In this document: piece after piece, positions 1 through 64,000 of the stretch | How positions within the stretch are numbered: position 1 is the first letter of the stretch | Layout: the number at the start of each line of letters is the position of its first letter | IMG/VR virus record: IMGVR_UViG_3300028883_000005 | Coordinates: 1-64,000 of that record | Length of the DNA: 64,000 nucleotides | Strand: one strand, 5' to 3' | Source: a virus | Translations under genes and position numbers: made by a program | Notes under the pieces: generated by a model | Databases searched by the model: none | Told to the model about the DNA's origin: nothing | The model's input: only the letters and a program-made list of their open reading frames with translations

Positions 1-708
1 ACTTCTATCAGATACGGTAGAGTCTATTAGACCGAAAGCATTAGGTATATTTCTAATGGAACCGTCGAGCTGAGTGAAAAACTTAGGGTTTTTCATATCA
101 AAAATTTCAGAGAAGGAATAATTCGAAATGTTAGACACAATACCGCTGGCAGTAGAGATAGATCTGATAAGACTTGTTACTTCTCCTTTAGAATTGGTTA
201 GCCTTATTTCTTTTTCTTGGATATTCTTAGCCCCAACAATCTTCTTGAGCTTGGGGCTGTTTCTCACGATATCCCGGATGATATCGTAATGAACAAACTT
301 GGTTTGTTCTTTACTATTAGCACCCAGCATTATCTGAAGTCTAGGCCAGCATAAAAATCTCCAGATTAGTATTAAACACACTAAAAGAGACTTACCTTCA
401 CCTCGCATCCAACATAGGATTATCAAGGTATACACAAACATACCGTCTCTCATTTTGAGGGCTTCCCTGATAACTTCTTTCTGGCCCTCCCACATATCCT
501 TATAGCTTCTTCCAGTTACAGGGTGCTTTTCATCTGTCATCTTGCCCATCAGTACCCACTTCTTTACAGTGCTTACCCTTCCATTCTTTATAGGGTAGAT
601 CTCTAAGCAGGCGTTTTCCTCTGCCCACTGGATAAACCCCTCAGCCCCATTTCGGTACACTTGTATTTTTAGGGCTAGTTCTTTCTTTTCTTCTGAGGTT
701 GTACTCAT
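1..708 (-). CDS. terL: Terminase large subunit, N-terminal ATPase domain (partial, runs off window start)
   Basis: Hand-translated open frame from ATG at 708 to position 1 (not in ORF track). Contains WEGQKEVIREAL (Q motif), LIILCWMRGEGKS (Walker A-like), IMLGANSKEQ, a deviant Walker B (YSFSE) and LIDST (coupling motif). Confidence 0.75.
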   Translation of the reverse strand, partial: MSTTSEEKKELALKIQVYRNGAEGFIQWAEENACLEIYPIKNGRVSTVKKWVLMGKMTDEKHPVTGRSYKDMWEGQKEVIREALKMRDGMFVYTLIILCWMRGEGKSLLVCLILIWRFLCWPRLQIMLGANSKEQTKFVHYDIIRDIVRNSPKLKKIVGAKNIQEKEIRLTNSKGEVTSLIRSISTASGIVSNISNYSFSEIFDMKNPKFFTQLDGSIRNIPNAFGLIDSTVSDRS

Positions 709-738
709 TAAAGGTTCTTTCTATTTAGGATAAAAAGT

Positions 739-799
739 AGACGGGCTCTAAGCGTGAATTCTGCACTTTCTTAGCTATGTCAATGTGTTAGTATGCATT
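739..799. repeat. Dispersed ~60-bp element, copy 1
   Basis: AGACGGGCTCTAAGCGTGAATTCTGCAC...CAATGTGTTAGTATGCATT; matches copies at 13572, 29832, 49263 and 54378. Confidence 0.9.
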
Positions 800-1047
800 T
801 AAATACTACCTTCACTTAAAAAATTATAGATATCCTTAAGTAAAGGCTTGAGTTGGGGCCACTCCGAAACATTCCCGCTAAAGCACCCTCGAGCATATTG
901 CTCTAATCTGAAAGCGAGCTCTAGTCTCAAGTTTTCTTCATCGGGAGGCGTCCATCCTAAAGCAATAAGAGAAGACTTCATCTCTTCTGCTAGAATCTTA
1001 ACTGACCTTTCTGCGATCCTCTTTGCTCTTTCCTTTTCTTCATCCAT
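799..1047 (-). CDS. Hypothetical protein
   Basis: 82-aa ORF co-oriented and tightly packed between the terS candidate and terL. Confidence 0.55.
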   Translation of the reverse strand: MDEEKERAKRIAERSVKILAEEMKSSLIALGWTPPDEENLRLELAFRLEQYARGCFSGNVSEWPQLKPLLKDIYNFLSEGSI

Positions 1048-1049
1048 TT

Positions 1050-1676
1050 TTAATCACTTTCTCTCCTAACAGCACGTTTGAGATTAGGATCCTTCTTGCC
1101 TTCCGGAAACAAAGAGTCCTCAATTTCCTCTCTCATTTCTTCAACCTCTTCACTCATGGCATCCGTATACCCATTGTCTCCATAAGCTTCGGGGTCTCTT
1201 CCTCTGGCGGCTGTCCTTAAGCCCTTGCCGGCGAGCCCCAAAGCTCTATGATATTCCAAATCTATACCTAAAGATTTTTGTGTGCTCTCCACGGCCTGTA
1301 TAGTCTTCCTTATCTCCGCGAAGATGGGATGAACTTTGATAGCACCTTGCGCCGTGGTGTAGCAAACTTCTTCTACGGCATATGCGCGGATTTGGAATCG
1401 TATTAGCTGATGAAAGAGAGGAACTAAATGGAGGGTAACTTTATCCATAAATTCCTGAGTCATTTTGTTCCTTGGTATCTCTATCAAGTGTTTCTGTATG
1501 GCGGCCAGATACTGCATTTCAACCTGGCACTTACCTTGTCTGCTGTAAGGGCAAACCTCGTCCAAAGGACAGCGGTCGTCCCTGCACGGTCTCACAGCAT
1601 CAAACATTAACACTTGGAATCCGTCTTTGGTGAGGCCTTTAGTTGGTCTAGGATTGTAAAGCTCTGTTGTTCTCAT
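1050..1676 (-). CDS. Putative terminase small subunit
   Basis: Upstream of terL. TAQGAIKVHPIF resembles the G-x-x-K-x-H/N-P motif of P27-type small terminases; N-terminal Cys cluster. Start placed at ATG 1676 after AGGAAGGA. Confidence 0.55.
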   Translation of the reverse strand: MRTTELYNPRPTKGLTKDGFQVLMFDAVRPCRDDRCPLDEVCPYSRQGKCQVEMQYLAAIQKHLIEIPRNKMTQEFMDKVTLHLVPLFHQLIRFQIRAYAVEEVCYTTAQGAIKVHPIFAEIRKTIQAVESTQKSLGIDLEYHRALGLAGKGLRTAARGRDPEAYGDNGYTDAMSEEVEEMREEIEDSLFPEGKKDPNLKRAVRRESD

Positions 1677-1689
1677 TCTATTCCTTCCT

Positions 1690-1893
1690 TTAAATTCTAT
1701 TTGCCAGACCCTTAGCAATAATAACAACTCTGTTAAACACAGACTTCTTAGGTAGAGTTCCTTGTAGATCCTCAATACATTTTCGGCAGTACCAGTCTTT
1801 GGGATCTGTTGATCTGGAAACCTGTATTTCTTTATGACATCTTAGGCAACACACCCATTTGGCAGCCATGCATTTCTCCTTCATTTCCTCCAA
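1690..1893 (-). CDS. Small Cys-rich (zinc-ribbon-like) protein
   Basis: CLRC...CRKC pairs in a packed operon. Confidence 0.5.
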   Translation of the reverse strand: MEEMKEKCMAAKWVCCLRCHKEIQVSRSTDPKDWYCRKCIEDLQGTLPKKSVFNRVVIIAKGLANRI

Positions 1894-2444
1894 ATAGCCA
1901 TACCGTTGTAAAATGCTTTGATGGCGAGCTTGTGCTTATATGGTTCCAGAGGCAGTCTTATTTTATTCTCAGCATCTTTAGCTCTTCTAAAACCTATACC
2001 ATAGAGAAACCCCTCTTCAGCTTCTTTGATTTCTGGGGCGGCTGAGAGTAAAATAGTGTTTGACCAAGCTACCAAGTTTCCCAGCAGCTTGCCTGTTTTT
2101 CTCACTACACCTAAAACCTCTATACAAGTTACCAGATCAAACTTTCTCTCTGGTCCCATATTGTCCATGCCCATCCATTCGCACACATCCATTCTATATA
2201 AACGGCTTTCTGGCATTACCATTTCCTCAGGAGTAACATACTTATCTAAACCGTAAGCATCGACTCCTAAGTCCAGAAAGCCCTTCACTAAATCTCCAGT
2301 AGCACACCCTACGTCTAACACACTCTCAGGATTTAGCACTTCTTTGATGGCAGAGCAGATGTGCGGAGCCCTCCATTGCAAGTAGTTCCTCTTAAAAAAA
2401 TAATCTCGATTAAAATAAGAATCAGAGTAGTTCATCTCCCTCAC
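1881..2444 (-). CDS. Class I SAM-dependent methyltransferase
   Basis: VLDVGCATG motif I and FDLVTCIEV; paralog of 51384-51971. Confidence 0.8.
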   Translation of the reverse strand: MREMNYSDSYFNRDYFFKRNYLQWRAPHICSAIKEVLNPESVLDVGCATGDLVKGFLDLGVDAYGLDKYVTPEEMVMPESRLYRMDVCEWMGMDNMGPERKFDLVTCIEVLGVVRKTGKLLGNLVAWSNTILLSAAPEIKEAEEGFLYGIGFRRAKDAENKIRLPLEPYKHKLAIKAFYNGMAIWRK

Positions 2445-2712
2445 CTAATCTGTACTTTTTGCAGCACTCTGGGCACGCCCAAACTAAAGACCCTTTAATA
2501 GGAGACCTAACCTTCCTCCATCCTGCTTTCTTAGCCTCCTCTATTCCTTCAAAAATAGGAATAGACAGCTTGCAAGGTTCTGTGGCTGGTTTTCTCCTAT
2601 GCGATTTGGTGGTGCAAAAGTAGCACGTTTCCACCACTCTAATTACCTCTGGTCCTCTATACCTGTTTGGGCTCTGGACCACCATTCTGTTTATCACCAT
2701 TAGTAACCTCAA
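2422..2712 (-). CDS. Hypothetical Cys-rich protein
   Basis: CYFC...AKKAGW...CPEC pattern typical of small phage zinc-binding proteins; start uncertain. Confidence 0.45.
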   Translation of the reverse strand: MRLLMVINRMVVQSPNRYRGPEVIRVVETCYFCTTKSHRRKPATEPCKLSIPIFEGIEEAKKAGWRKVRSPIKGSLVWACPECCKKYRLGEGDELL

Positions 2713-2899
2713 AGTATTTGTTTATCAGGTCTCTTATTAGGATTAAGAACTCATCGTCTACAGGGAAGGAGTCCCAGGATCCGTGCTCTAATCTTTTAGT
2801 ATGGAGCTCAAGGCCTTCATATTTGCTATCAATAATCTTAGCCTTCATAGCTCCTCTTTCCAACTCTGCAATCTCACTCTTCATTTTAGAATCACTCAT
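2657..2899 (-). CDS. Hypothetical protein
   Basis: Probable start MSDSKM overlapping the upstream stop (ATGA). Confidence 0.5.
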   Translation of the reverse strand: MSDSKMKSEIAELERGAMKAKIIDSKYEGLELHTKRLEHGSWDSFPVDDEFLILIRDLINKYFEVTNGDKQNGGPEPKQV

Positions 2900-3120
2900 G
2901 GCACGCTCCATGTTTCTACCAAATCTCTCACCAGCATCACCCCTGCTAATATGTAAAACAGAAGCATTACCAGGAACAAAGCCAAATGCTTTTTGTTTAC
3001 CTTTGGGTGTGTGGATATGTAATAACGGAAATAGTTTATCCTGAGTGGGGCGGAGCCCCACGGATTTCTGAACCCTTTTTTACTAACCCTAAACAGCATA
3101 AGGCGGCCGATAAAGCTCAT
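2896..3120 (-). CDS. Small membrane protein
   Basis: Hydrophobic stretch HLALFLVMLLFYILAGVMLV; start/stop overlaps with both neighbours. Confidence 0.55.
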   Translation of the reverse strand: MSFIGRLMLFRVSKKGFRNPWGSAPLRINYFRYYISTHPKVNKKHLALFLVMLLFYILAGVMLVRDLVETWSVP

Positions 3121-3320
3121 GGCAGGTATTCCTCAAGTTTGCGAGCACGGATCCTGGTGCGGACGTAGGCTTCGATGGCTCTAGCGTAGAACGTTCCGGG
3201 CTTTAGACCTAAGAACGAAGCTTCTCGCTTTGCGGCTTCGATAGTGATGGGAGTGAGGTGCGTTTGAATTTGCTTACGCTTTTGATTTGGAGGTAGTGGT
3301 TTGCGTCCACGTTTAGCCAT
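3117..3320 (-). CDS. Ribbon-helix-helix-like DNA-binding protein
   Basis: MAKRGRKP basic N-terminus then a strand-helix-helix pattern; AAGGAG RBS; first gene after the minus-strand promoter. Confidence 0.6.
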   Translation of the reverse strand: MAKRGRKPLPPNQKRKQIQTHLTPITIEAAKREASFLGLKPGTFYARAIEAYVRTRIRARKLEEYLP

Positions 3321-3344
3321 ATGTTACTCCTTTAGTATGCCTAA

Positions 3345-3374
3345 TGTATAGCACCCTCGTAGATGGAATGTCAA
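3345..3374 (-). promoter_or_regulatory. Sigma70-like promoter for the leftward operon
   Basis: Minus strand TTGACA-N18-TATACA with TGn extended -10. Confidence 0.6.
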
Positions 3375-3753
3375 GGCTTAAATTTTTACCTCCAAAAAGG
3401 GGCCCTCTGAGGGGGGTAGAAAAGAGGGTATTGGAGAATTTATGAGGTTTTACTTCGATGGTTAGCGACGATAATTAGGAGAGTAACTTATACGACGGTT
3501 AAAGATCTGAACTAAGTTTTTTGGCGAATTCTGGGTTCGACTGTGGTCGGTACCCCGTCCCCGCACCGCACCGACCCGCCGCAACATTTACCGAGGGGTA
3601 TGCTACAAAAAATGAAGCAAACCATTCGCTTGTCCGCTCTGCCTACCACCCCGCCAGCCACTCACTTGTCCTGCCTATCATTCGCTCGCCCTGTCTGCCA
3701 GCCGATCACTCTGCCTGTCGCCCAATCGTTCGTCCAGCCAATCGTTCGTCCAC

Positions 3754-3903
3754 TGAAGCTGATTCATTTATTGTTACTACTGTTATATTTTATTTCTCCC
3801 TGTACTAACTAAATGTAATAAAACAAAATGAAGTTGATTCATTTATTGTTACTACTGTTATATTTTATTTCTTCCCTACATTAGCTAAATGTAGTAAAAC
3901 AAA
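3754..3903. repeat. Two tandem ~75-bp AT-rich repeats
   Basis: TGAAG(C/T)TGATTCATTTATTGTTACTACTGTTATATTTTATTTC...AAATGTA(A/G)TAAAACAAA at 3754 and 3829; preceded by CCAATCGTTCGTCCA x2 (3722-3752). Confidence 0.9.
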
Positions 3904-3931
3904 TTAATTTTTGTTTAGGCAATTTTTTTTC

Positions 3932-3960
3932 TTGACACGCCCTGCCCTTGTATATATAGT
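3932..3960 (+). promoter_or_regulatory. Sigma70-like promoter
   Basis: TTGACA-N17-TATAGT with a T-tract upstream. Confidence 0.75.
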
Positions 3961-4015
3961 GTGTGTAACATTTAATTTTTCTTTTAATTTCATTACAAAC
4001 GAAAGGGGTCGAGAC

Positions 4016-4444
4016 ATGACAAAGAAACAACAACAACAACTGGATAAGGTTTTCGCACTGTACAATGACAGCGCAGCACGGGAGACTGAAGAAAGCGCGG
4101 CGGCTTATGCGAAGCTTCAACAACTTTGCAAGAAGTACAGTGTTGACTTTGAGGCTTTTCTGAAGTCGAAGGGCGCGGGAGTTGAAACGCAAGAAGAAGC
4201 GAAGGCAGAGGCGACGGTCGTTGACTTCATGCGAAGTCGTCGGGCGTACATTATTGAAAAGCTGCAAACGGGGCTTTATGACAAGGCGACACTTGCTGAA
4301 GAAGTCGCGCTTTTCTTCAGTCAATACGGGGACATGAAGAAAAACAAGGCTGCAGTTTCAGGTACAATTTACGACTTGACGCAGCACGGTAAAGCTTCAT
4401 GTCGCACTTGTGAAGACGGTAGACTTATTTTCAAGCTGAAATAA
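4016..4444 (+). CDS. Early protein: DUF2786-like N-terminus plus a putative helix-turn-helix-like domain shared with 11104-11574
   Basis: ATG 4016 after AAGGGGTCGAGAC. EESAAAYAKLQQLCKKY resembles DUF2786. C-terminal SRRAYIIEKL...NKAAVSGTIYDL aligns with the paralog. Confidence 0.7.
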   Translation: MTKKQQQQLDKVFALYNDSAARETEESAAAYAKLQQLCKKYSVDFEAFLKSKGAGVETQEEAKAEATVVDFMRSRRAYIIEKLQTGLYDKATLAEEVALFFSQYGDMKKNKAAVSGTIYDLTQHGKASCRTCEDGRLIFKLK

Positions 4445-4451
4445 GCTAGGT

Positions 4452-4490
4452 AAAAGCGCACTGTATGCTACTATGTACAGTGCGCTTTTT
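4452..4490 (+). terminator. Intrinsic terminator-like hairpin
   Basis: AAAAGCGCACTGTA / TACAGTGCGCTTTTT perfect 14-bp stem just after the stop codon. Confidence 0.7.
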
Positions 4491-4576
4491 AGCGCAGAAT
4501 TTACGCTGAGACTGCGCGAGAAGCTGACGGATATAAAACAGTCGAAGTCTTTTTGACACATGCGAAGGAGGCTGAA

Positions 4577-4657
4577 ATGAGCAACTTGGGAGCGGCGGCT
4601 TTGATGGCGGCGATTTGGGCACTGGTCGGGTTTGGCTACTTTTGGTTTTCACTTTGA
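4577..4657 (+). CDS. 26-aa single-transmembrane peptide
   Basis: AAGGAGG RBS; MSNLGAAALMAAIWALVGFGYFWFSL (below ORF-track cutoff). Confidence 0.6.
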   Translation: MSNLGAAALMAAIWALVGFGYFWFSL

Positions 4658-4671
4658 GGAAGGAGGTCAAG

Positions 4672-4758
4672 ATGAAGGCATGGGATTGGGCAGCGGTGGT
4701 GGTGCTGGCGATTGGCATGATGGTTTTCGTGGCGCAGTGGGCGGCTTTGATGGAATAG
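4672..4758 (+). CDS. 28-aa single-transmembrane peptide
   Basis: AAGGAGG RBS; MKAWDWAAVVVLAIGMMVFVAQWAALME. Confidence 0.6.
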   Translation: MKAWDWAAVVVLAIGMMVFVAQWAALME

Positions 4759-4768
4759 GAAACAAGAT

Positions 4769-4809
4769 AAAATGAAGCTGATTCAGGAAACAGGTCAGCT
4801 TCATTTTTT
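4769..4809 (+). terminator. Terminator-like hairpin
   Basis: AAAATGAAGCTGAT / GTCAGCTTCATTTT stem with a T-run. Confidence 0.6.
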
Positions 4810-4823
4810 GGCTGGAGGGAGGC

Positions 4824-4886
4824 GGTGTGGTTCAAAGATTGAAGCTGGTTCAGTGGTGGGGTGTGGTTCAAAGATTGAAGCTGGTT
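4824..4886. repeat. 27-bp direct repeat x2
   Basis: GGTGTGGTTCAAAGATTGAAGCTGGTT at 4824 and 4860. Confidence 0.9.
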
Positions 4887-5422
4887 TGGTAGTGTGGTCT
4901 ACGGGAGATGGTGCGGTCATGTGATGGCGCTGAGCGAATGAGCTATGAACTTTAACATGCTGAACCAATCCCATATTGCGGGGCTGGTGCGAGTCCCAGA
5001 ATCTTATATCCTTCCAGATTCTTAAAGTCCTTGATTCAAAAACATATATCCTTTTTCTCTGATGATAAATACAAATCTAAATTAAAATACATTACACTTC
5101 CATCATCTATACCCTCTTTCTTCTACTACTACACTACAGCACACTTACTGATTAACTTGACATGATTTAATCCTTCACCTACCCTCAATACATTGTTTTT
5201 ACAGTGTGCTTTCACAATCTTGATTATTTGCCAGTTGTTTCTTGGTGTATTGACCTTTCTTCTTTCAGCTGATTCTGATTATTGATACTTATCTCACTTT
5301 TAGCCCTTCGATTTGTCGTTGTGGGTGAGCAGAGCTGGTGTTATCCCTACCTTATCCCTCTTAACGTATCGCTTTCTGGGGTGGTTAAATTAAAGCTACA
5401 ATTTAATTGGAGGAATTGCAAA

Positions 5423-5457
5423 TTTATCTTGTTACCGTGTGTTATACTTGTTATATT
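5423..5457 (+). promoter_or_regulatory. Phage TTTATC-type sigma70 promoter
   Basis: TTTATC-TTGTTA-N17-TATATT with TGn; same design recurs at eight other sites. Confidence 0.7.
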
Positions 5458-5498
5458 GAAATTAAATGAAGTTGTTTTTTCTGGAGGAGGTTAAGATA

Positions 5499-5765
5499 AT
5501 GAAACAATTTTTAAAGGTGGCTGGGGCAAGTGAAATAAGCATTTGGAGAGATGAAAAGACAGTTGAGAAAATTATAGTCGAGAAAATTATGGTAGAAAAG
5601 GGGGAGACAGAAAATTTGGAGGCATTGAAAAACTTGCGAGACGATGGCGAGTGCTTTCACATTAATGAGTTTTGCTGCGGTGATTGGGATAACTGTACTT
5701 GTGACCAAGAAAGTCGCAGCTACCAAACCATTTCTGACAACATTTTATATGTAGCTTTCACTTAG
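5499..5765 (+). CDS. Hypothetical early protein
   Basis: GGAGGAGG RBS; Cys cluster CCGDWDNCTC. Confidence 0.65.
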   Translation: MKQFLKVAGASEISIWRDEKTVEKIIVEKIMVEKGETENLEALKNLRDDGECFHINEFCCGDWDNCTCDQESRSYQTISDNILYVAFT

Positions 5766-5776
5766 GAGGTGAAAGA

Positions 5777-6220
5777 ATGGAAAAGCAGAGCATGGTGAAT
5801 GCGGTTTCTTCTTTCGGTTACAATCAATTTCATATTAATGATTTGATTGAGAAGTCAGGAAGAGGGAGGGGAGCGGTGAACTACTTTCTTCTGAAGGAAA
5901 TGAGCAATGGAAGAATCAAGAGAGTAGAAAAGGGAATGTACAAAGCAACCGCACCGATTAAAGAAAAAACTTCTGAAAAGAAGGAGGTTTCGGCGCTGGA
6001 GGTCGGGAACAGCATTATTGAGTTGGTGGAGTCACTGAGGGAGGAAATAAAGGAACTTAAAGAGGAAAAGGAGGAGCTGAAGGAGGAGGTGGAGGAACTT
6101 AAGGGTCTGATGGACGACTACGATTCGATTCTTAACTGCAACAGGGAACTTCAGGGGAGAGTGCAGGAACTTTCTTTGGAGATTGTTAGTCTTAAAGGCG
6201 AGAAGAAATTAGAAATTTAG
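5777..6220 (+). CDS. Winged-helix plus coiled-coil protein
   Basis: AGGAGG RBS; wing-like GRIKRVEKGMYK followed by a long heptad-rich tail. Confidence 0.65.
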   Translation: MEKQSMVNAVSSFGYNQFHINDLIEKSGRGRGAVNYFLLKEMSNGRIKRVEKGMYKATAPIKEKTSEKKEVSALEVGNSIIELVESLREEIKELKEEKEELKEEVEELKGLMDDYDSILNCNRELQGRVQELSLEIVSLKGEKKLEI

Positions 6221-6231
6221 GAGGTGGGAAA

Positions 6232-6483
6232 ATGAAAGTTATGTTTAAGGTAATAGAATGCGAAGAGGCAATTAACCAGGTTTACAACATATGCGACGAG
6301 TTTGATGTCGCAGTCTTCTGGGAGGTATGTGAGGAAAGGACGCTTTTCGCAGTGATAGAAAGGGTGGAGGGAGAAAAGTGGAAGGAGTTGGAAAGGAGGA
6401 TACAGGAAGTCTTCGGAGATGGATACGACGTTACGATTCTTCATTATGAGCTGGAGATTCTCGTGATTCACAGAAAACAGTAG
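6232..6483 (+). CDS. Hypothetical early protein
   Basis: GGAGGTG RBS; acidic 83-aa ORF. Confidence 0.65.
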   Translation: MKVMFKVIECEEAINQVYNICDEFDVAVFWEVCEERTLFAVIERVEGEKWKELERRIQEVFGDGYDVTILHYELEILVIHRKQ

Positions 6484-6551
6484 TTGGTTAGTTGGTTTCT
6501 GTGTGCTTTCTTGGAGGAGGAAGCACACAGACGGGAATTAACCAGCAACTA
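6481..6551 (+). other. Intergenic long hairpin with 4x4 internal loop (candidate RNA processing site), copy 1
   Basis: GGTTAGTT/AATTAACC lower stem, GGTT/CGGG loop, TCTGTGTGCTT/AAGCACACAGA upper stem; ends at the next RBS. Confidence 0.6.
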
Positions 6552-6564
6552 GGGAGGTAGAAAA

Positions 6565-6867
6565 ATGAAGGCACAGGACTTGATAGATAGTCTGAGAAAA
6601 GAGGGAGTTGATTTGAACAAAACGGTTGCTGTTTCTAACAGCACAATGGCGGTTAATTACGAAGGAAGAGACGGATTGATAGTAGAAGCGGCGGTTCTGG
6701 GAATGGACGTTGAACCTCTTCTTAGAGTCACAGCAACGGAGGAGGACGATTGGTTTCAACCACACATTGTCATTGGAGAGCTGAGTAGACTTCGGTTTGT
6801 TTCTGAAGAGCTGGGAGACGATGTGTATGAAACAAGCTTGGAAGACTGGATTAAAGAGTGGGTATAA
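6565..6867 (+). CDS. Hypothetical early protein
   Basis: GGGAGG RBS; 100 aa. Confidence 0.65.
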   Translation: MKAQDLIDSLRKEGVDLNKTVAVSNSTMAVNYEGRDGLIVEAAVLGMDVEPLLRVTATEEDDWFQPHIVIGELSRLRFVSEELGDDVYETSLEDWIKEWV

Positions 6868-6887
6868 CTAAAGGAGGTTGAAAAGAA

Positions 6888-7217
6888 ATGGAATATACGA
6901 TGGAGGAGGCAGCTAAGGCTGTAGGAAAAGAACGAATTAACTTGGTGATGTGGGAAAGGAGAGGTCTTATACCTTCTCCAGACCGCACAAAACGCCCCAT
7001 GACATTTAGTGCTGAGGAGGTTAGGCAGATAAAACTGTTTTCTATGTTGATGGACAGTGGGGTGGCTGGAGAGAACGCAGCTAGGCTGGCAGAAGAGCTA
7101 ATAGACTGGGAAGGTAAAGTCTTTATTTCTTTGGATGGTTGGTACATTGGAGAACTTAGAGCAGATGTTGAAATTCCAGTATCTGTTGCTCTGCTTATCA
7201 ACCTGGACGAAGTATAA
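6888..7217 (+). CDS. MerR-family helix-turn-helix protein
   Basis: YTMEEAAKAVG...LVMWERRGLIPSPDR...FSAEEV MerR pattern. Confidence 0.75.
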   Translation: MEYTMEEAAKAVGKERINLVMWERRGLIPSPDRTKRPMTFSAEEVRQIKLFSMLMDSGVAGENAARLAEELIDWEGKVFISLDGWYIGELRADVEIPVSVALLINLDEV

Positions 7218-7260
7218 TTCACATCTAACTACCTTCAAGAAAATAAAAGGAGGAGAGAAA

Positions 7261-7401
7261 ATGGCTAAGAATGTAGAGATCAAAAACGATGGTAATGGGA
7301 ACTCCTGGACTGTAACGGTAGGAAAGAGAGTACTGGCTAAGGGCGTAAAGTACGACTACGCCTGGTTCAGGAAGGTTTACTACGAGACCTTTGGGCAGTA
7401 G
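7261..7401 (+). CDS. Small hypothetical protein (46 aa)
   Basis: AGGAGGAGAG RBS before ATG 7261. Confidence 0.6.
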   Translation: MAKNVEIKNDGNGNSWTVTVGKRVLAKGVKYDYAWFRKVYYETFGQ

Positions 7402-7402
7402 T

Positions 7403-7456
7403 CTGTTGGTCGGTTTCTATGCTTTGCTTAGGCAGAGCATAGATGCAGATTAACAG
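7403..7456 (+). other. Intergenic long hairpin with 4x4 internal loop, copy 2
   Basis: CTGTTGGTC/GATTAACAG, GGTT/TGCA loop, TCTATGCTTTGC/GCAGAGCATAGA. Confidence 0.6.
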
Positions 7457-7479
7457 GTCATCTAAAAAGGAGGTTAGAA

Positions 7480-7797
7480 ATGGATAAAAAAGATTTGATA
7501 GAGGCTATAGATTCTATGGCAGAGGTGATGGGCTTCTCTGTAGAAAAGACGGTGTCTGAGGAATCGGAGTCTGAAGACTCAACCACAGGTTCTAATAGTG
7601 TCGTTTATTTAGTGGTGGTTCGTGTGGATGTTCAAGAGTTTAAAGAGTTTGAAGAAATAGACCAGTTCTGCGATGGTGTAAAGACTTACCTTTTCCTGAG
7701 ACATGGCTTCAACAGTTTTCGTATTGTCTCGATGAGACACCTGATGAAGCCTGGAATTATGCAAGTATCCTTTCTTATGAGAGAATTTGGAGGCTAA
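7480..7797 (+). CDS. Hypothetical early protein
   Basis: AAGGAGG RBS. Confidence 0.65.
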   Translation: MDKKDLIEAIDSMAEVMGFSVEKTVSEESESEDSTTGSNSVVYLVVVRVDVQEFKEFEEIDQFCDGVKTYLFLRHGFNSFRIVSMRHLMKPGIMQVSFLMREFGG

Positions 7798-7799
7798 TT

Positions 7800-8012
7800 A
7801 TGTCAGAAATTTGGCTAGGTTCTATTAAAGATACCAGATGTCCAGGATGCAACAAATGGAGACCGTGTTCCAGGATTATCCCTTTAGTAAATAGTATCGA
7901 ACTCCATTACCATTGTGTATGCAACAGGAGTTGGATTTTCCGTTTGCCTATTCCTGACAAGCCAGATGTTGTATATGCCCACACGAAGGAAGGTATTAAA
8001 ATAATAGCCTAG
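7800..8012 (+). CDS. Small zinc-ribbon-like protein
   Basis: CPGC...HCVC; GGAGG RBS. Confidence 0.6.
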   Translation: MSEIWLGSIKDTRCPGCNKWRPCSRIIPLVNSIELHYHCVCNRSWIFRLPIPDKPDVVYAHTKEGIKIIA

Positions 8013-8098
8013 AAAATTCTTCCTGAGGTAGAAAATATTATCTTGCTATTTCTTTGATTATTAGTCATTTTATATAGAAAAAGACTTGAGGAGGTTAA

Positions 8099-8275
8099 AT
8101 GAGAAGATATTTGGTCAAATGCTTATACGATTATAGCCAAGTAGTAAGGAGAGAAATTAACTTGGACCACTCTAAAAATAACGTCCCTAAAGAATATCCT
8201 TGCATTGTGGTGGTAGGATACTCGGGGGCTGGGTGGGATGAGTTAATTTTTATTTACCCTTCAGAATTCAACTAG
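8099..8275 (+). CDS. Small hypothetical protein (58 aa)
   Basis: GAGGAGG RBS downstream of a TTATC-TTGCTA promoter-like site at ~8038; not in ORF track. Confidence 0.55.
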   Translation: MRRYLVKCLYDYSQVVRREINLDHSKNNVPKEYPCIVVVGYSGAGWDELIFIYPSEFN

Positions 8276-8284
8276 GAGGTTAGC

Positions 8285-8524
8285 ATGACCACAATCAAAA
8301 GACACACTCCCTACAATGAAAAGCTCGCCGAGCTGATGGAGGCTATGATGGACAGCAATAGGAGGGTAGGGGAGGCTATTGAAGGTTTCGAGGAGGCGGT
8401 AGAGGAAAATACAATTAAAGGAAGCCGCGACCCTGAAGACCTACCTTTAATAGAGCAAGACTATGATAAATGGAAGATAGAACTAATCAAATCTGTATTA
8501 GACATGAGGGAAGGACTAGGATAA
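8285..8524 (+). CDS. Hypothetical early protein
   Basis: AGGAGG RBS. Confidence 0.65.
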   Translation: MTTIKRHTPYNEKLAELMEAMMDSNRRVGEAIEGFEEAVEENTIKGSRDPEDLPLIEQDYDKWKIELIKSVLDMREGLG

Positions 8525-8542
8525 GCAGATTTTTATTAGAAC

Positions 8543-8577
8543 TTTATCTTGTACTCTCCAGTTATAGTTGTTATAAT
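8543..8577 (+). promoter_or_regulatory. TTTATC-type sigma70 promoter
   Basis: TTTATC-TTGTAC-N17-TATAAT with TGn. Confidence 0.75.
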
Positions 8578-8612
8578 TAAACTAAGAACAACTATAACGA
8601 GAGGGGGACAGG

Positions 8613-8780
8613 ATGGCTTTCTATTTTCATGTTTGGATAGACTCTGCTCCTACTTGTATTTGCAATGGTGGTGACCCTGAGATTAGAGCTTACATTATGG
8701 ACAAGCTGATTCATTCTAATTTCTGGGTGTCACGTTTTAATCTTAAACTAGATACTTACAACCTGATTATGGAGCTTTAA
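8613..8780 (+). CDS. Small hypothetical protein (55 aa)
   Basis: GAGGGGG RBS right after a promoter; not in ORF track. Confidence 0.5.
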   Translation: MAFYFHVWIDSAPTCICNGGDPEIRAYIMDKLIHSNFWVSRFNLKLDTYNLIMEL

Positions 8781-9107
8781 ATGATCAAAATTGTAGCAGA
8801 TGAGAGTATTATATCAGAACTAACAAAAAGCCTTAAACTTCTAAAAGAGGCTTTGGACAAATTTTCCTTATCTGTTTCAGATTTAAATTCTATCTCGTTG
8901 GACTCTTTTTCTGTACATATTAATGAGCTCGAGATGATGATGGATAAATATCAAAAATTAAAATCTTCAAATCGCAGTAAAAACAAAAGGTTAAACTTCA
9001 AAAACCAAAGGAGGACAGAATGGCAGAAACCGCATATCAAAAGGTTACTATGGAGGGGAACACCTCATACGAAGAGGACATCCGTAGGGCGGCGGGGGCG
9101 CTTATAG
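8781..9107 (+). CDS. Hypothetical protein
   Basis: Starts immediately after the previous stop; 3' end overlaps the next ORF. Confidence 0.5.
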   Translation: MIKIVADESIISELTKSLKLLKEALDKFSLSVSDLNSISLDSFSVHINELEMMMDKYQKLKSSNRSKNKRLNFKNQRRTEWQKPHIKRLLWRGTPHTKRTSVGRRGRL

Positions 9108-9223
9108 ACCGAGGAAAAGGAGACTGGCTTTATCTCACTCACTACATGAGCGGCACCACTGTGTGGAGAAGCCCTGACAAAAAACGCAGTATTATGGTAG
9201 ATAAAGGAGGTGAAATGAAATGA
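9020..9223 (+). CDS. Hypothetical protein
   Basis: GAGGA RBS; ATGA coupling to the next gene. Confidence 0.6.
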   Translation: MAETAYQKVTMEGNTSYEEDIRRAAGALIDRGKGDWLYLTHYMSGTTVWRSPDKKRSIMVDKGGEMK

Positions 9224-9543
9224 AACACTTTGAGTATTTGGGTAGGATTGAGTATCGTGGGGAGGCTCTTTCACTTTATAGAACCTCATACGAATCGGAT
9301 CCAGGTGTTCCTGCTCTTCTGCTCCTGGTTGAAGAGACAGGAGAGCCCTACTGCACCTTAACTGTGAACCTGAGGAAGTCTACTAAGAAGGGAGAATACA
9401 CGATAAAGACCTGGTCAGAAAACGAGAACATTTATAACTTCCTGGTAAATGAAGAAATACTCTCTCCTACAGGAGTGATGATTCCTACAGGATTCTGCAA
9501 AGCTGCGGTTTGTAAGCTTGATATAAGAAAACTGAGTATTTAA
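9220..9543 (+). CDS. DUF4313-like phage protein
   Basis: GEPYCTLTVNL...IKTWSENE...PTG...GF pattern. Confidence 0.6.
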   Translation: MKHFEYLGRIEYRGEALSLYRTSYESDPGVPALLLLVEETGEPYCTLTVNLRKSTKKGEYTIKTWSENENIYNFLVNEEILSPTGVMIPTGFCKAAVCKLDIRKLSI

Positions 9544-9564
9544 TCCATACACTAGGAGAACAAA

Positions 9565-10125
9565 ATGAAAAAGGAAAATAATCTTTGGATAGACGAAAAA
9601 GGAAACTCTTGGGATTCTGCTGCTTACACAGAGGAGGAGGCAGCAGCAGCCTCTATGTCCTGCCACGACTGCCGCTACTGCCGCAACTGCCGCAACTGCC
9701 ACAACTGCCACGACTGCCACAACTGCCACTACTGCCACAACTGCCGCGACTGCCACGACTGCCGCTACTGCCACAACTGCTACAACTGCCGCAACTGCCA
9801 CAACTGCCGCAACTGCCGCGACTGCCGCAACTGCCGCGACTGCCACGACTGCCACTACTGCCGCGACTGCCGCGACTGCCGCGACTGCCACGAATGCCGC
9901 GACTTCGAAAAAAACCCAGCGAGATATACCAGCTCGCCTATAGGATCTAGAAAAGGACAAACAACAACCTACTGGGACTTAAACGGAAATAATTTGGTAG
10001 TTTGCGGATGTTTTTCAGGTACGCTGGAGGAGTTTGAAAGAGCCGTAGATCTCACTCATCAAAACAACCTATACGGAAAGGAATACCAAGAATATATAAA
10101 ACAAGTGAAAGCACTGATTAAATAA
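9565..10125 (+). CDS. Cys-x-x tandem-repeat protein with conserved phage C-terminal domain
   Basis: 27 consecutive C-[HRY]-[DNYE] units, then IGSR...VVCGCFSGTLEEF...TH...EY, a domain seen after beta-helix/pentapeptide repeats in phage proteins. Confidence 0.8.
   Translation: MKKENNLWIDEKGNSWDSAAYTEEEAAAASMSCHDCRYCRNCRNCHNCHDCHNCHYCHNCRDCHDCRYCHNCYNCRNCHNCRNCRDCRNCRDCHDCHYCRDCRDCRDCHECRDFEKNPARYTSSPIGSRKGQTTTYWDLNGNNLVVCGCFSGTLEEFERAVDLTHQNNLYGKEYQEYIKQVKALIK
9661..9903 (+). repeat. 9-bp coding tandem repeat, 27 units
   Basis: Consensus TGC C(A/G)C (A/G/T)AC. Confidence 0.95.
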
Positions 10126-10159
10126 TTTATCTTGACATTGCAGTTCTTTATGCTATTTT
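10126..10159 (+). promoter_or_regulatory. TTTATC-type sigma70 promoter
   Basis: TTTATC-TTGACA-N16-TATTTT with TGn. Confidence 0.65.
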
Positions 10160-10199
10160 AATGGTATGCTTAGGGTCGTTAAACAATAAGGAGAGAAAA

Positions 10200-10631
10200 A
10201 TGCAAGAAACACCTCCAGAACATATCGAGGGAATCGACCCCGAAAAAGAACGACTATTCTTAGCTCTTTCTGAGTTTACCTCACTAAAATTCAAAGAAAA
10301 CAATTTCCCTGGTTTGATCCTCTCTGCGGATATCGACCACGAGTTCTCAGATGTTTATTCCATCTACTGTGATGCTTCAATTGCACAAATAGTGGGCACA
10401 ATCTCAGCTCTGATACGCATGGTTAAACCTAAAGATAGAAAAATGATAAGGGAGCTTATTATGAAAGAGTGGGACCCCTTCCAAAGCCCGACCTTGAGAG
10501 CAGATTGGGTTATGAAATATCAAAAACAAGAAAGGAGGGAAAAACTTAAAGAGAAAATAAAGACGATAGTTGGTGCAGGTCTTGTTTTTGCTCTACTCTA
10601 TGGCATTTCTGTGTTCGTTTTTTCACTATAA
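10200..10631 (+). CDS. Hypothetical protein with C-terminal membrane anchor
   Basis: AAGGAG RBS before ATG 10200; ends IVGAGLVFALLYGISVFVFSL. Confidence 0.65.
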   Translation: MQETPPEHIEGIDPEKERLFLALSEFTSLKFKENNFPGLILSADIDHEFSDVYSIYCDASIAQIVGTISALIRMVKPKDRKMIRELIMKEWDPFQSPTLRADWVMKYQKQERREKLKEKIKTIVGAGLVFALLYGISVFVFSL

Positions 10632-10646
10632 AAGGAGCAGAGTGTA

Positions 10647-10814
10647 ATGAAATGGATAGGCATTTCTAAAAATGGTACAGCTATTTTCAGAGTAACCGCA
10701 CAAGATCCAAAAGAGGCTAAGGTTAAAGGCAGAGAAATGTTGGAGGACCCGACATACAGACCTCTGCTGAAGCTTTGGATTAAAGACGGGTCCCAGATTA
10801 GAAATGGAGAGTGA
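10647..10814 (+). CDS. Small hypothetical protein (55 aa)
   Basis: AAGGAG RBS; fills the gap between neighbours; not in ORF track. Confidence 0.5.
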   Translation: MKWIGISKNGTAIFRVTAQDPKEAKVKGREMLEDPTYRPLLKLWIKDGSQIRNGE

Positions 10815-11076
10815 CATGCCTAAGATTACTGTAGTTAAAGAAGTCGGCCCTTGGAAGAAAGTGGAAACACTTCTCGTTTCCGATCAACAACTCGAAATAT
10901 ATCGAGAGCTTCAGTACTTGGGGGACTTCACTTCGGTGGAGGATTTGGAACTTCGCCTCCGTTCTAGTTGTACACACATCCGAAAGTCTCTGGGATGCTT
11001 AGAAAGGAAAGGTCTCATAACTCTGATGAACTTCGAAAGCACGGGTGAGGGAGAAATGGCAATCGCAAACAGCTAA
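10804..11076 (+). CDS. Winged helix-turn-helix protein
   Basis: SDQQLEIYREL...SVEDL...IRKSLGCLERKGLI. Confidence 0.7.
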   Translation: MESDMPKITVVKEVGPWKKVETLLVSDQQLEIYRELQYLGDFTSVEDLELRLRSSCTHIRKSLGCLERKGLITLMNFESTGEGEMAIANS

Positions 11077-11103
11077 CCAACCTTAGGGGGTCGAGAAGAG
11101 ATT

Positions 11104-11574
11104 ATGAACAGCAAAGACTATCAGAAAGATCTCGGTACTAAACCATTACCGGTGATTAAAAAACTCTACATCAAAATATTCCAAACCCCTCCTCCTTCTC
11201 ATTACAACAAACCACAAATGATTGAAAAGCTGGCAAATAAATTTGAGGAGCTCTACGCAGATGCTCCTAAGTTTGTAAACGATGAGGCTGAGGAGGTCTT
11301 GGTTGAGAGCCCTCCTGTTAAGCCCAAAAAGCCTAACGGTAAAAGAAAGAAGAAAAAAGGAAGCCGAAGGGGAAGAATTATCGAAGAGTTGTTTTTGGGC
11401 ATTTGGGATACAGCTCTACTCGCTGAAGCTTTAAATATCGAAAACAGAGACTGGAAGGTTCCCCAAAATAAGGCTGCGATTGCAGGAACTTTGGCGGACT
11501 TGAGGAACAGGCATCATTTGAAGTTCGTGGTGGGTCAAGCTAAAGACCAAGGTAGAATCTTCTTAGACTGTTAA
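11104..11574 (+). CDS. Putative DNA-binding protein, paralog of 4016-4444
   Basis: SRRGRIIEELFLGIWDTALLAE...NKAAIAGTLADL; Lys-rich linker; GGGGTCGAG upstream. Confidence 0.7.
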   Translation: MNSKDYQKDLGTKPLPVIKKLYIKIFQTPPPSHYNKPQMIEKLANKFEELYADAPKFVNDEAEEVLVESPPVKPKKPNGKRKKKKGSRRGRIIEELFLGIWDTALLAEALNIENRDWKVPQNKAAIAGTLADLRNRHHLKFVVGQAKDQGRIFLDC

Positions 11575-11575
11575 T

Positions 11576-11610
11576 TTTATCTTGCTACCTCCTAGAACAA
11601 CTATTATAGT
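11576..11610 (+). promoter_or_regulatory. TTTATC-type sigma70 promoter
   Basis: TTTATC-TTGCTA-N17-TATAGT. Confidence 0.7.
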
Positions 11611-11650
11611 ATGCACAGAACATAACAAAAAACAACAAAGGAGATGCATC

Positions 11651-12466
11651 ATGAAATTAGTAAAGTTTGAGGAGCTGCCCAGGGTCGAGGCGAGAGCAAT
11701 TAACATCGATGACAGATTCATCGAAGGCCATCAAGCAATTTGGAACCCGGATACCGGCCATGTTTTCTGCCTCCCAACAGACGAGTATAAACTCGTCTCC
11801 CACCAAGAAATGATCGAAATGACAGAGGAGAAGATAGCTTCCTTCTCCCATCTGGGAAAGTATGAAAGAGAAATCAGGATGGATGGGGAAGGTGAAAGAA
11901 TGAGGGCGGTGTTTCGTTTCACTGAGAACAAAGTGATGATCCAAAAAGGCGATCACATCAACCCCACGGTGGAGATCTTCAACTCTTACGACCGAAGCTG
12001 GAAGAACCAAGTGATGATCGGAGCTTTTCGACTCGTTTGCACAAACGGTCTCACCATCGGAGAGACTTACGGAAGATTCAAAAAGCGCCACATCAAGTCA
12101 TTGAGTCTGGACGAGGTCGACGGCATTCTCGAGAGTGGGTTCGACAAGCTGGACAAAGTTGCCATCGAGTGGAAGGATTGGCGCAAGGAGAAGATGGAAC
12201 CCAAAGCAGTGGAAGATGCTGTGAAGCAGCTGGCACTCACTACCAAAGAGGAAGCACTCCTCTTGGAAGAGGAAGAGGTGTCCACCCAAATTTCCGTAGA
12301 GGATTGGCTGCTATTTCAAGAGCTGCAGATGAGGAAGGAAATGTGGGGAGTGATGACCAAGTGGGTATTCTACAACATCCTCACTCAGTTCATCACACAC
12401 CAGATCAACACCGAAAAGAGAAGGATGCAACTTCAATCCAAAGTAACGGACATCTTCTACAACTAG
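11651..12466 (+). CDS. DUF932/DUF945 family protein
   Basis: YKLVSH, NSYD, GAFRLVCTNGL signature; AAGGAG RBS before ATG 11651. Confidence 0.85.
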   Translation: MKLVKFEELPRVEARAINIDDRFIEGHQAIWNPDTGHVFCLPTDEYKLVSHQEMIEMTEEKIASFSHLGKYEREIRMDGEGERMRAVFRFTENKVMIQKGDHINPTVEIFNSYDRSWKNQVMIGAFRLVCTNGLTIGETYGRFKKRHIKSLSLDEVDGILESGFDKLDKVAIEWKDWRKEKMEPKAVEDAVKQLALTTKEEALLLEEEEVSTQISVEDWLLFQELQMRKEMWGVMTKWVFYNILTQFITHQINTEKRRMQLQSKVTDIFYN

Positions 12467-12476
12467 GGAGGTTTTT

Positions 12477-12629
12477 ATGCTTTTCACACCCTGCATCATC
12501 GCCGAGCCCCTATGGGAGGGATTTTGGACGAGAGGGGAAAATCCCCCAGCCGATGCAGGAAGGGCGCATATAGATATTATCGGAACTTGCATGGGCCGCG
12601 CTGTGGATTTGGCCGGCGTCTGGCTCTAA
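12477..12629 (+). CDS. Small hypothetical protein (50 aa)
   Basis: GGGAGG RBS; MLFTPCIIAEPLWEGFW...; not in ORF track. Confidence 0.5.
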   Translation: MLFTPCIIAEPLWEGFWTRGENPPADAGRAHIDIIGTCMGRAVDLAGVWL

Positions 12630-12653
12630 ATTCTAGGGTGCCCTTCCTGGGAT

Positions 12654-12711
12654 TTAGTTTTCTCGCTGCCCGTCTTTACTCGGAGTTTAGGCGGGCAGTA
12701 GGAAAACTAAA
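12654..12711 (+). terminator. Long hairpin (terminator or processing site)
   Basis: TTTAGTTTTC..GCTGCCCGTCT / AGGCGGGCAGT..GAAAACTAAA. Confidence 0.5.
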
Positions 12712-12716
12712 CAGAT

Positions 12717-13040
12717 ATGCAACTAAGTGGGAGGTGTATAGTGTTTTGGTTAGAGATGTTTTGGTTAGAGATATCCATATCTATATTTTCTTTTTTCGCT
12801 GGTCTTTCCCTACTCGTTTGGATGATATCTAAAATAAAAATGCCCACTATCAGAAAAATCAGGTTGGAGGGCTCCATGCCTAAAAAAATTATAGTGTTAT
12901 TGTCAGATGAGGATCGTTGTGCTGGTCACGTTCCAGATTGGGTTTTTAATTTATGCCATAATCACGACGTTTTTTATGAGGATCATAAAACAGGGGAGTT
13001 GATTCAGGTTCTTGACATGCTCCCTGAGGAGATGCTTTGA
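12717..13040 (+). CDS. Hypothetical protein (start uncertain; hydrophobic N-terminal segment)
   Basis: ORF track; internal GGAGG RBS before MPKKII suggests an alternative start at 12876. Confidence 0.45.
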   Translation: MQLSGRCIVFWLEMFWLEISISIFSFFAGLSLLVWMISKIKMPTIRKIRLEGSMPKKIIVLLSDEDRCAGHVPDWVFNLCHNHDVFYEDHKTGELIQVLDMLPEEML

Positions 13041-13558
13041 TGAAAACATTCTCTCTCGCAATACTATTATTGATTCTAATCTGCACTCCGGCTATGGCTA
13101 AATCTTACTGGACTATAAATGGCATACCTCTGAGTGAGTTCCAAGACATAACTTGGAAAAAAGCTGGAGCTCTAGGGGCCGGTGCTGTGATTAGTGCCCT
13201 CACCCACGCAACATCTCACATCTTATATCTAGAAATATTAGGAAGAAGCTGGCATATAGACGGATTGATGGAAGTATGCGACGGAAGGCTATCTGACAGC
13301 CAGGCTGCAATGTTCGGAAGAGCAGGGTTTATTGGGGCTCTTTCTGTAGGAACTTTAGGAAAGATTTTCGGAAAAAAGAAGTCTTATTTCTGGACAGGTT
13401 TTCACTTTATGACATTTATAGAGACATCCACTTATCCTATTAGGTGGAAAGATGAAGGTGACTTAGAGCTTATAGACCGATCCAGCAACTCCGAAATAGA
13501 ATGGGCTATATATACCACTTGGTCTTCGATTCTTTTAGATTTACATAAGCAAAAATGA
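13037..13558 (+). CDS. Signal-peptide-bearing membrane protein
   Basis: MKTFSLAILLLILICTPAMA signal with AxA site; further hydrophobic segments. Confidence 0.65.
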   Translation: MMKTFSLAILLLILICTPAMAKSYWTINGIPLSEFQDITWKKAGALGAGAVISALTHATSHILYLEILGRSWHIDGLMEVCDGRLSDSQAAMFGRAGFIGALSVGTLGKIFGKKKSYFWTGFHFMTFIETSTYPIRWKDEGDLELIDRSSNSEIEWAIYTTWSSILLDLHKQK

Positions 13559-13571
13559 AGGCAGTTTAATT

Positions 13572-13627
13572 ATGCATACAAGTGCATTAGTAGCAAAAAG
13601 ATCGTGCAGAATTCGTGCTTAGAACGC
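13572..13627. repeat. Dispersed ~60-bp element, copy 2 (inverted)
   Basis: Reverse complement matches 54387-54437 over ~50 bp with one mismatch. Confidence 0.9.
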
Positions 13628-13669
13628 TTAGATTTTAAGCTCTTTACACTAACTTTACAGCAATTTTAA

Positions 13670-15196
13670 GTGAAAACTATGAGAAACACGGAACTTGAAA
13701 TTAGAATACTAGATAGCGTACACAGTAAAGTGGTAAACAAAACCACCGCTGAGTTTCTAGGTCCGGTTTTATCTTATGAGGTGGTTAATCAGAGACCTGG
13801 TCCTAGGGGACCAATCTTAAAAATACGAAGAAGAAGCCTACTACATAAAGATTTATTTCCTACAGGGTTGATCCCTAGAATAAAAGAATTGTACGGTAGT
13901 GAGATCAAAATCTATGAAGAAGATGAATTTGAGATAGAACAACCAGAAGCCCTAAAAAAACTAAATGGAATTCTTTACAAAAACTACCAGGCGGAGGCAA
14001 TCCAAAAAGCTATCTTACACCGAAGAGGGGTCATAGATGCCCCTGCTAGATCAGGAAAGACAGTAATTGCCGCGGGCATTATATCTACAGTACAGAGTAC
14101 TTTCGACTGCCCCTCCTTGTTCTTGGTGAACACTAAAGATATATTGTATCAAACTAAAGAGGCTTTTGATTCATACGGAATACCTTGTGGACTTATGGGA
14201 GACGGGAATAAAGATTTAGATTCTAAAAATATAATCGCAACCTTTCAAACTATGAAAGAATACACAGATGTGGATTATTTATCCAGATTTGGAATTATAA
14301 TTGTTGACGAAGCTCACCATGCGAGCAAAGAGGGTGGGGCATATTGGAAAATATTGATGAGTTCCTTAGCCCCTTTTAAAATAGGTTTAACAGCTTCCGT
14401 ACCTAGTAAAGAAGAAAAAAGAATCGTGATGGAAGCAATCCTAGGTCCTGTAATCTACAAAGTACCTCAATCTAAAGCTAAAGAAATGGGGGCAACAGTG
14501 AAGGCCAAACTTAAATTTATCAAAGCTCCTGAGGTTTCAACCTTCGTTAAAAAGATGGCTTATCAAGACGCCTATCAAAAAGGAATCATCGAAAACAGAT
14601 CCTTAAATCGGCTTATCGTGAATACAGCCGCGGAGTACATTCAAGAAGGAAGCACTGTACTGATTTTAGTCACTAGAGTTCAACATGGTTTTCATTTAGA
14701 AAAAATCTTTAATCTTCTTTTCCCCCAGTATGAGGTACCTTTCCTATGCGGAGGGCTAGATAGTGGAACTAGAACTTATTTAGACTTTCTAAAAAAGAGA
14801 CTGATCAGATATGAAAATAAAGGTAAATTCCCTCCAAATATGAGAGAAACTATCGACCAAGAAATTTGCAAGATTAAAGAAATCGAGGCTAAGATAAAAG
14901 CAAGGTCAAAGAACAGAAATAAATACCGCCACGCTTTTATCAAGAAAGAAATACCTTGTGTGGTGGCTACTAACATATGGAATGAAGGAGTGAACATACC
15001 TTCACTTAATGTGATAATAAACGCTGGCGGGGGAAAGAGCGAAATAAAAACTATCCAGGCATCTAGCAGATCCTTAACTGCTGCTCCTGGAAAAGAAGAA
15101 GGAATTATAGTAGATATCTTCAATCCTCTTCATAAATCTTTTATTGAGCATTTCGGTCATCGCATAAGCACTTATTGTGATTTAGGGTGGATGTAA
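13670..15196 (+). CDS. Superfamily 2 (UvsW-like) DNA helicase
   Basis: YQAEA Q motif, APARSGKT, IIVDEAHH, GLTAS, EGVNIPSL. Confidence 0.85.
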   Translation: MKTMRNTELEIRILDSVHSKVVNKTTAEFLGPVLSYEVVNQRPGPRGPILKIRRRSLLHKDLFPTGLIPRIKELYGSEIKIYEEDEFEIEQPEALKKLNGILYKNYQAEAIQKAILHRRGVIDAPARSGKTVIAAGIISTVQSTFDCPSLFLVNTKDILYQTKEAFDSYGIPCGLMGDGNKDLDSKNIIATFQTMKEYTDVDYLSRFGIIIVDEAHHASKEGGAYWKILMSSLAPFKIGLTASVPSKEEKRIVMEAILGPVIYKVPQSKAKEMGATVKAKLKFIKAPEVSTFVKKMAYQDAYQKGIIENRSLNRLIVNTAAEYIQEGSTVLILVTRVQHGFHLEKIFNLLFPQYEVPFLCGGLDSGTRTYLDFLKKRLIRYENKGKFPPNMRETIDQEICKIKEIEAKIKARSKNRNKYRHAFIKKEIPCVVATNIWNEGVNIPSLNVIINAGGGKSEIKTIQASSRSLTAAPGKEEGIIVDIFNPLHKSFIEHFGHRISTYCDLGWM

Positions 15197-15207
15197 AAGG
15201 AGGAAAC

Positions 15208-15420
15208 ATGAAAGAGTATGAAGAAACACACATGGATGGGCTAATCTCTATAGAGCATGAAATGCAACCCGGAGCTTTCTTCGGAGACATAGGAATTCAA
15301 ATTGCTAAAGATGGCAGAATCTGGGTGTGCATTGACGGTAGGGCTTTTCTCAGATTCTCACCTAAGAAGTACACAAACCCGCAGAGACCTGAAAAGCAGT
15401 TTAGAACTGAGATTTCATAG
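15208..15420 (+). CDS. Hypothetical protein
   Basis: AGGAGG RBS; IQIAKDGRIWVCIDG. Confidence 0.6.
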   Translation: MKEYEETHMDGLISIEHEMQPGAFFGDIGIQIAKDGRIWVCIDGRAFLRFSPKKYTNPQRPEKQFRTEIS

Positions 15421-15429
15421 GTTAAATTT

Positions 15430-16347
15430 ATGGAAAAAGCAGACATTAGAAATTTTGATGTTATATCTTATCTCAAAACTAAAGGAATCTCCATATATTA
15501 TGAGGGCAAAAATGTAAGCCCTGGCTGGATAGGTATAAAATGTGTTTGGTGTTCTGATAAAAGCAATCACTTAGGGATCAACCTTAGATCTAAAGCTCTA
15601 AAATGCTGGAAGTGCAAGAAAACAGGAACTGTTCTTAACCTGATACAGACTTTAGAACAGTGCTCCTGGGACCAAGCCGAAGACATTTGCCTAAAGTATT
15701 TCGAATACTACATACCAGAAAAAATAACCACATTTGTTCCTAAAATAAAACCCGAAGATGTTCTTCCTAAACAAGCTTTTAAAGAACCATTACAGATGCA
15801 TATTGACTACCTTAAAGGTAGAAATTTCGATGTGTCTGAGATACGAAGAAAATATCAGATACTATTTACAGATCATAGAGCTGGCAGATTAAAATTTAGA
15901 ATCATTGTTCCTGTTATTATGGACAGAACTATAGTGAGTTTCACCGCCAGAGATGTTACAGGGTCCGCAGAGCTTAGATATATTGACTCTAAAAAAGAAG
16001 AGTTTCTAGTAGATCCAGACTCTGTTTTTTACAACATAGACACAGTATCAGATACAGCCTTTATTGTGGAGGGAGTAACAGATGTTTGGAGGTTAGGTGA
16101 TGGGGCCTGTGCCACATTAGGAACAGAGTTTAATAACCATCACATTCATGCTTTAGTATCTAGAGGGGTAAAAAGAGCTTTCTGGATCTATGATCCTGAA
16201 CCTGAGGCACAAAAGCTGGCAAAGAGAGGAACAAGCATGTTATCTGTTTCGATACCTCAGGTGGAAAACATAGAACTAAACAGTGGAGATCCTGGCTCTT
16301 TATCTCCTAGAGAAGCTTATAATTTAAAAAGAGATCTGCTTAGATGA
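15430..16347 (+). CDS. DNA primase (zinc finger + TOPRIM)
   Basis: CVWC..H..CWKC zinc finger, YLKGR, RIIVPV, FTAR, IVEGVTD. Confidence 0.85.
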   Translation: MEKADIRNFDVISYLKTKGISIYYEGKNVSPGWIGIKCVWCSDKSNHLGINLRSKALKCWKCKKTGTVLNLIQTLEQCSWDQAEDICLKYFEYYIPEKITTFVPKIKPEDVLPKQAFKEPLQMHIDYLKGRNFDVSEIRRKYQILFTDHRAGRLKFRIIVPVIMDRTIVSFTARDVTGSAELRYIDSKKEEFLVDPDSVFYNIDTVSDTAFIVEGVTDVWRLGDGACATLGTEFNNHHIHALVSRGVKRAFWIYDPEPEAQKLAKRGTSMLSVSIPQVENIELNSGDPGSLSPREAYNLKRDLLR

Positions 16348-16364
16348 AAGCCGAAAAAAACCCC

Positions 16365-16394
16365 TTGACATTCCACTTGCATATGTTTTATTTT
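16365..16394 (+). promoter_or_regulatory. Sigma70-like promoter upstream of structured leader
   Basis: TTGACA-N18-TATTTT; predicted start ~16401, at the base of the hairpin. Confidence 0.6.
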
Positions 16395-16402
16395 GTATAT
16401 GC

Positions 16403-16518
16403 ATTTGGAAACTTTTGTGGGGGATTGACCTTCTCTCCTTTGTTAGCTGCCTCGACCCCAGCTTATACAAAACCCCTGGTCGATCCTCCGCAAAAGTTTC
16501 TAAATTTTATGGGGTCGG
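16403..16518 (+). ncRNA. Candidate structured leader or sRNA (28-bp stem plus pseudoknot)
   Basis: 16403-16430 pairs with 16478-16505, with all four non-Watson-Crick pairs being G-U; loop TCGACCCCA pairs with TGGGGTCGG (16510-16518). Confidence 0.65.
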
Positions 16519-16546
16519 ATCTTTCCTTATTATCTTCACGTTCTAG

Positions 16547-17746
16547 ATGGTAACAGATATGGAATACAGAGAACTTCTGTGTGAGAGAATACTTTTGATG
16601 GTAAAAATAAGCCCTGTAGGATTTATAGGAGATAACGAAATTCTGTCTCTAATTTTAGGGGAACAGGTGGAGGAGGTGTCTTCTGTTCTTTTAGAAATGG
16701 TAGAAACAGGTCTTGTGTTCCGTTGGTTTGATAAAGACAGCAGTACTCGTGTGCTTTCCTTGTATTCTCCAGAAGAAGAAGAAAAGTTCACCTCCAAAGA
16801 AAAGAAAGAAAGAAGCAAAGAAAGAAAAGAAATATATACCTATTTATCTTCATATTATCTAAGAAATAAAAGTTTGCTTCGCAAACTTTTATTCTTACAT
16901 AATACTCAGAAAACAGGTATTAAAGGATTCTGCAAATCCTCGGAGCTCGCCCAAGAGGAGGAGTTTGCAGAAGAAGAAACAGTCCTCACACCTGCTCCTA
17001 AAAAGGAGAAAATGATTGTTCCAGGAACAATAACCTCTATAGTAAATTTTTGGAACAATCTAGGATTAAAAACCTGTTATATTAAAGATACAGAGGTATT
17101 TCGTAAAACTTGGAAAAAAATAAATGATGCAAAAAGAGGAACCCTGTTTTCAAATGATACTAGATTACAAAACAGGAGGTTCTCCTCAGAAGAAATAACA
17201 GAGTCCATCAAGAACTTCTCTTTAGCTACTTTAGATTCACATTACTTTCCTGTTCCTAACTCCCCTCTAAAAAATATCTATTTAAAAACAACATTGGAAT
17301 CCTTCCTGTATAACCCCTTCGCTAAGTCTGTGGAAGGTTTAAGCTATCTGTTAAAATTCCAAGAAAAGCCCAGATTATTAGAAACCTCAATACCTCTGTT
17401 AGAAGATAAGTATCCTAAGATAACTAAAATATATCAAAGTTTTTACTCTAATAAAGCACTAGGAGGAACTTTAAAAGAAGATAAGATTTCTCCTAAAGAG
17501 AAGAACAAGTTTATAGACGGTGCCAATAAAACCGTAGATTTCTTCAAAGAAAACAGAAACAGATTTCTAAATTACTCTGTAATGGGCGGTGTTAATACAG
17601 AGAAAATGGCTCGTTGGGTGTGTGAATCTATCGAGAATGACATTGAAGATGGGAGAGTTTCTTTATCTCCTGGTTTCTTTTGTTCTGATTATACTTTTTC
17701 GAGAAGATTACCTGCTTATTTAGTTAAACAAGGAATTTGGGAATGA
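16547..17746 (+). CDS. Putative replication initiator / replisome organizer
   Basis: Between primase and DnaB; N-terminal wHTH-like segment, then KEKKERSKERKEIY linker typical of phage initiators. Confidence 0.55.
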   Translation: MVTDMEYRELLCERILLMVKISPVGFIGDNEILSLILGEQVEEVSSVLLEMVETGLVFRWFDKDSSTRVLSLYSPEEEEKFTSKEKKERSKERKEIYTYLSSYYLRNKSLLRKLLFLHNTQKTGIKGFCKSSELAQEEEFAEEETVLTPAPKKEKMIVPGTITSIVNFWNNLGLKTCYIKDTEVFRKTWKKINDAKRGTLFSNDTRLQNRRFSSEEITESIKNFSLATLDSHYFPVPNSPLKNIYLKTTLESFLYNPFAKSVEGLSYLLKFQEKPRLLETSIPLLEDKYPKITKIYQSFYSNKALGGTLKEDKISPKEKNKFIDGANKTVDFFKENRNRFLNYSVMGGVNTEKMARWVCESIENDIEDGRVSLSPGFFCSDYTFSRRLPAYLVKQGIWE

Positions 17747-19290
17747 TATACACCAGAAACAAGATAAGCTCTGAAAGAGAAAAAGATTTAATGATCGGTC
17801 TTATAGCCGATACCAGGTTCTGTAGGGAGGTTATGCCCTCAGTAAAAAAGGACCTTCTTCAAGTAGATCAGTTTAAAGTCATATTGGATTGGATTCAAGA
17901 CTACTACAAAAAATATGATGAGGCTCCTAAAGAAAATATAGAGAAAATCTACATCGCTAAGAGACAAGAATTAGATCAAGCCTTAGGAGACAACATAGAA
18001 ATATTCCTAAGAACTTTATCTAAAAAGCTCGAAGGGATGGAGAGCTTCAACACAGATTATTATTCAGATGAAAGCATTAAGTATCTCAAGGAAAGGAACC
18101 TTCAGGTTTTACTTTCCAGAGCTCAAGGTCTTATAGATATAGGTAATGTAGACGAGGCAGAGCAGGTTTTTTCTACTTATAGGAAGGTTGCTAGAACAAC
18201 GAGCAAATGGATAAACCCACTATCTAAAGAGTTTGTAGAATCTGTTCTGTTTAAAGAAGAGGAATATCTATTTCAGTTCCCTGGAGCAGTGGGTGCTTTA
18301 CTAGGTAAGCTCAAGAGAAAACAGCTCGTAGCTGTTTTAGCACCAATGAAAAGAGGAAAGACCTGGTGGATGCTCGAAGCTTTATGGTTGCTCGCCTCTA
18401 ATCACCTCAAAGCTGTTCTAATTTCCCTAGAAATGGATGAAGAGGAAATAGGAAGCAGAAGTTTTAAAAGAATAACCGGAATGGATTATGAGAAGGAAGA
18501 AATTACAATACCCGTTTTCGACTGTTTGAGAAACCAAAAAAACAGATGTAATCTGCCAATAAGAGAATCCAATTCTGATGGCCTTCCTTTAGATGAACTA
18601 GATATGCCTCCAGCATATAGCGAAAAGTACAATCACACCCCCTGCTCTGCATGTAGAGATAAAAAAGATGGAAATTTCATACCTGGTATTTGGTATGTCA
18701 AAAGGACTTCTCCTAAAATAGATTATTCTAATCTGACTTCTACTTTGAAATCGTTTGAAGAAAGTTTTGGAGATAATATACGGATAATTAGTTATCCTAT
18801 GAATACTGCTAATATAAGCGATGTAAAAAGAGATTTGGATCTTCTAGAGTATACAGAAGGGTTCGTTCCTGATGGCATTGTTTTGGACTATGCAGATATT
18901 TTAGGACCTGAAGATTCTAGATTGGTAGGAAGAGATAGCATCAACCAAACTTGGAAGATGCTGAAAAACCTAGCTCAAGAGAGAAACTCTTTAGTAATCA
19001 CGGCAACACAAAGCAATAGAGGTAGCATGGATAGAAGGAGGGTTAAGCCTACGGATACTAGTGAGGACATTCGAAAGCTAGCCCATGTGAACTTAATGGT
19101 ATCTCTTAATCAAACTCCTAGGGAAAAGAGAAGAGGATTAATGAGACTAGGAGTATCCGTAGCTCGTGGTGTGGAATTTGACGAGCTACAAGAGGTGCTT
19201 GTAGTTCAGGAACTTTCAATTGGTCAGCCCTTTTTAGATTCTGAAGTGCCTGGCTTTTTAGAAGATGAAGGAGAAAATCATGAAGATTAG
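17743..19290 (+). CDS. dnaB: DnaB-like replicative helicase
   Basis: APMKRGKT, ISLEM, IVLDYAD, ITATQSNR, SEDIRK. Confidence 0.9.
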   Translation: MIYTRNKISSEREKDLMIGLIADTRFCREVMPSVKKDLLQVDQFKVILDWIQDYYKKYDEAPKENIEKIYIAKRQELDQALGDNIEIFLRTLSKKLEGMESFNTDYYSDESIKYLKERNLQVLLSRAQGLIDIGNVDEAEQVFSTYRKVARTTSKWINPLSKEFVESVLFKEEEYLFQFPGAVGALLGKLKRKQLVAVLAPMKRGKTWWMLEALWLLASNHLKAVLISLEMDEEEIGSRSFKRITGMDYEKEEITIPVFDCLRNQKNRCNLPIRESNSDGLPLDELDMPPAYSEKYNHTPCSACRDKKDGNFIPGIWYVKRTSPKIDYSNLTSTLKSFEESFGDNIRIISYPMNTANISDVKRDLDLLEYTEGFVPDGIVLDYADILGPEDSRLVGRDSINQTWKMLKNLAQERNSLVITATQSNRGSMDRRRVKPTDTSEDIRKLAHVNLMVSLNQTPREKRRGLMRLGVSVARGVEFDELQEVLVVQELSIGQPFLDSEVPGFLEDEGENHED

Positions 19291-19648
19291 TGTATGCAAA
19301 ATATTTGAGTTTCACGCCGCACATCACCTCCCTCATTACTCTGGCAAATGTAGAGAGGTTCATGGTCATTCCTACACACTTGAGATTGAGATAAGTGGAG
19401 AGGTGGGCGCTTGGACTGGAATGATATGCGACTTCTCTGAGCTTAAAAAGAAAGTTGAGGGTGCTATTATTTTCCATTTAGATCACAAAGATCTGAATAT
19501 ACTGATGGAAAACCCCACCGCCGAAAAAACTGTGGAGCTTATTGTGAGTAGGAAAAATCAGTATGTTCCAGACGGTGCAGAGCTAGAAAGGGTTCGTCTT
19601 TACGAGACCCGCACAAGTTTTGCAGAGTGGAGGAGGGAACAACAATGA
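19280..19648 (+). CDS. queD: 6-carboxy-5,6,7,8-tetrahydropterin synthase
   Basis: FEFHAAHHL...CREVHGHSY...DFSELK...LDH...PTAE...LYET. Confidence 0.92.
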   Translation: MKISVCKIFEFHAAHHLPHYSGKCREVHGHSYTLEIEISGEVGAWTGMICDFSELKKKVEGAIIFHLDHKDLNILMENPTAEKTVELIVSRKNQYVPDGAELERVRLYETRTSFAEWRREQQ

Positions 19649-20328
19649 ACAGAGGTAAAACAGACTTTTGCTCAGCTCCTTTATGGGAGGTTTTCACTTC
19701 TATAGACGGTGAAGTGAACAATATAGGTCAAGGGGTTTTGAGTAAATTCATAAGAGTAGCAGGATGCAATCTCCACTGCTCTTGGTGTGACACTAAAATA
19801 ACGCAAACGGTTCCTAAAGAAGCTTCTTGGGAAAACTCTGCAAGTATGATGAGATCTGGTATTATAGGCAGAGACCACGTTCAGAAATACACCATCACAG
19901 GGGGCGAGCCGCTTCTTTACCCAGAGTGGGTTAGAGAAGTGGTGAACACTCTAGTAGCTCTGGGTAAGAGCGTGTCTGTAGAAACAAACGGTTCTAGAGT
20001 TCTAGTACCAGGATTAGACTGCTGCTGGGTGATAGACGATAAGCCGCCTTCTTCAGGTCATCTGGGTAGTTTTGTATACAGCAATTTGTGTACGATGAGA
20101 GAAGGAAGAGACTGGATTAAAATTGTAATAGCAACACAAGAAGATTTAGAATGGGCTATCGAGGAGACTAAATATATAAGTAGCAGGATTGGTAAGGCAA
20201 ACATCGCTTGGAGCTTATCTGAAACTTGTGAGGTTGAAGCTAAACATATCATTAGCGTTTTACTGGAAGAAAGCCTGCATTATGTTAGAATTAATGCCCA
20301 GCTTCATAAGTACTTAGGATTATTGTAA
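19645..20328 (+). CDS. queE: 7-carboxy-7-deazaguanine synthase (radical SAM)
   Basis: EVFTSIDGE, FIRVAGCNLHCSWCDT, TGGEP, ETNG, QLHKY. Confidence 0.92.
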   Translation: MNRGKTDFCSAPLWEVFTSIDGEVNNIGQGVLSKFIRVAGCNLHCSWCDTKITQTVPKEASWENSASMMRSGIIGRDHVQKYTITGGEPLLYPEWVREVVNTLVALGKSVSVETNGSRVLVPGLDCCWVIDDKPPSSGHLGSFVYSNLCTMREGRDWIKIVIATQEDLEWAIEETKYISSRIGKANIAWSLSETCEVEAKHIISVLLEESLHYVRINAQLHKYLGLL

Positions 20329-20343
20329 ATAAAAATCTAAAGA

Positions 20344-20378
20344 TTTATCTTGCAAACCGCCTAATTGCTTGTTACATT
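20344..20378 (+). promoter_or_regulatory. TTTATC-type sigma70 promoter
   Basis: TTTATC-TTGCAA-N17-TACATT with TGn. Confidence 0.7.
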
Positions 20379-20483
20379 GTAAGTAACTTTTAGGAGGGCA
20401 ATCTCTTCAGAGAAGAGTCGAGGCAGCAGAAATACAATCCTCATCGCCCTATCCTTACTAACTTCATTACAAGGAGGAATATT

Positions 20484-21098
20484 ATGTTGAGCCCAGAATT
20501 CTGCAATGCAACATCCGTTCGGAAAGAGATTGGCGCGCTGAACAAGTGCGGCGTGCTGGCCGAAAAAGTGAAAGCTGTCGGAGTGGCCAAGAAGGAGTTG
20601 GTGGAGTCTTTCCTGAAGGCCGTGGAATCGGTTCCCGAGGGCACCGAGGAAGCCAAGAAGATCCCTGCTTCCGTCATCAAGCTCTACAATGAAATCGTTG
20701 AAGGTGTTGATCCTTCGCCGGAAGAGCAGGAAAAGCTCAAGGCCGCCAAGACCAAGAAGAAGGACGCCAAGCCCCGCGGCCCCAGCAATGAAGCCAAAGC
20801 TCTGGAAATTTTCACCGAATCTTTCAAGGCCGGCCTGGACGACGCAGCAATCAAGGCCAAGATGACCGAGTACTTCAAACCGTACTATGAAGCTCGTGGA
20901 AAGGGGGATCAACCGGATTTCATCGAGAAGCGGGTGGGCATCTATACCAACATTGCCAAGAAGCAATACTTTGCCGCCCATCCCGACGAGGCTCCCAAAA
21001 AAGAGGAAAAGCCTCCGAAGAAGGAAACTGCCAAAAAGGATGCCGCCAAAGACGAGAAGGCCGCCACCGGCGAAGAGGAAGCGCCCACGGAGGGGTAG
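20484..21098 (+). CDS. Lys/Glu/Ala-rich protein, possibly nucleoid-associated and highly expressed
   Basis: AAGGAGG RBS; GC-rich third positions unlike neighbours; KKEEKPPKKETAKK tail. Confidence 0.7.
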   Translation: MLSPEFCNATSVRKEIGALNKCGVLAEKVKAVGVAKKELVESFLKAVESVPEGTEEAKKIPASVIKLYNEIVEGVDPSPEEQEKLKAAKTKKKDAKPRGPSNEAKALEIFTESFKAGLDDAAIKAKMTEYFKPYYEARGKGDQPDFIEKRVGIYTNIAKKQYFAAHPDEAPKKEEKPPKKETAKKDAAKDEKAATGEEEAPTEG

Positions 21099-21099
21099 A

Positions 21100-21690
21100 A
21101 TGGACCGGAGCCTAACTGAGCAATATCTTCAGAAGGCTTTAACTGAGGGGTTGGGGCTTGATATTAAAGACCCCAACCTCTCAGGAACTCCTGGGCGCAT
21201 CGCTAAGATGTGGACCCAGGAGTTTTTCTCCTCTTTAGAGCATCCTGAAGGTTTCGACAATCTCACTTCCTTTCCTAATGATAGGGAGTATGATCAAATA
21301 ATCCTATTAGATAAGATCCATTTCGTTTCCATGTGTTCCCATCACTTTCTGCCCTTCGCTGGTATAGCTTGGTTAGGTTATATACCTAAAGGGCAACTCG
21401 CTGGAGCTTCAAAGCCTTCACGCCTGATTAACTTTTACTCCAAGAAACCGCAGCTTCAAGAACACCTCTCTCATGAGATTATCGATTGTTTCAATGAAAA
21501 GATAGAACCTCAAGGATGCATTGTTGTAATGCGTGGTATCCATGGCTGCATGAGTAATCGAGGGGCCCTCCAGTATAATGGAAGTGGTATGACAACCTCC
21601 GCAGTTAGCGGTGTTTTCAGAGATGACAGCAAGGCTAGGTCTGAGGTTATGGACCTAATAAAAATATCCTTAATGATCCACGAATTGTAA
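21100..21690 (+). CDS. folE: GTP cyclohydrolase I
   Basis: TPGRIAKMW, SMCSHHFLPF, GASK, QLQE, HGCMSNRG, TTSAVSGVF; true start ATG 21100. Confidence 0.93.
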   Translation: MDRSLTEQYLQKALTEGLGLDIKDPNLSGTPGRIAKMWTQEFFSSLEHPEGFDNLTSFPNDREYDQIILLDKIHFVSMCSHHFLPFAGIAWLGYIPKGQLAGASKPSRLINFYSKKPQLQEHLSHEIIDCFNEKIEPQGCIVVMRGIHGCMSNRGALQYNGSGMTTSAVSGVFRDDSKARSEVMDLIKISLMIHEL

Positions 21691-21713
21691 TCCTTCCATC
21701 AGGGGGTCGAAGC

Positions 21714-22064
21714 ATGGATAATAAAATCTACGCTCGAATCATCATTAATTTTCAATTTGAAGCTTTACACTCTTGGCCGGGGTGTTCTCTTTTGGACGTA
21801 AGTTTCCTTAAGAACGCCCATCGCCATGTTTTTCATGTAGAGATGAAAAAATTGGTGATGCATGACGATCGAGATATAGAATTTATACACTTCAAAAGAG
21901 AGGTTTTGAGGTGGGTGAGAGAGAACTGGGAAGAAAAAGATCTAGAATCTAAATCCTGCGAAATGATCGCTACCCATCTTCTTCTCTTATTTGAATGTGA
22001 CTATGTAAAAGTAATGGAGGACGGAGAAAATGGAGCAGAAGTCTTCAAGGATCATAATAATTGA
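21714..22064 (+). CDS. QueD-like T-fold protein (candidate DpdL-type)
   Basis: FEALHSWP...FLKNAHRHVFHV...DRDIEF...SCEMIA...V.EDGENGA; H..HxH metal motif, but the QueD CxxxHGH motif is absent. Confidence 0.75.
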   Translation: MDNKIYARIIINFQFEALHSWPGCSLLDVSFLKNAHRHVFHVEMKKLVMHDDRDIEFIHFKREVLRWVRENWEEKDLESKSCEMIATHLLLLFECDYVKVMEDGENGAEVFKDHNN

Positions 22065-23400
22065 TCCCACTTCAACAGAGTTTAATCGAGGATCATTTTG
22101 TTATTTGCCTTACATCGTTTTTAGTTATTACAAGGATTATTGTGATGCAGAGCTTTGGGAGGACTTCACCGCCGCACAAATTGACAACATCCCTCCTGAA
22201 GATGAAGTCTTGGTTGCTCTTTGGAGTTACCCTCAAGTAGACCTCTGCAAGACAATATATCGCTTCTCTGCCTCTAGGAAAATAAAGTTCTTCGGGTATA
22301 CACCTCTGGTTAAGTGGGCGGGGCTGCCCTTAAAAGTTTTTACTCCCGCTCGTATTAAACAAGGAATCGTAAGTTATGCTAATTATGTATCCCTGGGGGC
22401 TTTCTATCATATCCTTTTGTCAGATTGTGATATGCATCTTAATAAATATGATGGCATTGTGTACCCTTTGTTCTCTTCCTACGGGTGCCCTAGGAAATGC
22501 ACCTTCTGCCCCTCTTGTGTAGCGAGCGAGCATAGAAGACTTTGCATTCATCTAGATGATGTAGAAATTATGCTCAGTACGATGTACAACAGAGGTATTA
22601 GGAATATCCATTTCACCGACGAAGACTTTTTTATGATTCACAAAAGAACTCATGAAGTCTTGAAAATTGCCAAAAGAATAGGTGATTTCAATTTTATAGC
22701 CCTGGCACATCTAGACACATTAAAAAAGTTTGTGGAGGAGTATGGACCAGAGTGTCTGAAAGAATTTGGAGTTAGATTAGTAGAGTTAGGGTTTGAAACA
22801 GCCGATCCTGCTCTAGCTAAGTCCATGAAAAAAGGAAAGTCTCTCCAAGAGTACATCGATGTATACACCGCTGTAAAAGACTACACGGACATTTTCTGGT
22901 TGTGTCTAACTTTCTTTCCTGGGGAGACAATTACAACATTGAATGAAACAGGCAAGTTTCTTAGAGAATACGGAAGTAAGCCTGAAGATTTATACGATAG
23001 AATCAAAACAAACAGTACTGAAGGAGGACTAGGGCAGTTTTTTCAGCCTTACCCTGGGACTCCTGGATTTGAAGACCTTCCTAGTTTAGGTCATCAAATC
23101 GAAGATAGACCTGTTCGCCTCATGCCTAGTTTCCTTCCTGATTCTTTTCTAAACGATGAAATAGAATGGGCATATAAAGACGGATTTCGCAGCACAATAC
23201 CTGATAAAGTGTGGGAATGGACGGAGGTTTATAATCTACCTACAGGAAAAATAATTAAATTTTTAGCATGGGTGCCCCAAAATGTTCGCCAAGCTATTTT
23301 AGATGCGAAGAACAATTGTCATCTTTCCGCAGGCGAGGCAGCAACTTTCATCGCAATCCTAGCGAGACTAGGAATTATCAAAAGTGGGAGGAGATCATGA
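22030..23400 (+). CDS. Radical SAM enzyme, B12-binding (class B)-like
   Basis: SYGCPRKCTFC, IHFTDEDF, ELGFET, FFPGET, PYPGT; ~140-aa N-terminal domain. Confidence 0.8.
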   Translation: MEQKSSRIIIIDPTSTEFNRGSFCYLPYIVFSYYKDYCDAELWEDFTAAQIDNIPPEDEVLVALWSYPQVDLCKTIYRFSASRKIKFFGYTPLVKWAGLPLKVFTPARIKQGIVSYANYVSLGAFYHILLSDCDMHLNKYDGIVYPLFSSYGCPRKCTFCPSCVASEHRRLCIHLDDVEIMLSTMYNRGIRNIHFTDEDFFMIHKRTHEVLKIAKRIGDFNFIALAHLDTLKKFVEEYGPECLKEFGVRLVELGFETADPALAKSMKKGKSLQEYIDVYTAVKDYTDIFWLCLTFFPGETITTLNETGKFLREYGSKPEDLYDRIKTNSTEGGLGQFFQPYPGTPGFEDLPSLGHQIEDRPVRLMPSFLPDSFLNDEIEWAYKDGFRSTIPDKVWEWTEVYNLPTGKIIKFLAWVPQNVRQAILDAKNNCHLSAGEAATFIAILARLGIIKSGRRS

Positions 23401-24425
23401 AAATTATACTTGTTCCTATAGAGCCTTTTGAAGAGAGATATTCTATCCAGTGGTCTCGTTGGTTCAAAGAGAGCATTTCAAATCTAGATATACCATACAT
23501 AGAAATCTGCCCTGAGCCTCTTAAATCGTATAGAGAGACAGGTGCCTTTTTGGATGTTGTAGGAACCAACTACTTCAAGGCTACCCAACTTCAGATGATT
23601 TGTGATCTGATAGATCGTGGTGAGATTGAGAGTGGAGATGTTTTCTTGTTTCACGATCTTTGGTTCCCTGGTATCGAAATGCTCGCTTATATTAGAGACG
23701 GCATGGGTATGGATTTCAAAATCACAGGCTGTCTTCATGCAGGAACCTGGGATCCTTGGGATTTTCTAAGCCGAAGAAACATGGGGAGGTGGGGCACTTT
23801 ACTTGAAGAGTCGTGGTTTAAGTTTATAGATGCTGTTTTTGTAGCCACAGAATTTCACAAAGAGATGATTCAGTCATACTTTGATAGCCCGATACCAAGA
23901 ATCTACACTACTGGGTTTCCTATTAAAAATGAAGAAGAGCTACCAAATACTGGTAAAAATCAAGTAGTGTTCCCTCACCGTCTAGATAAAGAAAAAAATC
24001 CTGATAGATTTGACAAATTAGAAAAAGCTTTCACTTCAGAATACCCTCTACCTAAGGTGACCTTCCTTAAAACCAAAGAAGCATGTACTACAAAGAAAGA
24101 ATATTATGAGGTGCTGGCTAACTCTGTAGTTTCTGTTTCTTTTGCGAGTCAAGAAACTTGGGGAATCGCAATGATAGAGAGTGTGCTATCTGGTTGTATA
24201 CCATTTGTTCCTAATGAGCTAAGTTATGGAGAATTGTACCCTAAAGAGTTCAGATACGACTATGATTTTTCAGATGATCACTCTTATTTCCTTCTAGCAA
24301 AGAGGATCCATGAGGCTCTTAGGAACACCGAGTACCAAAACATGGTTGAGGATCTGGGTAAAAAATTTATCCTCAAAGGGTCTTTAGCTATACCTAGAAT
24401 GATAGAAATTATTATGGATTTGTAA
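23397..24425 (+). CDS. GT-B (GT4-like) glycosyltransferase, candidate DNA base glycosyltransferase
   Basis: FHDLWFPG, HAGTWDPWD, FPHRLDKEK, QETWGIAMIE (EX7E); start coupled to the radical SAM stop (ATGA). Confidence 0.85.
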   Translation: MKIILVPIEPFEERYSIQWSRWFKESISNLDIPYIEICPEPLKSYRETGAFLDVVGTNYFKATQLQMICDLIDRGEIESGDVFLFHDLWFPGIEMLAYIRDGMGMDFKITGCLHAGTWDPWDFLSRRNMGRWGTLLEESWFKFIDAVFVATEFHKEMIQSYFDSPIPRIYTTGFPIKNEEELPNTGKNQVVFPHRLDKEKNPDRFDKLEKAFTSEYPLPKVTFLKTKEACTTKKEYYEVLANSVVSVSFASQETWGIAMIESVLSGCIPFVPNELSYGELYPKEFRYDYDFSDDHSYFLLAKRIHEALRNTEYQNMVEDLGKKFILKGSLAIPRMIEIIMDL

Positions 24426-24470
24426 AATTTAGCCGCATGTGCCATTACCCCGGCATGAAAGGAGTGGGTT

Positions 24471-24731
24471 GTGCAATTCATAGAAGACACACAAGGATTA
24501 GACCAGGTCATAGAATACTGGCACGGATGGTATTGGTGTAGGTTTGCATTGGGCCAAGCGCTGCTATCAAAAGTTGACCAAATTTGCAAGGAATACCCGG
24601 AAGCTGAAACGATTGGCGATTTGCCAGGTGCCATCGGTCTTGAATGCTGTGAAATGCTTGATATAGCGTTTCGGCAACAAGAGATTCTTACGCATGAAAA
24701 TATTCCAAACCCCGGCACGACCATCAGTTAA
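24471..24731 (+). CDS. Hypothetical protein
   Basis: AAGGAG RBS, GTG start. Confidence 0.5.
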   Translation: MQFIEDTQGLDQVIEYWHGWYWCRFALGQALLSKVDQICKEYPEAETIGDLPGAIGLECCEMLDIAFRQQEILTHENIPNPGTTIS

Positions 24732-24760
24732 CCCTACTATGCATTAATAAAGGAGAAACC

Positions 24761-24967
24761 ATGGATACCGGAAAAGGATATTTTGAACAATTTGAATCAA
24801 TGGAAGCACTGCATGAGGCGAAAACCAGGTTGGAACAGTTAGGAGGCACAGTGCGCGGTGTTTTTACAGTTGGAGAGGAAATTGAGATAAAGGGTTCACA
24901 CTTCAAGGTGCAGCAGATATGGCCGCGCAAGCTGGTTTTAAAACTGCTTGCGGCAGATCCGCTATAA
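24761..24967 (+). CDS. Hypothetical protein
   Basis: AAGGAG RBS; FTVGEEIEIKGSHFKV. Confidence 0.6.
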   Translation: MDTGKGYFEQFESMEALHEAKTRLEQLGGTVRGVFTVGEEIEIKGSHFKVQQIWPRKLVLKLLAADPL

Positions 24968-25092
24968 CCGACTCCCCAGCCATCGGACCTAAACCGAAAC
25001 AGGGTCACGTTATTGTTTTCGCTAACTATTGGTTTCCTGTTCCTGCGACCTGTTTTTCCGGTGAGGTAAAATTTACTTGATAGGGGAATATA

Positions 25093-25308
25093 ATGAGAAA
25101 AATTAAAAAATGGAAATTAGCATCTGTTTTATATTTACCGTGGATGTGGCTTTTATTTTTTATCTATCATAGTATATGTGAACCATATAGAATTTTATAC
25201 TCATGGGAAAGACCTTGGTGGACAGGAACACCATTAATTTTAACTATAGGAATTTTATTGTTTGTTCCTGTAGCGTCAATATTTTCACTCTATGTTAACG
25301 ATGATTAA
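25093..25308 (+). CDS. Small two-TM membrane protein
   Basis: Two hydrophobic segments; very AT-rich. Confidence 0.55.
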   Translation: MRKIKKWKLASVLYLPWMWLLFFIYHSICEPYRILYSWERPWWTGTPLILTIGILLFVPVASIFSLYVNDD

Positions 25309-25318
25309 CCGCTTGGAA

Positions 25319-25669
25319 AGGAGGACCGACCGTGTTTCACATTCATATTTTAGGAGCCATTGAGAATAAGTGGTTATCTGCGTACAAGGGAAGTGAATAC
25401 ACCAAGCAAGTTTTGGGGGAGTGGTTTGGGTTGCTCAGTCGAGACACTAAGGTTTATATTTGCTACATCAACCATCCCGTATGCCCTGTATGATAAGGAG
25501 GACCGACCATGAAATGGAAAGAATTTTACAAGCGGCTTTCAGAGTTTAAAAATGCTGTTCGTAATCACGAGAAAAATCCTTCTTTAGAATCCCTGGATAG
25601 GTATAAGTGGGCTTATATTGGAATGAAGCAAGCATTTGAAATATTAAGTAGCGAGGAGGACCGACCGTG
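25319..25669 (+). repeat. 16-nt translation-initiation repeat x3
   Basis: AGGAGGACCGACC(G/A)TG at 25319, 25496 and 25654. Confidence 0.9.
25332..25493 (+). CDS. Small hypothetical protein (53 aa)
   Basis: GTG start within the repeated RBS unit. Confidence 0.55.
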   Translation: MFHIHILGAIENKWLSAYKGSEYTKQVLGEWFGLLSRDTKVYICYINHPVCPV

Positions 25670-25670
25670 A
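25509..25670 (+). CDS. Small hypothetical protein (53 aa)
   Basis: ATG within the repeated RBS unit; GTGA overlap with the next gene. Confidence 0.6.
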   Translation: MKWKEFYKRLSEFKNAVRNHEKNPSLESLDRYKWAYIGMKQAFEILSSEEDRP

Positions 25671-25999
25671 CAGATTTAATCGAAAAAATACTTTCTGTTG
25701 GAACGATATTCGAAGACGACACACCAGAAAAACCGAGTGTTATCTTTGGACACCCAAGTTCAGAGGAGTGGGTAGATATATTTCTTACTGCAAAGATGCT
25801 CGCGAACACTCGCGCCGCCGATCCTGTGCGGGTGGAGGATAGGTTGCCGGAAACAACTGATGCTATTTTGGTATATTCTCAGAGCAGGAAATCATGGTGT
25901 CGCGGAAGGCTGGTTGAGTTAAACGTAAATCGTTTCTTTGTTGAAGGGTATTTGGATGACAGAGTAACCCACTGGCAACCAATGCCACCAGCTCCATAA
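25667..25999 (+). CDS. DUF551-like protein
   Basis: VEDRLPE...VTHWQPMPPAP C-terminal signature. Confidence 0.75.
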   Translation: MTDLIEKILSVGTIFEDDTPEKPSVIFGHPSSEEWVDIFLTAKMLANTRAADPVRVEDRLPETTDAILVYSQSRKSWCRGRLVELNVNRFFVEGYLDDRVTHWQPMPPAP

Positions 26000-26001
26000 A
26001 A

Positions 26002-26036
26002 TTTATCGTTACATGCCTTATTTTTATTGCTATATT
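26002..26036 (+). promoter_or_regulatory. TTTATC-type promoter of the dpdA operon
   Basis: TTTATC-GTTACA-N17-TATATT with TGn. Confidence 0.65.
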
Positions 26037-26068
26037 GTAGTTAAAACAAAGATTTAGAAGGATTAATA

Positions 26069-27046
26069 ATGGAAATGACCTTGTTTGTAGATTCAGGTGC
26101 TCCCAGTCTTTATAATCAATTTATACGCCGAAACAAAGGCGGTACTTATATGGGAAGCTTTCTTGAAGATAGGAAAAACGATGACTTCAGCTGGATCCAA
26201 AGCAAGGATTTCCAAACCTACCGAAGGAACTATGCTCTTTTTATCAAGAAAAATCTTCAGTTTATTGATTATTATGCAAATTTTGATGTGATTAATAATG
26301 CAGAAGCAACCTGGTCAAATCAGCAATACTACGAGTCTAAAGGATTGAAACCAATACCTGTTTGGCATTATGGAACAGATATGAAGTGGCTGGAAATGTA
26401 TTTGGAAAAAGGATATGACTATATCGCTATAGGGGGTCTGATACCTAACCCGCCTAGAATCTTGCTTCCTGCATTAGACTCTATATGGGGCTCTCTTCTC
26501 ACAGACTCTTCAGGAATGCCTAAAGTAAAAGTTCACGGATTTGCTGTAACTTCTACGAGACTAATTGCCCGCTACCCCTGGTTTAGTGTAGATTCCTCTT
26601 CTTGGGTAAAATTCGGACAATATGGAGTGATATGTGTCCCTCCTAAAAGAGGGGGAAAGTTTGATTATTCTACCACAGCTCATAATATTTTTGTATCCAC
26701 AAGATCGCCCTCCCAAGAAATTACAGGAAAGCACTATTACACACTGTCAGGCGCAGAGCAAGCAATGATTGATCAATACTTGGACCTTAAAGGTCATGTG
26801 ATGGGTAAATCAGAATTTAAAATGGTAGGTTCAGAATACGAACTTAAAGAAGATGAGGTTTTTGTCAGTGGAAGAAAGGGAGATGAGGAAAGAAGGGTGG
26901 AGATTATATTAGAGAGAGGCGTATGCAACGATTATAAGCTCAGGGACGAGCTTAATGTTCAATATTATATAGATTTGCAGAACAGTGTTCCGGAATGGCC
27001 TTGGGCTTTTCAAATTAATCAGAAGAAAGGATTCTTTGAAATATGA
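26069..27046 (+). CDS. dpdA: TGT-fold DNA 7-deazaguanine transglycosylase (DpdA-like), lacking the N-terminal barrel segment
   Basis: LFVDSGA, YANFDVI, PIPVWHYG, YIAIGGL, KVHGFA, YPWFSVDSSSW; co-occurs with folE/queD/queE. Confidence 0.8.
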   Translation: MEMTLFVDSGAPSLYNQFIRRNKGGTYMGSFLEDRKNDDFSWIQSKDFQTYRRNYALFIKKNLQFIDYYANFDVINNAEATWSNQQYYESKGLKPIPVWHYGTDMKWLEMYLEKGYDYIAIGGLIPNPPRILLPALDSIWGSLLTDSSGMPKVKVHGFAVTSTRLIARYPWFSVDSSSWVKFGQYGVICVPPKRGGKFDYSTTAHNIFVSTRSPSQEITGKHYYTLSGAEQAMIDQYLDLKGHVMGKSEFKMVGSEYELKEDEVFVSGRKGDEERRVEIILERGVCNDYKLRDELNVQYYIDLQNSVPEWPWAFQINQKKGFFEI

Positions 27047-27061
27047 AAAAGTATATCCTTT

Positions 27062-27433
27062 ATGGTGAAGAATAATGAAAGGACACAGGTAATGACCGAG
27101 AGAAAGCCCAGAAAAATACCTGAAGAAGAAACTTGGTCGGAGGCTTATAATTGTCATACTTTTATCAAGTCTTCCATTCCGGTAGATGTTAGTTGGGCAT
27201 CCGTAGGGGGAGGCTACCAAATAAAAGTGTGTGGTCAGCTATGCTCTGAAAAACCTTCAGATGTTGAAGAGGGGAAGATTTTAGCTTTGCTCAAAGCTCG
27301 TCGTTTAGCTAAAGCTTCCCTAGATAACCTAAACAAAGAATTAGAAGGTCTGTATAGAAAAGGACCTAAAAGATATATGGAGTTATATAATAAAATGCTC
27401 GAAGGAGAGATTAAATGGGAGAAGCAGAGATGA
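27062..27433 (+). CDS. Hypothetical protein
   Basis: ORF in packed operon; start uncertain. Confidence 0.55.
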   Translation: MVKNNERTQVMTERKPRKIPEEETWSEAYNCHTFIKSSIPVDVSWASVGGGYQIKVCGQLCSEKPSDVEEGKILALLKARRLAKASLDNLNKELEGLYRKGPKRYMELYNKMLEGEIKWEKQR

Positions 27434-27609
27434 AGTTATTCCTAGCGGGCAACTTCCCTCTGATGAGCAACATCGAGAAGGAAAGAGAGATGAAAGATTA
27501 TGTTTTTTCCAAAGATGCTCCTTATAATCGCCTAGCCAGTTTTTTCTATACTAAAGGAGCAGCAAACTTGGTAGAGATAAGAAGTGAAGTTTTGGAAGAG
27601 ACTAAATGA
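27430..27609 (+). CDS. Small FLAG/RLxSF-family protein A (candidate DpdA N-terminal subunit)
   Basis: MKLFLAGN...YNRLASFFY; ATGA-coupled start at 27430. Confidence 0.65.
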   Translation: MKLFLAGNFPLMSNIEKEREMKDYVFSKDAPYNRLASFFYTKGAANLVEIRSEVLEETK

Positions 27610-27812
27610 AAGTATTCTTCGCAGCGGTTGGCTACGAGCTAATGGACAGCTTTTTAAACGGAACAAAAGGGCAACATCGAAATATGCTCTTTTCATATTG
27701 GGAACTGTCAGGTAGTTCTGGATTTAAACAAAGAAAAATAAACTGGGAGAATATCACAAATGGAACTCAACAGATACGACCTTCAATGGTGCGTGAGGAG
27801 ACTTCCAAGTAA
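27606..27812 (+). CDS. Small FLAG/RLxSF-family protein B
   Basis: MKVFFAA...RNMLFSYW; ATGA-coupled. Confidence 0.6.
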   Translation: MKVFFAAVGYELMDSFLNGTKGQHRNMLFSYWELSGSSGFKQRKINWENITNGTQQIRPSMVREETSK

Positions 27813-28449
27813 CCTACGAAAGTTAATGAAGAAAGAAGAAATCACAGTAGGTGGAGGGTTCATTAGGTCCTGTATATTTAATGAAAAGCCCAACGATATC
27901 GACTTGTTTGTCCCAGATAAAGATTGGGCTAAAGAGCTGGCTTTGTTCCTAAGTGAGTACACTCCTGGGCGTTTAGTGCATACTCCTAATGCCATCACTA
28001 TCCGTGGCCCGCGCCCGCACGTTCAATTTATCACCAGATGGCTCTACGAAGAACCTCAAGATGTGATTCCTTCCTTCGACTTCACCCTTTGTCAAGCTAT
28101 CTTCTGGTGGGATCACTATTGCGGAAAATGGAAGTCTCTGGTTTCAGACGAGTTTTATCCTGCTTTAGCGGCTAAGAGGCTGGAGTACACAAACCCAGAC
28201 AGAAACGAGGATGCCGGAGGCAGCTTATTGAGGGTCCTTAAATACTACCAAAAAGGATTCCGCATCACTATACCTTCTTTCTCTGACGTAATGACCAGAT
28301 TGATCCGAGATATCGATTTTGATGAAATTAATAGAAATGTGAACAACTTTCCTGGACAGACACGAGAAGAGCGAATTAGTTGGATAATTAGAGGACTGCT
28401 CAGGGAGGTAGATCCTAACATTGACCCCGATCACATAGTAGGAGAATAA
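27760..28449 (+). CDS. Nucleotidyltransferase (poly(A) polymerase/CCA-adding superfamily)
   Basis: VGGGFIRS, PNDIDLF, FDFTLCQ, R..KY..KGF. Confidence 0.8.
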   Translation: MELNRYDLQWCVRRLPSNLRKLMKKEEITVGGGFIRSCIFNEKPNDIDLFVPDKDWAKELALFLSEYTPGRLVHTPNAITIRGPRPHVQFITRWLYEEPQDVIPSFDFTLCQAIFWWDHYCGKWKSLVSDEFYPALAAKRLEYTNPDRNEDAGGSLLRVLKYYQKGFRITIPSFSDVMTRLIRDIDFDEINRNVNNFPGQTREERISWIIRGLLREVDPNIDPDHIVGE

Positions 28450-28450
28450 A

Positions 28451-28759
28451 ATGAGCGACGGCAGGTTCGAAGGCGATAGTATTGAAGAGATTGTTTGTTT
28501 AGTAGGTCAACTAAACGACGAGATTTTTAATCAAACTGGCCGTGATCATGGTTGTGCTTATAGACCGTTGGTAGCTCATTTTGACGGTGACGATTGTGCG
28601 TCAACCGCCTCAGTTTACTTAATCGACATTTGTATCTGGAACTCCGATTGTAACAATAGAGGATTCGATGAGAGCTTTAATGTATACCAGCCCCTCAAGG
28701 AGTTTCTCATTCAAGAAATAAATAGAGTAGTATCTGAATTAAAAGAAATCAAACTTTAA
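28451..28759 (+). CDS. Hypothetical protein
   Basis: AGGAG RBS. Confidence 0.6.
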   Translation: MSDGRFEGDSIEEIVCLVGQLNDEIFNQTGRDHGCAYRPLVAHFDGDDCASTASVYLIDICIWNSDCNNRGFDESFNVYQPLKEFLIQEINRVVSELKEIKL

Positions 28760-28776
28760 ATCTAGGGAGAATAAAA

Positions 28777-29796
28777 ATGATTATGCAAAAGAAAGAGTTC
28801 CTTAAAGTGATGCAACTTCTAAAGCCTGGGCTAGCTAAGAAGGACATCATCGAAGAGTTTGTCCATTACCTTTTCACAGGAGATGATGTGATTACATTTA
28901 ATGATGAAATTTGCATCTCCCACCCCTTCAAAACAGATTTCAAATGCTCCTGCCGTGCTGAAGAGCTTTTCAAAACGGTAAACGGGATCAAAGAGGAAAC
29001 TTTGGAGGTTGGAATAGCAGAAGCCGGAAACTGCATCGAAATCAAATCTGCAGGCACACGAGCTCGACTTGCTGTGTCTTCCGAAGATAAGGCTTCGCAG
29101 CTAATCTCTGTACTCAACTTGGAAGAGGTGTGTAAAAACATGACTCCTCTTCCTAAAGACTTTGTCCGCGCTCTGTACCTTTGCATGTTCTCTGCCTCTA
29201 AGGACATGACTAAAGGTATATACACTTGTGTAAAAGTAGATTCAGATTCTGTTTACAGTTCTGACGGAGTGAGGATTAGTAAGTATAACTTAGAAGAGCA
29301 TACAGACTTGTCCACTCTAATACCTGCCAGAAATATTGAGCATTTAGTTCGTTTTCCAGTGATAGAGTTTCGCCTTACAGACAGCTGGTGTCATTTTAGA
29401 ACTGAAGAAGGCGTGGTGTTTAGTACTAGGGTGATGGAGGGCGAGTACCCCTCTCTTGATCAGTATTTTACTATTGAGGGAAAGAGAGTGAGGCTTCCTT
29501 CAGAGATAAAATCTCTGGTGTCCAGTGTTTCTTTCATGTCTGATGATAAGGTTATCAAAGACAAAACGGTCACTATGGTAATAAGTAGTGGCCAGATAAC
29601 CTGTAAGGCAGAAAAGAAAGACATAGGTATGGTAGAAAGAGACTTCGATTTTGAATATGCACAAGAAGGGTTTGAGATTCAGATTAATCCTATATTCCTA
29701 AACGAAGTCTTGGAAAAAGCTACTATTATGAGAGTGAACAAAAATGCAGCTATGTTCACTTCGGGGACCTTTAACCACATTATTTCTTTGCAATAA
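28777..29796 (+). CDS. dnaN: DNA polymerase sliding clamp (beta subunit-like)
   Basis: 339 aa; SSDGVRIS, LIPAR, STRVMEGEYP, INPIFL. Confidence 0.85.
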   Translation: MIMQKKEFLKVMQLLKPGLAKKDIIEEFVHYLFTGDDVITFNDEICISHPFKTDFKCSCRAEELFKTVNGIKEETLEVGIAEAGNCIEIKSAGTRARLAVSSEDKASQLISVLNLEEVCKNMTPLPKDFVRALYLCMFSASKDMTKGIYTCVKVDSDSVYSSDGVRISKYNLEEHTDLSTLIPARNIEHLVRFPVIEFRLTDSWCHFRTEEGVVFSTRVMEGEYPSLDQYFTIEGKRVRLPSEIKSLVSSVSFMSDDKVIKDKTVTMVISSGQITCKAEKKDIGMVERDFDFEYAQEGFEIQINPIFLNEVLEKATIMRVNKNAAMFTSGTFNHIISLQ

Positions 29797-29831
29797 TGTG
29801 CTGAAGCTTATGCAAAAGGACAAAAATCCTT

Positions 29832-29890
29832 CGTGCTCTAAGCGCGAATTCTGCACGAACTTTATGTAGTCAATGCATTAGTATACATTT
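29832..29890. repeat. Dispersed ~60-bp element, copy 3
   Basis: GCTCTAAGCGCGAATTCTGCACG...CAATGCATTAGTATACATT. Confidence 0.9.
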
Positions 29891-29973
29891 GAAAGCTGCC
29901 AGCTATGAAATCTTTAATTAGTGGAAAAAGAGGCGGAGGGAATTAAGAAAAGGATAAAAGGGAGGTTCAAAGA

Positions 29974-30468
29974 ATGGTCGATTTTAAAAGAATACTTAGA
30001 GAAAGAGGTCTAAAAGCAGAGGCAGATTTCGCTCCTAAATCTCACAGACCAGACTCTCAAGGGGTATGTGTACAATGCGGCTCCGTTTTGGATTTGAGTG
30101 ATGCCCCTTCAGAATGCCCCGGACCTTACGAGTTTAAATGCACAGGAATCCGAACCAGCTGCATATATCCTGCCTTGGTGCATTCCCGCATAGCAGATCG
30201 TAAATTTGTAGAATTAGATTTAGAACTTAGATTCCTGATGGACGAGTGGTGGATTAATATCTTAAATGGGGTTACGGGATTTGAGAGCTGCTCTGTAAAG
30301 GATTTTACAACAGGAATGTACCAAGGCAGGAAGGGATGGACCGCCTGTGCAGGAACTACTGGGAGATGGGATTCTCTTTTTGTTCCTTTTAGCGAGTGCA
30401 AAAAGATTTTAAAATGGGTTGAGGGGGTGCTTAAACGAATAAACGGAGATGAGGATGAGGAAAAATGA
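29974..30468 (+). CDS. Hypothetical Cys-containing protein
   Basis: GGGAGG RBS; CVQCG...CPG. Confidence 0.65.
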   Translation: MVDFKRILRERGLKAEADFAPKSHRPDSQGVCVQCGSVLDLSDAPSECPGPYEFKCTGIRTSCIYPALVHSRIADRKFVELDLELRFLMDEWWINILNGVTGFESCSVKDFTTGMYQGRKGWTACAGTTGRWDSLFVPFSECKKILKWVEGVLKRINGDEDEEK

Positions 30469-30899
30469 AAGTTTTCCTGGCAGGAGTTCCCGCAGGCAAT
30501 CAAGCTGTTAGGGAGCATCACTTAAAAGCGATGGGTGCCAATAATCGCCTAACTACCTTTTACTATTTGAGGCAGGCAAAAATAACTATGAAAAAATATA
30601 AAGGTCCAGGTAAGGTGGTTCATTGCAAACGGGAACAATTTGATGTTTATATAGGTAGAACAAATACCATGCATCATTACGGAAACCCCTTTGTAGTGGG
30701 CACTCACGGAGATGCTTTTAAATGTGTATCTAATTATAGAAGATGGCTAACTACAAATGCATACCCACACTTAGAACCAGAGAGGAAAGCCTGGATACTA
30801 TCTAGGGTCAAAACCCTCAAAAACAAAAGGCTGGGCTGCTTCTGTACTAAGCCGCCCTGTCACGGATTTATTCTTTTAGAGTTGGCGGAGAAGTCATAA
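30465..30899 (+). CDS. FLAG/RLxSF module C fused to a DUF4326 domain
   Basis: N-terminal MKVFLAG...NNRLTTFYY; then VVHCKREQFDVYIGR...YGNPF...LGCFC..PCHG (DUF4326). Confidence 0.8.
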   Translation: MKVFLAGVPAGNQAVREHHLKAMGANNRLTTFYYLRQAKITMKKYKGPGKVVHCKREQFDVYIGRTNTMHHYGNPFVVGTHGDAFKCVSNYRRWLTTNAYPHLEPERKAWILSRVKTLKNKRLGCFCTKPPCHGFILLELAEKS

Positions 30900-33583
30900 T
30901 GGCACTTAAAGGTTTTTTCCAAATAGAATCTACTGAACCTAGAAGGAATGCTAATAAAGAGCTTTTGGATAAAAGATATAACCATCCTGGCGATCCGGAT
31001 TGCTCTAGCTGTGGATTAGATAAAAAAGGATGCAAAAGGCCCAGGATACCTGTAACAGGAAATGGTAGAAGAAACATTCTAGGGATAGCAGAAGCTCCTG
31101 GGGCCACCGAAGACACACTAGGGAAGAATTTAGTGGGGGAGGCTGGTCAGTTTCTGGAAAAAAGTCTTAAACCTCTTGGGATTGATCTTCATAGAGACCT
31201 TTACTTAATAAATTCTGTAAATTGCCGTCCTCCTGAGAATAGAAAGCCTACAGATCATGAGTGCCTGTGTTGTCGTCCTTTATTGCTTAAAACCATCGAA
31301 GAGATAAAACCAGATCATATATGGTTATTTGGAGGAACTTCGGTAAGTACTTACATTAGAGATAGATTCAAAAACACAACAATCAGCAGATGGGTAAATT
31401 TACCCTTCCCTGACCCTGAAAATGGAGCTTGGGTTACTGCTCAATATCATCCTTCTTTTGTGATGAGAGGAAAAAACGATAATCTCAGAGCTATAAACCA
31501 GATATATCTCAAAAAAGCAGTAGGCCGTCTATCTTGGAATCCTTACGAGTTTCCTGACTTTGACAGTCAGGTTACTATTTTATTAGAATTTAAAAAAATA
31601 ATCTTCCATCTTAAAAGGATACTTAGAACTAAGCCTTCGATAACTATTGATTATGAATCCACAGGTGTGAAGCCATATAAGATTGGTCATAAGATCTATT
31701 GTGTAAGTATAGATGATGGAGATCAAAGCTATGTGATTCCTTTGCAAAGGCCTGGGTATTGGAAAGAGGAAGAATGGTCAGAAATTCATCGTTTATATGT
31801 AGAAATTTTGGAAGATCCTAAAATATTAAAAACAGCTCAAGGTAGAAATTTCGAGGACTCCTGGTCATCTGTTGTTTTAGGTGCAGATGTTAAAGGTTGG
31901 GATTGGTGCACTATGACAGCCTCACATCTTATAGATAGCAGAGAGAAATTCACAGGTCTGAAATTTCAAGCTTTCTTAAGATTTGGAATAACAGGTTATG
32001 AGGAAGAGATTGCACCATATCTGAAGTCGGATAAAGGAGAGGAATTTAACAATATTCATAATGCCCCTCCCGAAAAGCTACATCACTATTGTGGACTAGA
32101 TACAGTAAATACCAGAGAGCTGAAAAAATGGCAAAAATCCTTTTTTGATAGGCACCCAAAACTCGAAGCTGCCAGACAATTCACGATGGATGGTTTGGAA
32201 GCTCTAATGAGTGTGCAAAATGAAGGAATCGTAGCAGACAGGGCTTATTACGACGAGCAAAATGCTTTTCTAGGGGATGAGATAGAAAAATTAACATTAC
32301 AGATTTATCAGTCTAAGGAGGCAGAAAAGTTTAAAAAGAGAACAGGAAAGTCCTTTAACTATAAATCTTCTCAAGACTTACAAATTCTGTTTTTTGATAT
32401 TTTAGGGTATACACCAAAAAAGTTCACCAATAAAGATGAAACCAATGCATCGGTAGATGCTGAAGTTGTGAGTTCTATTAATTCACCTATAGCTAAAAAA
32501 ATTCTTCGTGTAAAGAAGCTCTACAAAGTAAAAAACACCTACTTGGCACAATTCTTCAGGGAAATTACTGAAGAGGGCAAGATACACCCTGTTCAGAATC
32601 TTCATATAGCTACCACACATAGAGGATCTCAAGATCATCCTAATTTTCAAAACATACCAGTTCGAGATGAGGAGTCTAAAAAGGTGTGCAGATCTGGTAT
32701 CGTTGCTTCTTTAGACCCTGAAGAGCCTGTTAGGCTAGGAGAAAAAGATTATGGGTCTCAAGAAGTTAGGATAATTGCTTGTTACTCTGAGGACCCTGTT
32801 TTAATAGATTATATTAATGATCCTACTACGAACATGCATCGAGATGAGGCGGCGGCCTTATTTATCCTACCTGAAGAAAGAGTAAGCAAAGATATCAGAT
32901 TTTATGCCAAAAACTGTTGGGTGTTCCCTCAATTTTATAAAAGCTGGTATGGAAGTTGTGCTAAGGATTTACAAAAGAACGTTATCATTCCTAATTTAAA
33001 AACAGCAGACGGTGAAAAGATACAGGACCACCTTAAGTCTAAAGGAATTTATACAGAGCAGTCTTTCGAGAATCATTGTAAAAGGATGGAGAGTGCTTTC
33101 TGGGACAAATACAAAGGTGTAAAGAAATGGCAAGATAAAACAATTAAAAAATATCTAGAGCAGGGGTACGTGGGGACTTTCTTTGGTCATAGAAGAACAG
33201 GTTTCTTGTCCCCTAACGAGATTGTGAATAGCCCTATTCAGGGCACAGCATTCCACTGTTTGCTTTGGACGTTAAAGAAAGTTAAAGATAGAATTAAGGA
33301 TTTAGGCTTCCGTAGCCGACCTAACAATCAAATACATGACTCCATTAAAAGCAAAATATATGTTGAAGAGCAAAACGAATATATCCAAATGGTAAAAACA
33401 ATTGCCGAAGATGAAATCAGAGAGCAAAATGGTTGGTTAATTGTACCACTACTATTAGAAATAGAGTTATGTCCTATAGGAGGAAACTGGTATCAGAAAG
33501 AGGAAGTGTTTTTTGAAGGCGGCACATGGGTAAGTAAAAACAAGGACGGTAGCATTAAGAACGTATACGATGAAAATTTCTAA
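30899..33583 (+). CDS. polA: Family A DNA polymerase with N-terminal family-4 uracil-DNA glycosylase-like domain
   Basis: UDG: CSSC, AEAPG, NSVNCRPP.NR.P, YHPS. Exo: IDYESTG. Pol: PNFQNIP, DYGSQEVR, R..AKN..FPQFY, NSPIQGTA, QIHDS. Confidence 0.93.
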   Translation: MALKGFFQIESTEPRRNANKELLDKRYNHPGDPDCSSCGLDKKGCKRPRIPVTGNGRRNILGIAEAPGATEDTLGKNLVGEAGQFLEKSLKPLGIDLHRDLYLINSVNCRPPENRKPTDHECLCCRPLLLKTIEEIKPDHIWLFGGTSVSTYIRDRFKNTTISRWVNLPFPDPENGAWVTAQYHPSFVMRGKNDNLRAINQIYLKKAVGRLSWNPYEFPDFDSQVTILLEFKKIIFHLKRILRTKPSITIDYESTGVKPYKIGHKIYCVSIDDGDQSYVIPLQRPGYWKEEEWSEIHRLYVEILEDPKILKTAQGRNFEDSWSSVVLGADVKGWDWCTMTASHLIDSREKFTGLKFQAFLRFGITGYEEEIAPYLKSDKGEEFNNIHNAPPEKLHHYCGLDTVNTRELKKWQKSFFDRHPKLEAARQFTMDGLEALMSVQNEGIVADRAYYDEQNAFLGDEIEKLTLQIYQSKEAEKFKKRTGKSFNYKSSQDLQILFFDILGYTPKKFTNKDETNASVDAEVVSSINSPIAKKILRVKKLYKVKNTYLAQFFREITEEGKIHPVQNLHIATTHRGSQDHPNFQNIPVRDEESKKVCRSGIVASLDPEEPVRLGEKDYGSQEVRIIACYSEDPVLIDYINDPTTNMHRDEAAALFILPEERVSKDIRFYAKNCWVFPQFYKSWYGSCAKDLQKNVIIPNLKTADGEKIQDHLKSKGIYTEQSFENHCKRMESAFWDKYKGVKKWQDKTIKKYLEQGYVGTFFGHRRTGFLSPNEIVNSPIQGTAFHCLLWTLKKVKDRIKDLGFRSRPNNQIHDSIKSKIYVEEQNEYIQMVKTIAEDEIREQNGWLIVPLLLEIELCPIGGNWYQKEEVFFEGGTWVSKNKDGSIKNVYDENF

Positions 33584-33863
33584 GATGATAATCATAGTAG
33601 TAACGCTTAGGGAGGAAGACTTTCTAGATAAGGAGCACACCCTCAAGGTTTGGGAAGCGATAAATAAGAGACTGCCTGAAGTTCCTTGGGAAAGATTTTG
33701 GGATCAAAGCAGGATTATAACTGAGTCTATTTTTGAAATTCCTGGCGAGAGGTATACTATACAAATTCCTATGAGATGTTTGTTATTTAAAAAGATAAAT
33801 TGGACTTGGAAACCAGAATGGAAAAAGAGGAAAGAACTCCTACTAAGGAAAATAAAATGGTAA
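33570..33863 (+). CDS. Hypothetical protein
   Basis: Packed ORF overlapping both neighbours. Confidence 0.5.
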   Translation: MKISKMIIIVVTLREEDFLDKEHTLKVWEAINKRLPEVPWERFWDQSRIITESIFEIPGERYTIQIPMRCLLFKKINWTWKPEWKKRKELLLRKIKW

Positions 33864-34111
33864 AGAATGTACCAAACCACCCTCATCCTCCCAGAGTTCC
33901 TAAACCTCCTAAACCTAAATATCATTTTGGTAGAAGGGCAAAGAGCAAAGATGAGAAGATGTTAGGTTTGCTTATTCATGATCTTTGCGTTCTTTCCTCC
34001 AGAGTAGATCAAGGTGTTCTATCTTCAGAGATTATTGAGGAAGAAGTAGAACGATATGTAGAGGCTTTTAAAAATAGGATGATGGGAAATGAATCTGTTT
34101 CTGGCGGGTAA
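33857..34111 (+). CDS. Hypothetical protein
   Basis: AAGGA RBS; Pro-rich N-terminus. Confidence 0.5.
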   Translation: MVKNVPNHPHPPRVPKPPKPKYHFGRRAKSKDEKMLGLLIHDLCVLSSRVDQGVLSSEIIEEEVERYVEAFKNRMMGNESVSGG

Positions 34112-34289
34112 TCCTGGTCATGGCAAAGCAGGAACTTACAGAGAGGAATATTTGATAAACAATAAATGTAACAGATTGATTAGTTACTTTTGGTTTGGTG
34201 AAGGTAAGGATTTTAATAAATATTTTGAGAGGTGGAAAGATGCCAAAGAAGATACTATTCACAGACACAGAGACTACAGGTGTAGATGA
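34089..34289 (+). CDS. Small FLAG/RLxSF-family protein D
   Basis: MNLFLAGNPG...CNRLISYFW. Confidence 0.65.
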   Translation: MNLFLAGNPGHGKAGTYREEYLINNKCNRLISYFWFGEGKDFNKYFERWKDAKEDTIHRHRDYRCR

Positions 34290-34857
34290 GAAAGATCAGG
34301 ATGGGTACACACTTCTAGCTCATGAAGTTCACTCTATTATAGAGCTTTCAGGCATTATAGACATAGATGGTAAAATGGTGGACAAATTTCAACTCTATGC
34401 CAGGCCTAAAGAGGGCGATCCTGTAAGCGCAGAAGCTTTGAATAAAAATGGAAGAACCAAAGAAGAAATAGCCTCTTTCCCTCCGCAGGTCGAGATGTAC
34501 AAAAGATTTATTGAGATTTTAGGGAAATGGGTAGACCCTATGGATAAAGAAGATAAATTATGGTTTGTAGCATTCGGGCCCGGAAGGGGGGCAGGGTTTG
34601 ATAACGAATTCTTAAGGAGTCTATTTGCCGATCAGGGAGATGTGTATTTCGGATCTTGGTTTTGGGTTCCTTATATTGATATTATGCAACTGGCAGGCAT
34701 TGTTTTGATGGAAAGTGGAGGAAGAGAGCTCATGCCTAATATGAAATTAGCATCTTTGGCTTATCAATTAGGCATACAAACCAAAGAGGAAAACTTTCAC
34801 GACGGCCTGTATGATAGTAGAATTATGAGGATGATTTATTATAAATTGATGAGCTAA
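34240..34857 (+). CDS. DEDDh 3'-5' exonuclease (DnaQ-like)
   Basis: FTDTETTG, GFDNEFL, FHDGLYD. Confidence 0.85.
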   Translation: MPKKILFTDTETTGVDEKDQDGYTLLAHEVHSIIELSGIIDIDGKMVDKFQLYARPKEGDPVSAEALNKNGRTKEEIASFPPQVEMYKRFIEILGKWVDPMDKEDKLWFVAFGPGRGAGFDNEFLRSLFADQGDVYFGSWFWVPYIDIMQLAGIVLMESGGRELMPNMKLASLAYQLGIQTKEENFHDGLYDSRIMRMIYYKLMS

Positions 34858-34870
34858 ACAAGTATTAAAT

Positions 34871-34905
34871 TTTATCGTTTATTTCCATTAATTTTGTGTT
34901 ATATT
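34871..34905 (+). promoter_or_regulatory. TTTATC-type promoter
   Basis: TTTATC-GTTTAT-N17-TATATT with TGn. Confidence 0.6.
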
Positions 34906-34939
34906 CCTATTAAAATGAAACACTTACAGGAGCAGCTAA

Positions 34940-35887
34940 ATGGACCTTGCAGAGAAATATCGACCTAAGACCTTAGACGAAGTGGTAAACCAGGATCCTG
35001 TGGTTAACAGTTTAAAATCTGTATTAGCAAGGCCTTTGGATAAAATACCACATGCCTTCCTTTTTTGCGGCCATCATGGATGTGGTAAAACTACTATAGC
35101 TTATATTGTGAAAGACATGATGGGGTGCGGTGATATGAATTTTGAGTATTACAACACCTCAAACACGAGAGGTATAGATACTATTAGAGATTTGGACAAA
35201 ACATGCAGATTCAAGCCTCTCGTAGCTGAAGGAGAGAAAGTTATAAAGTTTTACATTTTAGATGAGTGTCACGAGCTCACCAAAAATGCACAAAACGCCC
35301 TGTTGGCTCTATTAGAGAAGCCTCCGGCTCATGTTTACTTTGCTCTATGTACAACCGATCCTGGACAGTTGTTAGATACAATACGATCCAGATGTCATAC
35401 CTACACACTTCAATCTTTCAACAGAGTTCGTCTTGTGTATCTCCTCAAAACAATCTGCAATAAGGAAGGAATCGACTACCCAAAAGACATCTACAGAAGA
35501 ATAGCAGATTCCAGTGAGTACTCTGCTAGAAACGCTTTGAAAATCCTAGATGCTGTGATAGACATCGAAGATGTAGAGGCAGTTCGAGACTCTATCCAAA
35601 CCGCAGCAGTGGAGCATAAAGAGGTGATTGATATTTGTAGGATAATGCTCGAAAGTCAATATACTTCCTGGTCGGACCTTTGCTCCCTTCTTCGCAGTAT
35701 AGATGCAAAACCAGAAAAGATTAGGTTAAGCATTCTAGGATATTTAGGATCCGTAGCTATGAACTCAAAATCCTACCCAGGAAAGCTCATTTCTATGTGT
35801 TCCCTTTTCTCTGAAAGTGTAATGTACAGCGGGCTGGGCGGTTTAATATCTTTAATAGGGTTGGCATTTAATATAAAGGACGAATAA
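34940..35887 (+). CDS. Clamp loader AAA+ subunit (DnaX/RFC-like)
   Basis: LAEKYRPKTLDEV, GHHGCGKTT, ILDECH, TIRSRC. Confidence 0.9.
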   Translation: MDLAEKYRPKTLDEVVNQDPVVNSLKSVLARPLDKIPHAFLFCGHHGCGKTTIAYIVKDMMGCGDMNFEYYNTSNTRGIDTIRDLDKTCRFKPLVAEGEKVIKFYILDECHELTKNAQNALLALLEKPPAHVYFALCTTDPGQLLDTIRSRCHTYTLQSFNRVRLVYLLKTICNKEGIDYPKDIYRRIADSSEYSARNALKILDAVIDIEDVEAVRDSIQTAAVEHKEVIDICRIMLESQYTSWSDLCSLLRSIDAKPEKIRLSILGYLGSVAMNSKSYPGKLISMCSLFSESVMYSGLGGLISLIGLAFNIKDE

Positions 35888-36414
35888 TGAAAGTTTATGA
35901 AGATTATGATGAGAGTAAAAATCGAGATCTGGTTCGTGTAGATCTAGATAATTTGGATATAGAACTTAGAAACCATAGTTTGGTCACTTATGATTATGGT
36001 GTGTACCTAGCATATGCCAACAAAAATTACTCTGTAGCTAAAGCAAAAGCAGAGAGGAGAAGAAAGGAGTTATCTTCTGAGGTTAGGGCCGATCCTTCAG
36101 AGTATGGGTTGTCTCCGCCAAATTTGAAGGATGCAATAGATGAATGGGTTTCTTCAAACAAAGAAGTGATAGAATTGGAAGACGATGTTATCGAGAAAAA
36201 ACTTATTGTAGATAAGCTCGTTTCGGCTTGCAATTCTCTGCAAACAAAAAGCAATGACATTGGCAGGGGGCTGAAGCTCCTGCTGAGAAATTACTACATG
36301 GACAACCCCGTTCCAGACGATGTCAAGAAGCGATTTGAAAGTATGGATTACGAGGAAGTCTATGAGAATTTAGCTAAAATTATGGAGAAAAGGAGGAAAA
36401 CAAATGAAGTTTAA
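35887..36414 (+). CDS. Helical protein, possibly UvsY-like recombination mediator
   Basis: Coiled-coil pattern; position just before SSB and RecA. Confidence 0.5.
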   Translation: MKVYEDYDESKNRDLVRVDLDNLDIELRNHSLVTYDYGVYLAYANKNYSVAKAKAERRRKELSSEVRADPSEYGLSPPNLKDAIDEWVSSNKEVIELEDDVIEKKLIVDKLVSACNSLQTKSNDIGRGLKLLLRNYYMDNPVPDDVKKRFESMDYEEVYENLAKIMEKRRKTNEV

Positions 36415-37588
36415 TCGGGAAGACCTGGTAAACCAGCTTAGAGAGAGAGCTCAGGAAAGCTACAAAAGCAAAGATGAAGGAGGTAAATACGGAAAGTATT
36501 ACCGATCCCCACCACTACCTGAATGGAAATGCTCTGAAGGTGAGCATGTGATTGACATCCTTCCTTTCTTTGCAGGTGAGAACTACCCCACCAAAAGCCA
36601 TGCAAGTCAAGGAAAACCGGTGGACCCAGGTAAAATTCTTTACTGGCTGGATGTATGGATTCATTCAAAGATCGGCGTAAACGAAGATAACGTGGTTTGC
36701 CCTTCTATGAGCTACGGCAAGCGGTGTCCCATCTGTGAAGATGTGGCGGCGGAAAGCAAAAAGCCTGCGAATCTCAAGGACGAAGCTTTCATAAAAGACA
36801 CCAAGGCAAAGCGCCGGTCTATGTATCTGATCGTTTGCAGGGATAGCGAATCCGAAGAGAACAAGGGCGTGCAGGTCTTCGAGGTAGCTCATTTCTATTT
36901 GGAAAAGCACATCTCTGCCCTGGCGAAGAAGCCCTTCGGTGGTGGATTTCGTTTGTTTTCGAATCCTTACAACGGCCAATCTGTTTACTTTTCCAAAAGT
37001 GGAACAGGGATGGGGCAGGAATGGTCCGGGTTTCAATTTCTTGATCGCGATTATGCCATCTCGGAAGAGCATCTGGATGTTGCGGCAGCTACTCCTCTGG
37101 CAGACTTCCTGATCCTTTTGGGTTACGAAGAGCTTTGGGAGAAATATTACGGAAAGCCCTTCGATGGAAGTTCTGCTAAGAGCCCCTCTGACTCTTCAAA
37201 TCCTGACTACCAGCCCAAAACTAGGGCTCCCAAAGAGGATCCACCTGAGGAGGCTAAAGAGGCTACGACTAGACCAACTAGGGCTCCGAAAGAGGAACCT
37301 GCTAAAGAGGATCCGCCCTCTAGAACTACCAGAGCCCCGAAAGAAGATCCACCCTCTAGAGCCACCAGAGCTCCGAAAGAGGAACCCCCCGAAGAGGAAC
37401 AACCTGTTCGGAGAACACGGAGACCCCTTCAAGAGGAACCTGCTGAAAAAGAACAGGAGTCTTCAGCCAAATGCCCTGGTGGTGGAGTATTTGGCAGAGA
37501 CATTGACAAGCTCTCAGGATGCGGACCTTGTGAACTATGGGACGATTGCGCCATAGAAGCACAACGGCTAGAGCAAGAAGGTAAATAA
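36404..37588 (+). CDS. Single-stranded DNA-binding protein (gp32-like)
   Basis: IDILPF, H...CP..YGKRCPICE zinc motif, KGVQVFE; long Pro/Glu linker. Confidence 0.75.
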   Translation: MKFNREDLVNQLRERAQESYKSKDEGGKYGKYYRSPPLPEWKCSEGEHVIDILPFFAGENYPTKSHASQGKPVDPGKILYWLDVWIHSKIGVNEDNVVCPSMSYGKRCPICEDVAAESKKPANLKDEAFIKDTKAKRRSMYLIVCRDSESEENKGVQVFEVAHFYLEKHISALAKKPFGGGFRLFSNPYNGQSVYFSKSGTGMGQEWSGFQFLDRDYAISEEHLDVAAATPLADFLILLGYEELWEKYYGKPFDGSSAKSPSDSSNPDYQPKTRAPKEDPPEEAKEATTRPTRAPKEEPAKEDPPSRTTRAPKEDPPSRATRAPKEEPPEEEQPVRRTRRPLQEEPAEKEQESSAKCPGGGVFGRDIDKLSGCGPCELWDDCAIEAQRLEQEGK

Positions 37589-37592
37589 CTTT

Positions 37593-37657
37593 CTTGGGCC
37601 CCCTGCCTGAATAGGCGGCGGTAAGCGTGGGGCTGAATCGCTACAAGGGGGCCCAAG
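37593..37657 (+). other. GC-rich three-way-junction RNA structure between ssb and recA
   Basis: CTTGGGCCCCCT/AGGGGGCCCAAG closing stem enclosing GCCT-GAAT-AGGC and GGCGGT/ATCGCT helices. Confidence 0.55.
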
Positions 37658-37673
37658 TAGTTTAGGAGGAGTC

Positions 37674-38783
37674 ATGGAAGAACCTGTAAGAAGAGCAAGA
37701 AGACCTGCTACAGAGCCCTCTGAAGAAGAAATTAAAAAAGCTTCAGATGCTGTGGAGGAAGAGTACGAAGAGGAACCACCTCAACCCTTTTGCTTTAAAG
37801 ATACAGATGTTGTTTTAAGCACAGGCAGCACCCTCCTCAACTTGGCAGCTTTCGGAGATAGAACTAGGGGCGGCGGTCTCCCTGGTGGTATTATGGTTGA
37901 AATCTATAGCCAATCAGGACTAGGCAAAACTGCCTTAGCTTCTGAAATTTGTGGGTGTGCCCAAAGAGATGGAGGCGATATCCGATTTGTAGATCCTGAA
38001 GGGAGGCTGGATAGAGCTTATGCTCAAATATATGGAGTGAGTATTCCTAAAGATAAATATGCTCGCCTTCATTTAGTTTCGGATATCATCGAAGATTTTA
38101 TGGCTTGGGACCCGCCCAATAAAAACGCCATAAATGTGTATGTCACTGATTCTTTGGCAGCCCTCTCCACAAATCTAGAGATGGATAAAGAAGATAAAAT
38201 GGGCATGAGGAGAGCTAAGGAGCTCAGCACTCTATTCCGCAAAGGATCTATTCAAATTGCCGAGGGCCACAAGCTGATGATTTGTACTAACCAGCTTAGA
38301 GAAGGGGACAAAGGTACTTTCACTCCTGGCGGCAAAGCAGTAGGATACTGGGCCTCTATAAGGATAGAATTGACTAGGATAACCCAGTATACTAAAGGCA
38401 TAGTGAACAAAGATCACGAAATTATGGAGTCTATTACTGTAGGCAGCAAAAACCGATCTGTAGAGCAGGTTATTGGTATCCGAAGTATGGCGAAGATCAC
38501 TAAGAACTCTTGTGATTCCCCTTTCAGAACCGCACCTGTAGCTCTCGTGTTTAACTATGGCATAGACGATATCCGTGAAAATCTCCAATATGTAAAAGAT
38601 ATGACTGGAAACACATCCTTCCTCTGCCCAGATGGAAAATCCTATGTGAGCCTAAAAGATGCTATCAGATATGTGGAGCAAAATCAGTTAGAGGAAGAGC
38701 TCCAAGAAGAGGTAATAGATATTTGGGAAGGAATCAGTAAGGCTTTCAAAGAAAAGACCCCTCGGGAACCTAAAAGAAGATGA
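37674..38783 (+). CDS. recA: RecA/UvsX-like recombinase
   Basis: STGS..LN.A..GGLPGG, SGLGKT, DPE, DSLAAL, TNQLR, TPGGKA. Confidence 0.92.
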   Translation: MEEPVRRARRPATEPSEEEIKKASDAVEEEYEEEPPQPFCFKDTDVVLSTGSTLLNLAAFGDRTRGGGLPGGIMVEIYSQSGLGKTALASEICGCAQRDGGDIRFVDPEGRLDRAYAQIYGVSIPKDKYARLHLVSDIIEDFMAWDPPNKNAINVYVTDSLAALSTNLEMDKEDKMGMRRAKELSTLFRKGSIQIAEGHKLMICTNQLREGDKGTFTPGGKAVGYWASIRIELTRITQYTKGIVNKDHEIMESITVGSKNRSVEQVIGIRSMAKITKNSCDSPFRTAPVALVFNYGIDDIRENLQYVKDMTGNTSFLCPDGKSYVSLKDAIRYVEQNQLEEELQEEVIDIWEGISKAFKEKTPREPKRR

Positions 38784-39631
38784 TTGAAGACCCTATCATA
38801 ATTATAGATAGCCATGCTGTAGGACATGCAGCCAAACACTCCTACGGGGGCCTTTCATATGGAGGGGAGCCCGTAGGAGTTATTTATGGATTTTTAACCA
38901 AGATGCTGTCCTTAGCTCAAAAATTCGATACCAGAAAATTTGTATTTACTTTTGATAGCGGAAAAAGTTACCGCAGAGACATTTATTCTGGCTATAAAAT
39001 TAAGGACATAGAATATTCTGAAGAAGAAATAGAGAATAACAGAATAGCCAGATACCAATTGGGATTACTAAGAACCCAAGTACTGCCGGAATTGGGGTTC
39101 TCTAATATATACATACAAACAGGGCTGGAAGCAGACGATATCATTGCTTCCTGTGTCATACATAATAAAGGAACAAAAATTATTCTTTCGGATGATAGAG
39201 ATTTATATCAGCTTCTCGGCTACTGTGATATGTTCAAACTCAAAAAGAAAAAGTTGTACACTAAACAGAATTTAAAAGATAGATGGGGATGCACTCCTGA
39301 AGAATGGAAAGAGATGAAAATCTACGCAGGGTGTAAAGGAGATAAAGTTCCTAATATCCCTGGTGTTGCTGAAAAAACAGCCTTAAAATATTTACAAGGA
39401 AGAGCTTCTGTTAAGGTAGAAACAAAAATCAACTTGTTTCTCAGAGAAAACCCTGACTTCATAGATAGGAACAAAAGCCTAACTTGGTTACCATTTGAAG
39501 ATACACAAAAAATTAAATTCAAGGAATTTAATAAACTGCAATATATGGATATTTATAGGGTGTGCAATAGATACGGATTCAACTCTTTGATAAATAAAAA
39601 CTATAACAGAACTTGGGAAAGGTTTTGTTGA
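38780..39631 (+). CDS. 5'-3' exonuclease / flap endonuclease (T4 RNase H-like)
   Basis: IIDS, FTFDS..SYR..IY..YK, EADD, SDDRDLYQL, GDKVPNIPGVAEKTA. Confidence 0.9.
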   Translation: MIEDPIIIIDSHAVGHAAKHSYGGLSYGGEPVGVIYGFLTKMLSLAQKFDTRKFVFTFDSGKSYRRDIYSGYKIKDIEYSEEEIENNRIARYQLGLLRTQVLPELGFSNIYIQTGLEADDIIASCVIHNKGTKIILSDDRDLYQLLGYCDMFKLKKKKLYTKQNLKDRWGCTPEEWKEMKIYAGCKGDKVPNIPGVAEKTALKYLQGRASVKVETKINLFLRENPDFIDRNKSLTWLPFEDTQKIKFKEFNKLQYMDIYRVCNRYGFNSLINKNYNRTWERFC

Positions 39632-39632
39632 T

Positions 39633-40202
39633 ATGGCAAAGAAAAAAGCTAAAGGTGGTATCAAAAAAGGAGCCCCTTACGAAAACGAAATGGCTAAAGA
39701 GCTAAGCTGGTGGTTCTCCTGGGGAGAAAGATCCGACTTGATAAGAAGGACAAAAGCTTCAGGTGGGTGGGCTACAGAAAGAGACAAAGTAGACCTGCCG
39801 GCGGCTTATCAACATGGTGATCTTTCCCCTACCCATCCTAGTATTTACCCTTTTTTCGATTTGTTTCTCGTGGAGGTTAAGAGGGGATATACGGGAATGG
39901 ACATCCTAAACATAGTAGACCAGCCTCCTGGTTTTAAAGAAGTGTGTCCTCTTATGGATTGGTGGGAAAAAGCGGAAAAGGAGAAGGAAATTAGTAAAAG
40001 GTTGCAAACTATGATCCTTTTCAAGAGGGATCGAAGGAAAAAAATGGTAGCTATTTCATCCTCTCTTAAAAACGCTCTTAAGATATATGATCGCGAAGGT
40101 ATTTTAATCAAAAACAAGATATTTATAATGGATATGGCAGAGTTTTTCTGCCATATAGATCCTGAAGATGTGAGTAATTTGATATCCTTTTTCAGAGGAT
40201 AG
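39633..40202 (+). CDS. Holliday junction resolvase (PD-(D/E)XK)
   Basis: KGAPYENE...R...SGG...GDL...VEVKR. Confidence 0.8.
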   Translation: MAKKKAKGGIKKGAPYENEMAKELSWWFSWGERSDLIRRTKASGGWATERDKVDLPAAYQHGDLSPTHPSIYPFFDLFLVEVKRGYTGMDILNIVDQPPGFKEVCPLMDWWEKAEKEKEISKRLQTMILFKRDRRKKMVAISSSLKNALKIYDREGILIKNKIFIMDMAEFFCHIDPEDVSNLISFFRG

Positions 40203-40237
40203 GTTCAAATGCAGATTATACTTTATAATTCGTAAAT

Positions 40238-40272
40238 AATATCTTGCTGCCTTCATAAATAGCTGTTATATT
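40238..40272 (+). promoter_or_regulatory. TATC-type promoter
   Basis: AATATC-TTGCTG-N17-TATATT with TGn. Confidence 0.65.
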
Positions 40273-40302
40273 TAGACATAAACAATAAATGAGGAGAACG
40301 TT

Positions 40303-40635
40303 ATGAGTTCCGATACAATACATCTGAAAGACTTTTTAGAGGGAGAAGGCAGATTCTCGTCATATAACATTGTGATGGAGAAGCTATCCGAAGCTTTTAA
40401 CCAAAGCGAAGAGGACCTAGATTATGCTCTCAAAGTTGCAGGTAACTTCGATACCTTAATCATGTTTTGCTCTGCTTCAAGAGATATGAAAATGAATGTG
40501 AGAGAGGTAGCAGATTTATCACTTAATACTACAATCCCTCAAATGTATCTGAGAGAGATACGACCAAAAGGAAGGGAAGAAGATGAGAAGCCTAGCGCCA
40601 GTGTTGTCAATTTTAGAAGAGATAGGAAGTGTTAG
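40303..40635 (+). CDS. Hypothetical protein
   Basis: GAGGAG RBS after a promoter. Confidence 0.65.
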   Translation: MSSDTIHLKDFLEGEGRFSSYNIVMEKLSEAFNQSEEDLDYALKVAGNFDTLIMFCSASRDMKMNVREVADLSLNTTIPQMYLREIRPKGREEDEKPSASVVNFRRDRKC

Positions 40636-41914
40636 AAGCCGAAAAGAGAAAGAAAGAATTCTCCAAGAAGGTCTAGAATCCGAATGCGGAGAGTACCTAA
40701 GAAAAACAATTCTTTATGCTCTAGATGCTTACCGACAGTTCAACGTAACCAAGTTAGATAGCACAATAGTAAATACAGGCATCTCCGGATACCCATCTGT
40801 AGATGAAATATTTTTACAATTAGATCTACTGGCTTCTAAAAAAGGAGCAAGCCAAGCTGAAAAAGACGAGTTAAACTTCCTGTGTGGAACAGATAAAGAA
40901 ACCTTGGAGGTAACAAAAAGAATCATTAACAAAGACCTCCGCTGTGGATTGGGTGTTAAAACCGCAGAGAAGTTTGTTGAAGGCGTTAAAGACTACGGTG
41001 TAATGAAGCCCAAAACAGAGAAGAAAAGCCTTCTAAAGGACTTTGATAAGTTTTTGGCGCTAGCTGGAGGATATCATAATATTTGCTGGTCAGACAAAGT
41101 GGATGGTGTTAGAGTTTGTGACTGCACCGTTCATGAAGATGGATTAGTAGAATACACTTCTACTAATGGTAAACCCTACCGAAACTTTCATTGTTTCAAC
41201 CCTGAAGTTATTGATATAGCTAAAACTATACATTTAGAACACGGTGTGCCCTATCCAATAGGATTTGATGGTGAAGTTATCGACTACACCGGAAATTTCC
41301 AAAAAGTTGTAACCCAAACACAAAGAGATTACGATGTAAATACCTCTAACCTTAGGCTTCTTATTTGGTCAGTCACCTGTCCTGGACCCTTCCAAAAGAG
41401 GTACCAAATGGTTAGAGAGAACTTACCATCTGTTCGCCAAATACTCCGCCAGCAGGACCTTATCGGTCCTAAAGCTAAAACCAATGTTTTCTGTCTGCAT
41501 CATTATTTTGAACATCATTTAAAAGAATGGAAAGATGTAGAGCTTCTCGCACGGAGAATGATAAATACAGGCGAGGAGGGTGTTGTATTAAAGGTTTCTG
41601 ATCATGAACACGAGAGAAAAAGGAGCCGCCTCTGGTTTCGTTTGAAAGCTCTTTACCTTGAAGGTGAGGGTGTAGAGGTAGATCTTAAAGTATTGAGAGC
41701 AGAAAAAGGTACTGGTAAGTTCTCTGAAATGCTAGGAGCCCTAATTTGCGATTATAACGGTGAGGAAGTCAGAGTAGGCGGGGGATTTAAAGAGTCACAA
41801 AGGAAAGAATTTATAGACAATCCTCCTAAATGGATAACTGTAAATGCAGACAGTGAGACAGATGAGAAGTCTCTACGGTTTCCTCAATTTGTTAGAGCTA
41901 GGGAGGAGAAATGA
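40583..41914 (+). CDS. ATP-dependent DNA ligase
   Basis: KVDGVR (KxDG), FDGEV, EGVVLK, R...W..LK, SLRFPQF. Confidence 0.93.
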   Translation: MRSLAPVLSILEEIGSVRSRKEKERILQEGLESECGEYLRKTILYALDAYRQFNVTKLDSTIVNTGISGYPSVDEIFLQLDLLASKKGASQAEKDELNFLCGTDKETLEVTKRIINKDLRCGLGVKTAEKFVEGVKDYGVMKPKTEKKSLLKDFDKFLALAGGYHNICWSDKVDGVRVCDCTVHEDGLVEYTSTNGKPYRNFHCFNPEVIDIAKTIHLEHGVPYPIGFDGEVIDYTGNFQKVVTQTQRDYDVNTSNLRLLIWSVTCPGPFQKRYQMVRENLPSVRQILRQQDLIGPKAKTNVFCLHHYFEHHLKEWKDVELLARRMINTGEEGVVLKVSDHEHERKRSRLWFRLKALYLEGEGVEVDLKVLRAEKGTGKFSEMLGALICDYNGEEVRVGGGFKESQRKEFIDNPPKWITVNADSETDEKSLRFPQFVRAREEK

Positions 41915-42165
41915 GACCAGGACAATATAGAAAAGAGGGAAGAAAAGCTTATCGAGATGGCATTCCTATTGAAGATTGCCCTTTTAAACACGGAATAGAA
42001 GATTGGAGAGAGGGCTGGAGGGATGCAGCGATAGAAGAAGAGAGGCTGCACCTCGCCAGAGAAAAAGAAACCTCACCTCCTTATTACACGCTCCTGTATG
42101 AGGTAGGCACTGTAGGAGAGCTCTATGAGTTGCTGGAGCAAATAAAAAGGAATCAAGGTGATTAA
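41911..42165 (+). CDS. Rmf-like small protein
   Basis: EGRKAYRDG....CPF....WREGWRDA resembles the ribosome modulation factor motif. Confidence 0.55.
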   Translation: MRPGQYRKEGRKAYRDGIPIEDCPFKHGIEDWREGWRDAAIEEERLHLAREKETSPPYYTLLYEVGTVGELYELLEQIKRNQGD

Positions 42166-42361
42166 ATATAATCAAGCCATGCACTACTTGAGACAAAATG
42201 GATTTCAAGTAGGTGAGGACGCTGAGGAGGGCATACCTGGTGCTCAGGAAGTTATGGATGCCTACTCTTTTCATTACTCCTCACCTGGTGATCCTGGAGG
42301 ACAGATGCTTCTATGCGTGAAATTAGAGGAGTATCTAAAAACTAAAGAGGCTATAGCATGA
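42158..42361 (+). CDS. Hypothetical protein
   Basis: Packed ORF with overlaps. Confidence 0.55.
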   Translation: MIKYNQAMHYLRQNGFQVGEDAEEGIPGAQEVMDAYSFHYSSPGDPGGQMLLCVKLEEYLKTKEAIA

Positions 42362-42696
42362 ATCGTTCTCTAGCACTTAAGAATAAAGAACCGGCTGGTG
42401 GTTGTAAAGGTATAATTGCCCGTGCCTCTGCTTCCGAGGGTTTCACAAAGTACAATGATGGTTCAAGGGCTTTCTTCCTCCGTAAGTCCTTACGAATCCT
42501 TAAAAAGAAGTCTTGCCCTGGATGCGAGAAATGCGGATGGTTCTATGACTGTGCTCCTGAAGTACATTTAGATGATTTTCCTATCGAAGGATTTGAAGAA
42601 ATTCAAAACGGGAAGCTGTATCGTATATGGGGAACTGGAGATGAGGACGATTTCTATTTATGTGTGATGCCCTACTCTGAGGAGGACCAGAAATGA
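42358..42696 (+). CDS. Hypothetical protein with SCPGCEKC motif
   Basis: LKKKSCPGCEKCGW. Confidence 0.65.
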   Translation: MNRSLALKNKEPAGGCKGIIARASASEGFTKYNDGSRAFFLRKSLRILKKKSCPGCEKCGWFYDCAPEVHLDDFPIEGFEEIQNGKLYRIWGTGDEDDFYLCVMPYSEEDQK

Positions 42697-42869
42697 CTGA
42701 AGCTAAAAAAGTTGAGATAATTTATTATCACTTAAGATTGAGTGAAGAGGATGCACGGATTATGATGGGCCTAGTTCAGAACCCCATCATTCACAATGAA
42801 GACGAGAGGATTAAAAAGTTCAGAGAAAGAATTTGGACTACCTTAGAAAAGATAGGTTGCAAGCCTTAA
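42693..42869 (+). CDS. Small hypothetical protein (58 aa)
   Basis: GAGGAGG RBS, ATGA overlap; not in ORF track. Confidence 0.55.
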   Translation: MTEAKKVEIIYYHLRLSEEDARIMMGLVQNPIIHNEDERIKKFRERIWTTLEKIGCKP

Positions 42870-42949
42870 TAGAGCCCGTGTTTCTCGTGAAGAGTTTCTA
42901 TTAATGTGTAGCTAACTACAGAAGTATTTAAGAGAGCTAAAGGTTTGAA

Positions 42950-43717
42950 ATGGTAGATTTTTTCAAAGAAATTAAACCAAGACATTCCCATATTTATCCT
43001 GCTAAAATGACAGAAATGGGGTTAAGTAGGCATTTCCAGATTCCTATGTTCGATTACAATATGCAGGCGCATGTGAGGATGGGTGTTTTCTTTGAAATGG
43101 TATCGGCTTGTTTATTTGGAGGAGTATTAGTGGATTCTGTTGTGAGTGAAAAGAAAGGTATTTATATAGGATGCAAACCAGATGTTAAAAACGGAAAAGA
43201 CAAAAGGTTTATAGAGTCGAAAGCAGTTAGAATGGGCAATCAATTAAATCTTCTTCATGGACAAGTTAGTGCTTACAAAGCTCTACAAATTGTTTACCCA
43301 GGATTTGATATTTATTACTGTATTTGGAGACACTCTGTTAAAGGGATAAAATCTTATTCTGGTTCTCACATGGATCTAAATAAAGAGTTGGCTGAAAAAA
43401 CCAGGGCAGGTATACTGGTTCCTTTTAGTTTAATAGAGAGGATGTGTTTTGAAGAAGGAAACGAATTGGCCAGATATGTAGATAACAAAGCATGGCCGGA
43501 TTGTACCAGAATTAAAAGCACAATATTAAATTCTATTCTTTTTAAACCCTCGGAAACACTGGAAAAATATGGCGGAGATTACAAATACACCTACAAACGA
43601 TATAGAACACCCAGGCTAAAAGTAGACGGGGTATTTGTAGAGTCCTTTCCTATTATCGTTGTGGAAAACAAAAACGATAATTGGAAAGATAACCTTTTAA
43701 ATACTGTTCCTTTTTGA
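42950..43717 (+). CDS. PD-(D/E)XK nuclease-like protein
   Basis: G..FE...KPDV...FIESKA...Q...Y. Confidence 0.6.
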   Translation: MVDFFKEIKPRHSHIYPAKMTEMGLSRHFQIPMFDYNMQAHVRMGVFFEMVSACLFGGVLVDSVVSEKKGIYIGCKPDVKNGKDKRFIESKAVRMGNQLNLLHGQVSAYKALQIVYPGFDIYYCIWRHSVKGIKSYSGSHMDLNKELAEKTRAGILVPFSLIERMCFEEGNELARYVDNKAWPDCTRIKSTILNSILFKPSETLEKYGGDYKYTYKRYRTPRLKVDGVFVESFPIIVVENKNDNWKDNLLNTVPF

Positions 43718-43925
43718 GGCACAAACCCGGATTGGCTTGCGATGGAAAAAGGTCTAATTTGATGATATTTCATACTTTTGTACACACACATAAGCACTGG
43801 AAATGGAAAGTTCGTCAATGGGAGTGTTGCGGGCATATATGGCAGTTGCTACTTAGCAATAAATTTCCAGAGAGATATGGTTGGAGACCTGTTTGCCCTA
43901 CTTGCAAAAAGATAGGAAAGATATA

Positions 43926-45032
43926 ATGCCTTATTTGAGCAGCTTAACTTTTATCAATATCCAATCTCATAAAGAGACAATCCTACCTCTTTCTGAAGGC
44001 TTGAATATAATCAAAGGATCCTCCCACAAAGGTAAATCAGCGCTCATAAGAGGTATCAGATTGTTGCTTTTCAATGAGCCTCTGGCTCCACAAGATAAAA
44101 TAAAATCTTGGTTTTCTAGAGATAATGAGGAGCTATCCGTAACGGCAGAGTTTTCTGATGGTTCCTACGTGATCCGTACTCATAGCAAATCCTTCAATGG
44201 TTACATAGTGGGGAATGAAGATGGGGAGGGGGAGTTCGAAGCTTTAAGAGGTGACGTTCCTGAAGAAGTTAAAAAAGCATTAAATTTAGATAGAATAAAC
44301 TTCAGAGGCCAACATGATGGTTATTTCATGTTATCTTCTAAATCTGGTGAAGTTGGAAAATTGTTCAATCAGGTGGCTGGTCTGAGCGTAATAGACTTTG
44401 TTTTAGGTAACGTCAATTCTATGTCTAGAGAGACAAGCTGGAAGCTAGAATTAGCTAAAAAGGAAGTGGCTAAAGCAAAAGGTAAAATAGAGTCTCTATT
44501 ATACGCTAGAGAGGTAGAACCTAGGATTAAAGCTTTGGAGAGAAGGATAAACAGATGCTCTGCACTCACAGAGAATTTATCTGTGATGAAATCTGTTAAG
44601 AGCAGTATAAATCTCCAAGAGGAAATAATCAAAAGATCTAAAGAAAAAATATCTTTCAAATCCAAACTTCTGCTGCTAAAGTCTAAAATTGAAGAGTTTA
44701 AGACCTTAAATGGAGAGTATATATACCTTAAAAGCATAGATAGCACTATCAAAAGAGAAGAAAGAGCACACAAAGAAACCTCAGAGTGGTTGAAAGTAAA
44801 AACTAAAGCGGTCAAATTAAGAGCTAAAATCGAAGAGTACAAAACCATCGACGAAAAAAGAAAAGAACTTTCAAACATATACAACAGCATTACTAGTGCA
44901 AACTTACTGCAGAATTCGCTGTCAGAACGCTTAGAACAGCTAAAGGAAAAGCGAAAAGCACTACATAAGCAGCTTAATTATTGTCCGCGCTGCGGAGCAC
45001 ACAAGAGTCATTGGGATGATAAACGAGTTTAA
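43926..45032 (+). CDS. SbcC/Rad50 N-terminal half (Walker A, coiled coil, zinc hook)
   Basis: NIQSH, GLNIIKGSSHKGKS, Q-loop RGQHD, long coil, terminal CPRCG. Confidence 0.85.
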   Translation: MPYLSSLTFINIQSHKETILPLSEGLNIIKGSSHKGKSALIRGIRLLLFNEPLAPQDKIKSWFSRDNEELSVTAEFSDGSYVIRTHSKSFNGYIVGNEDGEGEFEALRGDVPEEVKKALNLDRINFRGQHDGYFMLSSKSGEVGKLFNQVAGLSVIDFVLGNVNSMSRETSWKLELAKKEVAKAKGKIESLLYAREVEPRIKALERRINRCSALTENLSVMKSVKSSINLQEEIIKRSKEKISFKSKLLLLKSKIEEFKTLNGEYIYLKSIDSTIKREERAHKETSEWLKVKTKAVKLRAKIEEYKTIDEKRKELSNIYNSITSANLLQNSLSERLEQLKEKRKALHKQLNYCPRCGAHKSHWDDKRV

Positions 45033-45456
45033 AGGTAAATATCGGTTTTTAAGCAACTTTAGCTCTGCTCCTATTAAAGTAGGAAATAGAGAGTACCCTA
45101 CCGTGGAGCATTATTATCAAGCAATGAAGACTGATTCTTATCTAGAACAAGAATCTATAAGACTTTGCTCGTCTCCGGCTTTAGCTAAAAAACTAGGTAG
45201 AGAAGTTAAGATTAGAAAAGACTGGGAAGAGATAAAAATAATTGTAATGCTGAGGGCTTTGAGATTAAAATTTGAAAATCCTACCCTAAGAGAAAAGCTG
45301 TTAAGTACAGGAGATCAACTTTTGGTAGAGGGCAACTGGTGGCACGATACTTATTGGGGTAGATGTAGATGTAGGATATGTGAAGGCCATGGAGAGAATA
45401 AATTAGGGTGGCTTTTAATGAAAGTAAGAAAGGAGATTAAAAATGGGAAAGAGTAA
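45016..45456 (+). CDS. NADAR family protein
   Basis: FLSNF...YPTVEHYYQAMK...AKKLGR...W.DTYWG...GENKLG..LM.VR. Confidence 0.92.
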   Translation: MINEFKGKYRFLSNFSSAPIKVGNREYPTVEHYYQAMKTDSYLEQESIRLCSSPALAKKLGREVKIRKDWEEIKIIVMLRALRLKFENPTLREKLLSTGDQLLVEGNWWHDTYWGRCRCRICEGHGENKLGWLLMKVRKEIKNGKE

Positions 45457-45769
45457 ATTCAAAACAGAAACTCTGGGTCGGAAAAACAATACTAATCCTC
45501 TCGATCATATGTTTTCAGATTTTGATAGTATTCGAATCGAAGTTAGGTTCTTTCTCAAAAACCGCCCTCGACCCTACAGAAGGCCCTATCACCGCTCTGT
45601 ATTCTATATAGGCAGAAAGGTTTCCGTGCTTAGATTTTACGGAATACTATCTGATATGTTTACAGTAAATCGCTTAATCAAGCATTTAAAAAACCTTTTT
45701 CCAGATTTTAAAATCCACAAGATAAGTACATTTAGTTTAGCTATATACACCCGAGGTGATAGAAGATGA
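45443..45769 (+). CDS. Hypothetical basic protein
   Basis: AAGGAG RBS; overlaps both neighbours. Confidence 0.55.
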   Translation: MGKSKFKTETLGRKNNTNPLDHMFSDFDSIRIEVRFFLKNRPRPYRRPYHRSVFYIGRKVSVLRFYGILSDMFTVNRLIKHLKNLFPDFKIHKISTFSLAIYTRGDRR

Positions 45770-46695
45770 AAATCGGATGTTTCGGGGATGTTCACATAAC
45801 AGACAAACGTCCTAAAAACAGAACGGATAAAGACTACCTGAACTCTCTGTATCGCAAGATAGAATGGGCTCGCGTAGAGCCCCTTAAAGAATGCGAATAC
45901 ATTATAATGCCAGGTGATATTTTTGACTCGTTTAAAGCCAGTGATTTCCTAAAGCAGTTCGCTATCCCTCTTTTCCTAAAAATGAAAGTCTTGGCTATCT
46001 ACGGTCAGCATGACTTACGATTCCATAACTCTAATAAGATGAACACACCATTAAGAGTGCTAGAAGTCGCAAAGGCTGTCACTGTACTAAATGGAAAACC
46101 TTTAGAAGTTTGCCCTGGTGTAGAGATATACGGATGCAATTGGGGGGAGGAAATACCTAAAATTGTAGACCCTGAAGCTTTAAATATCCTAGTGATTCAC
46201 TTGATGGTGATTAAAGATGAAAAGCTTTGGTCAGCACAAGAGGGTCATTCTATGGCTAAAATTCTATTAAGAACTTCTGGCTTTGATCTGATAATTTCTG
46301 GCGATAATCATCAGAGATTCACCAGCAATTATAAAGACAAGGCTTTAATCAATATGGGGTCTCTAATGAGATCTAAAATAGACCAAGTAGACCACAAACC
46401 TGCTGTAGCCGTTTTTGATACGGAAACTAAAAAAGTAGAAGTGATAGATATCCCTGTGAAGCCTATAAATGAAATCTTTAGGATAGAAGAGGCACAAAAA
46501 GAAGCTGATAGGAGTGAGCAATTAGAGTCTTTCATTGAAGGTTTAGAATCCACAGAGGAGATCGAAGGTCTAGATTTCAAAGCGAATGTTGAAGAATGGA
46601 TAAAAGATAACAAGGAAGAGCAGGATCCTGAGATTATAAAAATCATGGAGGAGGCTTTAGAATGGAAGAAATCGAGCAAGAAATCCAATCTTTAG
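45766..46695 (+). CDS. SbcD/Mre11 metallophosphoesterase nuclease
   Basis: GDVH, PGDIFD, YGQHD, SGDNH, NMGSLMR. Confidence 0.9.
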   Translation: MKIGCFGDVHITDKRPKNRTDKDYLNSLYRKIEWARVEPLKECEYIIMPGDIFDSFKASDFLKQFAIPLFLKMKVLAIYGQHDLRFHNSNKMNTPLRVLEVAKAVTVLNGKPLEVCPGVEIYGCNWGEEIPKIVDPEALNILVIHLMVIKDEKLWSAQEGHSMAKILLRTSGFDLIISGDNHQRFTSNYKDKALINMGSLMRSKIDQVDHKPAVAVFDTETKKVEVIDIPVKPINEIFRIEEAQKEADRSEQLESFIEGLESTEEIEGLDFKANVEEWIKDNKEEQDPEIIKIMEEALEWKKSSKKSNL

Positions 46696-46895
46696 AAAAA
46701 GAGATAGCTAAGGCAGAACGGGACTTAGCTAAATCTGAAGGCGTAATTGAAAGCGAAAAGCTCCGCCTAGAAACTATAGGTGTATCTTATGAAGATTTGG
46801 AAGACAAACTATCAGTGATGGGTTCCCAGCTCAAAAAGATTTCCGAGGAAGCACAAAAGGAACTCGAAGAAATAAAAGGTGGATACCAATGGTAG
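46662..46895 (+). CDS. Short coiled-coil protein (probable SbcC middle fragment)
   Basis: Pure heptad pattern, directly before the SbcC C-terminal half. Confidence 0.6.
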   Translation: MEEIEQEIQSLEKEIAKAERDLAKSEGVIESEKLRLETIGVSYEDLEDKLSVMGSQLKKISEEAQKELEEIKGGYQW

Positions 46896-47515
46896 ATACT
46901 TTAATCTCTTCTTTTAATGAGCTAAAAGAAGCCTGGTCTAAAAAGATGAATACTCTTTCGGACTCCGAGGAAGACCTTAAAAAAGCTGAAGAGGAGAAAA
47001 TTTCTCTGGAGGAAAGAGATATCAATATAAAAAAAGTAAGGGCCATACTTCAAGATATAGCTTATAAAACACAAAAGAACTTAGAGTTTCATGTATCTTC
47101 TTTAGTTACCACCTCTTTGAAGCATGTAGACATAGAGTGGCCGGATTATGAAATAGAATTTGTGAAGAGAAGGAACACAACAGAATGCGATGTGTTCTTC
47201 GTAGAAAACGAGAGAAAGCAACATCCCTTAGATGAAGGGGGAGGTGGGGCTTGTGATGTAGCCGCTTTCTCTCAGCTAATAAGCTATTGGACCCTCAAAA
47301 AGAATAATCCTATTTTTATCTTGGACGAGCCCTTTAGAAATGTAAGCCCAGATTTACAAGATAGAATATCTGACATGCTAAAAATGCTCTGCAAAAAATT
47401 AAAGCTTCAGATTTTGATGGTAAGTCATGCTGAAGATGTAAATATTGCTGCGGACAGAACTTACGTGGCAACCAAAGAAGGAGATGTTTCGGAACTTAAG
47501 ATTTTAACTAATTAG
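46889..47515 (+). CDS. SbcC/Rad50 C-terminal half
   Basis: Coil, then EGGGGACDV signature-like, ILDEPF Walker B/D-loop, MVSH H-loop. Confidence 0.85.
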   Translation: MVDTLISSFNELKEAWSKKMNTLSDSEEDLKKAEEEKISLEERDINIKKVRAILQDIAYKTQKNLEFHVSSLVTTSLKHVDIEWPDYEIEFVKRRNTTECDVFFVENERKQHPLDEGGGGACDVAAFSQLISYWTLKKNNPIFILDEPFRNVSPDLQDRISDMLKMLCKKLKLQILMVSHAEDVNIAADRTYVATKEGDVSELKILTN

Positions 47516-47525
47516 GAGGTGTGCG

Positions 47526-47933
47526 ATGTCAAAATGGGTAATGTTGATTTTAGTGATTATGATAGGATCTCTGTCTTCTCTGGCTTTTTGTAACGATAGA
47601 GATTCCAAATGGGTTACACCCTCTGAGCCGGGATGTAAAGATCAGTATCGATGGTCAATGGACAAAAACAAGGCTGGTCAAGAATTTATGATCATTGATA
47701 CTGCCCAAGACCTTCTTAAAGAAACTATGGTTTTGGAGAGGATGCAAGATGTGGTTAAAAAGGGCACCAAACTAGGAATCTCTCTATTTGGTAAGTTCTC
47801 TAACCATAGTGAAACCCAAAAGGTTCTGATATCTAGGAGGCAGATTCTTGTTTTCAAATACCCTCTGCCAATGACCTGGACCGACTACCAAAAGGATATC
47901 ATATCCTTGCTCAAGAAACACTTATGTAAATAG
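47526..47933 (+). CDS. Secreted or periplasmic hypothetical protein
   Basis: N-terminal signal-like MSKWVMLILVIMIGSLSSLA; AGGAGG RBS. Confidence 0.6.
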   Translation: MSKWVMLILVIMIGSLSSLAFCNDRDSKWVTPSEPGCKDQYRWSMDKNKAGQEFMIIDTAQDLLKETMVLERMQDVVKKGTKLGISLFGKFSNHSETQKVLISRRQILVFKYPLPMTWTDYQKDIISLLKKHLCK

Positions 47934-47941
47934 GAGGAATT

Positions 47942-48277
47942 ATGACATCCATCGTTTGTTTTTTAGTGAGGGGGTTAGGCCATATTATAGGTGAGGACGG
48001 AGGAAAGGCCCACCACAAAGTTAATATTAGATATCCAGGTCTGGTGATACCAGTAAATTCCGAAGGCAGAGAGGCCTACTATCTGCAGTCTATTATACCT
48101 GGCTTTATGAAAGACCCCTCCACCATCGCACGATCCTTCAATGTACCTGCTGAGGATATAATTATGAAAGGAGATATAGATCCAGATATGGAAAATTTGT
48201 ACATCTCATGGAAAGCAGAGCAAATCCGAAAATGGTCGGGTCTTATAATTTCAGGAGGTCCTAAGCGGGCACAGTAG
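47942..48277 (+). CDS. Hypothetical protein
   Basis: AGGAGG RBS; last plus-strand gene, converges with the minus-strand block. Confidence 0.6.
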   Translation: MTSIVCFLVRGLGHIIGEDGGKAHHKVNIRYPGLVIPVNSEGREAYYLQSIIPGFMKDPSTIARSFNVPAEDIIMKGDIDPDMENLYISWKAEQIRKWSGLIISGGPKRAQ

Positions 48278-49211
48278 ATTCATCTATCAACCCTTTAGAG
48301 GCAGCTTTTTGCATCCATTCATTAATTGTCATCACTTGCCTAGATTCAATAAGCTGCCTCTGTTTCCACCCTTTCTTTAAAACATCATTCATAATATCAT
48401 CTAGCACGTTTGGTCTACCTTTAGCGATATTCCTAAAAGATTTAAGAACCTCCACTCCACCAAAAAGATAATGAGCTAAAAATCTATTTCTAAGAGAATC
48501 ATCGTAGTTACTACTATATCCTCTTTTTTCACCATGATGGGCGAGACTCCCTTTATTCCAAATCCATTTTTTCTTCCCCAAGACTGCCAGTGTGTAATTC
48601 ATAAAGTGCTCTCCACCAGAGTAAATTCCGAACTCAGGATTCCACCCTCCTGTAAGATCATAAATAGATTTATGAATCATCATACCACAAGTTGACATAC
48701 AAGGCACCTCATAAGGAGTATCAGATTCTCTATACCCTGTAAATCTGTAATCAAAGAAAGCCCCTTTATCCAAGAGAAATTTGTAAATAAGTTTATGCGG
48801 TTCTAGAACCTTATAGTTAATAGGGAGATGAATAGTTCCATCTAATTCTTCCCAATTTTCTTTATAGTATTTAAACATAGAATAAATAGAGTCTCTGGTA
48901 GGAACAACATGAGAATCACAAAAGAGTAGAAATTTTCCAGAGCTTTTACTAATGCCCATCCTTTTAGCGTTCCAATGAGAAAGTTTGGTTTTGTACTCTA
49001 CATATCTAAGCCAAGAACAAACACCAGCACCTGCTCTGACAGCCTCTCCGGATTTATCCTCAGATCTATCCACATAGCCGTCGGCATAGTTATCTACAGC
49101 AATGATCTCAAAATCAACTCTTCCTAACAGCTCCTCTGCTATACTGCGAATTGTAAATATCACTTGAGGATACTCATTCACGAATGGGATTATAATAGAT
49201 AGTTCTGCCAT
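48261..49211 (-). CDS. GT2 family glycosyltransferase
   Basis: LSIIIPFVNE, IIAVDN, LLFCDSH, GGWNPEF..YSGGE. Confidence 0.85.
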   Translation of the reverse strand: MAELSIIIPFVNEYPQVIFTIRSIAEELLGRVDFEIIAVDNYADGYVDRSEDKSGEAVRAGAGVCSWLRYVEYKTKLSHWNAKRMGISKSSGKFLLFCDSHVVPTRDSIYSMFKYYKENWEELDGTIHLPINYKVLEPHKLIYKFLLDKGAFFDYRFTGYRESDTPYEVPCMSTCGMMIHKSIYDLTGGWNPEFGIYSGGEHFMNYTLAVLGKKKWIWNKGSLAHHGEKRGYSSNYDDSLRNRFLAHYLFGGVEVLKSFRNIAKGRPNVLDDIMNDVLKKGWKQRQLIESRQVMTINEWMQKAASKGLIDESTVPA

Positions 49212-49262
49212 TTCCTTTAGTCCTTATTTATTGTTTAATTTCACAAGCTTACAGTAAATTTT

Positions 49263-49324
49263 AAGACGGGCTCTAAGCATGAATTCTGCACGATTTTTAG
49301 TGTCTTAATGCATTAGTATGCATT
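49263..49324. repeat. Dispersed ~60-bp element, copy 4
   Basis: AAGACGGGCTCTAAGCATGAATTCTGCACG...TAATGCATTAGTATGCATT. Confidence 0.92.
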
Positions 49325-49334
49325 AAATTTATAC

Positions 49335-50003
49335 CTATAAGCGATAACCATATTTATAAGCTACCTTCTTCAATTGAAGGGCTAGCCTTTTGTTTTCAGA
49401 TTTCAGATCTTCAAAGGTTAATTCCGGATTAAATATTTTTCTTTTAGGGGTAGTGTGAACTTTTTGGCCTAGACTTTGTATTTTTTGATACATTTCTTCA
49501 GAATATTTTAGATTCACTCCCTTGCAGAACTTATTTACTTTACCTTTATATTTAAAATCCTCAACCTTAATTGTATAATCAAAATTATAATTCTTTTTAC
49601 ATTCCCTATTCCAAATTATCCACCAAATTAAAACATAAGAAGGAGTTCCTGACAAGTGGTTGTATTGAGGAAAGCCTCTTCTAAAAATATCTAACCCAGA
49701 TCTTTTTCGGGTTAAATCTATATTATACATCGAAGAGATAACCTTAACAGGATTCCTGACTAGATGAATATACTTCACATCATGACCTGCCATAATTTTA
49801 TGGGTAGCTCTAGATCTATCTTTTTCACCTAAATACCAAGAACAGATGCCATTTTTGTTGAACCCTTCATGACCCACCTTATAACCTAAAATCTCAAAAA
49901 CCTTAGTCATATAAAGGGTTCCGCTTCTTCCGCACCCAACCACCACAAACTTTTTAACTTTAGGGTCTTTAGATAGCTTATTTAGATTAGGTATCATCCT
50001 CAT
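49335..50003 (-). CDS. Sulfotransferase-fold protein
   Basis: VVGCGRSGT (PAPS-binding loop), GHE, IHLVRNP...ISS, KVED. Confidence 0.75.
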   Translation of the reverse strand: MRMIPNLNKLSKDPKVKKFVVVGCGRSGTLYMTKVFEILGYKVGHEGFNKNGICSWYLGEKDRSRATHKIMAGHDVKYIHLVRNPVKVISSMYNIDLTRKRSGLDIFRRGFPQYNHLSGTPSYVLIWWIIWNRECKKNYNFDYTIKVEDFKYKGKVNKFCKGVNLKYSEEMYQKIQSLGQKVHTTPKRKIFNPELTFEDLKSENKRLALQLKKVAYKYGYRL

Positions 50004-50656
50004 GGTACCTTACTCATCTCCCTTCTGTATATTTCTTTCTCTTTGTTCATTAAATATCTAATTTCCATATTAGATCTTAAGGTTTCCCCTACTTTATGAG
50101 TGATTGGATTATATAAATCTTTAAACCAAAAGTATTTATTCCTCTTGGTAAAGTTCCAAATCCAATCGTCTCCGCAAAAGAACTTTAAAGAGGACGGAAT
50201 ATGTGGTATTTTCTTCACCAAAGAGTTTCTAATCGTAAAAGCCCATCCTTCTCTTTTCTTCATTCCCTTAATCTTAACTTCAGGTGTTACGGTAGATAAA
50301 GCGGACTTTGAGGTGACATTAGGGCAAATAACCCCTGCTCTGGATCTTATATTAAAGCATTTTTCTATCTTATAGAAAAATAAAGGTGTGATTTCTATAT
50401 CATCGTTCAAGATTGAAAGATGATTTCCTTCTTTACACTTTCTAAGTCCATAATTCCAAGCGGGGTTCACTCCTACATTTTTCTTGGGTGTTACTATTTT
50501 AACAGGGTATTCATAAGCCCTAGAGAAATTTAAAGCTTTCTCTGAGTTATTAATTACAGTTACCCTATAAGGTAAGGTTTCGTTTTTGTTTATCTGGGAC
50601 AGAACAGCTAGGACTAGGTCTTCATTCATAGTAGGTATTAGAACTTCTATGCTCAT
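50000..50656 (-). CDS. GT2-like glycosyltransferase
   Basis: VLIPTMN, VINN, NVGVNPAWN, ILNDD, FCGDDW. Confidence 0.8.
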   Translation of the reverse strand: MSIEVLIPTMNEDLVLAVLSQINKNETLPYRVTVINNSEKALNFSRAYEYPVKIVTPKKNVGVNPAWNYGLRKCKEGNHLSILNDDIEITPLFFYKIEKCFNIRSRAGVICPNVTSKSALSTVTPEVKIKGMKKREGWAFTIRNSLVKKIPHIPSSLKFFCGDDWIWNFTKRNKYFWFKDLYNPITHKVGETLRSNMEIRYLMNKEKEIYRREMSKVP

Positions 50657-51387
50657 TATATCTTTTCCCAGCAGGTGAAGTGTTGAGGGTTTCCAGACTT
50701 ACGCCATCCATTTTCTTCCATCCATTTTCTTCCTATATCTTCTAAACAAGGAGGTGCCTCCTGGGGGTGGTAAATTCCAAACCTCCATTGATTTAAATAA
50801 TCACCCATCCATCTTCCTTTTATTTGTTTCTCAGGATTATGAACAGGATCTATTCTAGCTATAGCCCCTTTAGCAAAAGCTGTCCTGTTTAGAGAAGGAT
50901 GACCACACCACCCTGCAGCACCTTTATCTGCTTGAGGGCACTCAAAAAACTTACCGTTCCATAAAAAGAAATGCTTCCAATTCTTTAAGTGTTCTGAAGT
51001 AGATCTAAATTTACTCAATCTCAGATGAGCTAGAGTTATATTATCCTCCATTATTTCAATCATTTCATTGAAATCTAGTTTTCTTTTTAAGAGCCAATCT
51101 TCTTCTAAATGAAATAAATAAGGAGCCCTAGCTAAATTCCATACGGTTAGGAAGGCTTTAGGAAAAAAAGCTCTACTAGGGCGAGTGGCTTTGATCTCTT
51201 TGAAATATTTAGAACATACCCTAATAACATCCTTATAGCGGTTATTTTCAGATCCTACAGGGTCTATATTAATTACCAATCTTAGATCACCTGAAAACCC
51301 TGAGAATAGGTTTTCAAAAAAAGACTCTAAAGTTCTATCGATTAGCTCTGGTCTCCAGGTGGCGGTCATAGTGACATCTACTTTCAT
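50656..51387 (-). CDS. GT-A fold glycosyltransferase
   Basis: TATWRPEL..RTL.SF, INID, FHLEEDW. Confidence 0.75.
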   Translation of the reverse strand: MKVDVTMTATWRPELIDRTLESFFENLFSGFSGDLRLVINIDPVGSENNRYKDVIRVCSKYFKEIKATRPSRAFFPKAFLTVWNLARAPYLFHLEEDWLLKRKLDFNEMIEIMEDNITLAHLRLSKFRSTSEHLKNWKHFFLWNGKFFECPQADKGAAGWCGHPSLNRTAFAKGAIARIDPVHNPEKQIKGRWMGDYLNQWRFGIYHPQEAPPCLEDIGRKWMEENGWRKSGNPQHFTCWEKI

Positions 51388-51971
51388 TTCTTCACCTTTT
51401 CAAATATTGCTGCATTTTTATGGAAAGCCTCTATTCCTGGCTTAAGAGCCCAAGGACTTAAATACTTTTTGAATAAATTTGTAAGAACAGGTCTGTACTC
51501 ATATCCTTTATTTCTAAACTTTTCTATCCAGTACTCCAAAGGTTGGCAATTTACATGATAATGGCCCTTTTGACCAGGAGGTGCGGCGGAAAGGATTAGT
51601 TTATCAGACAATTTAATCAAATTGTCTACTAAAATATCAGAGTACTCCTTCTCTATATGCTCCATTACTTCTAAGCAAGAGCAGAGGTCCATGCGGAGGA
51701 GGCCTTCTAGAGGCTCTCTCAGGTCTCGTATTAGAATATTATCTGTCATTCTAAATTCCCAACAATGAGTGCTGCCTTCAATTCCCCAAGAATAGTGACC
51801 TCTGCGGCCCATTTCAAACACCAAATCTCCAGTAGCACACCCTACATCTATATAAGAGAAAATATCTGGGTATAATTTCTCGAAGGCGTCTGCTACATGG
51901 AGTGCTCTCCAATTGAACTTATACCTTCTGGTAAAGAAAGCCCGTTTATAAATATCCACCAAAGGCTTCAT
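51384..51971 (-). CDS. Class I SAM-dependent methyltransferase
   Basis: IDVGCATG, DLCSCLEVMEH, SAAPPGQKGHYHVNCQ...YW. Confidence 0.85.
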   Translation of the reverse strand: MKPLVDIYKRAFFTRRYKFNWRALHVADAFEKLYPDIFSYIDVGCATGDLVFEMGRRGHYSWGIEGSTHCWEFRMTDNILIRDLREPLEGLLRMDLCSCLEVMEHIEKEYSDILVDNLIKLSDKLILSAAPPGQKGHYHVNCQPLEYWIEKFRNKGYEYRPVLTNLFKKYLSPWALKPGIEAFHKNAAIFEKVKK

Positions 51972-53076
51972 TGCTATACCTCTCTTTGATAAAATCCAGA
52001 GAAGGTGCTGATTCTCCGAAACTAGAAAACAATCTGCCCATCGTAGGAATTAAATAATCCGACCCTGATGTCTTATTATACCAACTGGTGGCTTTGTTAC
52101 GATCTTTAGGACTGTAATGCTTTAGAATGTCTCTAAACAAACGGGCTACGGAACCGAAATCGTCTTTATTTTTGGGAACGGTACAATACTTTCCATAAGT
52201 GATATAAGGAGAATGATAAGCAGGTGTTCCTATGATTAATTGACAGCCGCATCTTAAGGCTTCAATAGGTCCTCTATCGTTTTGGCCTGAAGTGCCTAAA
52301 TGAACGAACACTTTAGAAGAGTTGAGAATTACATTTAGATCTGATCTAGGAACCATACCAGGCATGTCAACACCAAGGTCTTTGGCTAAACCCAAAATTT
52401 TGTTTGTTTGGGTGCTATGACGAACAGCCCCAGGCATTATACATTTAGGAATTTTACCGTATATTTTTTTGTACTCCTCTAGAGCTCGAATTGTTCTCCA
52501 CTGACCTTTTCTATCGTGTATAAAACTAGCACCTATGCAAAAGTCATATATAGGATTAGATTCTGGTATGAATCTAAATATTTCTTCGTGAACTGGTTTA
52601 GAGAAAGGGAACCAGAGTCTGTTTTCTGTATCTATTCTCAGTTCCAAATCTAAATCGTCTAAAATAGCATCCCACCAGGGCCATCTTTGTCTTCCTGTGT
52701 TAGCTGCATAAAGAACTAACCAGTGCTTTCCCTTCTTAGAGGCTAACCAATCATGCCAACCTCTAAAGCCCCCTCGAACAAACAAAACATCTCCTTTTCT
52801 TAGAACTTTATCTACTTCGGAGATGTGGGGCACTACAAACCCTAAATTACCATTGAGTTTGAATCTTCCGCATCCTCTAGAAGATTCTATTATCAAAAGC
52901 ATATCTTTAATGAATCCTTTAGCCTTCATTTCTTTTAGCATCCAGTAAAGGCCTTCGGACTCTAAGCCACCGTTGTCTAGATACTTATTTTGGGCAGTAG
53001 CTTTGGGATTCCAAGTAGGAATATCATTAGTTCCACCGGTGGTCATAAACAAAAACACTACTCTCATTCTACCCAT
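51946..53076 (-). CDS. GT-B glycosyltransferase
   Basis: DRKGQ, GMVPRSDL..ILN.SK, NDRGPIEALRCG. Confidence 0.7.
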   Translation of the reverse strand: MGRMRVVFLFMTTGGTNDIPTWNPKATAQNKYLDNGGLESEGLYWMLKEMKAKGFIKDMLLIIESSRGCGRFKLNGNLGFVVPHISEVDKVLRKGDVLFVRGGFRGWHDWLASKKGKHWLVLYAANTGRQRWPWWDAILDDLDLELRIDTENRLWFPFSKPVHEEIFRFIPESNPIYDFCIGASFIHDRKGQWRTIRALEEYKKIYGKIPKCIMPGAVRHSTQTNKILGLAKDLGVDMPGMVPRSDLNVILNSSKVFVHLGTSGQNDRGPIEALRCGCQLIIGTPAYHSPYITYGKYCTVPKNKDDFGSVARLFRDILKHYSPKDRNKATSWYNKTSGSDYLIPTMGRLFSSFGESAPSLDFIKERYSNEAFGGYL

Positions 53077-54326
53077 CCTTTAGATTCTTCAAATAAAGGT
53101 TTATACTCTTTAAGGTACAACCTATCCCAATTATACTTTTGACGAATGAAAGATTTAGATCTGATAGATTTATCCGTGAGCATCTGAGAAACAACATCTC
53201 TAGCTATCGCAGGATAGTACTCGTCTCCCATTGTATTGTCATAGTTTCGATTAAACGACCCAAAATCAAAAAATAAAGCGTTTCCTCCAGATATCTCTTC
53301 GAGCATCTGTAAAGATTTATTTAATACTAAAAGAACACCTCCTGACAGGCAAGCTTCTGGGAGTACCAATCCAAAAGTCTCTTCCCTAGTTAGAAATACA
53401 AATAAATTACTTAGAGAGAATAACTCTCTAACCATACGTTTAGGTATGCCTATTTCATATTTTGGAGGGTCAAAATCTGAGGTAAAAACAACTTCTTCAT
53501 TTGGTATCAGACCTCTGCATTTAGCTTCCCATTTAAACTTTTTTATATCTTCTTTCCTAGTGAGAACCGTGGCCCATTGATTTGCAACCACTAAACAAAC
53601 AGATAAACCTAGAGACTTAATAGCCCCGAATATCTGCAGAGTCTCTGATAGTCTCTTTGCGGATAATCTATCGCAAGAAGCGGGGTATATTTGAACAACA
53701 TCCGATTGCATTACTTTAGGATAGGCAGATATAAACTTTCTGGTGGGATCGCTAAAGTCAAACCATGTTCTAGGGTCTTTTATATGATGTATACATCTAG
53801 TATCATCAAAAGTACCTCTATATTGTTTAGCTACATGGTTTCTATCGGTATTGTTAGGATATACAATTTTATGATTAGGTCTTAAAATTGAGATTAAATG
53901 CCAATCTAAGTTTCTAGAGGGGATACTATGCACCCAATGAAGCCATCTGGTAGAGGGTAGATTAGCAGATGCTTTTCTTACCCCTAAACAATAAGGTAAG
54001 AACCATCCTTGAAACATTAAATCATGAGTTATAACAATATCTATTTCATTTTCTTTGATAAAAGATTCTAAAACAACACCTGTTTTAATTGCTTCCTTTT
54101 GGTGCTCTTCTGTGATTTGTGAACAGCTGGAGTAATCTCTTAGATGGAAAAAAGGAAGGATTTTATGCGAGTCTATATCCTCACCGTGGTAGTTCTCATT
54201 TACTACGAGAAACACTTCGTGACCATAAGAGGATAACATTTCTATTTGATCGGAAACAATGCCTGTTAAGGAATTACCAGGATTAAACTCCATGAAATTT
54301 GTTAAGATTGCTATTTTTTCTTTCAT
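53064..54326 (-). CDS. GT4-like glycosyltransferase
   Basis: Start moved to MKEKIAIL (54326); ITHD, HWVHS, LFVF..REETFGLVLPEA. Confidence 0.85.
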   Translation of the reverse strand: MKEKIAILTNFMEFNPGNSLTGIVSDQIEMLSSYGHEVFLVVNENYHGEDIDSHKILPFFHLRDYSSCSQITEEHQKEAIKTGVVLESFIKENEIDIVITHDLMFQGWFLPYCLGVRKASANLPSTRWLHWVHSIPSRNLDWHLISILRPNHKIVYPNNTDRNHVAKQYRGTFDDTRCIHHIKDPRTWFDFSDPTRKFISAYPKVMQSDVVQIYPASCDRLSAKRLSETLQIFGAIKSLGLSVCLVVANQWATVLTRKEDIKKFKWEAKCRGLIPNEEVVFTSDFDPPKYEIGIPKRMVRELFSLSNLFVFLTREETFGLVLPEACLSGGVLLVLNKSLQMLEEISGGNALFFDFGSFNRNYDNTMGDEYYPAIARDVVSQMLTDKSIRSKSFIRQKYNWDRLYLKEYKPLFEESKGWVE

Positions 54327-54377
54327 AAGGCCCTCAAGGCTAATGATTGTTTTAGCAGTTTGCTTAGAGCCCTTTTT

Positions 54378-54437
54378 AAGACGGGCTCTAAGCATGAATT
54401 CTGCACGATCTTTTTGCTACTAATGCACTTGTATGCA
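54378..54437. repeat. Dispersed ~60-bp element, copy 5
   Basis: Same consensus; preceded by an inverted copy of its first arm (TGCTTAGAGCCC, 54361-54372) that forms a 12-bp hairpin. Confidence 0.92.
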
Positions 54438-54443
54438 GCTAAA

Positions 54444-54668
54444 TTATACCTCTTTGTTCAAGAAAGGCTCCGAAGCTTTCCTGCGTCTAACTTCAGAGAT
54501 GGCTAGCTGCATCTCTTCACTTTCAATGAGAGAAGGAAGATCCTCAATCTTCACTTCGATGCCGTCACCCAAAAAGTAAGAGATCAAATCGGCTGTAGCG
54601 ATCAAAGCACCAGCTACTGCCAACGATGCCTCCGCCCCCAACTCTATTTTTTCCGCTACACTCGTCAT
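54444..54668 (-). CDS. Small hypothetical protein (lysis region)
   Basis: GGAGG RBS before MTSVAEK. Confidence 0.55.
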   Translation of the reverse strand: MTSVAEKIELGAEASLAVAGALIATADLISYFLGDGIEVKIEDLPSLIESEEMQLAISEVRRRKASEPFLNKEV

Positions 54669-54691
54669 TTTGTCACCTCCCGTTAAAGAGT

Positions 54692-55357
54692 TTATTTGGT
54701 GGTGATGATAATAGTCATCGCTTTTTGAATCAATTTGTTTCTCATCATCCTCCATTCTTCAGAACTTGCTCCGGCGGCTACAGCGTCCGTGGTGTCGATG
54801 GCAAGCTTCCAGTCTTTCAAGATAACACTTGCATCATCTAGAATTTTATTTACTTCGGTTACCCACTTGATTACTGTAGGATCGTTATAGGTAGCTTCCG
54901 GTAAAATCTCTAGCTGCTCTGCTACCCTGTTGTTAGCTTCCTTAAGAAAAGCAGTAGCTTCCAGATAAACCCCTTTGTTCACATCTAAAGCAGTACCACC
55001 CTGCTCCGCAATCTGCTGTGGAATGGTTTTATTAACACCACTACAACTTATAAAAAGCAGAGGTGCTGCAATAAATACAACAATACACAAGGCATGTACA
55101 AGATAAATAAGAGATATCGAAGAGGATCCTTCTTGAGATTTTTTATATAGCTCTTTTCCTTTAGACCACGCAGCCGCCACCCCTGCTATCAAAATACCAA
55201 AATTTGATAGGAACTGGGTTGCTGAATCTATCAGCGTTTTTTGGTCCTCTTCACTAACCTCGATGTTGAGAGCTTTTAAGAGCAGAGACACTACTGCCAA
55301 TAGAACAATCCCCACCCTTCCCTGAGCCAAGCTTTTAAGTAAACTATCGGTTTTCAT
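54692..55357 (-). CDS. Holin-like membrane protein with internal lipobox-like motif
   Basis: Two N-terminal TM segments, a third TM ending LLFISC-SG, then a helical domain; AAGGAGG RBS. Confidence 0.55.
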   Translation of the reverse strand: MKTDSLLKSLAQGRVGIVLLAVVSLLLKALNIEVSEEDQKTLIDSATQFLSNFGILIAGVAAAWSKGKELYKKSQEGSSSISLIYLVHALCIVVFIAAPLLFISCSGVNKTIPQQIAEQGGTALDVNKGVYLEATAFLKEANNRVAEQLEILPEATYNDPTVIKWVTEVNKILDDASVILKDWKLAIDTTDAVAAGASSEEWRMMRNKLIQKAMTIIITTK

Positions 55358-55367
55358 AGCTCCTCCT

Positions 55368-55856
55368 TTACGCCGGGGATAACCCGGGAATTTTGATTTT
55401 ATGCGGAGCGGTCAACAGCTTCCGCGCATTCTTTGGATCAGCCCATGATTTGGTTCGGTCGAGAACAAAGCGATAGGTGTGTGCTCTGCATTCCCACGCC
55501 CCGTCGTCTATCATAAGCCGTTCAATGACTTTGTTCGATGCGAACCGGCACCCCATGGGGATATAGCCACCGCGCATTAACGCTGCCAGCGCATCATGGG
55601 CATGCCCCCCCCGCCCATTGGTGTTCGTATCAATCGTCGGGCCGCTGCAGCCGTCCCATGCAAAGTATTTTCCGACCCACATCCAGCTGTCTGTGCGCAA
55701 AATGATCAGTTCTGTAACAATGGTTTTAGGCGGGAAAATGCCTGTGAAGTACACCATGTCGTTGCGTGATTGGTACTTGAAGCCATCGACGTAGAACAGC
55801 TGCGGGGTTTCAACCATGTCGGTGCTGGCCGCCGAAATAAAGTCGTTCCGTTTCAT
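55368..55856 (-). CDS. DUF1353-like protein
   Basis: FAWDGCSGP...HAHDAL; typical of lysis neighbourhoods. Confidence 0.6.
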   Translation of the reverse strand: MKRNDFISAASTDMVETPQLFYVDGFKYQSRNDMVYFTGIFPPKTIVTELIILRTDSWMWVGKYFAWDGCSGPTIDTNTNGRGGHAHDALAALMRGGYIPMGCRFASNKVIERLMIDDGAWECRAHTYRFVLDRTKSWADPKNARKLLTAPHKIKIPGLSPA

Positions 55857-55871
55857 GACTCGAATTCCTTT

Positions 55872-56270
55872 TTATCTTACTATCTCGAAATGACCGTAAT
55901 CACGCAGTTTGCCGACCTCGTTTTTGAAATTCCAATCGCCATCCCAATCACCCCCCCAGCGCAAGCGGAAGTTGTAGCATTTGGCTATTCCACGCAACAC
56001 GCCGCCCAGTGCTATGAAGCGATCGATATCTTTCCAGTCAACGGGGTAGGGCGCCACGTCGATGGCATCCGACGGCCATTTATTGTGCTTCGATTGTCCG
56101 GCCTTGGCCCTGCTTTTACCTTCTGAATAGAGCTGGTCCTGGATGATGTTGTTGCGATACCCGCAAATCACGGTGAAATCGATCAGATCGATGGCCAAAT
56201 GGGTGAGGGTAATAATTTCTCCGCAGCAAGTCGAAATTTTGTCTTTTGATGCACGGCTCAGAATAGGCAT
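55872..56270 (-). CDS. Endolysin, M15 family (L-Ala-D-Glu peptidase-like)
   Basis: GYR...QDQLY, SKHN...AIDV, WGGDW, DYGHFE; GGAGG RBS before ATG 56270. Confidence 0.9.
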   Translation of the reverse strand: MPILSRASKDKISTCCGEIITLTHLAIDLIDFTVICGYRNNIIQDQLYSEGKSRAKAGQSKHNKWPSDAIDVAPYPVDWKDIDRFIALGGVLRGIAKCYNFRLRWGGDWDGDWNFKNEVGKLRDYGHFEIVR

Positions 56271-56292
56271 ATCTGCACCTCCATGGCGGCCT

Positions 56293-56610
56293 TCATTTTC
56301 CGAATATGTGTTCGATTCCTTTCCTAAACACGAACACAACACCACCCGCTAACGACAGACAAATAAAAGTAACGATCACGAGGCCTATCTTTTCGCCGCG
56401 CTTTTTGTACCTCGAAAGAAACTTAAGGTCCTCTCGTATAACCTCCACTCCGGCTGAATGTGACCCGTTGCCAACATCGCGGACCATCCCCATGAAATGC
56501 CCCATTTCAAGCTGTGCATCATGTGTGAGCCCGCACATGCAACTTTCTCTCATCTCTTCTTTAATAGCAGCTTTAACAACTCTTTTGAGATCTTCCTCAG
56601 TGATATTCAT
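56293..56610 (-). CDS. Membrane protein with C-terminal TM (holin-like)
   Basis: IGLVIVTFICLSLAGGVVFVF, directly upstream of the endolysin. Confidence 0.55.
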   Translation of the reverse strand: MNITEEDLKRVVKAAIKEEMRESCMCGLTHDAQLEMGHFMGMVRDVGNGSHSAGVEVIREDLKFLSRYKKRGEKIGLVIVTFICLSLAGGVVFVFRKGIEHIFGK

Positions 56611-56647
56611 TATCGCTCCCGCCTGCACTCCATGACCAGCCTAGTTA

Positions 56648-57835
56648 TTAATCTCCACCTGTGCGGATACCTAACCCACTAACGCCGGTAATGACCGTTG
56701 ATTCTGTATATGTGACCGTGATTTGGTCCGTTCCTGTGTTGGAGGATGAGTCCGTGGCTGTTACTGTTATTGCGTTTTCGCCGTCAGATAAAACTATATC
56801 CGATATAGTCCAAGAAGTCGTTCCAGAGGCAGACCCAGAGGTCGGTTCGCACGTTGGACAAGCCCATGTTACCGATGAAACCGATACGTTATCAGAAGAT
56901 GTTCCACCTAAACTAACAGTGCTATCATACCCATTGTCGTAGGTTGCGCTTGAGGTTGGAGACGTTATTGTTACTATCGGGTCTGTTGTGTCTTCACCTT
57001 CTGACCGAGCACCTATAGGGCTTGTGCTAACAACAACATCATCAAAATAAAATGATGTAACTGTGCTGGAAGACGGATTCATGTACCGCCAACCGGATAT
57101 TCTAATGTCGCTGAGTTCGGCCGTAAACCCAGGTATGTTCTGGTCGATCATTACTGCATTTTCGTTGATCCATATAGAAAAGAGGTTATTTTGGTTATCC
57201 AGCATAAACTCAACCAACACCCACTCCTCGGTATGCTCAGTCCAGTCAAATGCAGTCCTGCCGCCATTTACGGAATATCGGTAATCCCCTCCGTTGGTGG
57301 CCACAGCAAGGTACTTTCCTCCGTCGCACCCTGAGTAGTTGTATTGGCAATTGATGAAATCTATAATTCCACCAGCCGCGAAATATGAATTTAAAAATAT
57401 AAGATGGGTAGATGTCCACTCTGTCCCCGGTACAACATAAAGATAAAACCTTAGATATATTTTATTGTGTGCAGATCCAAGGCTGTAAAGTATGTCGCAT
57501 CCCGGCCCCTCCGTTCCAACACCATAGCTTGTACATTTAAGCGAGCTTGTCCCAGAATTTTTTATACTTGTCTGTATTTCATTAAGCGATGACATAGCGG
57601 TATCATTTGGTGTAAATCCATGCCAAGGCGAACACCGCGAATCGGAAGAACAGGCACCGTCGTCTGGGCGGGCACAACTTGAACACCTCGGGTAAGGCCA
57701 ATCTTCTGCCGGTGGTGAATCCTGATCCCAATCCTCACAAAGCAGCCACCCCGTACCTCCCTCGGAGCAATTGTCATACGCCCAAAGATTGGAGCATAAA
57801 AGAAGTACTGCTAAAATAATGATAAACTTTTTCAT
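56648..57835 (-). CDS. Signal-peptide protein with lectin/polysaccharide-lyase-like beta-sandwich and Ig-like domain
   Basis: MKKFIIILAVLLLCSNLWA; KIYLRFY, W..VEF, YFDDVVVST; DTTDP.VTITSP...G.N.ITVTATD. Confidence 0.7.
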   Translation of the reverse strand: MKKFIIILAVLLLCSNLWAYDNCSEGGTGWLLCEDWDQDSPPAEDWPYPRCSSCARPDDGACSSDSRCSPWHGFTPNDTAMSSLNEIQTSIKNSGTSSLKCTSYGVGTEGPGCDILYSLGSAHNKIYLRFYLYVVPGTEWTSTHLIFLNSYFAAGGIIDFINCQYNYSGCDGGKYLAVATNGGDYRYSVNGGRTAFDWTEHTEEWVLVEFMLDNQNNLFSIWINENAVMIDQNIPGFTAELSDIRISGWRYMNPSSSTVTSFYFDDVVVSTSPIGARSEGEDTTDPIVTITSPTSSATYDNGYDSTVSLGGTSSDNVSVSSVTWACPTCEPTSGSASGTTSWTISDIVLSDGENAITVTATDSSSNTGTDQITVTYTESTVITGVSGLGIRTGGD

Positions 57836-58497
57836 CAGTTCATCTCCGCTATTACAGATATATTGTACCCAGAGGAAACTTCTGTTGCCGAAGATGGATC
57901 AAAATTGGACAGAGTGGCACCGCCACTCATTGCTATGTACCAGTAATTACCTCCGCTTGTCCATCCACTCGAATGAATATCAAAGTCTGTGTCAGAGCCG
58001 TCAACAACACAGCCGATGGCATAATTCTTAGCTGATTCCAGGCACACCGTATCGTCTAAGGTAACAACAATAGCTTGACCCTGTGTATTGTTTCCCTCTC
58101 CTGTATTTGGGCCGTCTGCTAGCAGGGTGGCAGTTGAGGCGTTTTCGATTTCCCAAATACCGCAATTGATATAATTCCCAGAATCAAGCATGCGCATGTT
58201 TACGGTTATTTGGTTAACAGTACCATCAGAAGATGTGTCCGTTGTGTAAACGTCAAAAATCAATACATCTTCTGAGTCAACCTGCCTATTGCCATCTGTT
58301 GTATTTAATCCAAGACCGGCAGATACACCACCAGCGCAGGATGGCGCACCACTCGCCACCGATTGGCCTTCCCGCGTGTCAGTAGCATTTTGGCCTTCCC
58401 ATGTATCTGTCCCAGATTGGCCTTCAAACGTATCTACATCGGCAAAAACGAATGCGGCAAAAAGGAGTATTAATAATATAGTTAGTAATTTTTTCAT
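57835..58497 (-). CDS. Signal-peptide beta-rich protein
   Basis: MKKLLTILLILLFAAFVFA; DTxEGQ x3 repeat. Confidence 0.7.
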   Translation of the reverse strand: MKKLLTILLILLFAAFVFADVDTFEGQSGTDTWEGQNATDTREGQSVASGAPSCAGGVSAGLGLNTTDGNRQVDSEDVLIFDVYTTDTSSDGTVNQITVNMRMLDSGNYINCGIWEIENASTATLLADGPNTGEGNNTQGQAIVVTLDDTVCLESAKNYAIGCVVDGSDTDFDIHSSGWTSGGNYWYIAMSGGATLSNFDPSSATEVSSGYNISVIAEMN

Positions 58498-61352
58498 TAC
58501 TCAACCTCTTGATATGGCCGTGAGAAGTCAAAGTATATTTCGGAATCAGACAAGGCCCATCCAATTATTTGAACAGCAGAGTTGGATGTAGACGGGGCTG
58601 TCTGGGTTAGGCCTCCTGCTGTTTCTGAAAGATAAACAAAACCACCTGGAGTAAGCCCTGTCCATCCTTCATTTCTCACAACACCTTTAACGAGAATCTT
58701 TGCTTCATTCCCGTCTGTACAGGCAGCCACAGATAGTCCAAATGCAGGAAATTCTCCTGCTGCATCAGCATCTGCCTGATGCCAAGGATCTGCATCATTT
58801 TGTATCGAAACTAAATCCCACTGTGTGAGGTTCTCACCGCAGTTTCTGCCGGTGATAGTAATGCCATTGAATTCATCATCATCCATTCCATCGGCATCCG
58901 CCATTATTTCCACATCTGAATCATCATCTAGTGTAACCCCTTTCACCGCTAAAGTGATAGCTGCTGATTCTGATCCAGAGTTAGCTACGGTAACATCACT
59001 ATTACCAGAATCTGCTATAGTAGCTACATAGTTACCAGTAGTATCTGTTCCCATTGCTACGGCATTTGCCGAAATGCTACCATCCGACTCTAAATCGGCA
59101 GCATCCTCCCACTCAATACTCGCATCTGTATCGTCTAGATTAGCTGAGGCAAGACCAACGGCCGCAGCAGTTGGTGCTCCATTATCTCCTAGATAGGTTA
59201 TATTATCCCAGTTAATATGTTCGTTATCTATAGAATCAGTATTATAATTATCTGAATCTATAACATCGGCACCATTGAAATCTGTAAATGCCGTTGTTCC
59301 GTCGAGTATATTTGAAAACTGAGTTTGAATGTTACCAGTAAGATTATCTAAATAACCTATCTCTGTTGCTGTTATAGCGGAAGCGGAAGGTTCTCCATCG
59401 GCATCTGAAACAATAGCTCTGCTTCCTGTTACAGTTACACCCTCAATTGTACCATCACCTGTCCAAACTCCCCACTGATGGTTAGAAGGGGTTCCTACTT
59501 TGGATACATCGCCTCCTCCCATTCCTCCTACATAATCTATAACTGCGGCACAAGTTGGGATGGTAGTATCATTATCGTTGCTTCCTATTCCTTCAGATTC
59601 GATAACCAGCGCGGCGGCTGCGATGTCTCCTATTACAATGTCGCCTACTTGAACAGCGGAGCCACCAACGTAAATAGATTTAGTTGTTTCCCACCTATCA
59701 TCAGATTCATCAAAACGTAGTATTTCTGTTCTGGTTCCTCCTTGAATAGTGGTTATCCAAAAATCCGCATCTTCTGAGTCTTCTGTTGTGGTTTCAAAAT
59801 TACCATAGATCCTGAAAGTTTCTTTATCAGCATCCTCAGACCCCTCCCCATCGCTATCTAATAAAGAAATAAAAGGGTCAGATGCTGCGTTAAATCCCTC
59901 TACTAGGGATTGAGCTATTAAATTATCATCCGTATCGTCTCCGTTTAAGCGGTCAGGGTCTATATCATTAGAATCTGAATCCTCTTTATTACCAAGAGCT
60001 GTAGCTACAGCACCGGAACTAGGCACAGTGCTCGCTGTGCCTCCATCTGAAAGATCAGTATCTACAGGAAGTCTAGCATACTCCAAAGTACCTGAAGAGA
60101 AAAAAGCTGTGGCAGAATCTCCAGCATTAGCTGTGGTGGCGGTGGTTGCTAAATCTACCGTGATGTCGTTTGGAACTTGACTATCGGTTACAGCACCCTG
60201 GAGATTAGATAAAGTTAAAACACCTTCTAAAGCAGTTTGGAATCCTGCTATTGCTGCCATTGCAGCATAGTCCGCAGCGGTCACCAGAGACAGTCCATTT
60301 GCACTAACCACATTTTCTGCAGATAGACCAGCCTCGATCTCGCTTGTCAAATAGGAAGCATCTGTAGGAGCTCCTGAAGTACTCGGCCATGAGTCGTCTA
60401 TGGCTTTAAAAAGCTCGTCTATGGTGTCATCGTCTGCATCTCCGTAGTTATTATAGGTATTTCCTGCGGACAGGTCCGTAAAGGCAGTGTCTCCTATAGC
60501 TGCTCCTACTCCTATAGAAGTTACACCTGTTTGTAAAATGCTAATAGCACCTGAGATTTGAACTGCTTCTATTCTGCTATCACCAACGCCGTCGTAAATG
60601 AGCATTTGGGCATTGTTCATTCCTGTGATTTCAGCAGTTACACCATCTAAAGTAGTATCGCTACCACCAGCCCCCTCCACTGCTGTCTCTAAAGCTTGCA
60701 GAGCTGCTTTGATGGTTACATTGTCATTGATTGTGGTTCCGGTGAACTCTCCGAGGTGTTGCGCTCCATCAGCAACACCAGAAAGTGTAATAAGATCATC
60801 AACAGACATGGCTGCCTGGACGGCTGAAGCATCTGCCATACCTAATAAATTTGAAGCATAGGCTCCTAGAGAAAGGGAACTCTCAAGGCTTGCGGCAGAG
60901 TTAATACCTAATGTAGCTAGCATTGTAGCAGCATTGGCATCGTCCAATAAAGTTTCTGCAAAGGCAGATATACTGGTATTGTCAAGCATTGCGAGCGTGA
61001 TAGATCCGGCCTCAACACCGTCAGGAAGGCCGTCGAAATCAGGATCATGCTGAGCCAAGTAATCTCGTATATCGTCCTTAGAATAGGAATGAGTCTCGTC
61101 ACCATTTCCACCGTCAGCTATTGTAGCGTCCACAACCTCGGTAGTTCCCGTTCCGCAAAGACCAGGTTCTATCGTTTTTGTGGCCCAGTTAATAACCCAA
61201 CAATAACCATCCTCACCTGCTATTGGAGTCTGGAAGGTGAATCCCTTTACTGGGTTTGGAGAGGTGCCTTGCATTGCACCACAAAATGCAGTGGTGGGTA
61301 TTAGAATAAATAATAGAATAAATAATAGAAAAACTATCCAGAGTCTTTTCAT
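58497..61352 (-). CDS. Large acidic fibre-like protein with N-terminal signal peptide
   Basis: MKRLWIVFLLFILLFILIP...; Asp/Ala/Thr-rich fibre repeats; C-terminal GLTPG..VYLSETAGGLT.TAP...Q.IG.A domain common in phage structural proteins. Confidence 0.7.
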   Translation of the reverse strand: MKRLWIVFLLFILLFILIPTTAFCGAMQGTSPNPVKGFTFQTPIAGEDGYCWVINWATKTIEPGLCGTGTTEVVDATIADGGNGDETHSYSKDDIRDYLAQHDPDFDGLPDGVEAGSITLAMLDNTSISAFAETLLDDANAATMLATLGINSAASLESSLSLGAYASNLLGMADASAVQAAMSVDDLITLSGVADGAQHLGEFTGTTINDNVTIKAALQALETAVEGAGGSDTTLDGVTAEITGMNNAQMLIYDGVGDSRIEAVQISGAISILQTGVTSIGVGAAIGDTAFTDLSAGNTYNNYGDADDDTIDELFKAIDDSWPSTSGAPTDASYLTSEIEAGLSAENVVSANGLSLVTAADYAAMAAIAGFQTALEGVLTLSNLQGAVTDSQVPNDITVDLATTATTANAGDSATAFFSSGTLEYARLPVDTDLSDGGTASTVPSSGAVATALGNKEDSDSNDIDPDRLNGDDTDDNLIAQSLVEGFNAASDPFISLLDSDGEGSEDADKETFRIYGNFETTTEDSEDADFWITTIQGGTRTEILRFDESDDRWETTKSIYVGGSAVQVGDIVIGDIAAAALVIESEGIGSNDNDTTIPTCAAVIDYVGGMGGGDVSKVGTPSNHQWGVWTGDGTIEGVTVTGSRAIVSDADGEPSASAITATEIGYLDNLTGNIQTQFSNILDGTTAFTDFNGADVIDSDNYNTDSIDNEHINWDNITYLGDNGAPTAAAVGLASANLDDTDASIEWEDAADLESDGSISANAVAMGTDTTGNYVATIADSGNSDVTVANSGSESAAITLAVKGVTLDDDSDVEIMADADGMDDDEFNGITITGRNCGENLTQWDLVSIQNDADPWHQADADAAGEFPAFGLSVAACTDGNEAKILVKGVVRNEGWTGLTPGGFVYLSETAGGLTQTAPSTSNSAVQIIGWALSDSEIYFDFSRPYQEVE

Positions 61353-61361
61353 TTTTTCCAC

Positions 61362-61760
61362 CTAGTCCATATATATAATTTCTAAGGTGTCGCTGGCGGA
61401 ATCCGCGATAGCATAAAATATTGTTTTTCCTGGATATGCTACTATCGCTAAACTCATATTGAAATCCACCAACATATACGCGCTGGGATTGGATTGTGTA
61501 GCCAAGCGCCAAGAATTCCCTGACCTAGTTTTTATGTAGATAGACTTACAATAGACTTCAGGAGGTAATGTGATTGCTACATATGAAGCTGAGGTTATAG
61601 AAACATTTTGAACTCTGATTACAGAGCTAACTGCTTGGATCGCACTACCTTGAACATCTCTAGGTAGTGGTTTAGATGTTGCACCATAAATAACTAATGG
61701 TGCCGCAAAAGTAACAAACAACAACAATACCAAAATCAAAAGTTTTTTAAGGGTAATCAT
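61362..61760 (-). CDS. Signal-peptide beta-sandwich protein
   Basis: AAGGAGG RBS; MITLKKLLILVLLLFVTFAAP. Confidence 0.65.
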   Translation of the reverse strand: MITLKKLLILVLLLFVTFAAPLVIYGATSKPLPRDVQGSAIQAVSSVIRVQNVSITSASYVAITLPPEVYCKSIYIKTRSGNSWRLATQSNPSAYMLVDFNMSLAIVAYPGKTIFYAIADSASDTLEIIYMD

Positions 61761-61825
61761 TTTACACCTCCTTATACCATACATAGTATATCCGCCTTGC
61801 TTTTTCAACAATAAAGTTTTAAAAT

Positions 61826-62002
61826 CTACTTCTCAGATAAAGCTTTTTGGAGTTTTTTAATTTCCTCTCTGAGAACTCGATTTTCAGACTCCAGAGTAGA
61901 CACCGCCTCGGTTGCCATCGCGAGCTCCCTGGCGTATCTCCCTAGCCATTGATCGTATTTAGAAATATCCACATACTGAACAGGTGATTTATTTTCGGGC
62001 AT
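61826..62002 (-). CDS. Small coiled-coil protein (58 aa)
   Basis: Starts inside the 3' end of the tail-fibre gene; not in ORF track. Confidence 0.55.
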   Translation of the reverse strand: MPENKSPVQYVDISKYDQWLGRYARELAMATEAVSTLESENRVLREEIKKLQKALSEK

Positions 62003-64000
62003 TCCTAATCTCCTCTTCTAAACTTATAATTTTGATGTTTAAAAATTCTATTGCAGAGGCTAAATCTTGACAGAACACATCTGTAGCTCTGTGGGCACCA
62101 AAGGACAAGCCTATAGCAGATTTCAATGCAAAATAAGGTTTACCATCAGGATCTAACAAAGTTTCCTTAGTTTTCTTATTTTTAGTTGTAAACCAATCAG
62201 GAAGAGAATTATCATCTATAATACGAAACCCTGTTCTTTCATCATATTCTGAAGAAGGTCTTATAGAACTTATCACAGATAAGTCATCTATATGTTCTAT
62301 CAACCCATTAGTCTTTCTCCTCTCGTCCAAATAAGGGATATCTGCAACATTTTGAAAATCATCTGCATAAATATCATCTGCAGCTTTGGCGGCGGTGAAC
62401 ACATCTAAAACTTTATGAGATGAAGGCCAAATTTCCTCACTCCCGTCTGCCAACTTATAAAAATCTATTTGTAGGCCACCATCCCCGGCGACATGGTTTC
62501 TTAAATCTATTCTAAATCTAGAATACGAATCGTTTTGTAAAATCTCTAGAGAAGCAGATTGCGTACCGTAATCTTCATCTAAAAGATCTAATGTTATATT
62601 GCTCCTTGCTGCCATAAAAGCAGTAGAGAATCTGTTTCCTAAATAAAAACCATTACCCATCATTAGTTGAGTTACATTATCTGCCTCCGGCTCTAAAATA
62701 AAACGATTGCCGTCTGTATCTGCCCCCATAATTGTAGAGTAAGAGGTTCCATTGAAAAGAATTTTTCCGGGGTCACTATCATTTCCTTCCAATGTTATAT
62801 CCGCCCCATCTGCGATTACTAAGCCTTCAGGTTGATTAACCGTTAAAACTGCATTATCTAAATCAAAAGACAAATTTCCGTTTGTGGACTCCAAAACTCC
62901 TGAAATCAGCTTATCTGCAGACAGATATTTTACATGTTGATCTAAAACAGATAAATTCTTTATATAAGCTGAACCTATTACCTGATTAGCAGTGGCCGTC
63001 CAGGCCATAGTGTGTGTTCCACTATTATTGGTAGCAATTATAAAGTCCCCTTCATCTAGTGAAGGTTCTGTGGCGGCCGCAGAATAACTACTGTCTCCGT
63101 TATTCCACCAAACATAAGCTAAGTTAGTATTTCCTGCGGCAATTGTATATTCTGTACCATTATAATAAAGTTTGTGCTCTGTCCAAGAAATATAACCTGC
63201 AGACGGGTCATCGTCTGCCCAAGCATCGTCTACTAATACAGGTATTTCGGTGAAAGCACCACTCAGCTGAGCTATGTCTGAAATTGCGGTGGAGGGTAGG
63301 TAAATAGAACCTGTGGTGTCGTTATCATCTGCAGCACTACTCTCATTTCCAAAAGTATCTACCGCTTTAACTTCAAAATAAAGGTCGGCTCCAGAAGGAT
63401 AACTCTCAGCCTGTGAGTCCGTTAAAAAAACAAATGCCCTTCTATCGTATTTATCATTTTCTATCCAACTTCCCCACCCTTCAGATTCTACTTGGAATCT
63501 GTACTCATAATGATCAAGGTCTCTTTCTGATCCTAAATTCCATTGGTATGCTAAACCATTCATATAAGGTGTAGAAGATAAACCATCAGGAGTGGCGGGT
63601 GCGGCATTTGTGAAAGTTACCACAGAAGATACAGATTCATCTAAGCTTCCCATCTCCACCGCTGCTATTCTAACTTTAACAGAGTTGGAAGGGGCACCGC
63701 TGTTATCTGAAACATTTTGCTCGTATGTATAAACATAATTATTTACAAAGGAGTCTACCTTTTTAGGAACTTCTATACTACGCAGAACTGCTGTTTCCCC
63801 AGAATTTAAAAACTCTAATCTCACATGAGATAATGTTATGATCTCAGGTTCAGTCCAAGAAATATCTAGATCTCTACTAGCCCAGGTTTGATTGCCTGTA
63901 TCTGTGCATTCTATGTCTGTTACGGCTTCAATTCCATCGCCTTCGATCGTTACTGTTTCAGAACTTGTCCAATCAGAAAGCATTCCATAAACGCTTTCTG
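61989..64000 (-). CDS. Tail fibre / host-specificity protein (partial) with Fn3-like domains and probable C-terminal chaperone domain
   Basis: Frame is open to the window end; EVKAVDTFGNES Fn3 motif, LSADKLISG, C-terminal coiled coil. Confidence 0.75.
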   Translation of the reverse strand, partial: ESVYGMLSDWTSSETVTIEGDGIEAVTDIECTDTGNQTWASRDLDISWTEPEIITLSHVRLEFLNSGETAVLRSIEVPKKVDSFVNNYVYTYEQNVSDNSGAPSNSVKVRIAAVEMGSLDESVSSVVTFTNAAPATPDGLSSTPYMNGLAYQWNLGSERDLDHYEYRFQVESEGWGSWIENDKYDRRAFVFLTDSQAESYPSGADLYFEVKAVDTFGNESSAADDNDTTGSIYLPSTAISDIAQLSGAFTEIPVLVDDAWADDDPSAGYISWTEHKLYYNGTEYTIAAGNTNLAYVWWNNGDSSYSAAATEPSLDEGDFIIATNNSGTHTMAWTATANQVIGSAYIKNLSVLDQHVKYLSADKLISGVLESTNGNLSFDLDNAVLTVNQPEGLVIADGADITLEGNDSDPGKILFNGTSYSTIMGADTDGNRFILEPEADNVTQLMMGNGFYLGNRFSTAFMAARSNITLDLLDEDYGTQSASLEILQNDSYSRFRIDLRNHVAGDGGLQIDFYKLADGSEEIWPSSHKVLDVFTAAKAADDIYADDFQNVADIPYLDERRKTNGLIEHIDDLSVISSIRPSSEYDERTGFRIIDDNSLPDWFTTKNKKTKETLLDPDGKPYFALKSAIGLSFGAHRATDVFCQDLASAIEFLNIKIISLEEEIRNARK

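Follow-up and report, generated by a model that had tools for sequence, protein, structure and literature searches.

DpdA is a DNA-modifying enzyme that replaces guanine with a 7-deazaguanine. The best structural matches of the core presented in this study are the DpdA of Salmonella Montevideo (7ui4) and the TGTs. As described in the available text of PMC10164549, Asp95 acts as the general acid/base of Salmonella DpdA and is preceded by two insertions, Ins1 (residues 16–36) and Ins2 (54–68), which form the loops of strands 1 and 2 along the DNA-binding surface and border the active site. Its nucleophile is Asp256, the base is recognised by Asp130 and His181, and Phe99 is the stacking residue. 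Among phages, one-chain DpdA1-type enzymes are found in Seurat/CAjan, 9g, vB_Ade_ART, MMDA13, Vibrio phage AL-2, and BcepGomr, which have conserved motifs in common with our enzyme and also the same gene neighbourhood, i.e., FolE, QueD, QueE, a sliding clamp, and a polymerase. In the accessible part of PMC10516641, 9g is assigned to DpdA1 and CAjan is called a related phage, and judging from its taxonomy line, Seurat would belong to the same subfamily. For Cellulophaga phage phiST, which carries a DpdA3, the same source, as far as available, gives a pathway context of FolE, QueD, QueE, and DpdL with no QueC, as in our phage. The phiST DpdA3 is a single chain with its own N-terminal strands.

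The DNA analysed here is a window of 64,000 nt (positions 1 to 64,000 of IMG/VR record IMGVR_UViG_3300028883_000005) from a genome of 82.6 kb. An original prediction, made by a model from the letters of the window, had located a DpdA-like core and four small ORFs, and all five positions were confirmed (Table 1). QueD, QueE, and FolE, which belong to 7-deazaguanine synthesis, are encoded 4–7 kb upstream of the core, and no QueC gene was found in the genome. The phiST match of the DpdL-like ORF, CGPG_00067, is the gene named DpdL in the available text of PMC10516641. The core revealed no significant similarity to the phiST DpdA3 (CGPG_00065; best BLASTP E-value of 0.15) and was not assigned to that family.

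Table 1. Genes for base synthesis, catalytic core, and small modules, with coordinates in the window
Feature	Position	Strand	Length	Remarks
QueD	19265–19648	+		base synthesis
QueE	19627–20328	+		base synthesis
FolE	20887–21690	+		base synthesis
DpdL-like	21714–22064	+	116 aa	phiST CGPG_00067, 38% identity, E 1e-13
Radical SAM	22030–23400	+		base-synthesis context
Glycosyltransferase-like	about 23394–24425	+		base-synthesis context
DpdA-like catalytic core	26069–27046	+	325 aa	phrog_887, E 6.6e-36; in the fold model barrel strands 3–8, C-terminal beta-rich insertion, and last helix
Module ORF1	27430–27609	+	59 aa	class 'AGNFP'; start of the ORF finder at 27415
Module ORF2	27606–27812	+	68 aa	class 'AAVG', most divergent of the four
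Module ORF3	30465–30899	+	144 aa	module at about residues 1–50, class 'AGVPxG'; DUF4326 at 51–139
Module ORF4	34089–34289	+	66 aa	class 'AGNxGxG'; 3' end overlaps the exonuclease gene

As predicted, the core starts only seven residues before its catalytic Asp, which is residue 8 (motif DSGAP). Its frame is open for just 8 codons 5' of the ATG (open frame of 333 aa), and a purine-rich run resembling a ribosome binding site lies upstream of this ATG. A second conserved Asp, residue 175, sits in a YPW-x-S-x-D-S motif. D8, D73, H100, and D175 were invariant in 40 of 40 cores, as was the complete D8-S9-G10, which aligns with the DSG of the one-chain DpdAs. By motif and alignment range, D8 would be the counterpart of the general acid/base Asp95, and the core presumably uses the two-Asp double displacement that the available text of PMC10164549 describes for Salmonella DpdA and TGTs. 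A CxCxxC zinc motif is missing; the core contains only two Cys residues, which are far apart, and no Cys is invariant across the family.

Modelling with AF2 (mean pLDDT of 90.1) revealed six barrel strands in the core (residues 6–7, 68–70, 98–101, 118–122, 154–158, and 173–175). A phmmer search of the core against PDB sequences resulted in no match, and Foldseek returned 7ui4 as the top match (E-value of 4.4e-3), with every E-value above 0.001. In VIA-align, 7ui4 was aligned over 219 residues with a Z-score of 13.2, an rmsd of 3.2 Å, and 18% identity, residues 1–309 of the model corresponding to 88–409 of the chain; TGTs reached Z-scores of about 12.2–12.7, with the core being colinear with the Z. 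mobilis TGT from residue 95. Residues 1–87 of 7ui4 thus lack an equivalent in the core chain, for which no DpdB-type partner is known either. According to the model, the core adopts the TGT-type (beta/alpha)8 fold for strands 3–8, and since it aligns to Salmonella DpdA only from residue 88, it lacks strands 1 and 2, as had been proposed, so that the eight strands are not present in one polypeptide. A complete barrel formed by the core alone was not seen, and closure by its own C-terminal strands is unlikely considering the colinear alignment.

In the annotated one-chain DpdAs of vB_Ade_ART, MMDA13, AL-2, Seurat, and BcepGomr, about 60 residues of a characteristic pattern precede DSGAFS, in agreement with the N-terminal pattern given in the original prediction. 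Seurat DpdA, among the closest isolate relatives (37% identity over 171 aa to the core, E-value of 4e-39), has strands 1 and 2 in the same chain and its Asp at residue 63, whereas in our phage this quarter is encoded apart from the core, in four versions. The core further differs from the one-chain DpdA1 type by a Pro in place of the stacking Phe and in its C-terminal third, and no isolate match covered 80% of the core query. A profile search around four one-chain isolate DpdAs revealed no free modules, and the same was true for 8.3 kb around the phiST DpdA3.

The four small ORFs open with MK/N-x-F-L/F-A-G/A and carry N-x-L-x-S/T-F/Y. When all 1641 six-frame ORFs of the genome were searched with a first HMM, for which only N-terminal modules from 13 fused relatives had been used, the top three were ORF3 (E-value of 9e-8), ORF4 (9.1e-8), and ORF1 (9.2e-5); with a second HMM, derived from 90 modules found in other phages, the values were 2.4e-10, 2.4e-11, and 3.8e-8, respectively. 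ORF2 came fourth with E-values of 1.8 and 0.12, not significant alone, so that the shared pattern proposed for all four was recovered by profile for three of them and by orthology for ORF2, whose orthologues reached module-profile E-values of 0.002–0.022. Using hhalign, positions 1–34 of the module profile were aligned with positions 5–50 of a one-chain DpdA profile (probability of 86%, E-value of 4.9e-6), equivalent to residues 1–46 of Seurat DpdA; the profile-profile comparison suggested with the prediction thus shows the small ORFs to be homologous to the DpdA N-terminus. Two further candidates were rejected. A possible fifth module on the minus strand (18632–18489) had an E-value of 0.0038 with the first HMM, disappeared with the second, and was taken as a chance match, and P0132 (502 aa, seven stretches), from the profile search of proteins, is a Cys-rich repeat protein in which only the strand-2 motif matches, i.e., a false positive.

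The four module genes are dispersed among replication genes (clamp, polymerase, and exonuclease) and, with 24–38% identity to ORF1, are old paralogues; the sole repeat at the DNA level is a stretch of 26 nt (81%) over the strand-2 motif. ORF1, which comprises strands 1 and 2 with the loop between them and a short helix, overlaps with its start the stop of the preceding ORF. The start of ORF2 overlaps the stop of ORF1, and its 3' end extends about 50 nt into the following gene. All four revealed orthologues at syntenic places in related phage contigs (five contigs). Those of ORF1 lie directly after the core in L005, L006, L008, L009, L011, and L013 (42–52% identity), and those of ORF2 were found in the same contigs apart from L013 (tblastn E-values of 1e-11 to 2.5e-5). 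In L005, L006, L008, and L011, stand-alone orthologues of the ORF3 module and of ORF4 are located upstream and downstream of the polymerase gene, respectively, and the order core-ORF1-ORF2-clamp-ORF3-PolA-ORF4 is common to these four, L009 ending after the clamp. Residues 51–139 of ORF3 are a DUF4326 domain (PF14216; E-value of 9.8e-20, 71.5 bits at a cut-off of 25), which gave no match in the seven relatives compared. Many modules finish in Lys/Arg-rich tails.

The split core is not peculiar to one phage but predominates in a large clade: of the 120 best homologues, 96 begin at most 30 residues before the Asp, and 16 carry a module in the same chain. Within 80 related loci, our core-recognition pattern missed 13, which were left out of the architecture table and kept in the class, pathway, and strand-linkage counts; in 22 of the remaining 67, the core ORF contains a module. 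A Met is kept 10–14 residues before the Asp in 11 of 13 fused forms, where stand-alone cores begin, and two or three tandem modules precede one core in the natural proteins P0156, P0163, P0191, and P0244. L005–L007 have an N-terminal extension of 74–88 aa that is not a module. The class most frequently fused to the core in other phages is 'AGVPxG', that of ORF3. Frameshifted modules also occur in relatives, and (AG)n simple-repeat runs were seen inside their quarter genes.

A co-occurrence survey, as proposed together with the prediction, revealed at least one free module in 65 of the 80 loci and at least two in 54. All 226 module matches were on the strand of the core, although the other strand held 17,350 of the 27,920 ORFs searched, and 149 of 165 free modules were within 2.5 kb of the DSG motif. 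Starting from the modules, a core was found within 8 kb in 33 of 33 loci, including 16 of 16 contigs outside the first set. Two or more modules were present in 60 loci, and a named class occurred twice in just one of these. Among 1.84 billion proteins, 713 cluster representatives matched the module profile, and 145 of the best 150 had a length of 39–117 aa. No module match at an E-value of 0.01 or better was found in 14 of the 80 loci, nor in the flanks of 11 of 32 short cores; with looser thresholds, weak module-like ORFs adjoin the core in several of the module-less loci, and loci L027, L037, L059, and L061 still had none next to it. Free modules were also present in 21 of the 22 loci whose core ORF already holds a module, which a plain 'missing piece' view leaves unexplained. 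Scanning viral contigs with a single protein gave no matches; the scan with an alignment was successful. Thus, the layout is common in uncultured phages; it was absent from the six isolates with a relative of the core (vB_Ade_ART, MMDA13, AL-2, Seurat, BcepGomr, and phiSM), and no description of a split DpdA with free quarter genes was found in the literature searched.

A complex of the core with ORF4, the one module among the four for which this was modelled, reached ipSAE values of 0.88, 0.88, and 0.87, the best of three controls being 0.00. Among solved complexes, 58 of 80 attained the ipSAE mark, compared with 2 of 110 mismatched pairs, a calibration that is only rough since our models used their own alignments. 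At least 92% of the contacts were common to the runs, and the partner had a pLDDT of at least 84. Residues 2–6 of ORF4 contact residues 173–177 of the core, and residues 28–33 contact residues 4–7, so that in the model ORF4 docks on the two open strand edges of the core. The score may stem from the similarity to solved one-chain TGT and DpdA barrels. The predicted completion of the barrel in trans is supported by a docking model for ORF4. An AF2 model of the naturally fused relative P0091 (15 of 68 alignment rows chosen as module-bearing) had a pLDDT below 50 at residues 7–44 and was uninformative for the module.

Since the core lacks two strands, and the modules are homologous to them, fused to the core in relatives, and linked to it by two-way co-occurrence, we consider it probable that the phage encodes a two-piece DpdA1-type DNA 7-deazaguanine transglycosylase. 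The four quarters, acting in trans with one core, would form alternative holoenzymes that may differ in the contexts they modify. The core would contribute both catalytic aspartates, strands 3–8, and the C-terminal insertion and would be unable to close the barrel alone, while a protein of about 60 aa, fitting in between core strands 8 and 3, would contribute strands 1 and 2 together with the loop of strand 1 and a short helix. The phage would retain four anciently diverged versions of the quarter, one per class, among its replisome genes, each most likely pairing with the single core as a holoenzyme of its own. As the Ins1 and Ins2 loops line the DNA-binding surface of Salmonella DpdA, we infer that the modules would alter the guanine contexts that are modified and jointly broaden the coverage. 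According to the original prediction, exchangeable subunits could adjust sequence specificity on DNA, the preferred base, or the timing.

A more far-reaching version is tentative: any quarter may combine with the one core, each pairing having its own context, so that one catalytic gene could cover most guanines of the phage. Slippage of the (AG)n runs within quarter genes would then toggle single specificities in related phages, resembling the switching of phase-variable restriction-modification systems, and in our phage one quarter may bring a phosphatase-like DUF4326 domain to the enzyme.

It is rather unlikely that only one quarter is a true partner, most likely the 'AGVPxG' class (ORF3), with the other three acting as inhibitors, timers, or recruiting tags that compete for the site or tag proteins to the enzyme, e.g., via the DUF4326 domain on ORF3. 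In the DSGAF clade, it is this VPGG class that immediately precedes the core in the fused forms, ORF3 has the extra domain, the modules adjoin clamp, polymerase, and exonuclease genes, and free modules persist beside complete fused enzymes, all of which would fit a single partner. However, ORF4 belongs to a class other than VPGG and is nevertheless docked with high confidence in the model, other classes are fused to the core too (e.g., L032, L036, and L034), and the strand-1 and strand-2 motifs for docking are kept in every class; the absence of DUF4326 from the relatives compared argues against tethering as a conserved role.

Still less likely is a self-sufficient core that folds or oligomerises without a quarter, the small proteins being derived fragments that serve a different function, e.g., DNA binding or interference with a TGT or Dpd-type enzyme of the host. 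Such a role would be in line with the module-less loci, the basic tails of many modules, and the confident AF2 fold of the lone core, but a confident fragment fold does not prove stability alone, and strands 3 and 8 have open edges that are covered by the module in the complex model. Moreover, the module is at exactly the homologous place in the fused relatives and in all one-chain DpdAs checked, and the linkage is tight in both directions. Finally, a mis-started or degraded core with chance or pseudogene ORFs is very improbable, since, despite the lack of significance of ORF2 alone and the frameshifted modules in relatives, no more than 8 codons of open frame precede the core start, most of the best homologues share this start, the profile recovers a large family of mainly short proteins, and the four ORFs are intact and syntenic where clamp and polymerase are only 41–47% identical.

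In laboratory experiments on fragment complementation, TIM barrels have been engineered from half- and quarter-barrels. Our system would likewise be a (beta/alpha)8 barrel from separate chains, yet, if the proposed two-piece enzyme holds true, a natural one with a family of alternative fragments, which bears on TIM-barrel evolution and on the exchange of specificity without changing catalytic residues. In Type I restriction-modification, HsdS specificity subunits retarget one catalytic core. The analogy is limited to a single catalytic unit that would be combined with several interchangeable parts for DNA recognition, as the exchangeable part here, unlike HsdS, would be an integral quarter of the barrel and not a separate DNA-binding subunit. 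With the split system, it would be possible to test what determines the sequence motif at which deazaguanine is inserted into DNA. Gene callers often overlook ORFs of 50–70 aa. An annotated 'dpdA' of such phages is predicted to be inactive when cloned alone, so heterologous tests would need the small genes. According to the accessible part of PMC10516641, phiSM DpdA1 was inactive in E. coli, and neither the tests of members of the DpdA3 and DpdA4 families nor those of dpdL together with dpdA of phiST and ACP17 were successful. We considered the split as a cause of these failures and rejected it because phiST DpdA3 (259 aa) and phiSM DpdA1 (240 aa) each consist of a single chain that includes the N-terminal strands.

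The original prediction was also right about the aromatic residue after DSGA, the position of Phe99 in Salmonella DpdA, which is replaced by Pro12 in the core. Among 119 homologues with the motif, 52 carried Pro and 61 Phe or Tyr. The pathway with DpdL-like, radical SAM, and glycosyltransferase genes replacing QueC was found with 18 of 18 non-aromatic cores and with none of 50 aromatic ones (the motif residue being unreadable in 12 of the 80 loci). Thus, the change from Phe to Pro tracks the change of the base-synthesis pathway and not the split. The inserted base is probably 7-deazaguanine or a further derivative and not preQ0. Cores with Pro for Phe mark a large uncultured clade that combines the split enzyme with this QueC-less pathway and may make a hitherto unknown guanine modification.

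Sequence homology, relatives with fused modules, linkage seen from both sides, and a single docking model together supported a structural reading in which the DpdA-like core lacks the first two strands of its barrel, and these are encoded by separate small ORFs (modules ORF1–ORF4). The enzyme family is known, and the split layout is a new form of it. While all six isolates with a core relative (vB_Ade_ART, MMDA13, AL-2, Seurat, BcepGomr, and phiSM) encode DpdA as one chain, that of the window appears to be split, and no description of a split DpdA or of such mini-genes was found in the papers searched on phage DpdA and 7-deazaguanine.

Coordinates of the core gene, its modules, and associated features in the window and in related loci
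Feature	Location	Strand	Remark
Core	window 26069-27046	+	DpdA-like
ORF1	window 27430-27609	+	module
ORF2	window 27606-27812	+	module
ORF3	window 30465-30899	+	module with DUF4326
ORF4	window 34089-34289	+	module
3' overlap of ORF2	window 27760-27812		into nucleotidyltransferase-like ORF
3' overlap of ORF4	window 34240-34289		into exonuclease
Base-synthesis genes	window 19265-24425	+	QueD, QueE, FolE, DpdL-like, radical SAM, glycosyltransferase-like
Sole (AG)n run of the genome	36440-36449
Core N-terminal extension	L005:9728-10018		also in L006/L007
Frameshifted modules	L035:9820-9960, L051:317-450, L083:9853-10000		(AG)n/(GA)n run
Frameshifted modules	L063:9668-9800, L026:2640-2760, L048:10580-10700		(AG)n/(GA)n run
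Broken modules	L028:5880-6000, L077:7679-7830		eight-G runs

The virus record has a size of 82,575 bp with direct terminal repeats (the window covers bases 1-64000) and harbors a single copy of the core gene. Its product of 325 aa starts with Met behind a purine-rich, RBS-like run and reaches the DSG motif at residue 8, while the frame upstream of the ATG holds just 8 further open codons, confirming the noted start 7 residues before the catalytic motif. Similarities were found to phrog_887, "queuine tRNA-ribosyltransferase" (6.6e-36), and to Seurat DpdA (37% identity, E 4e-39), while no Pfam family was found at or above cut-off and phmmer against PDB sequences gave no match. The closest isolates carried one-chain phage DpdAs with less than 60% identity, and none of 186 records attained 80% query coverage. 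Judged by its sequence, the core appears to be a DpdA1-type relative, not a DpdA3.

The confident AF2 model of the core alone (mean pLDDT 90.1) contains six strands of the barrel together with a C-terminal insertion rich in beta structure and a final helix. The top Foldseek match of this model was Salmonella DpdA 7ui4 (E 4.4e-3); VIA-align placed model residues 1..309 on chain residues 88..409 (Z 13.2, rmsd 3.2 A, 219 residues aligned) and, for Z. mobilis TGT, model residue 1 on TGT residue 95. Salmonella DpdA is described as a (beta/alpha)8 barrel with Asp95 as general acid/base, Asp256 as nucleophile, and Phe99 stacking on the base; two insertions precede Asp95, namely Ins1 (16-36, strand-1 loop), which contributes to the DNA-binding surface, and Ins2 (54-68, strand-2 loop), which flanks the active site (PMC10164549). 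Based on this layout and the alignment from residue 88, the core chain is without anything before strand 3, and the colinear alignment makes closure of the barrel by the core's own C-terminal strands unlikely. In the annotated DpdAs of vB_Ade_ART, MMDA13, AL-2, Seurat, and BcepGomr, about 60 residues precede the DSG motif (Asp at residue 63 in Seurat), and their N-termini revealed the start M-x-V-Y/F-x-A-A/G and also I/R-L-E-S-Y/W-H-Y, in agreement with the N-terminal pattern given for full-length phage DpdAs in the original prediction.

Among the 120 best homologs of the core, 96 start at most 30 residues before the Asp, 16 carry an N-terminal module, 7 are extended in a different way, and 1 is fragmentary. 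All four small ORFs were found in the window, each with both motifs ascribed to it. A first HMM, built from 13 fused modules only and run against all 1641 six-frame ORFs of the genome, ranked ORF3 (9e-8), ORF4 (9.1e-8), and ORF1 (9.2e-5) as the top three, with ORF2 at only 1.8; a second HMM of 90 modules of other phages resulted in 2.4e-10, 2.4e-11, and 3.8e-8, respectively, and 0.12 for ORF2, now the fourth best. Thus, the predicted similarity to DpdA N-termini held for three modules and stayed below significance for ORF2. As proposed, profile-profile comparison was also performed: hhalign of 60 pooled modules against four one-chain DpdAs placed module positions 1-34 on DpdA profile positions 5-50, i.e., Seurat DpdA residues 1-46 (probability 86%, E 4.9e-6). 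The other window modules share 24-38% identity with ORF1, and the sole DNA repeat among the four is a stretch of 26 nt over the strand-2 motif. Searching 1.84 billion representatives with a profile yielded 713 proteins at E <=0.001; among the top 150, 145 had 39-117 aa, 4 were DpdA-like with tandem modules, and 1 was a false positive. The four tandem-module proteins (P0156, P0163, P0191, and P0244; 345-405 aa) harbor two or three N-terminal modules in a row, every one with its own initial Met, ahead of one DpdA-like core in a single open frame; one of them is of high-GC source.

ORF4 was the one module modelled in complex with the core (60-row and 40-row alignments, respectively), and it was placed on both open strand edges. 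The ipSAE values were 0.88, 0.88, and 0.87, compared with 0.00 for the best of three controls; of 80 solved complexes, 58 attained the mark used, as did 2 of 110 mismatched pairs. Between runs, at least 92% of contacts were in common, with a partner pLDDT of at least 84. The lowest-error contacts joined module residues 2-6 with core residues 173-177 and module residues 28-33 with core residues 4-7, which form the final and the initial strand of the barrel when the core is modelled by itself, and this predicted pattern is what barrel closure needs. Since core plus module is in effect a split form of a solved fold, the pass may reflect memory of one-chain TGT/DpdA structures, and the model shows likeness, not binding.

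Viral contigs were scanned with 40 cores, which turned up 592 relatives; 80 loci were kept and searched with the second HMM (E <=0.01). This resulted in 226 module matches within 222 ORFs, all 226 on the strand of the core, while most searched ORFs lie on the opposite strand. Module matches occurred in 66 loci, with at least one free small ORF in 65, at least two in 54, and a maximum of six. For the 67 loci with a core recognised by pattern (13 were dropped), 32 cores were short, 22 shared their open frame with a module, and 13 carried another extension; here, the DSG motif was no more than 2.5 kb away for 149 of 165 free modules. Searching from one module class, a core was found within 8 kb in 33/33 loci, including 16/16 new contigs, so that the expected co-occurrence was seen from both sides. 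In the window's clade, the gene order core-ORF1-ORF2-clamp-ORF3-PolA-ORF4, followed by an exonuclease (where present) and the clamp loader, is common to loci L005, L006, L008, and L011; the sequence of L009 stops after the clamp. Module identities of 33-58% compare with 43-47% in the clamp and 41-45% in the polymerase.

Free modules remained in 21 of the 22 loci with fused cores, which counts against a simple "missing piece" story. Because 11 of 13 fused forms retain Met at the stand-alone core start, free core may still be produced from such genes. The cores of the closest relatives (L005, L006/L007; P0005, P0011, P0013, P0017, and P0018) carry a 72-88-aa N-terminal extension with a strand-1-like start (M-K/N/I-I/L/P-Y), which the module HMM does not match and for which no counterpart was found upstream of the window's core.

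The modules sort into recurrent classes, and among 60 loci holding two or more modules, just 1 had a named class twice. The class-specific sequence fills the gap between strands 1 and 2 and also follows strand 2, where Ins1 and Ins2 are located in Salmonella DpdA; these insertions have been linked to DNA binding and possibly sequence recognition (PMC10164549). Phage DpdAs are described as motif-limited, CAjan having two motifs and iggy a strict GA motif. The retention of one module of each class and, likewise, the occurrence of core chains with several modules would argue for distinct roles, an account of the four versions that we infer. Many free modules (loci L005-L084) have Lys/Arg-rich tails, which would suit DNA contact.

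The noted Pro in place of the base-stacking aromatic after DSGA was borne out, and it recurs among the non-aromatic cores of the 80-locus survey. With Phe/Tyr at this position, QueC was present in 35/50 loci and a DpdL-like gene in 0/50; with Pro/His/Thr/Val, these numbers were 0/18 and 18/18, respectively. The motif was unreadable in 12 loci (6 with DpdL, 5 with QueC, 1 without either). The genome itself encodes QueD, QueE, and FolE, but no QueC, and a 116-aa protein with 38% identity to phiST CGPG_00067, described as DpdL, a proposed CDG decarboxylase (PMC10516641). Its gene is followed by radical SAM and glycosyltransferase-like genes, and homologs of both were identified with the 16 Pro/Thr/Val cores, while the two His cores had the glycosyltransferase-like gene and no radical SAM homolog. 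As the pathway co-varies fully with this residue, loss of the aromatic tracks a different base being made rather than the split, and the gene pattern suggests an as yet undescribed modification of guanine beyond 7-deazaguanine.

In relatives with Phe in the motif (DSGAF clade), the module ORF adjoining the core carries a frameshift whose position coincides with an (AG)n/(GA)n run encoding a conserved R-E-R-E. Over the 80 loci, 38 of 44 such runs of at least 9 nt fall inside module matches (about 4% of the sequence) or no more than 60 nt from them, while (CT)n runs on the same strand numbered 0. Either phase variation through slippage or decay could explain these frameshifts; the window's module genes have no (AG)n run. 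Interruptions at eight-G runs in two more broken modules may be sequencing errors. The DUF4326 domain of ORF3 had no match in the seven relatives used for comparison, whose module is free-standing. In the window, ORF2 and ORF4 each run about 50 nt into the gene that follows. At their starts, the other three modules and ORF2 differ from ORF4: ORF1, ORF2, and ORF3 share 4 nt with the stop of the preceding ORF, and ORF4 starts 23 nt inside the preceding ORF.
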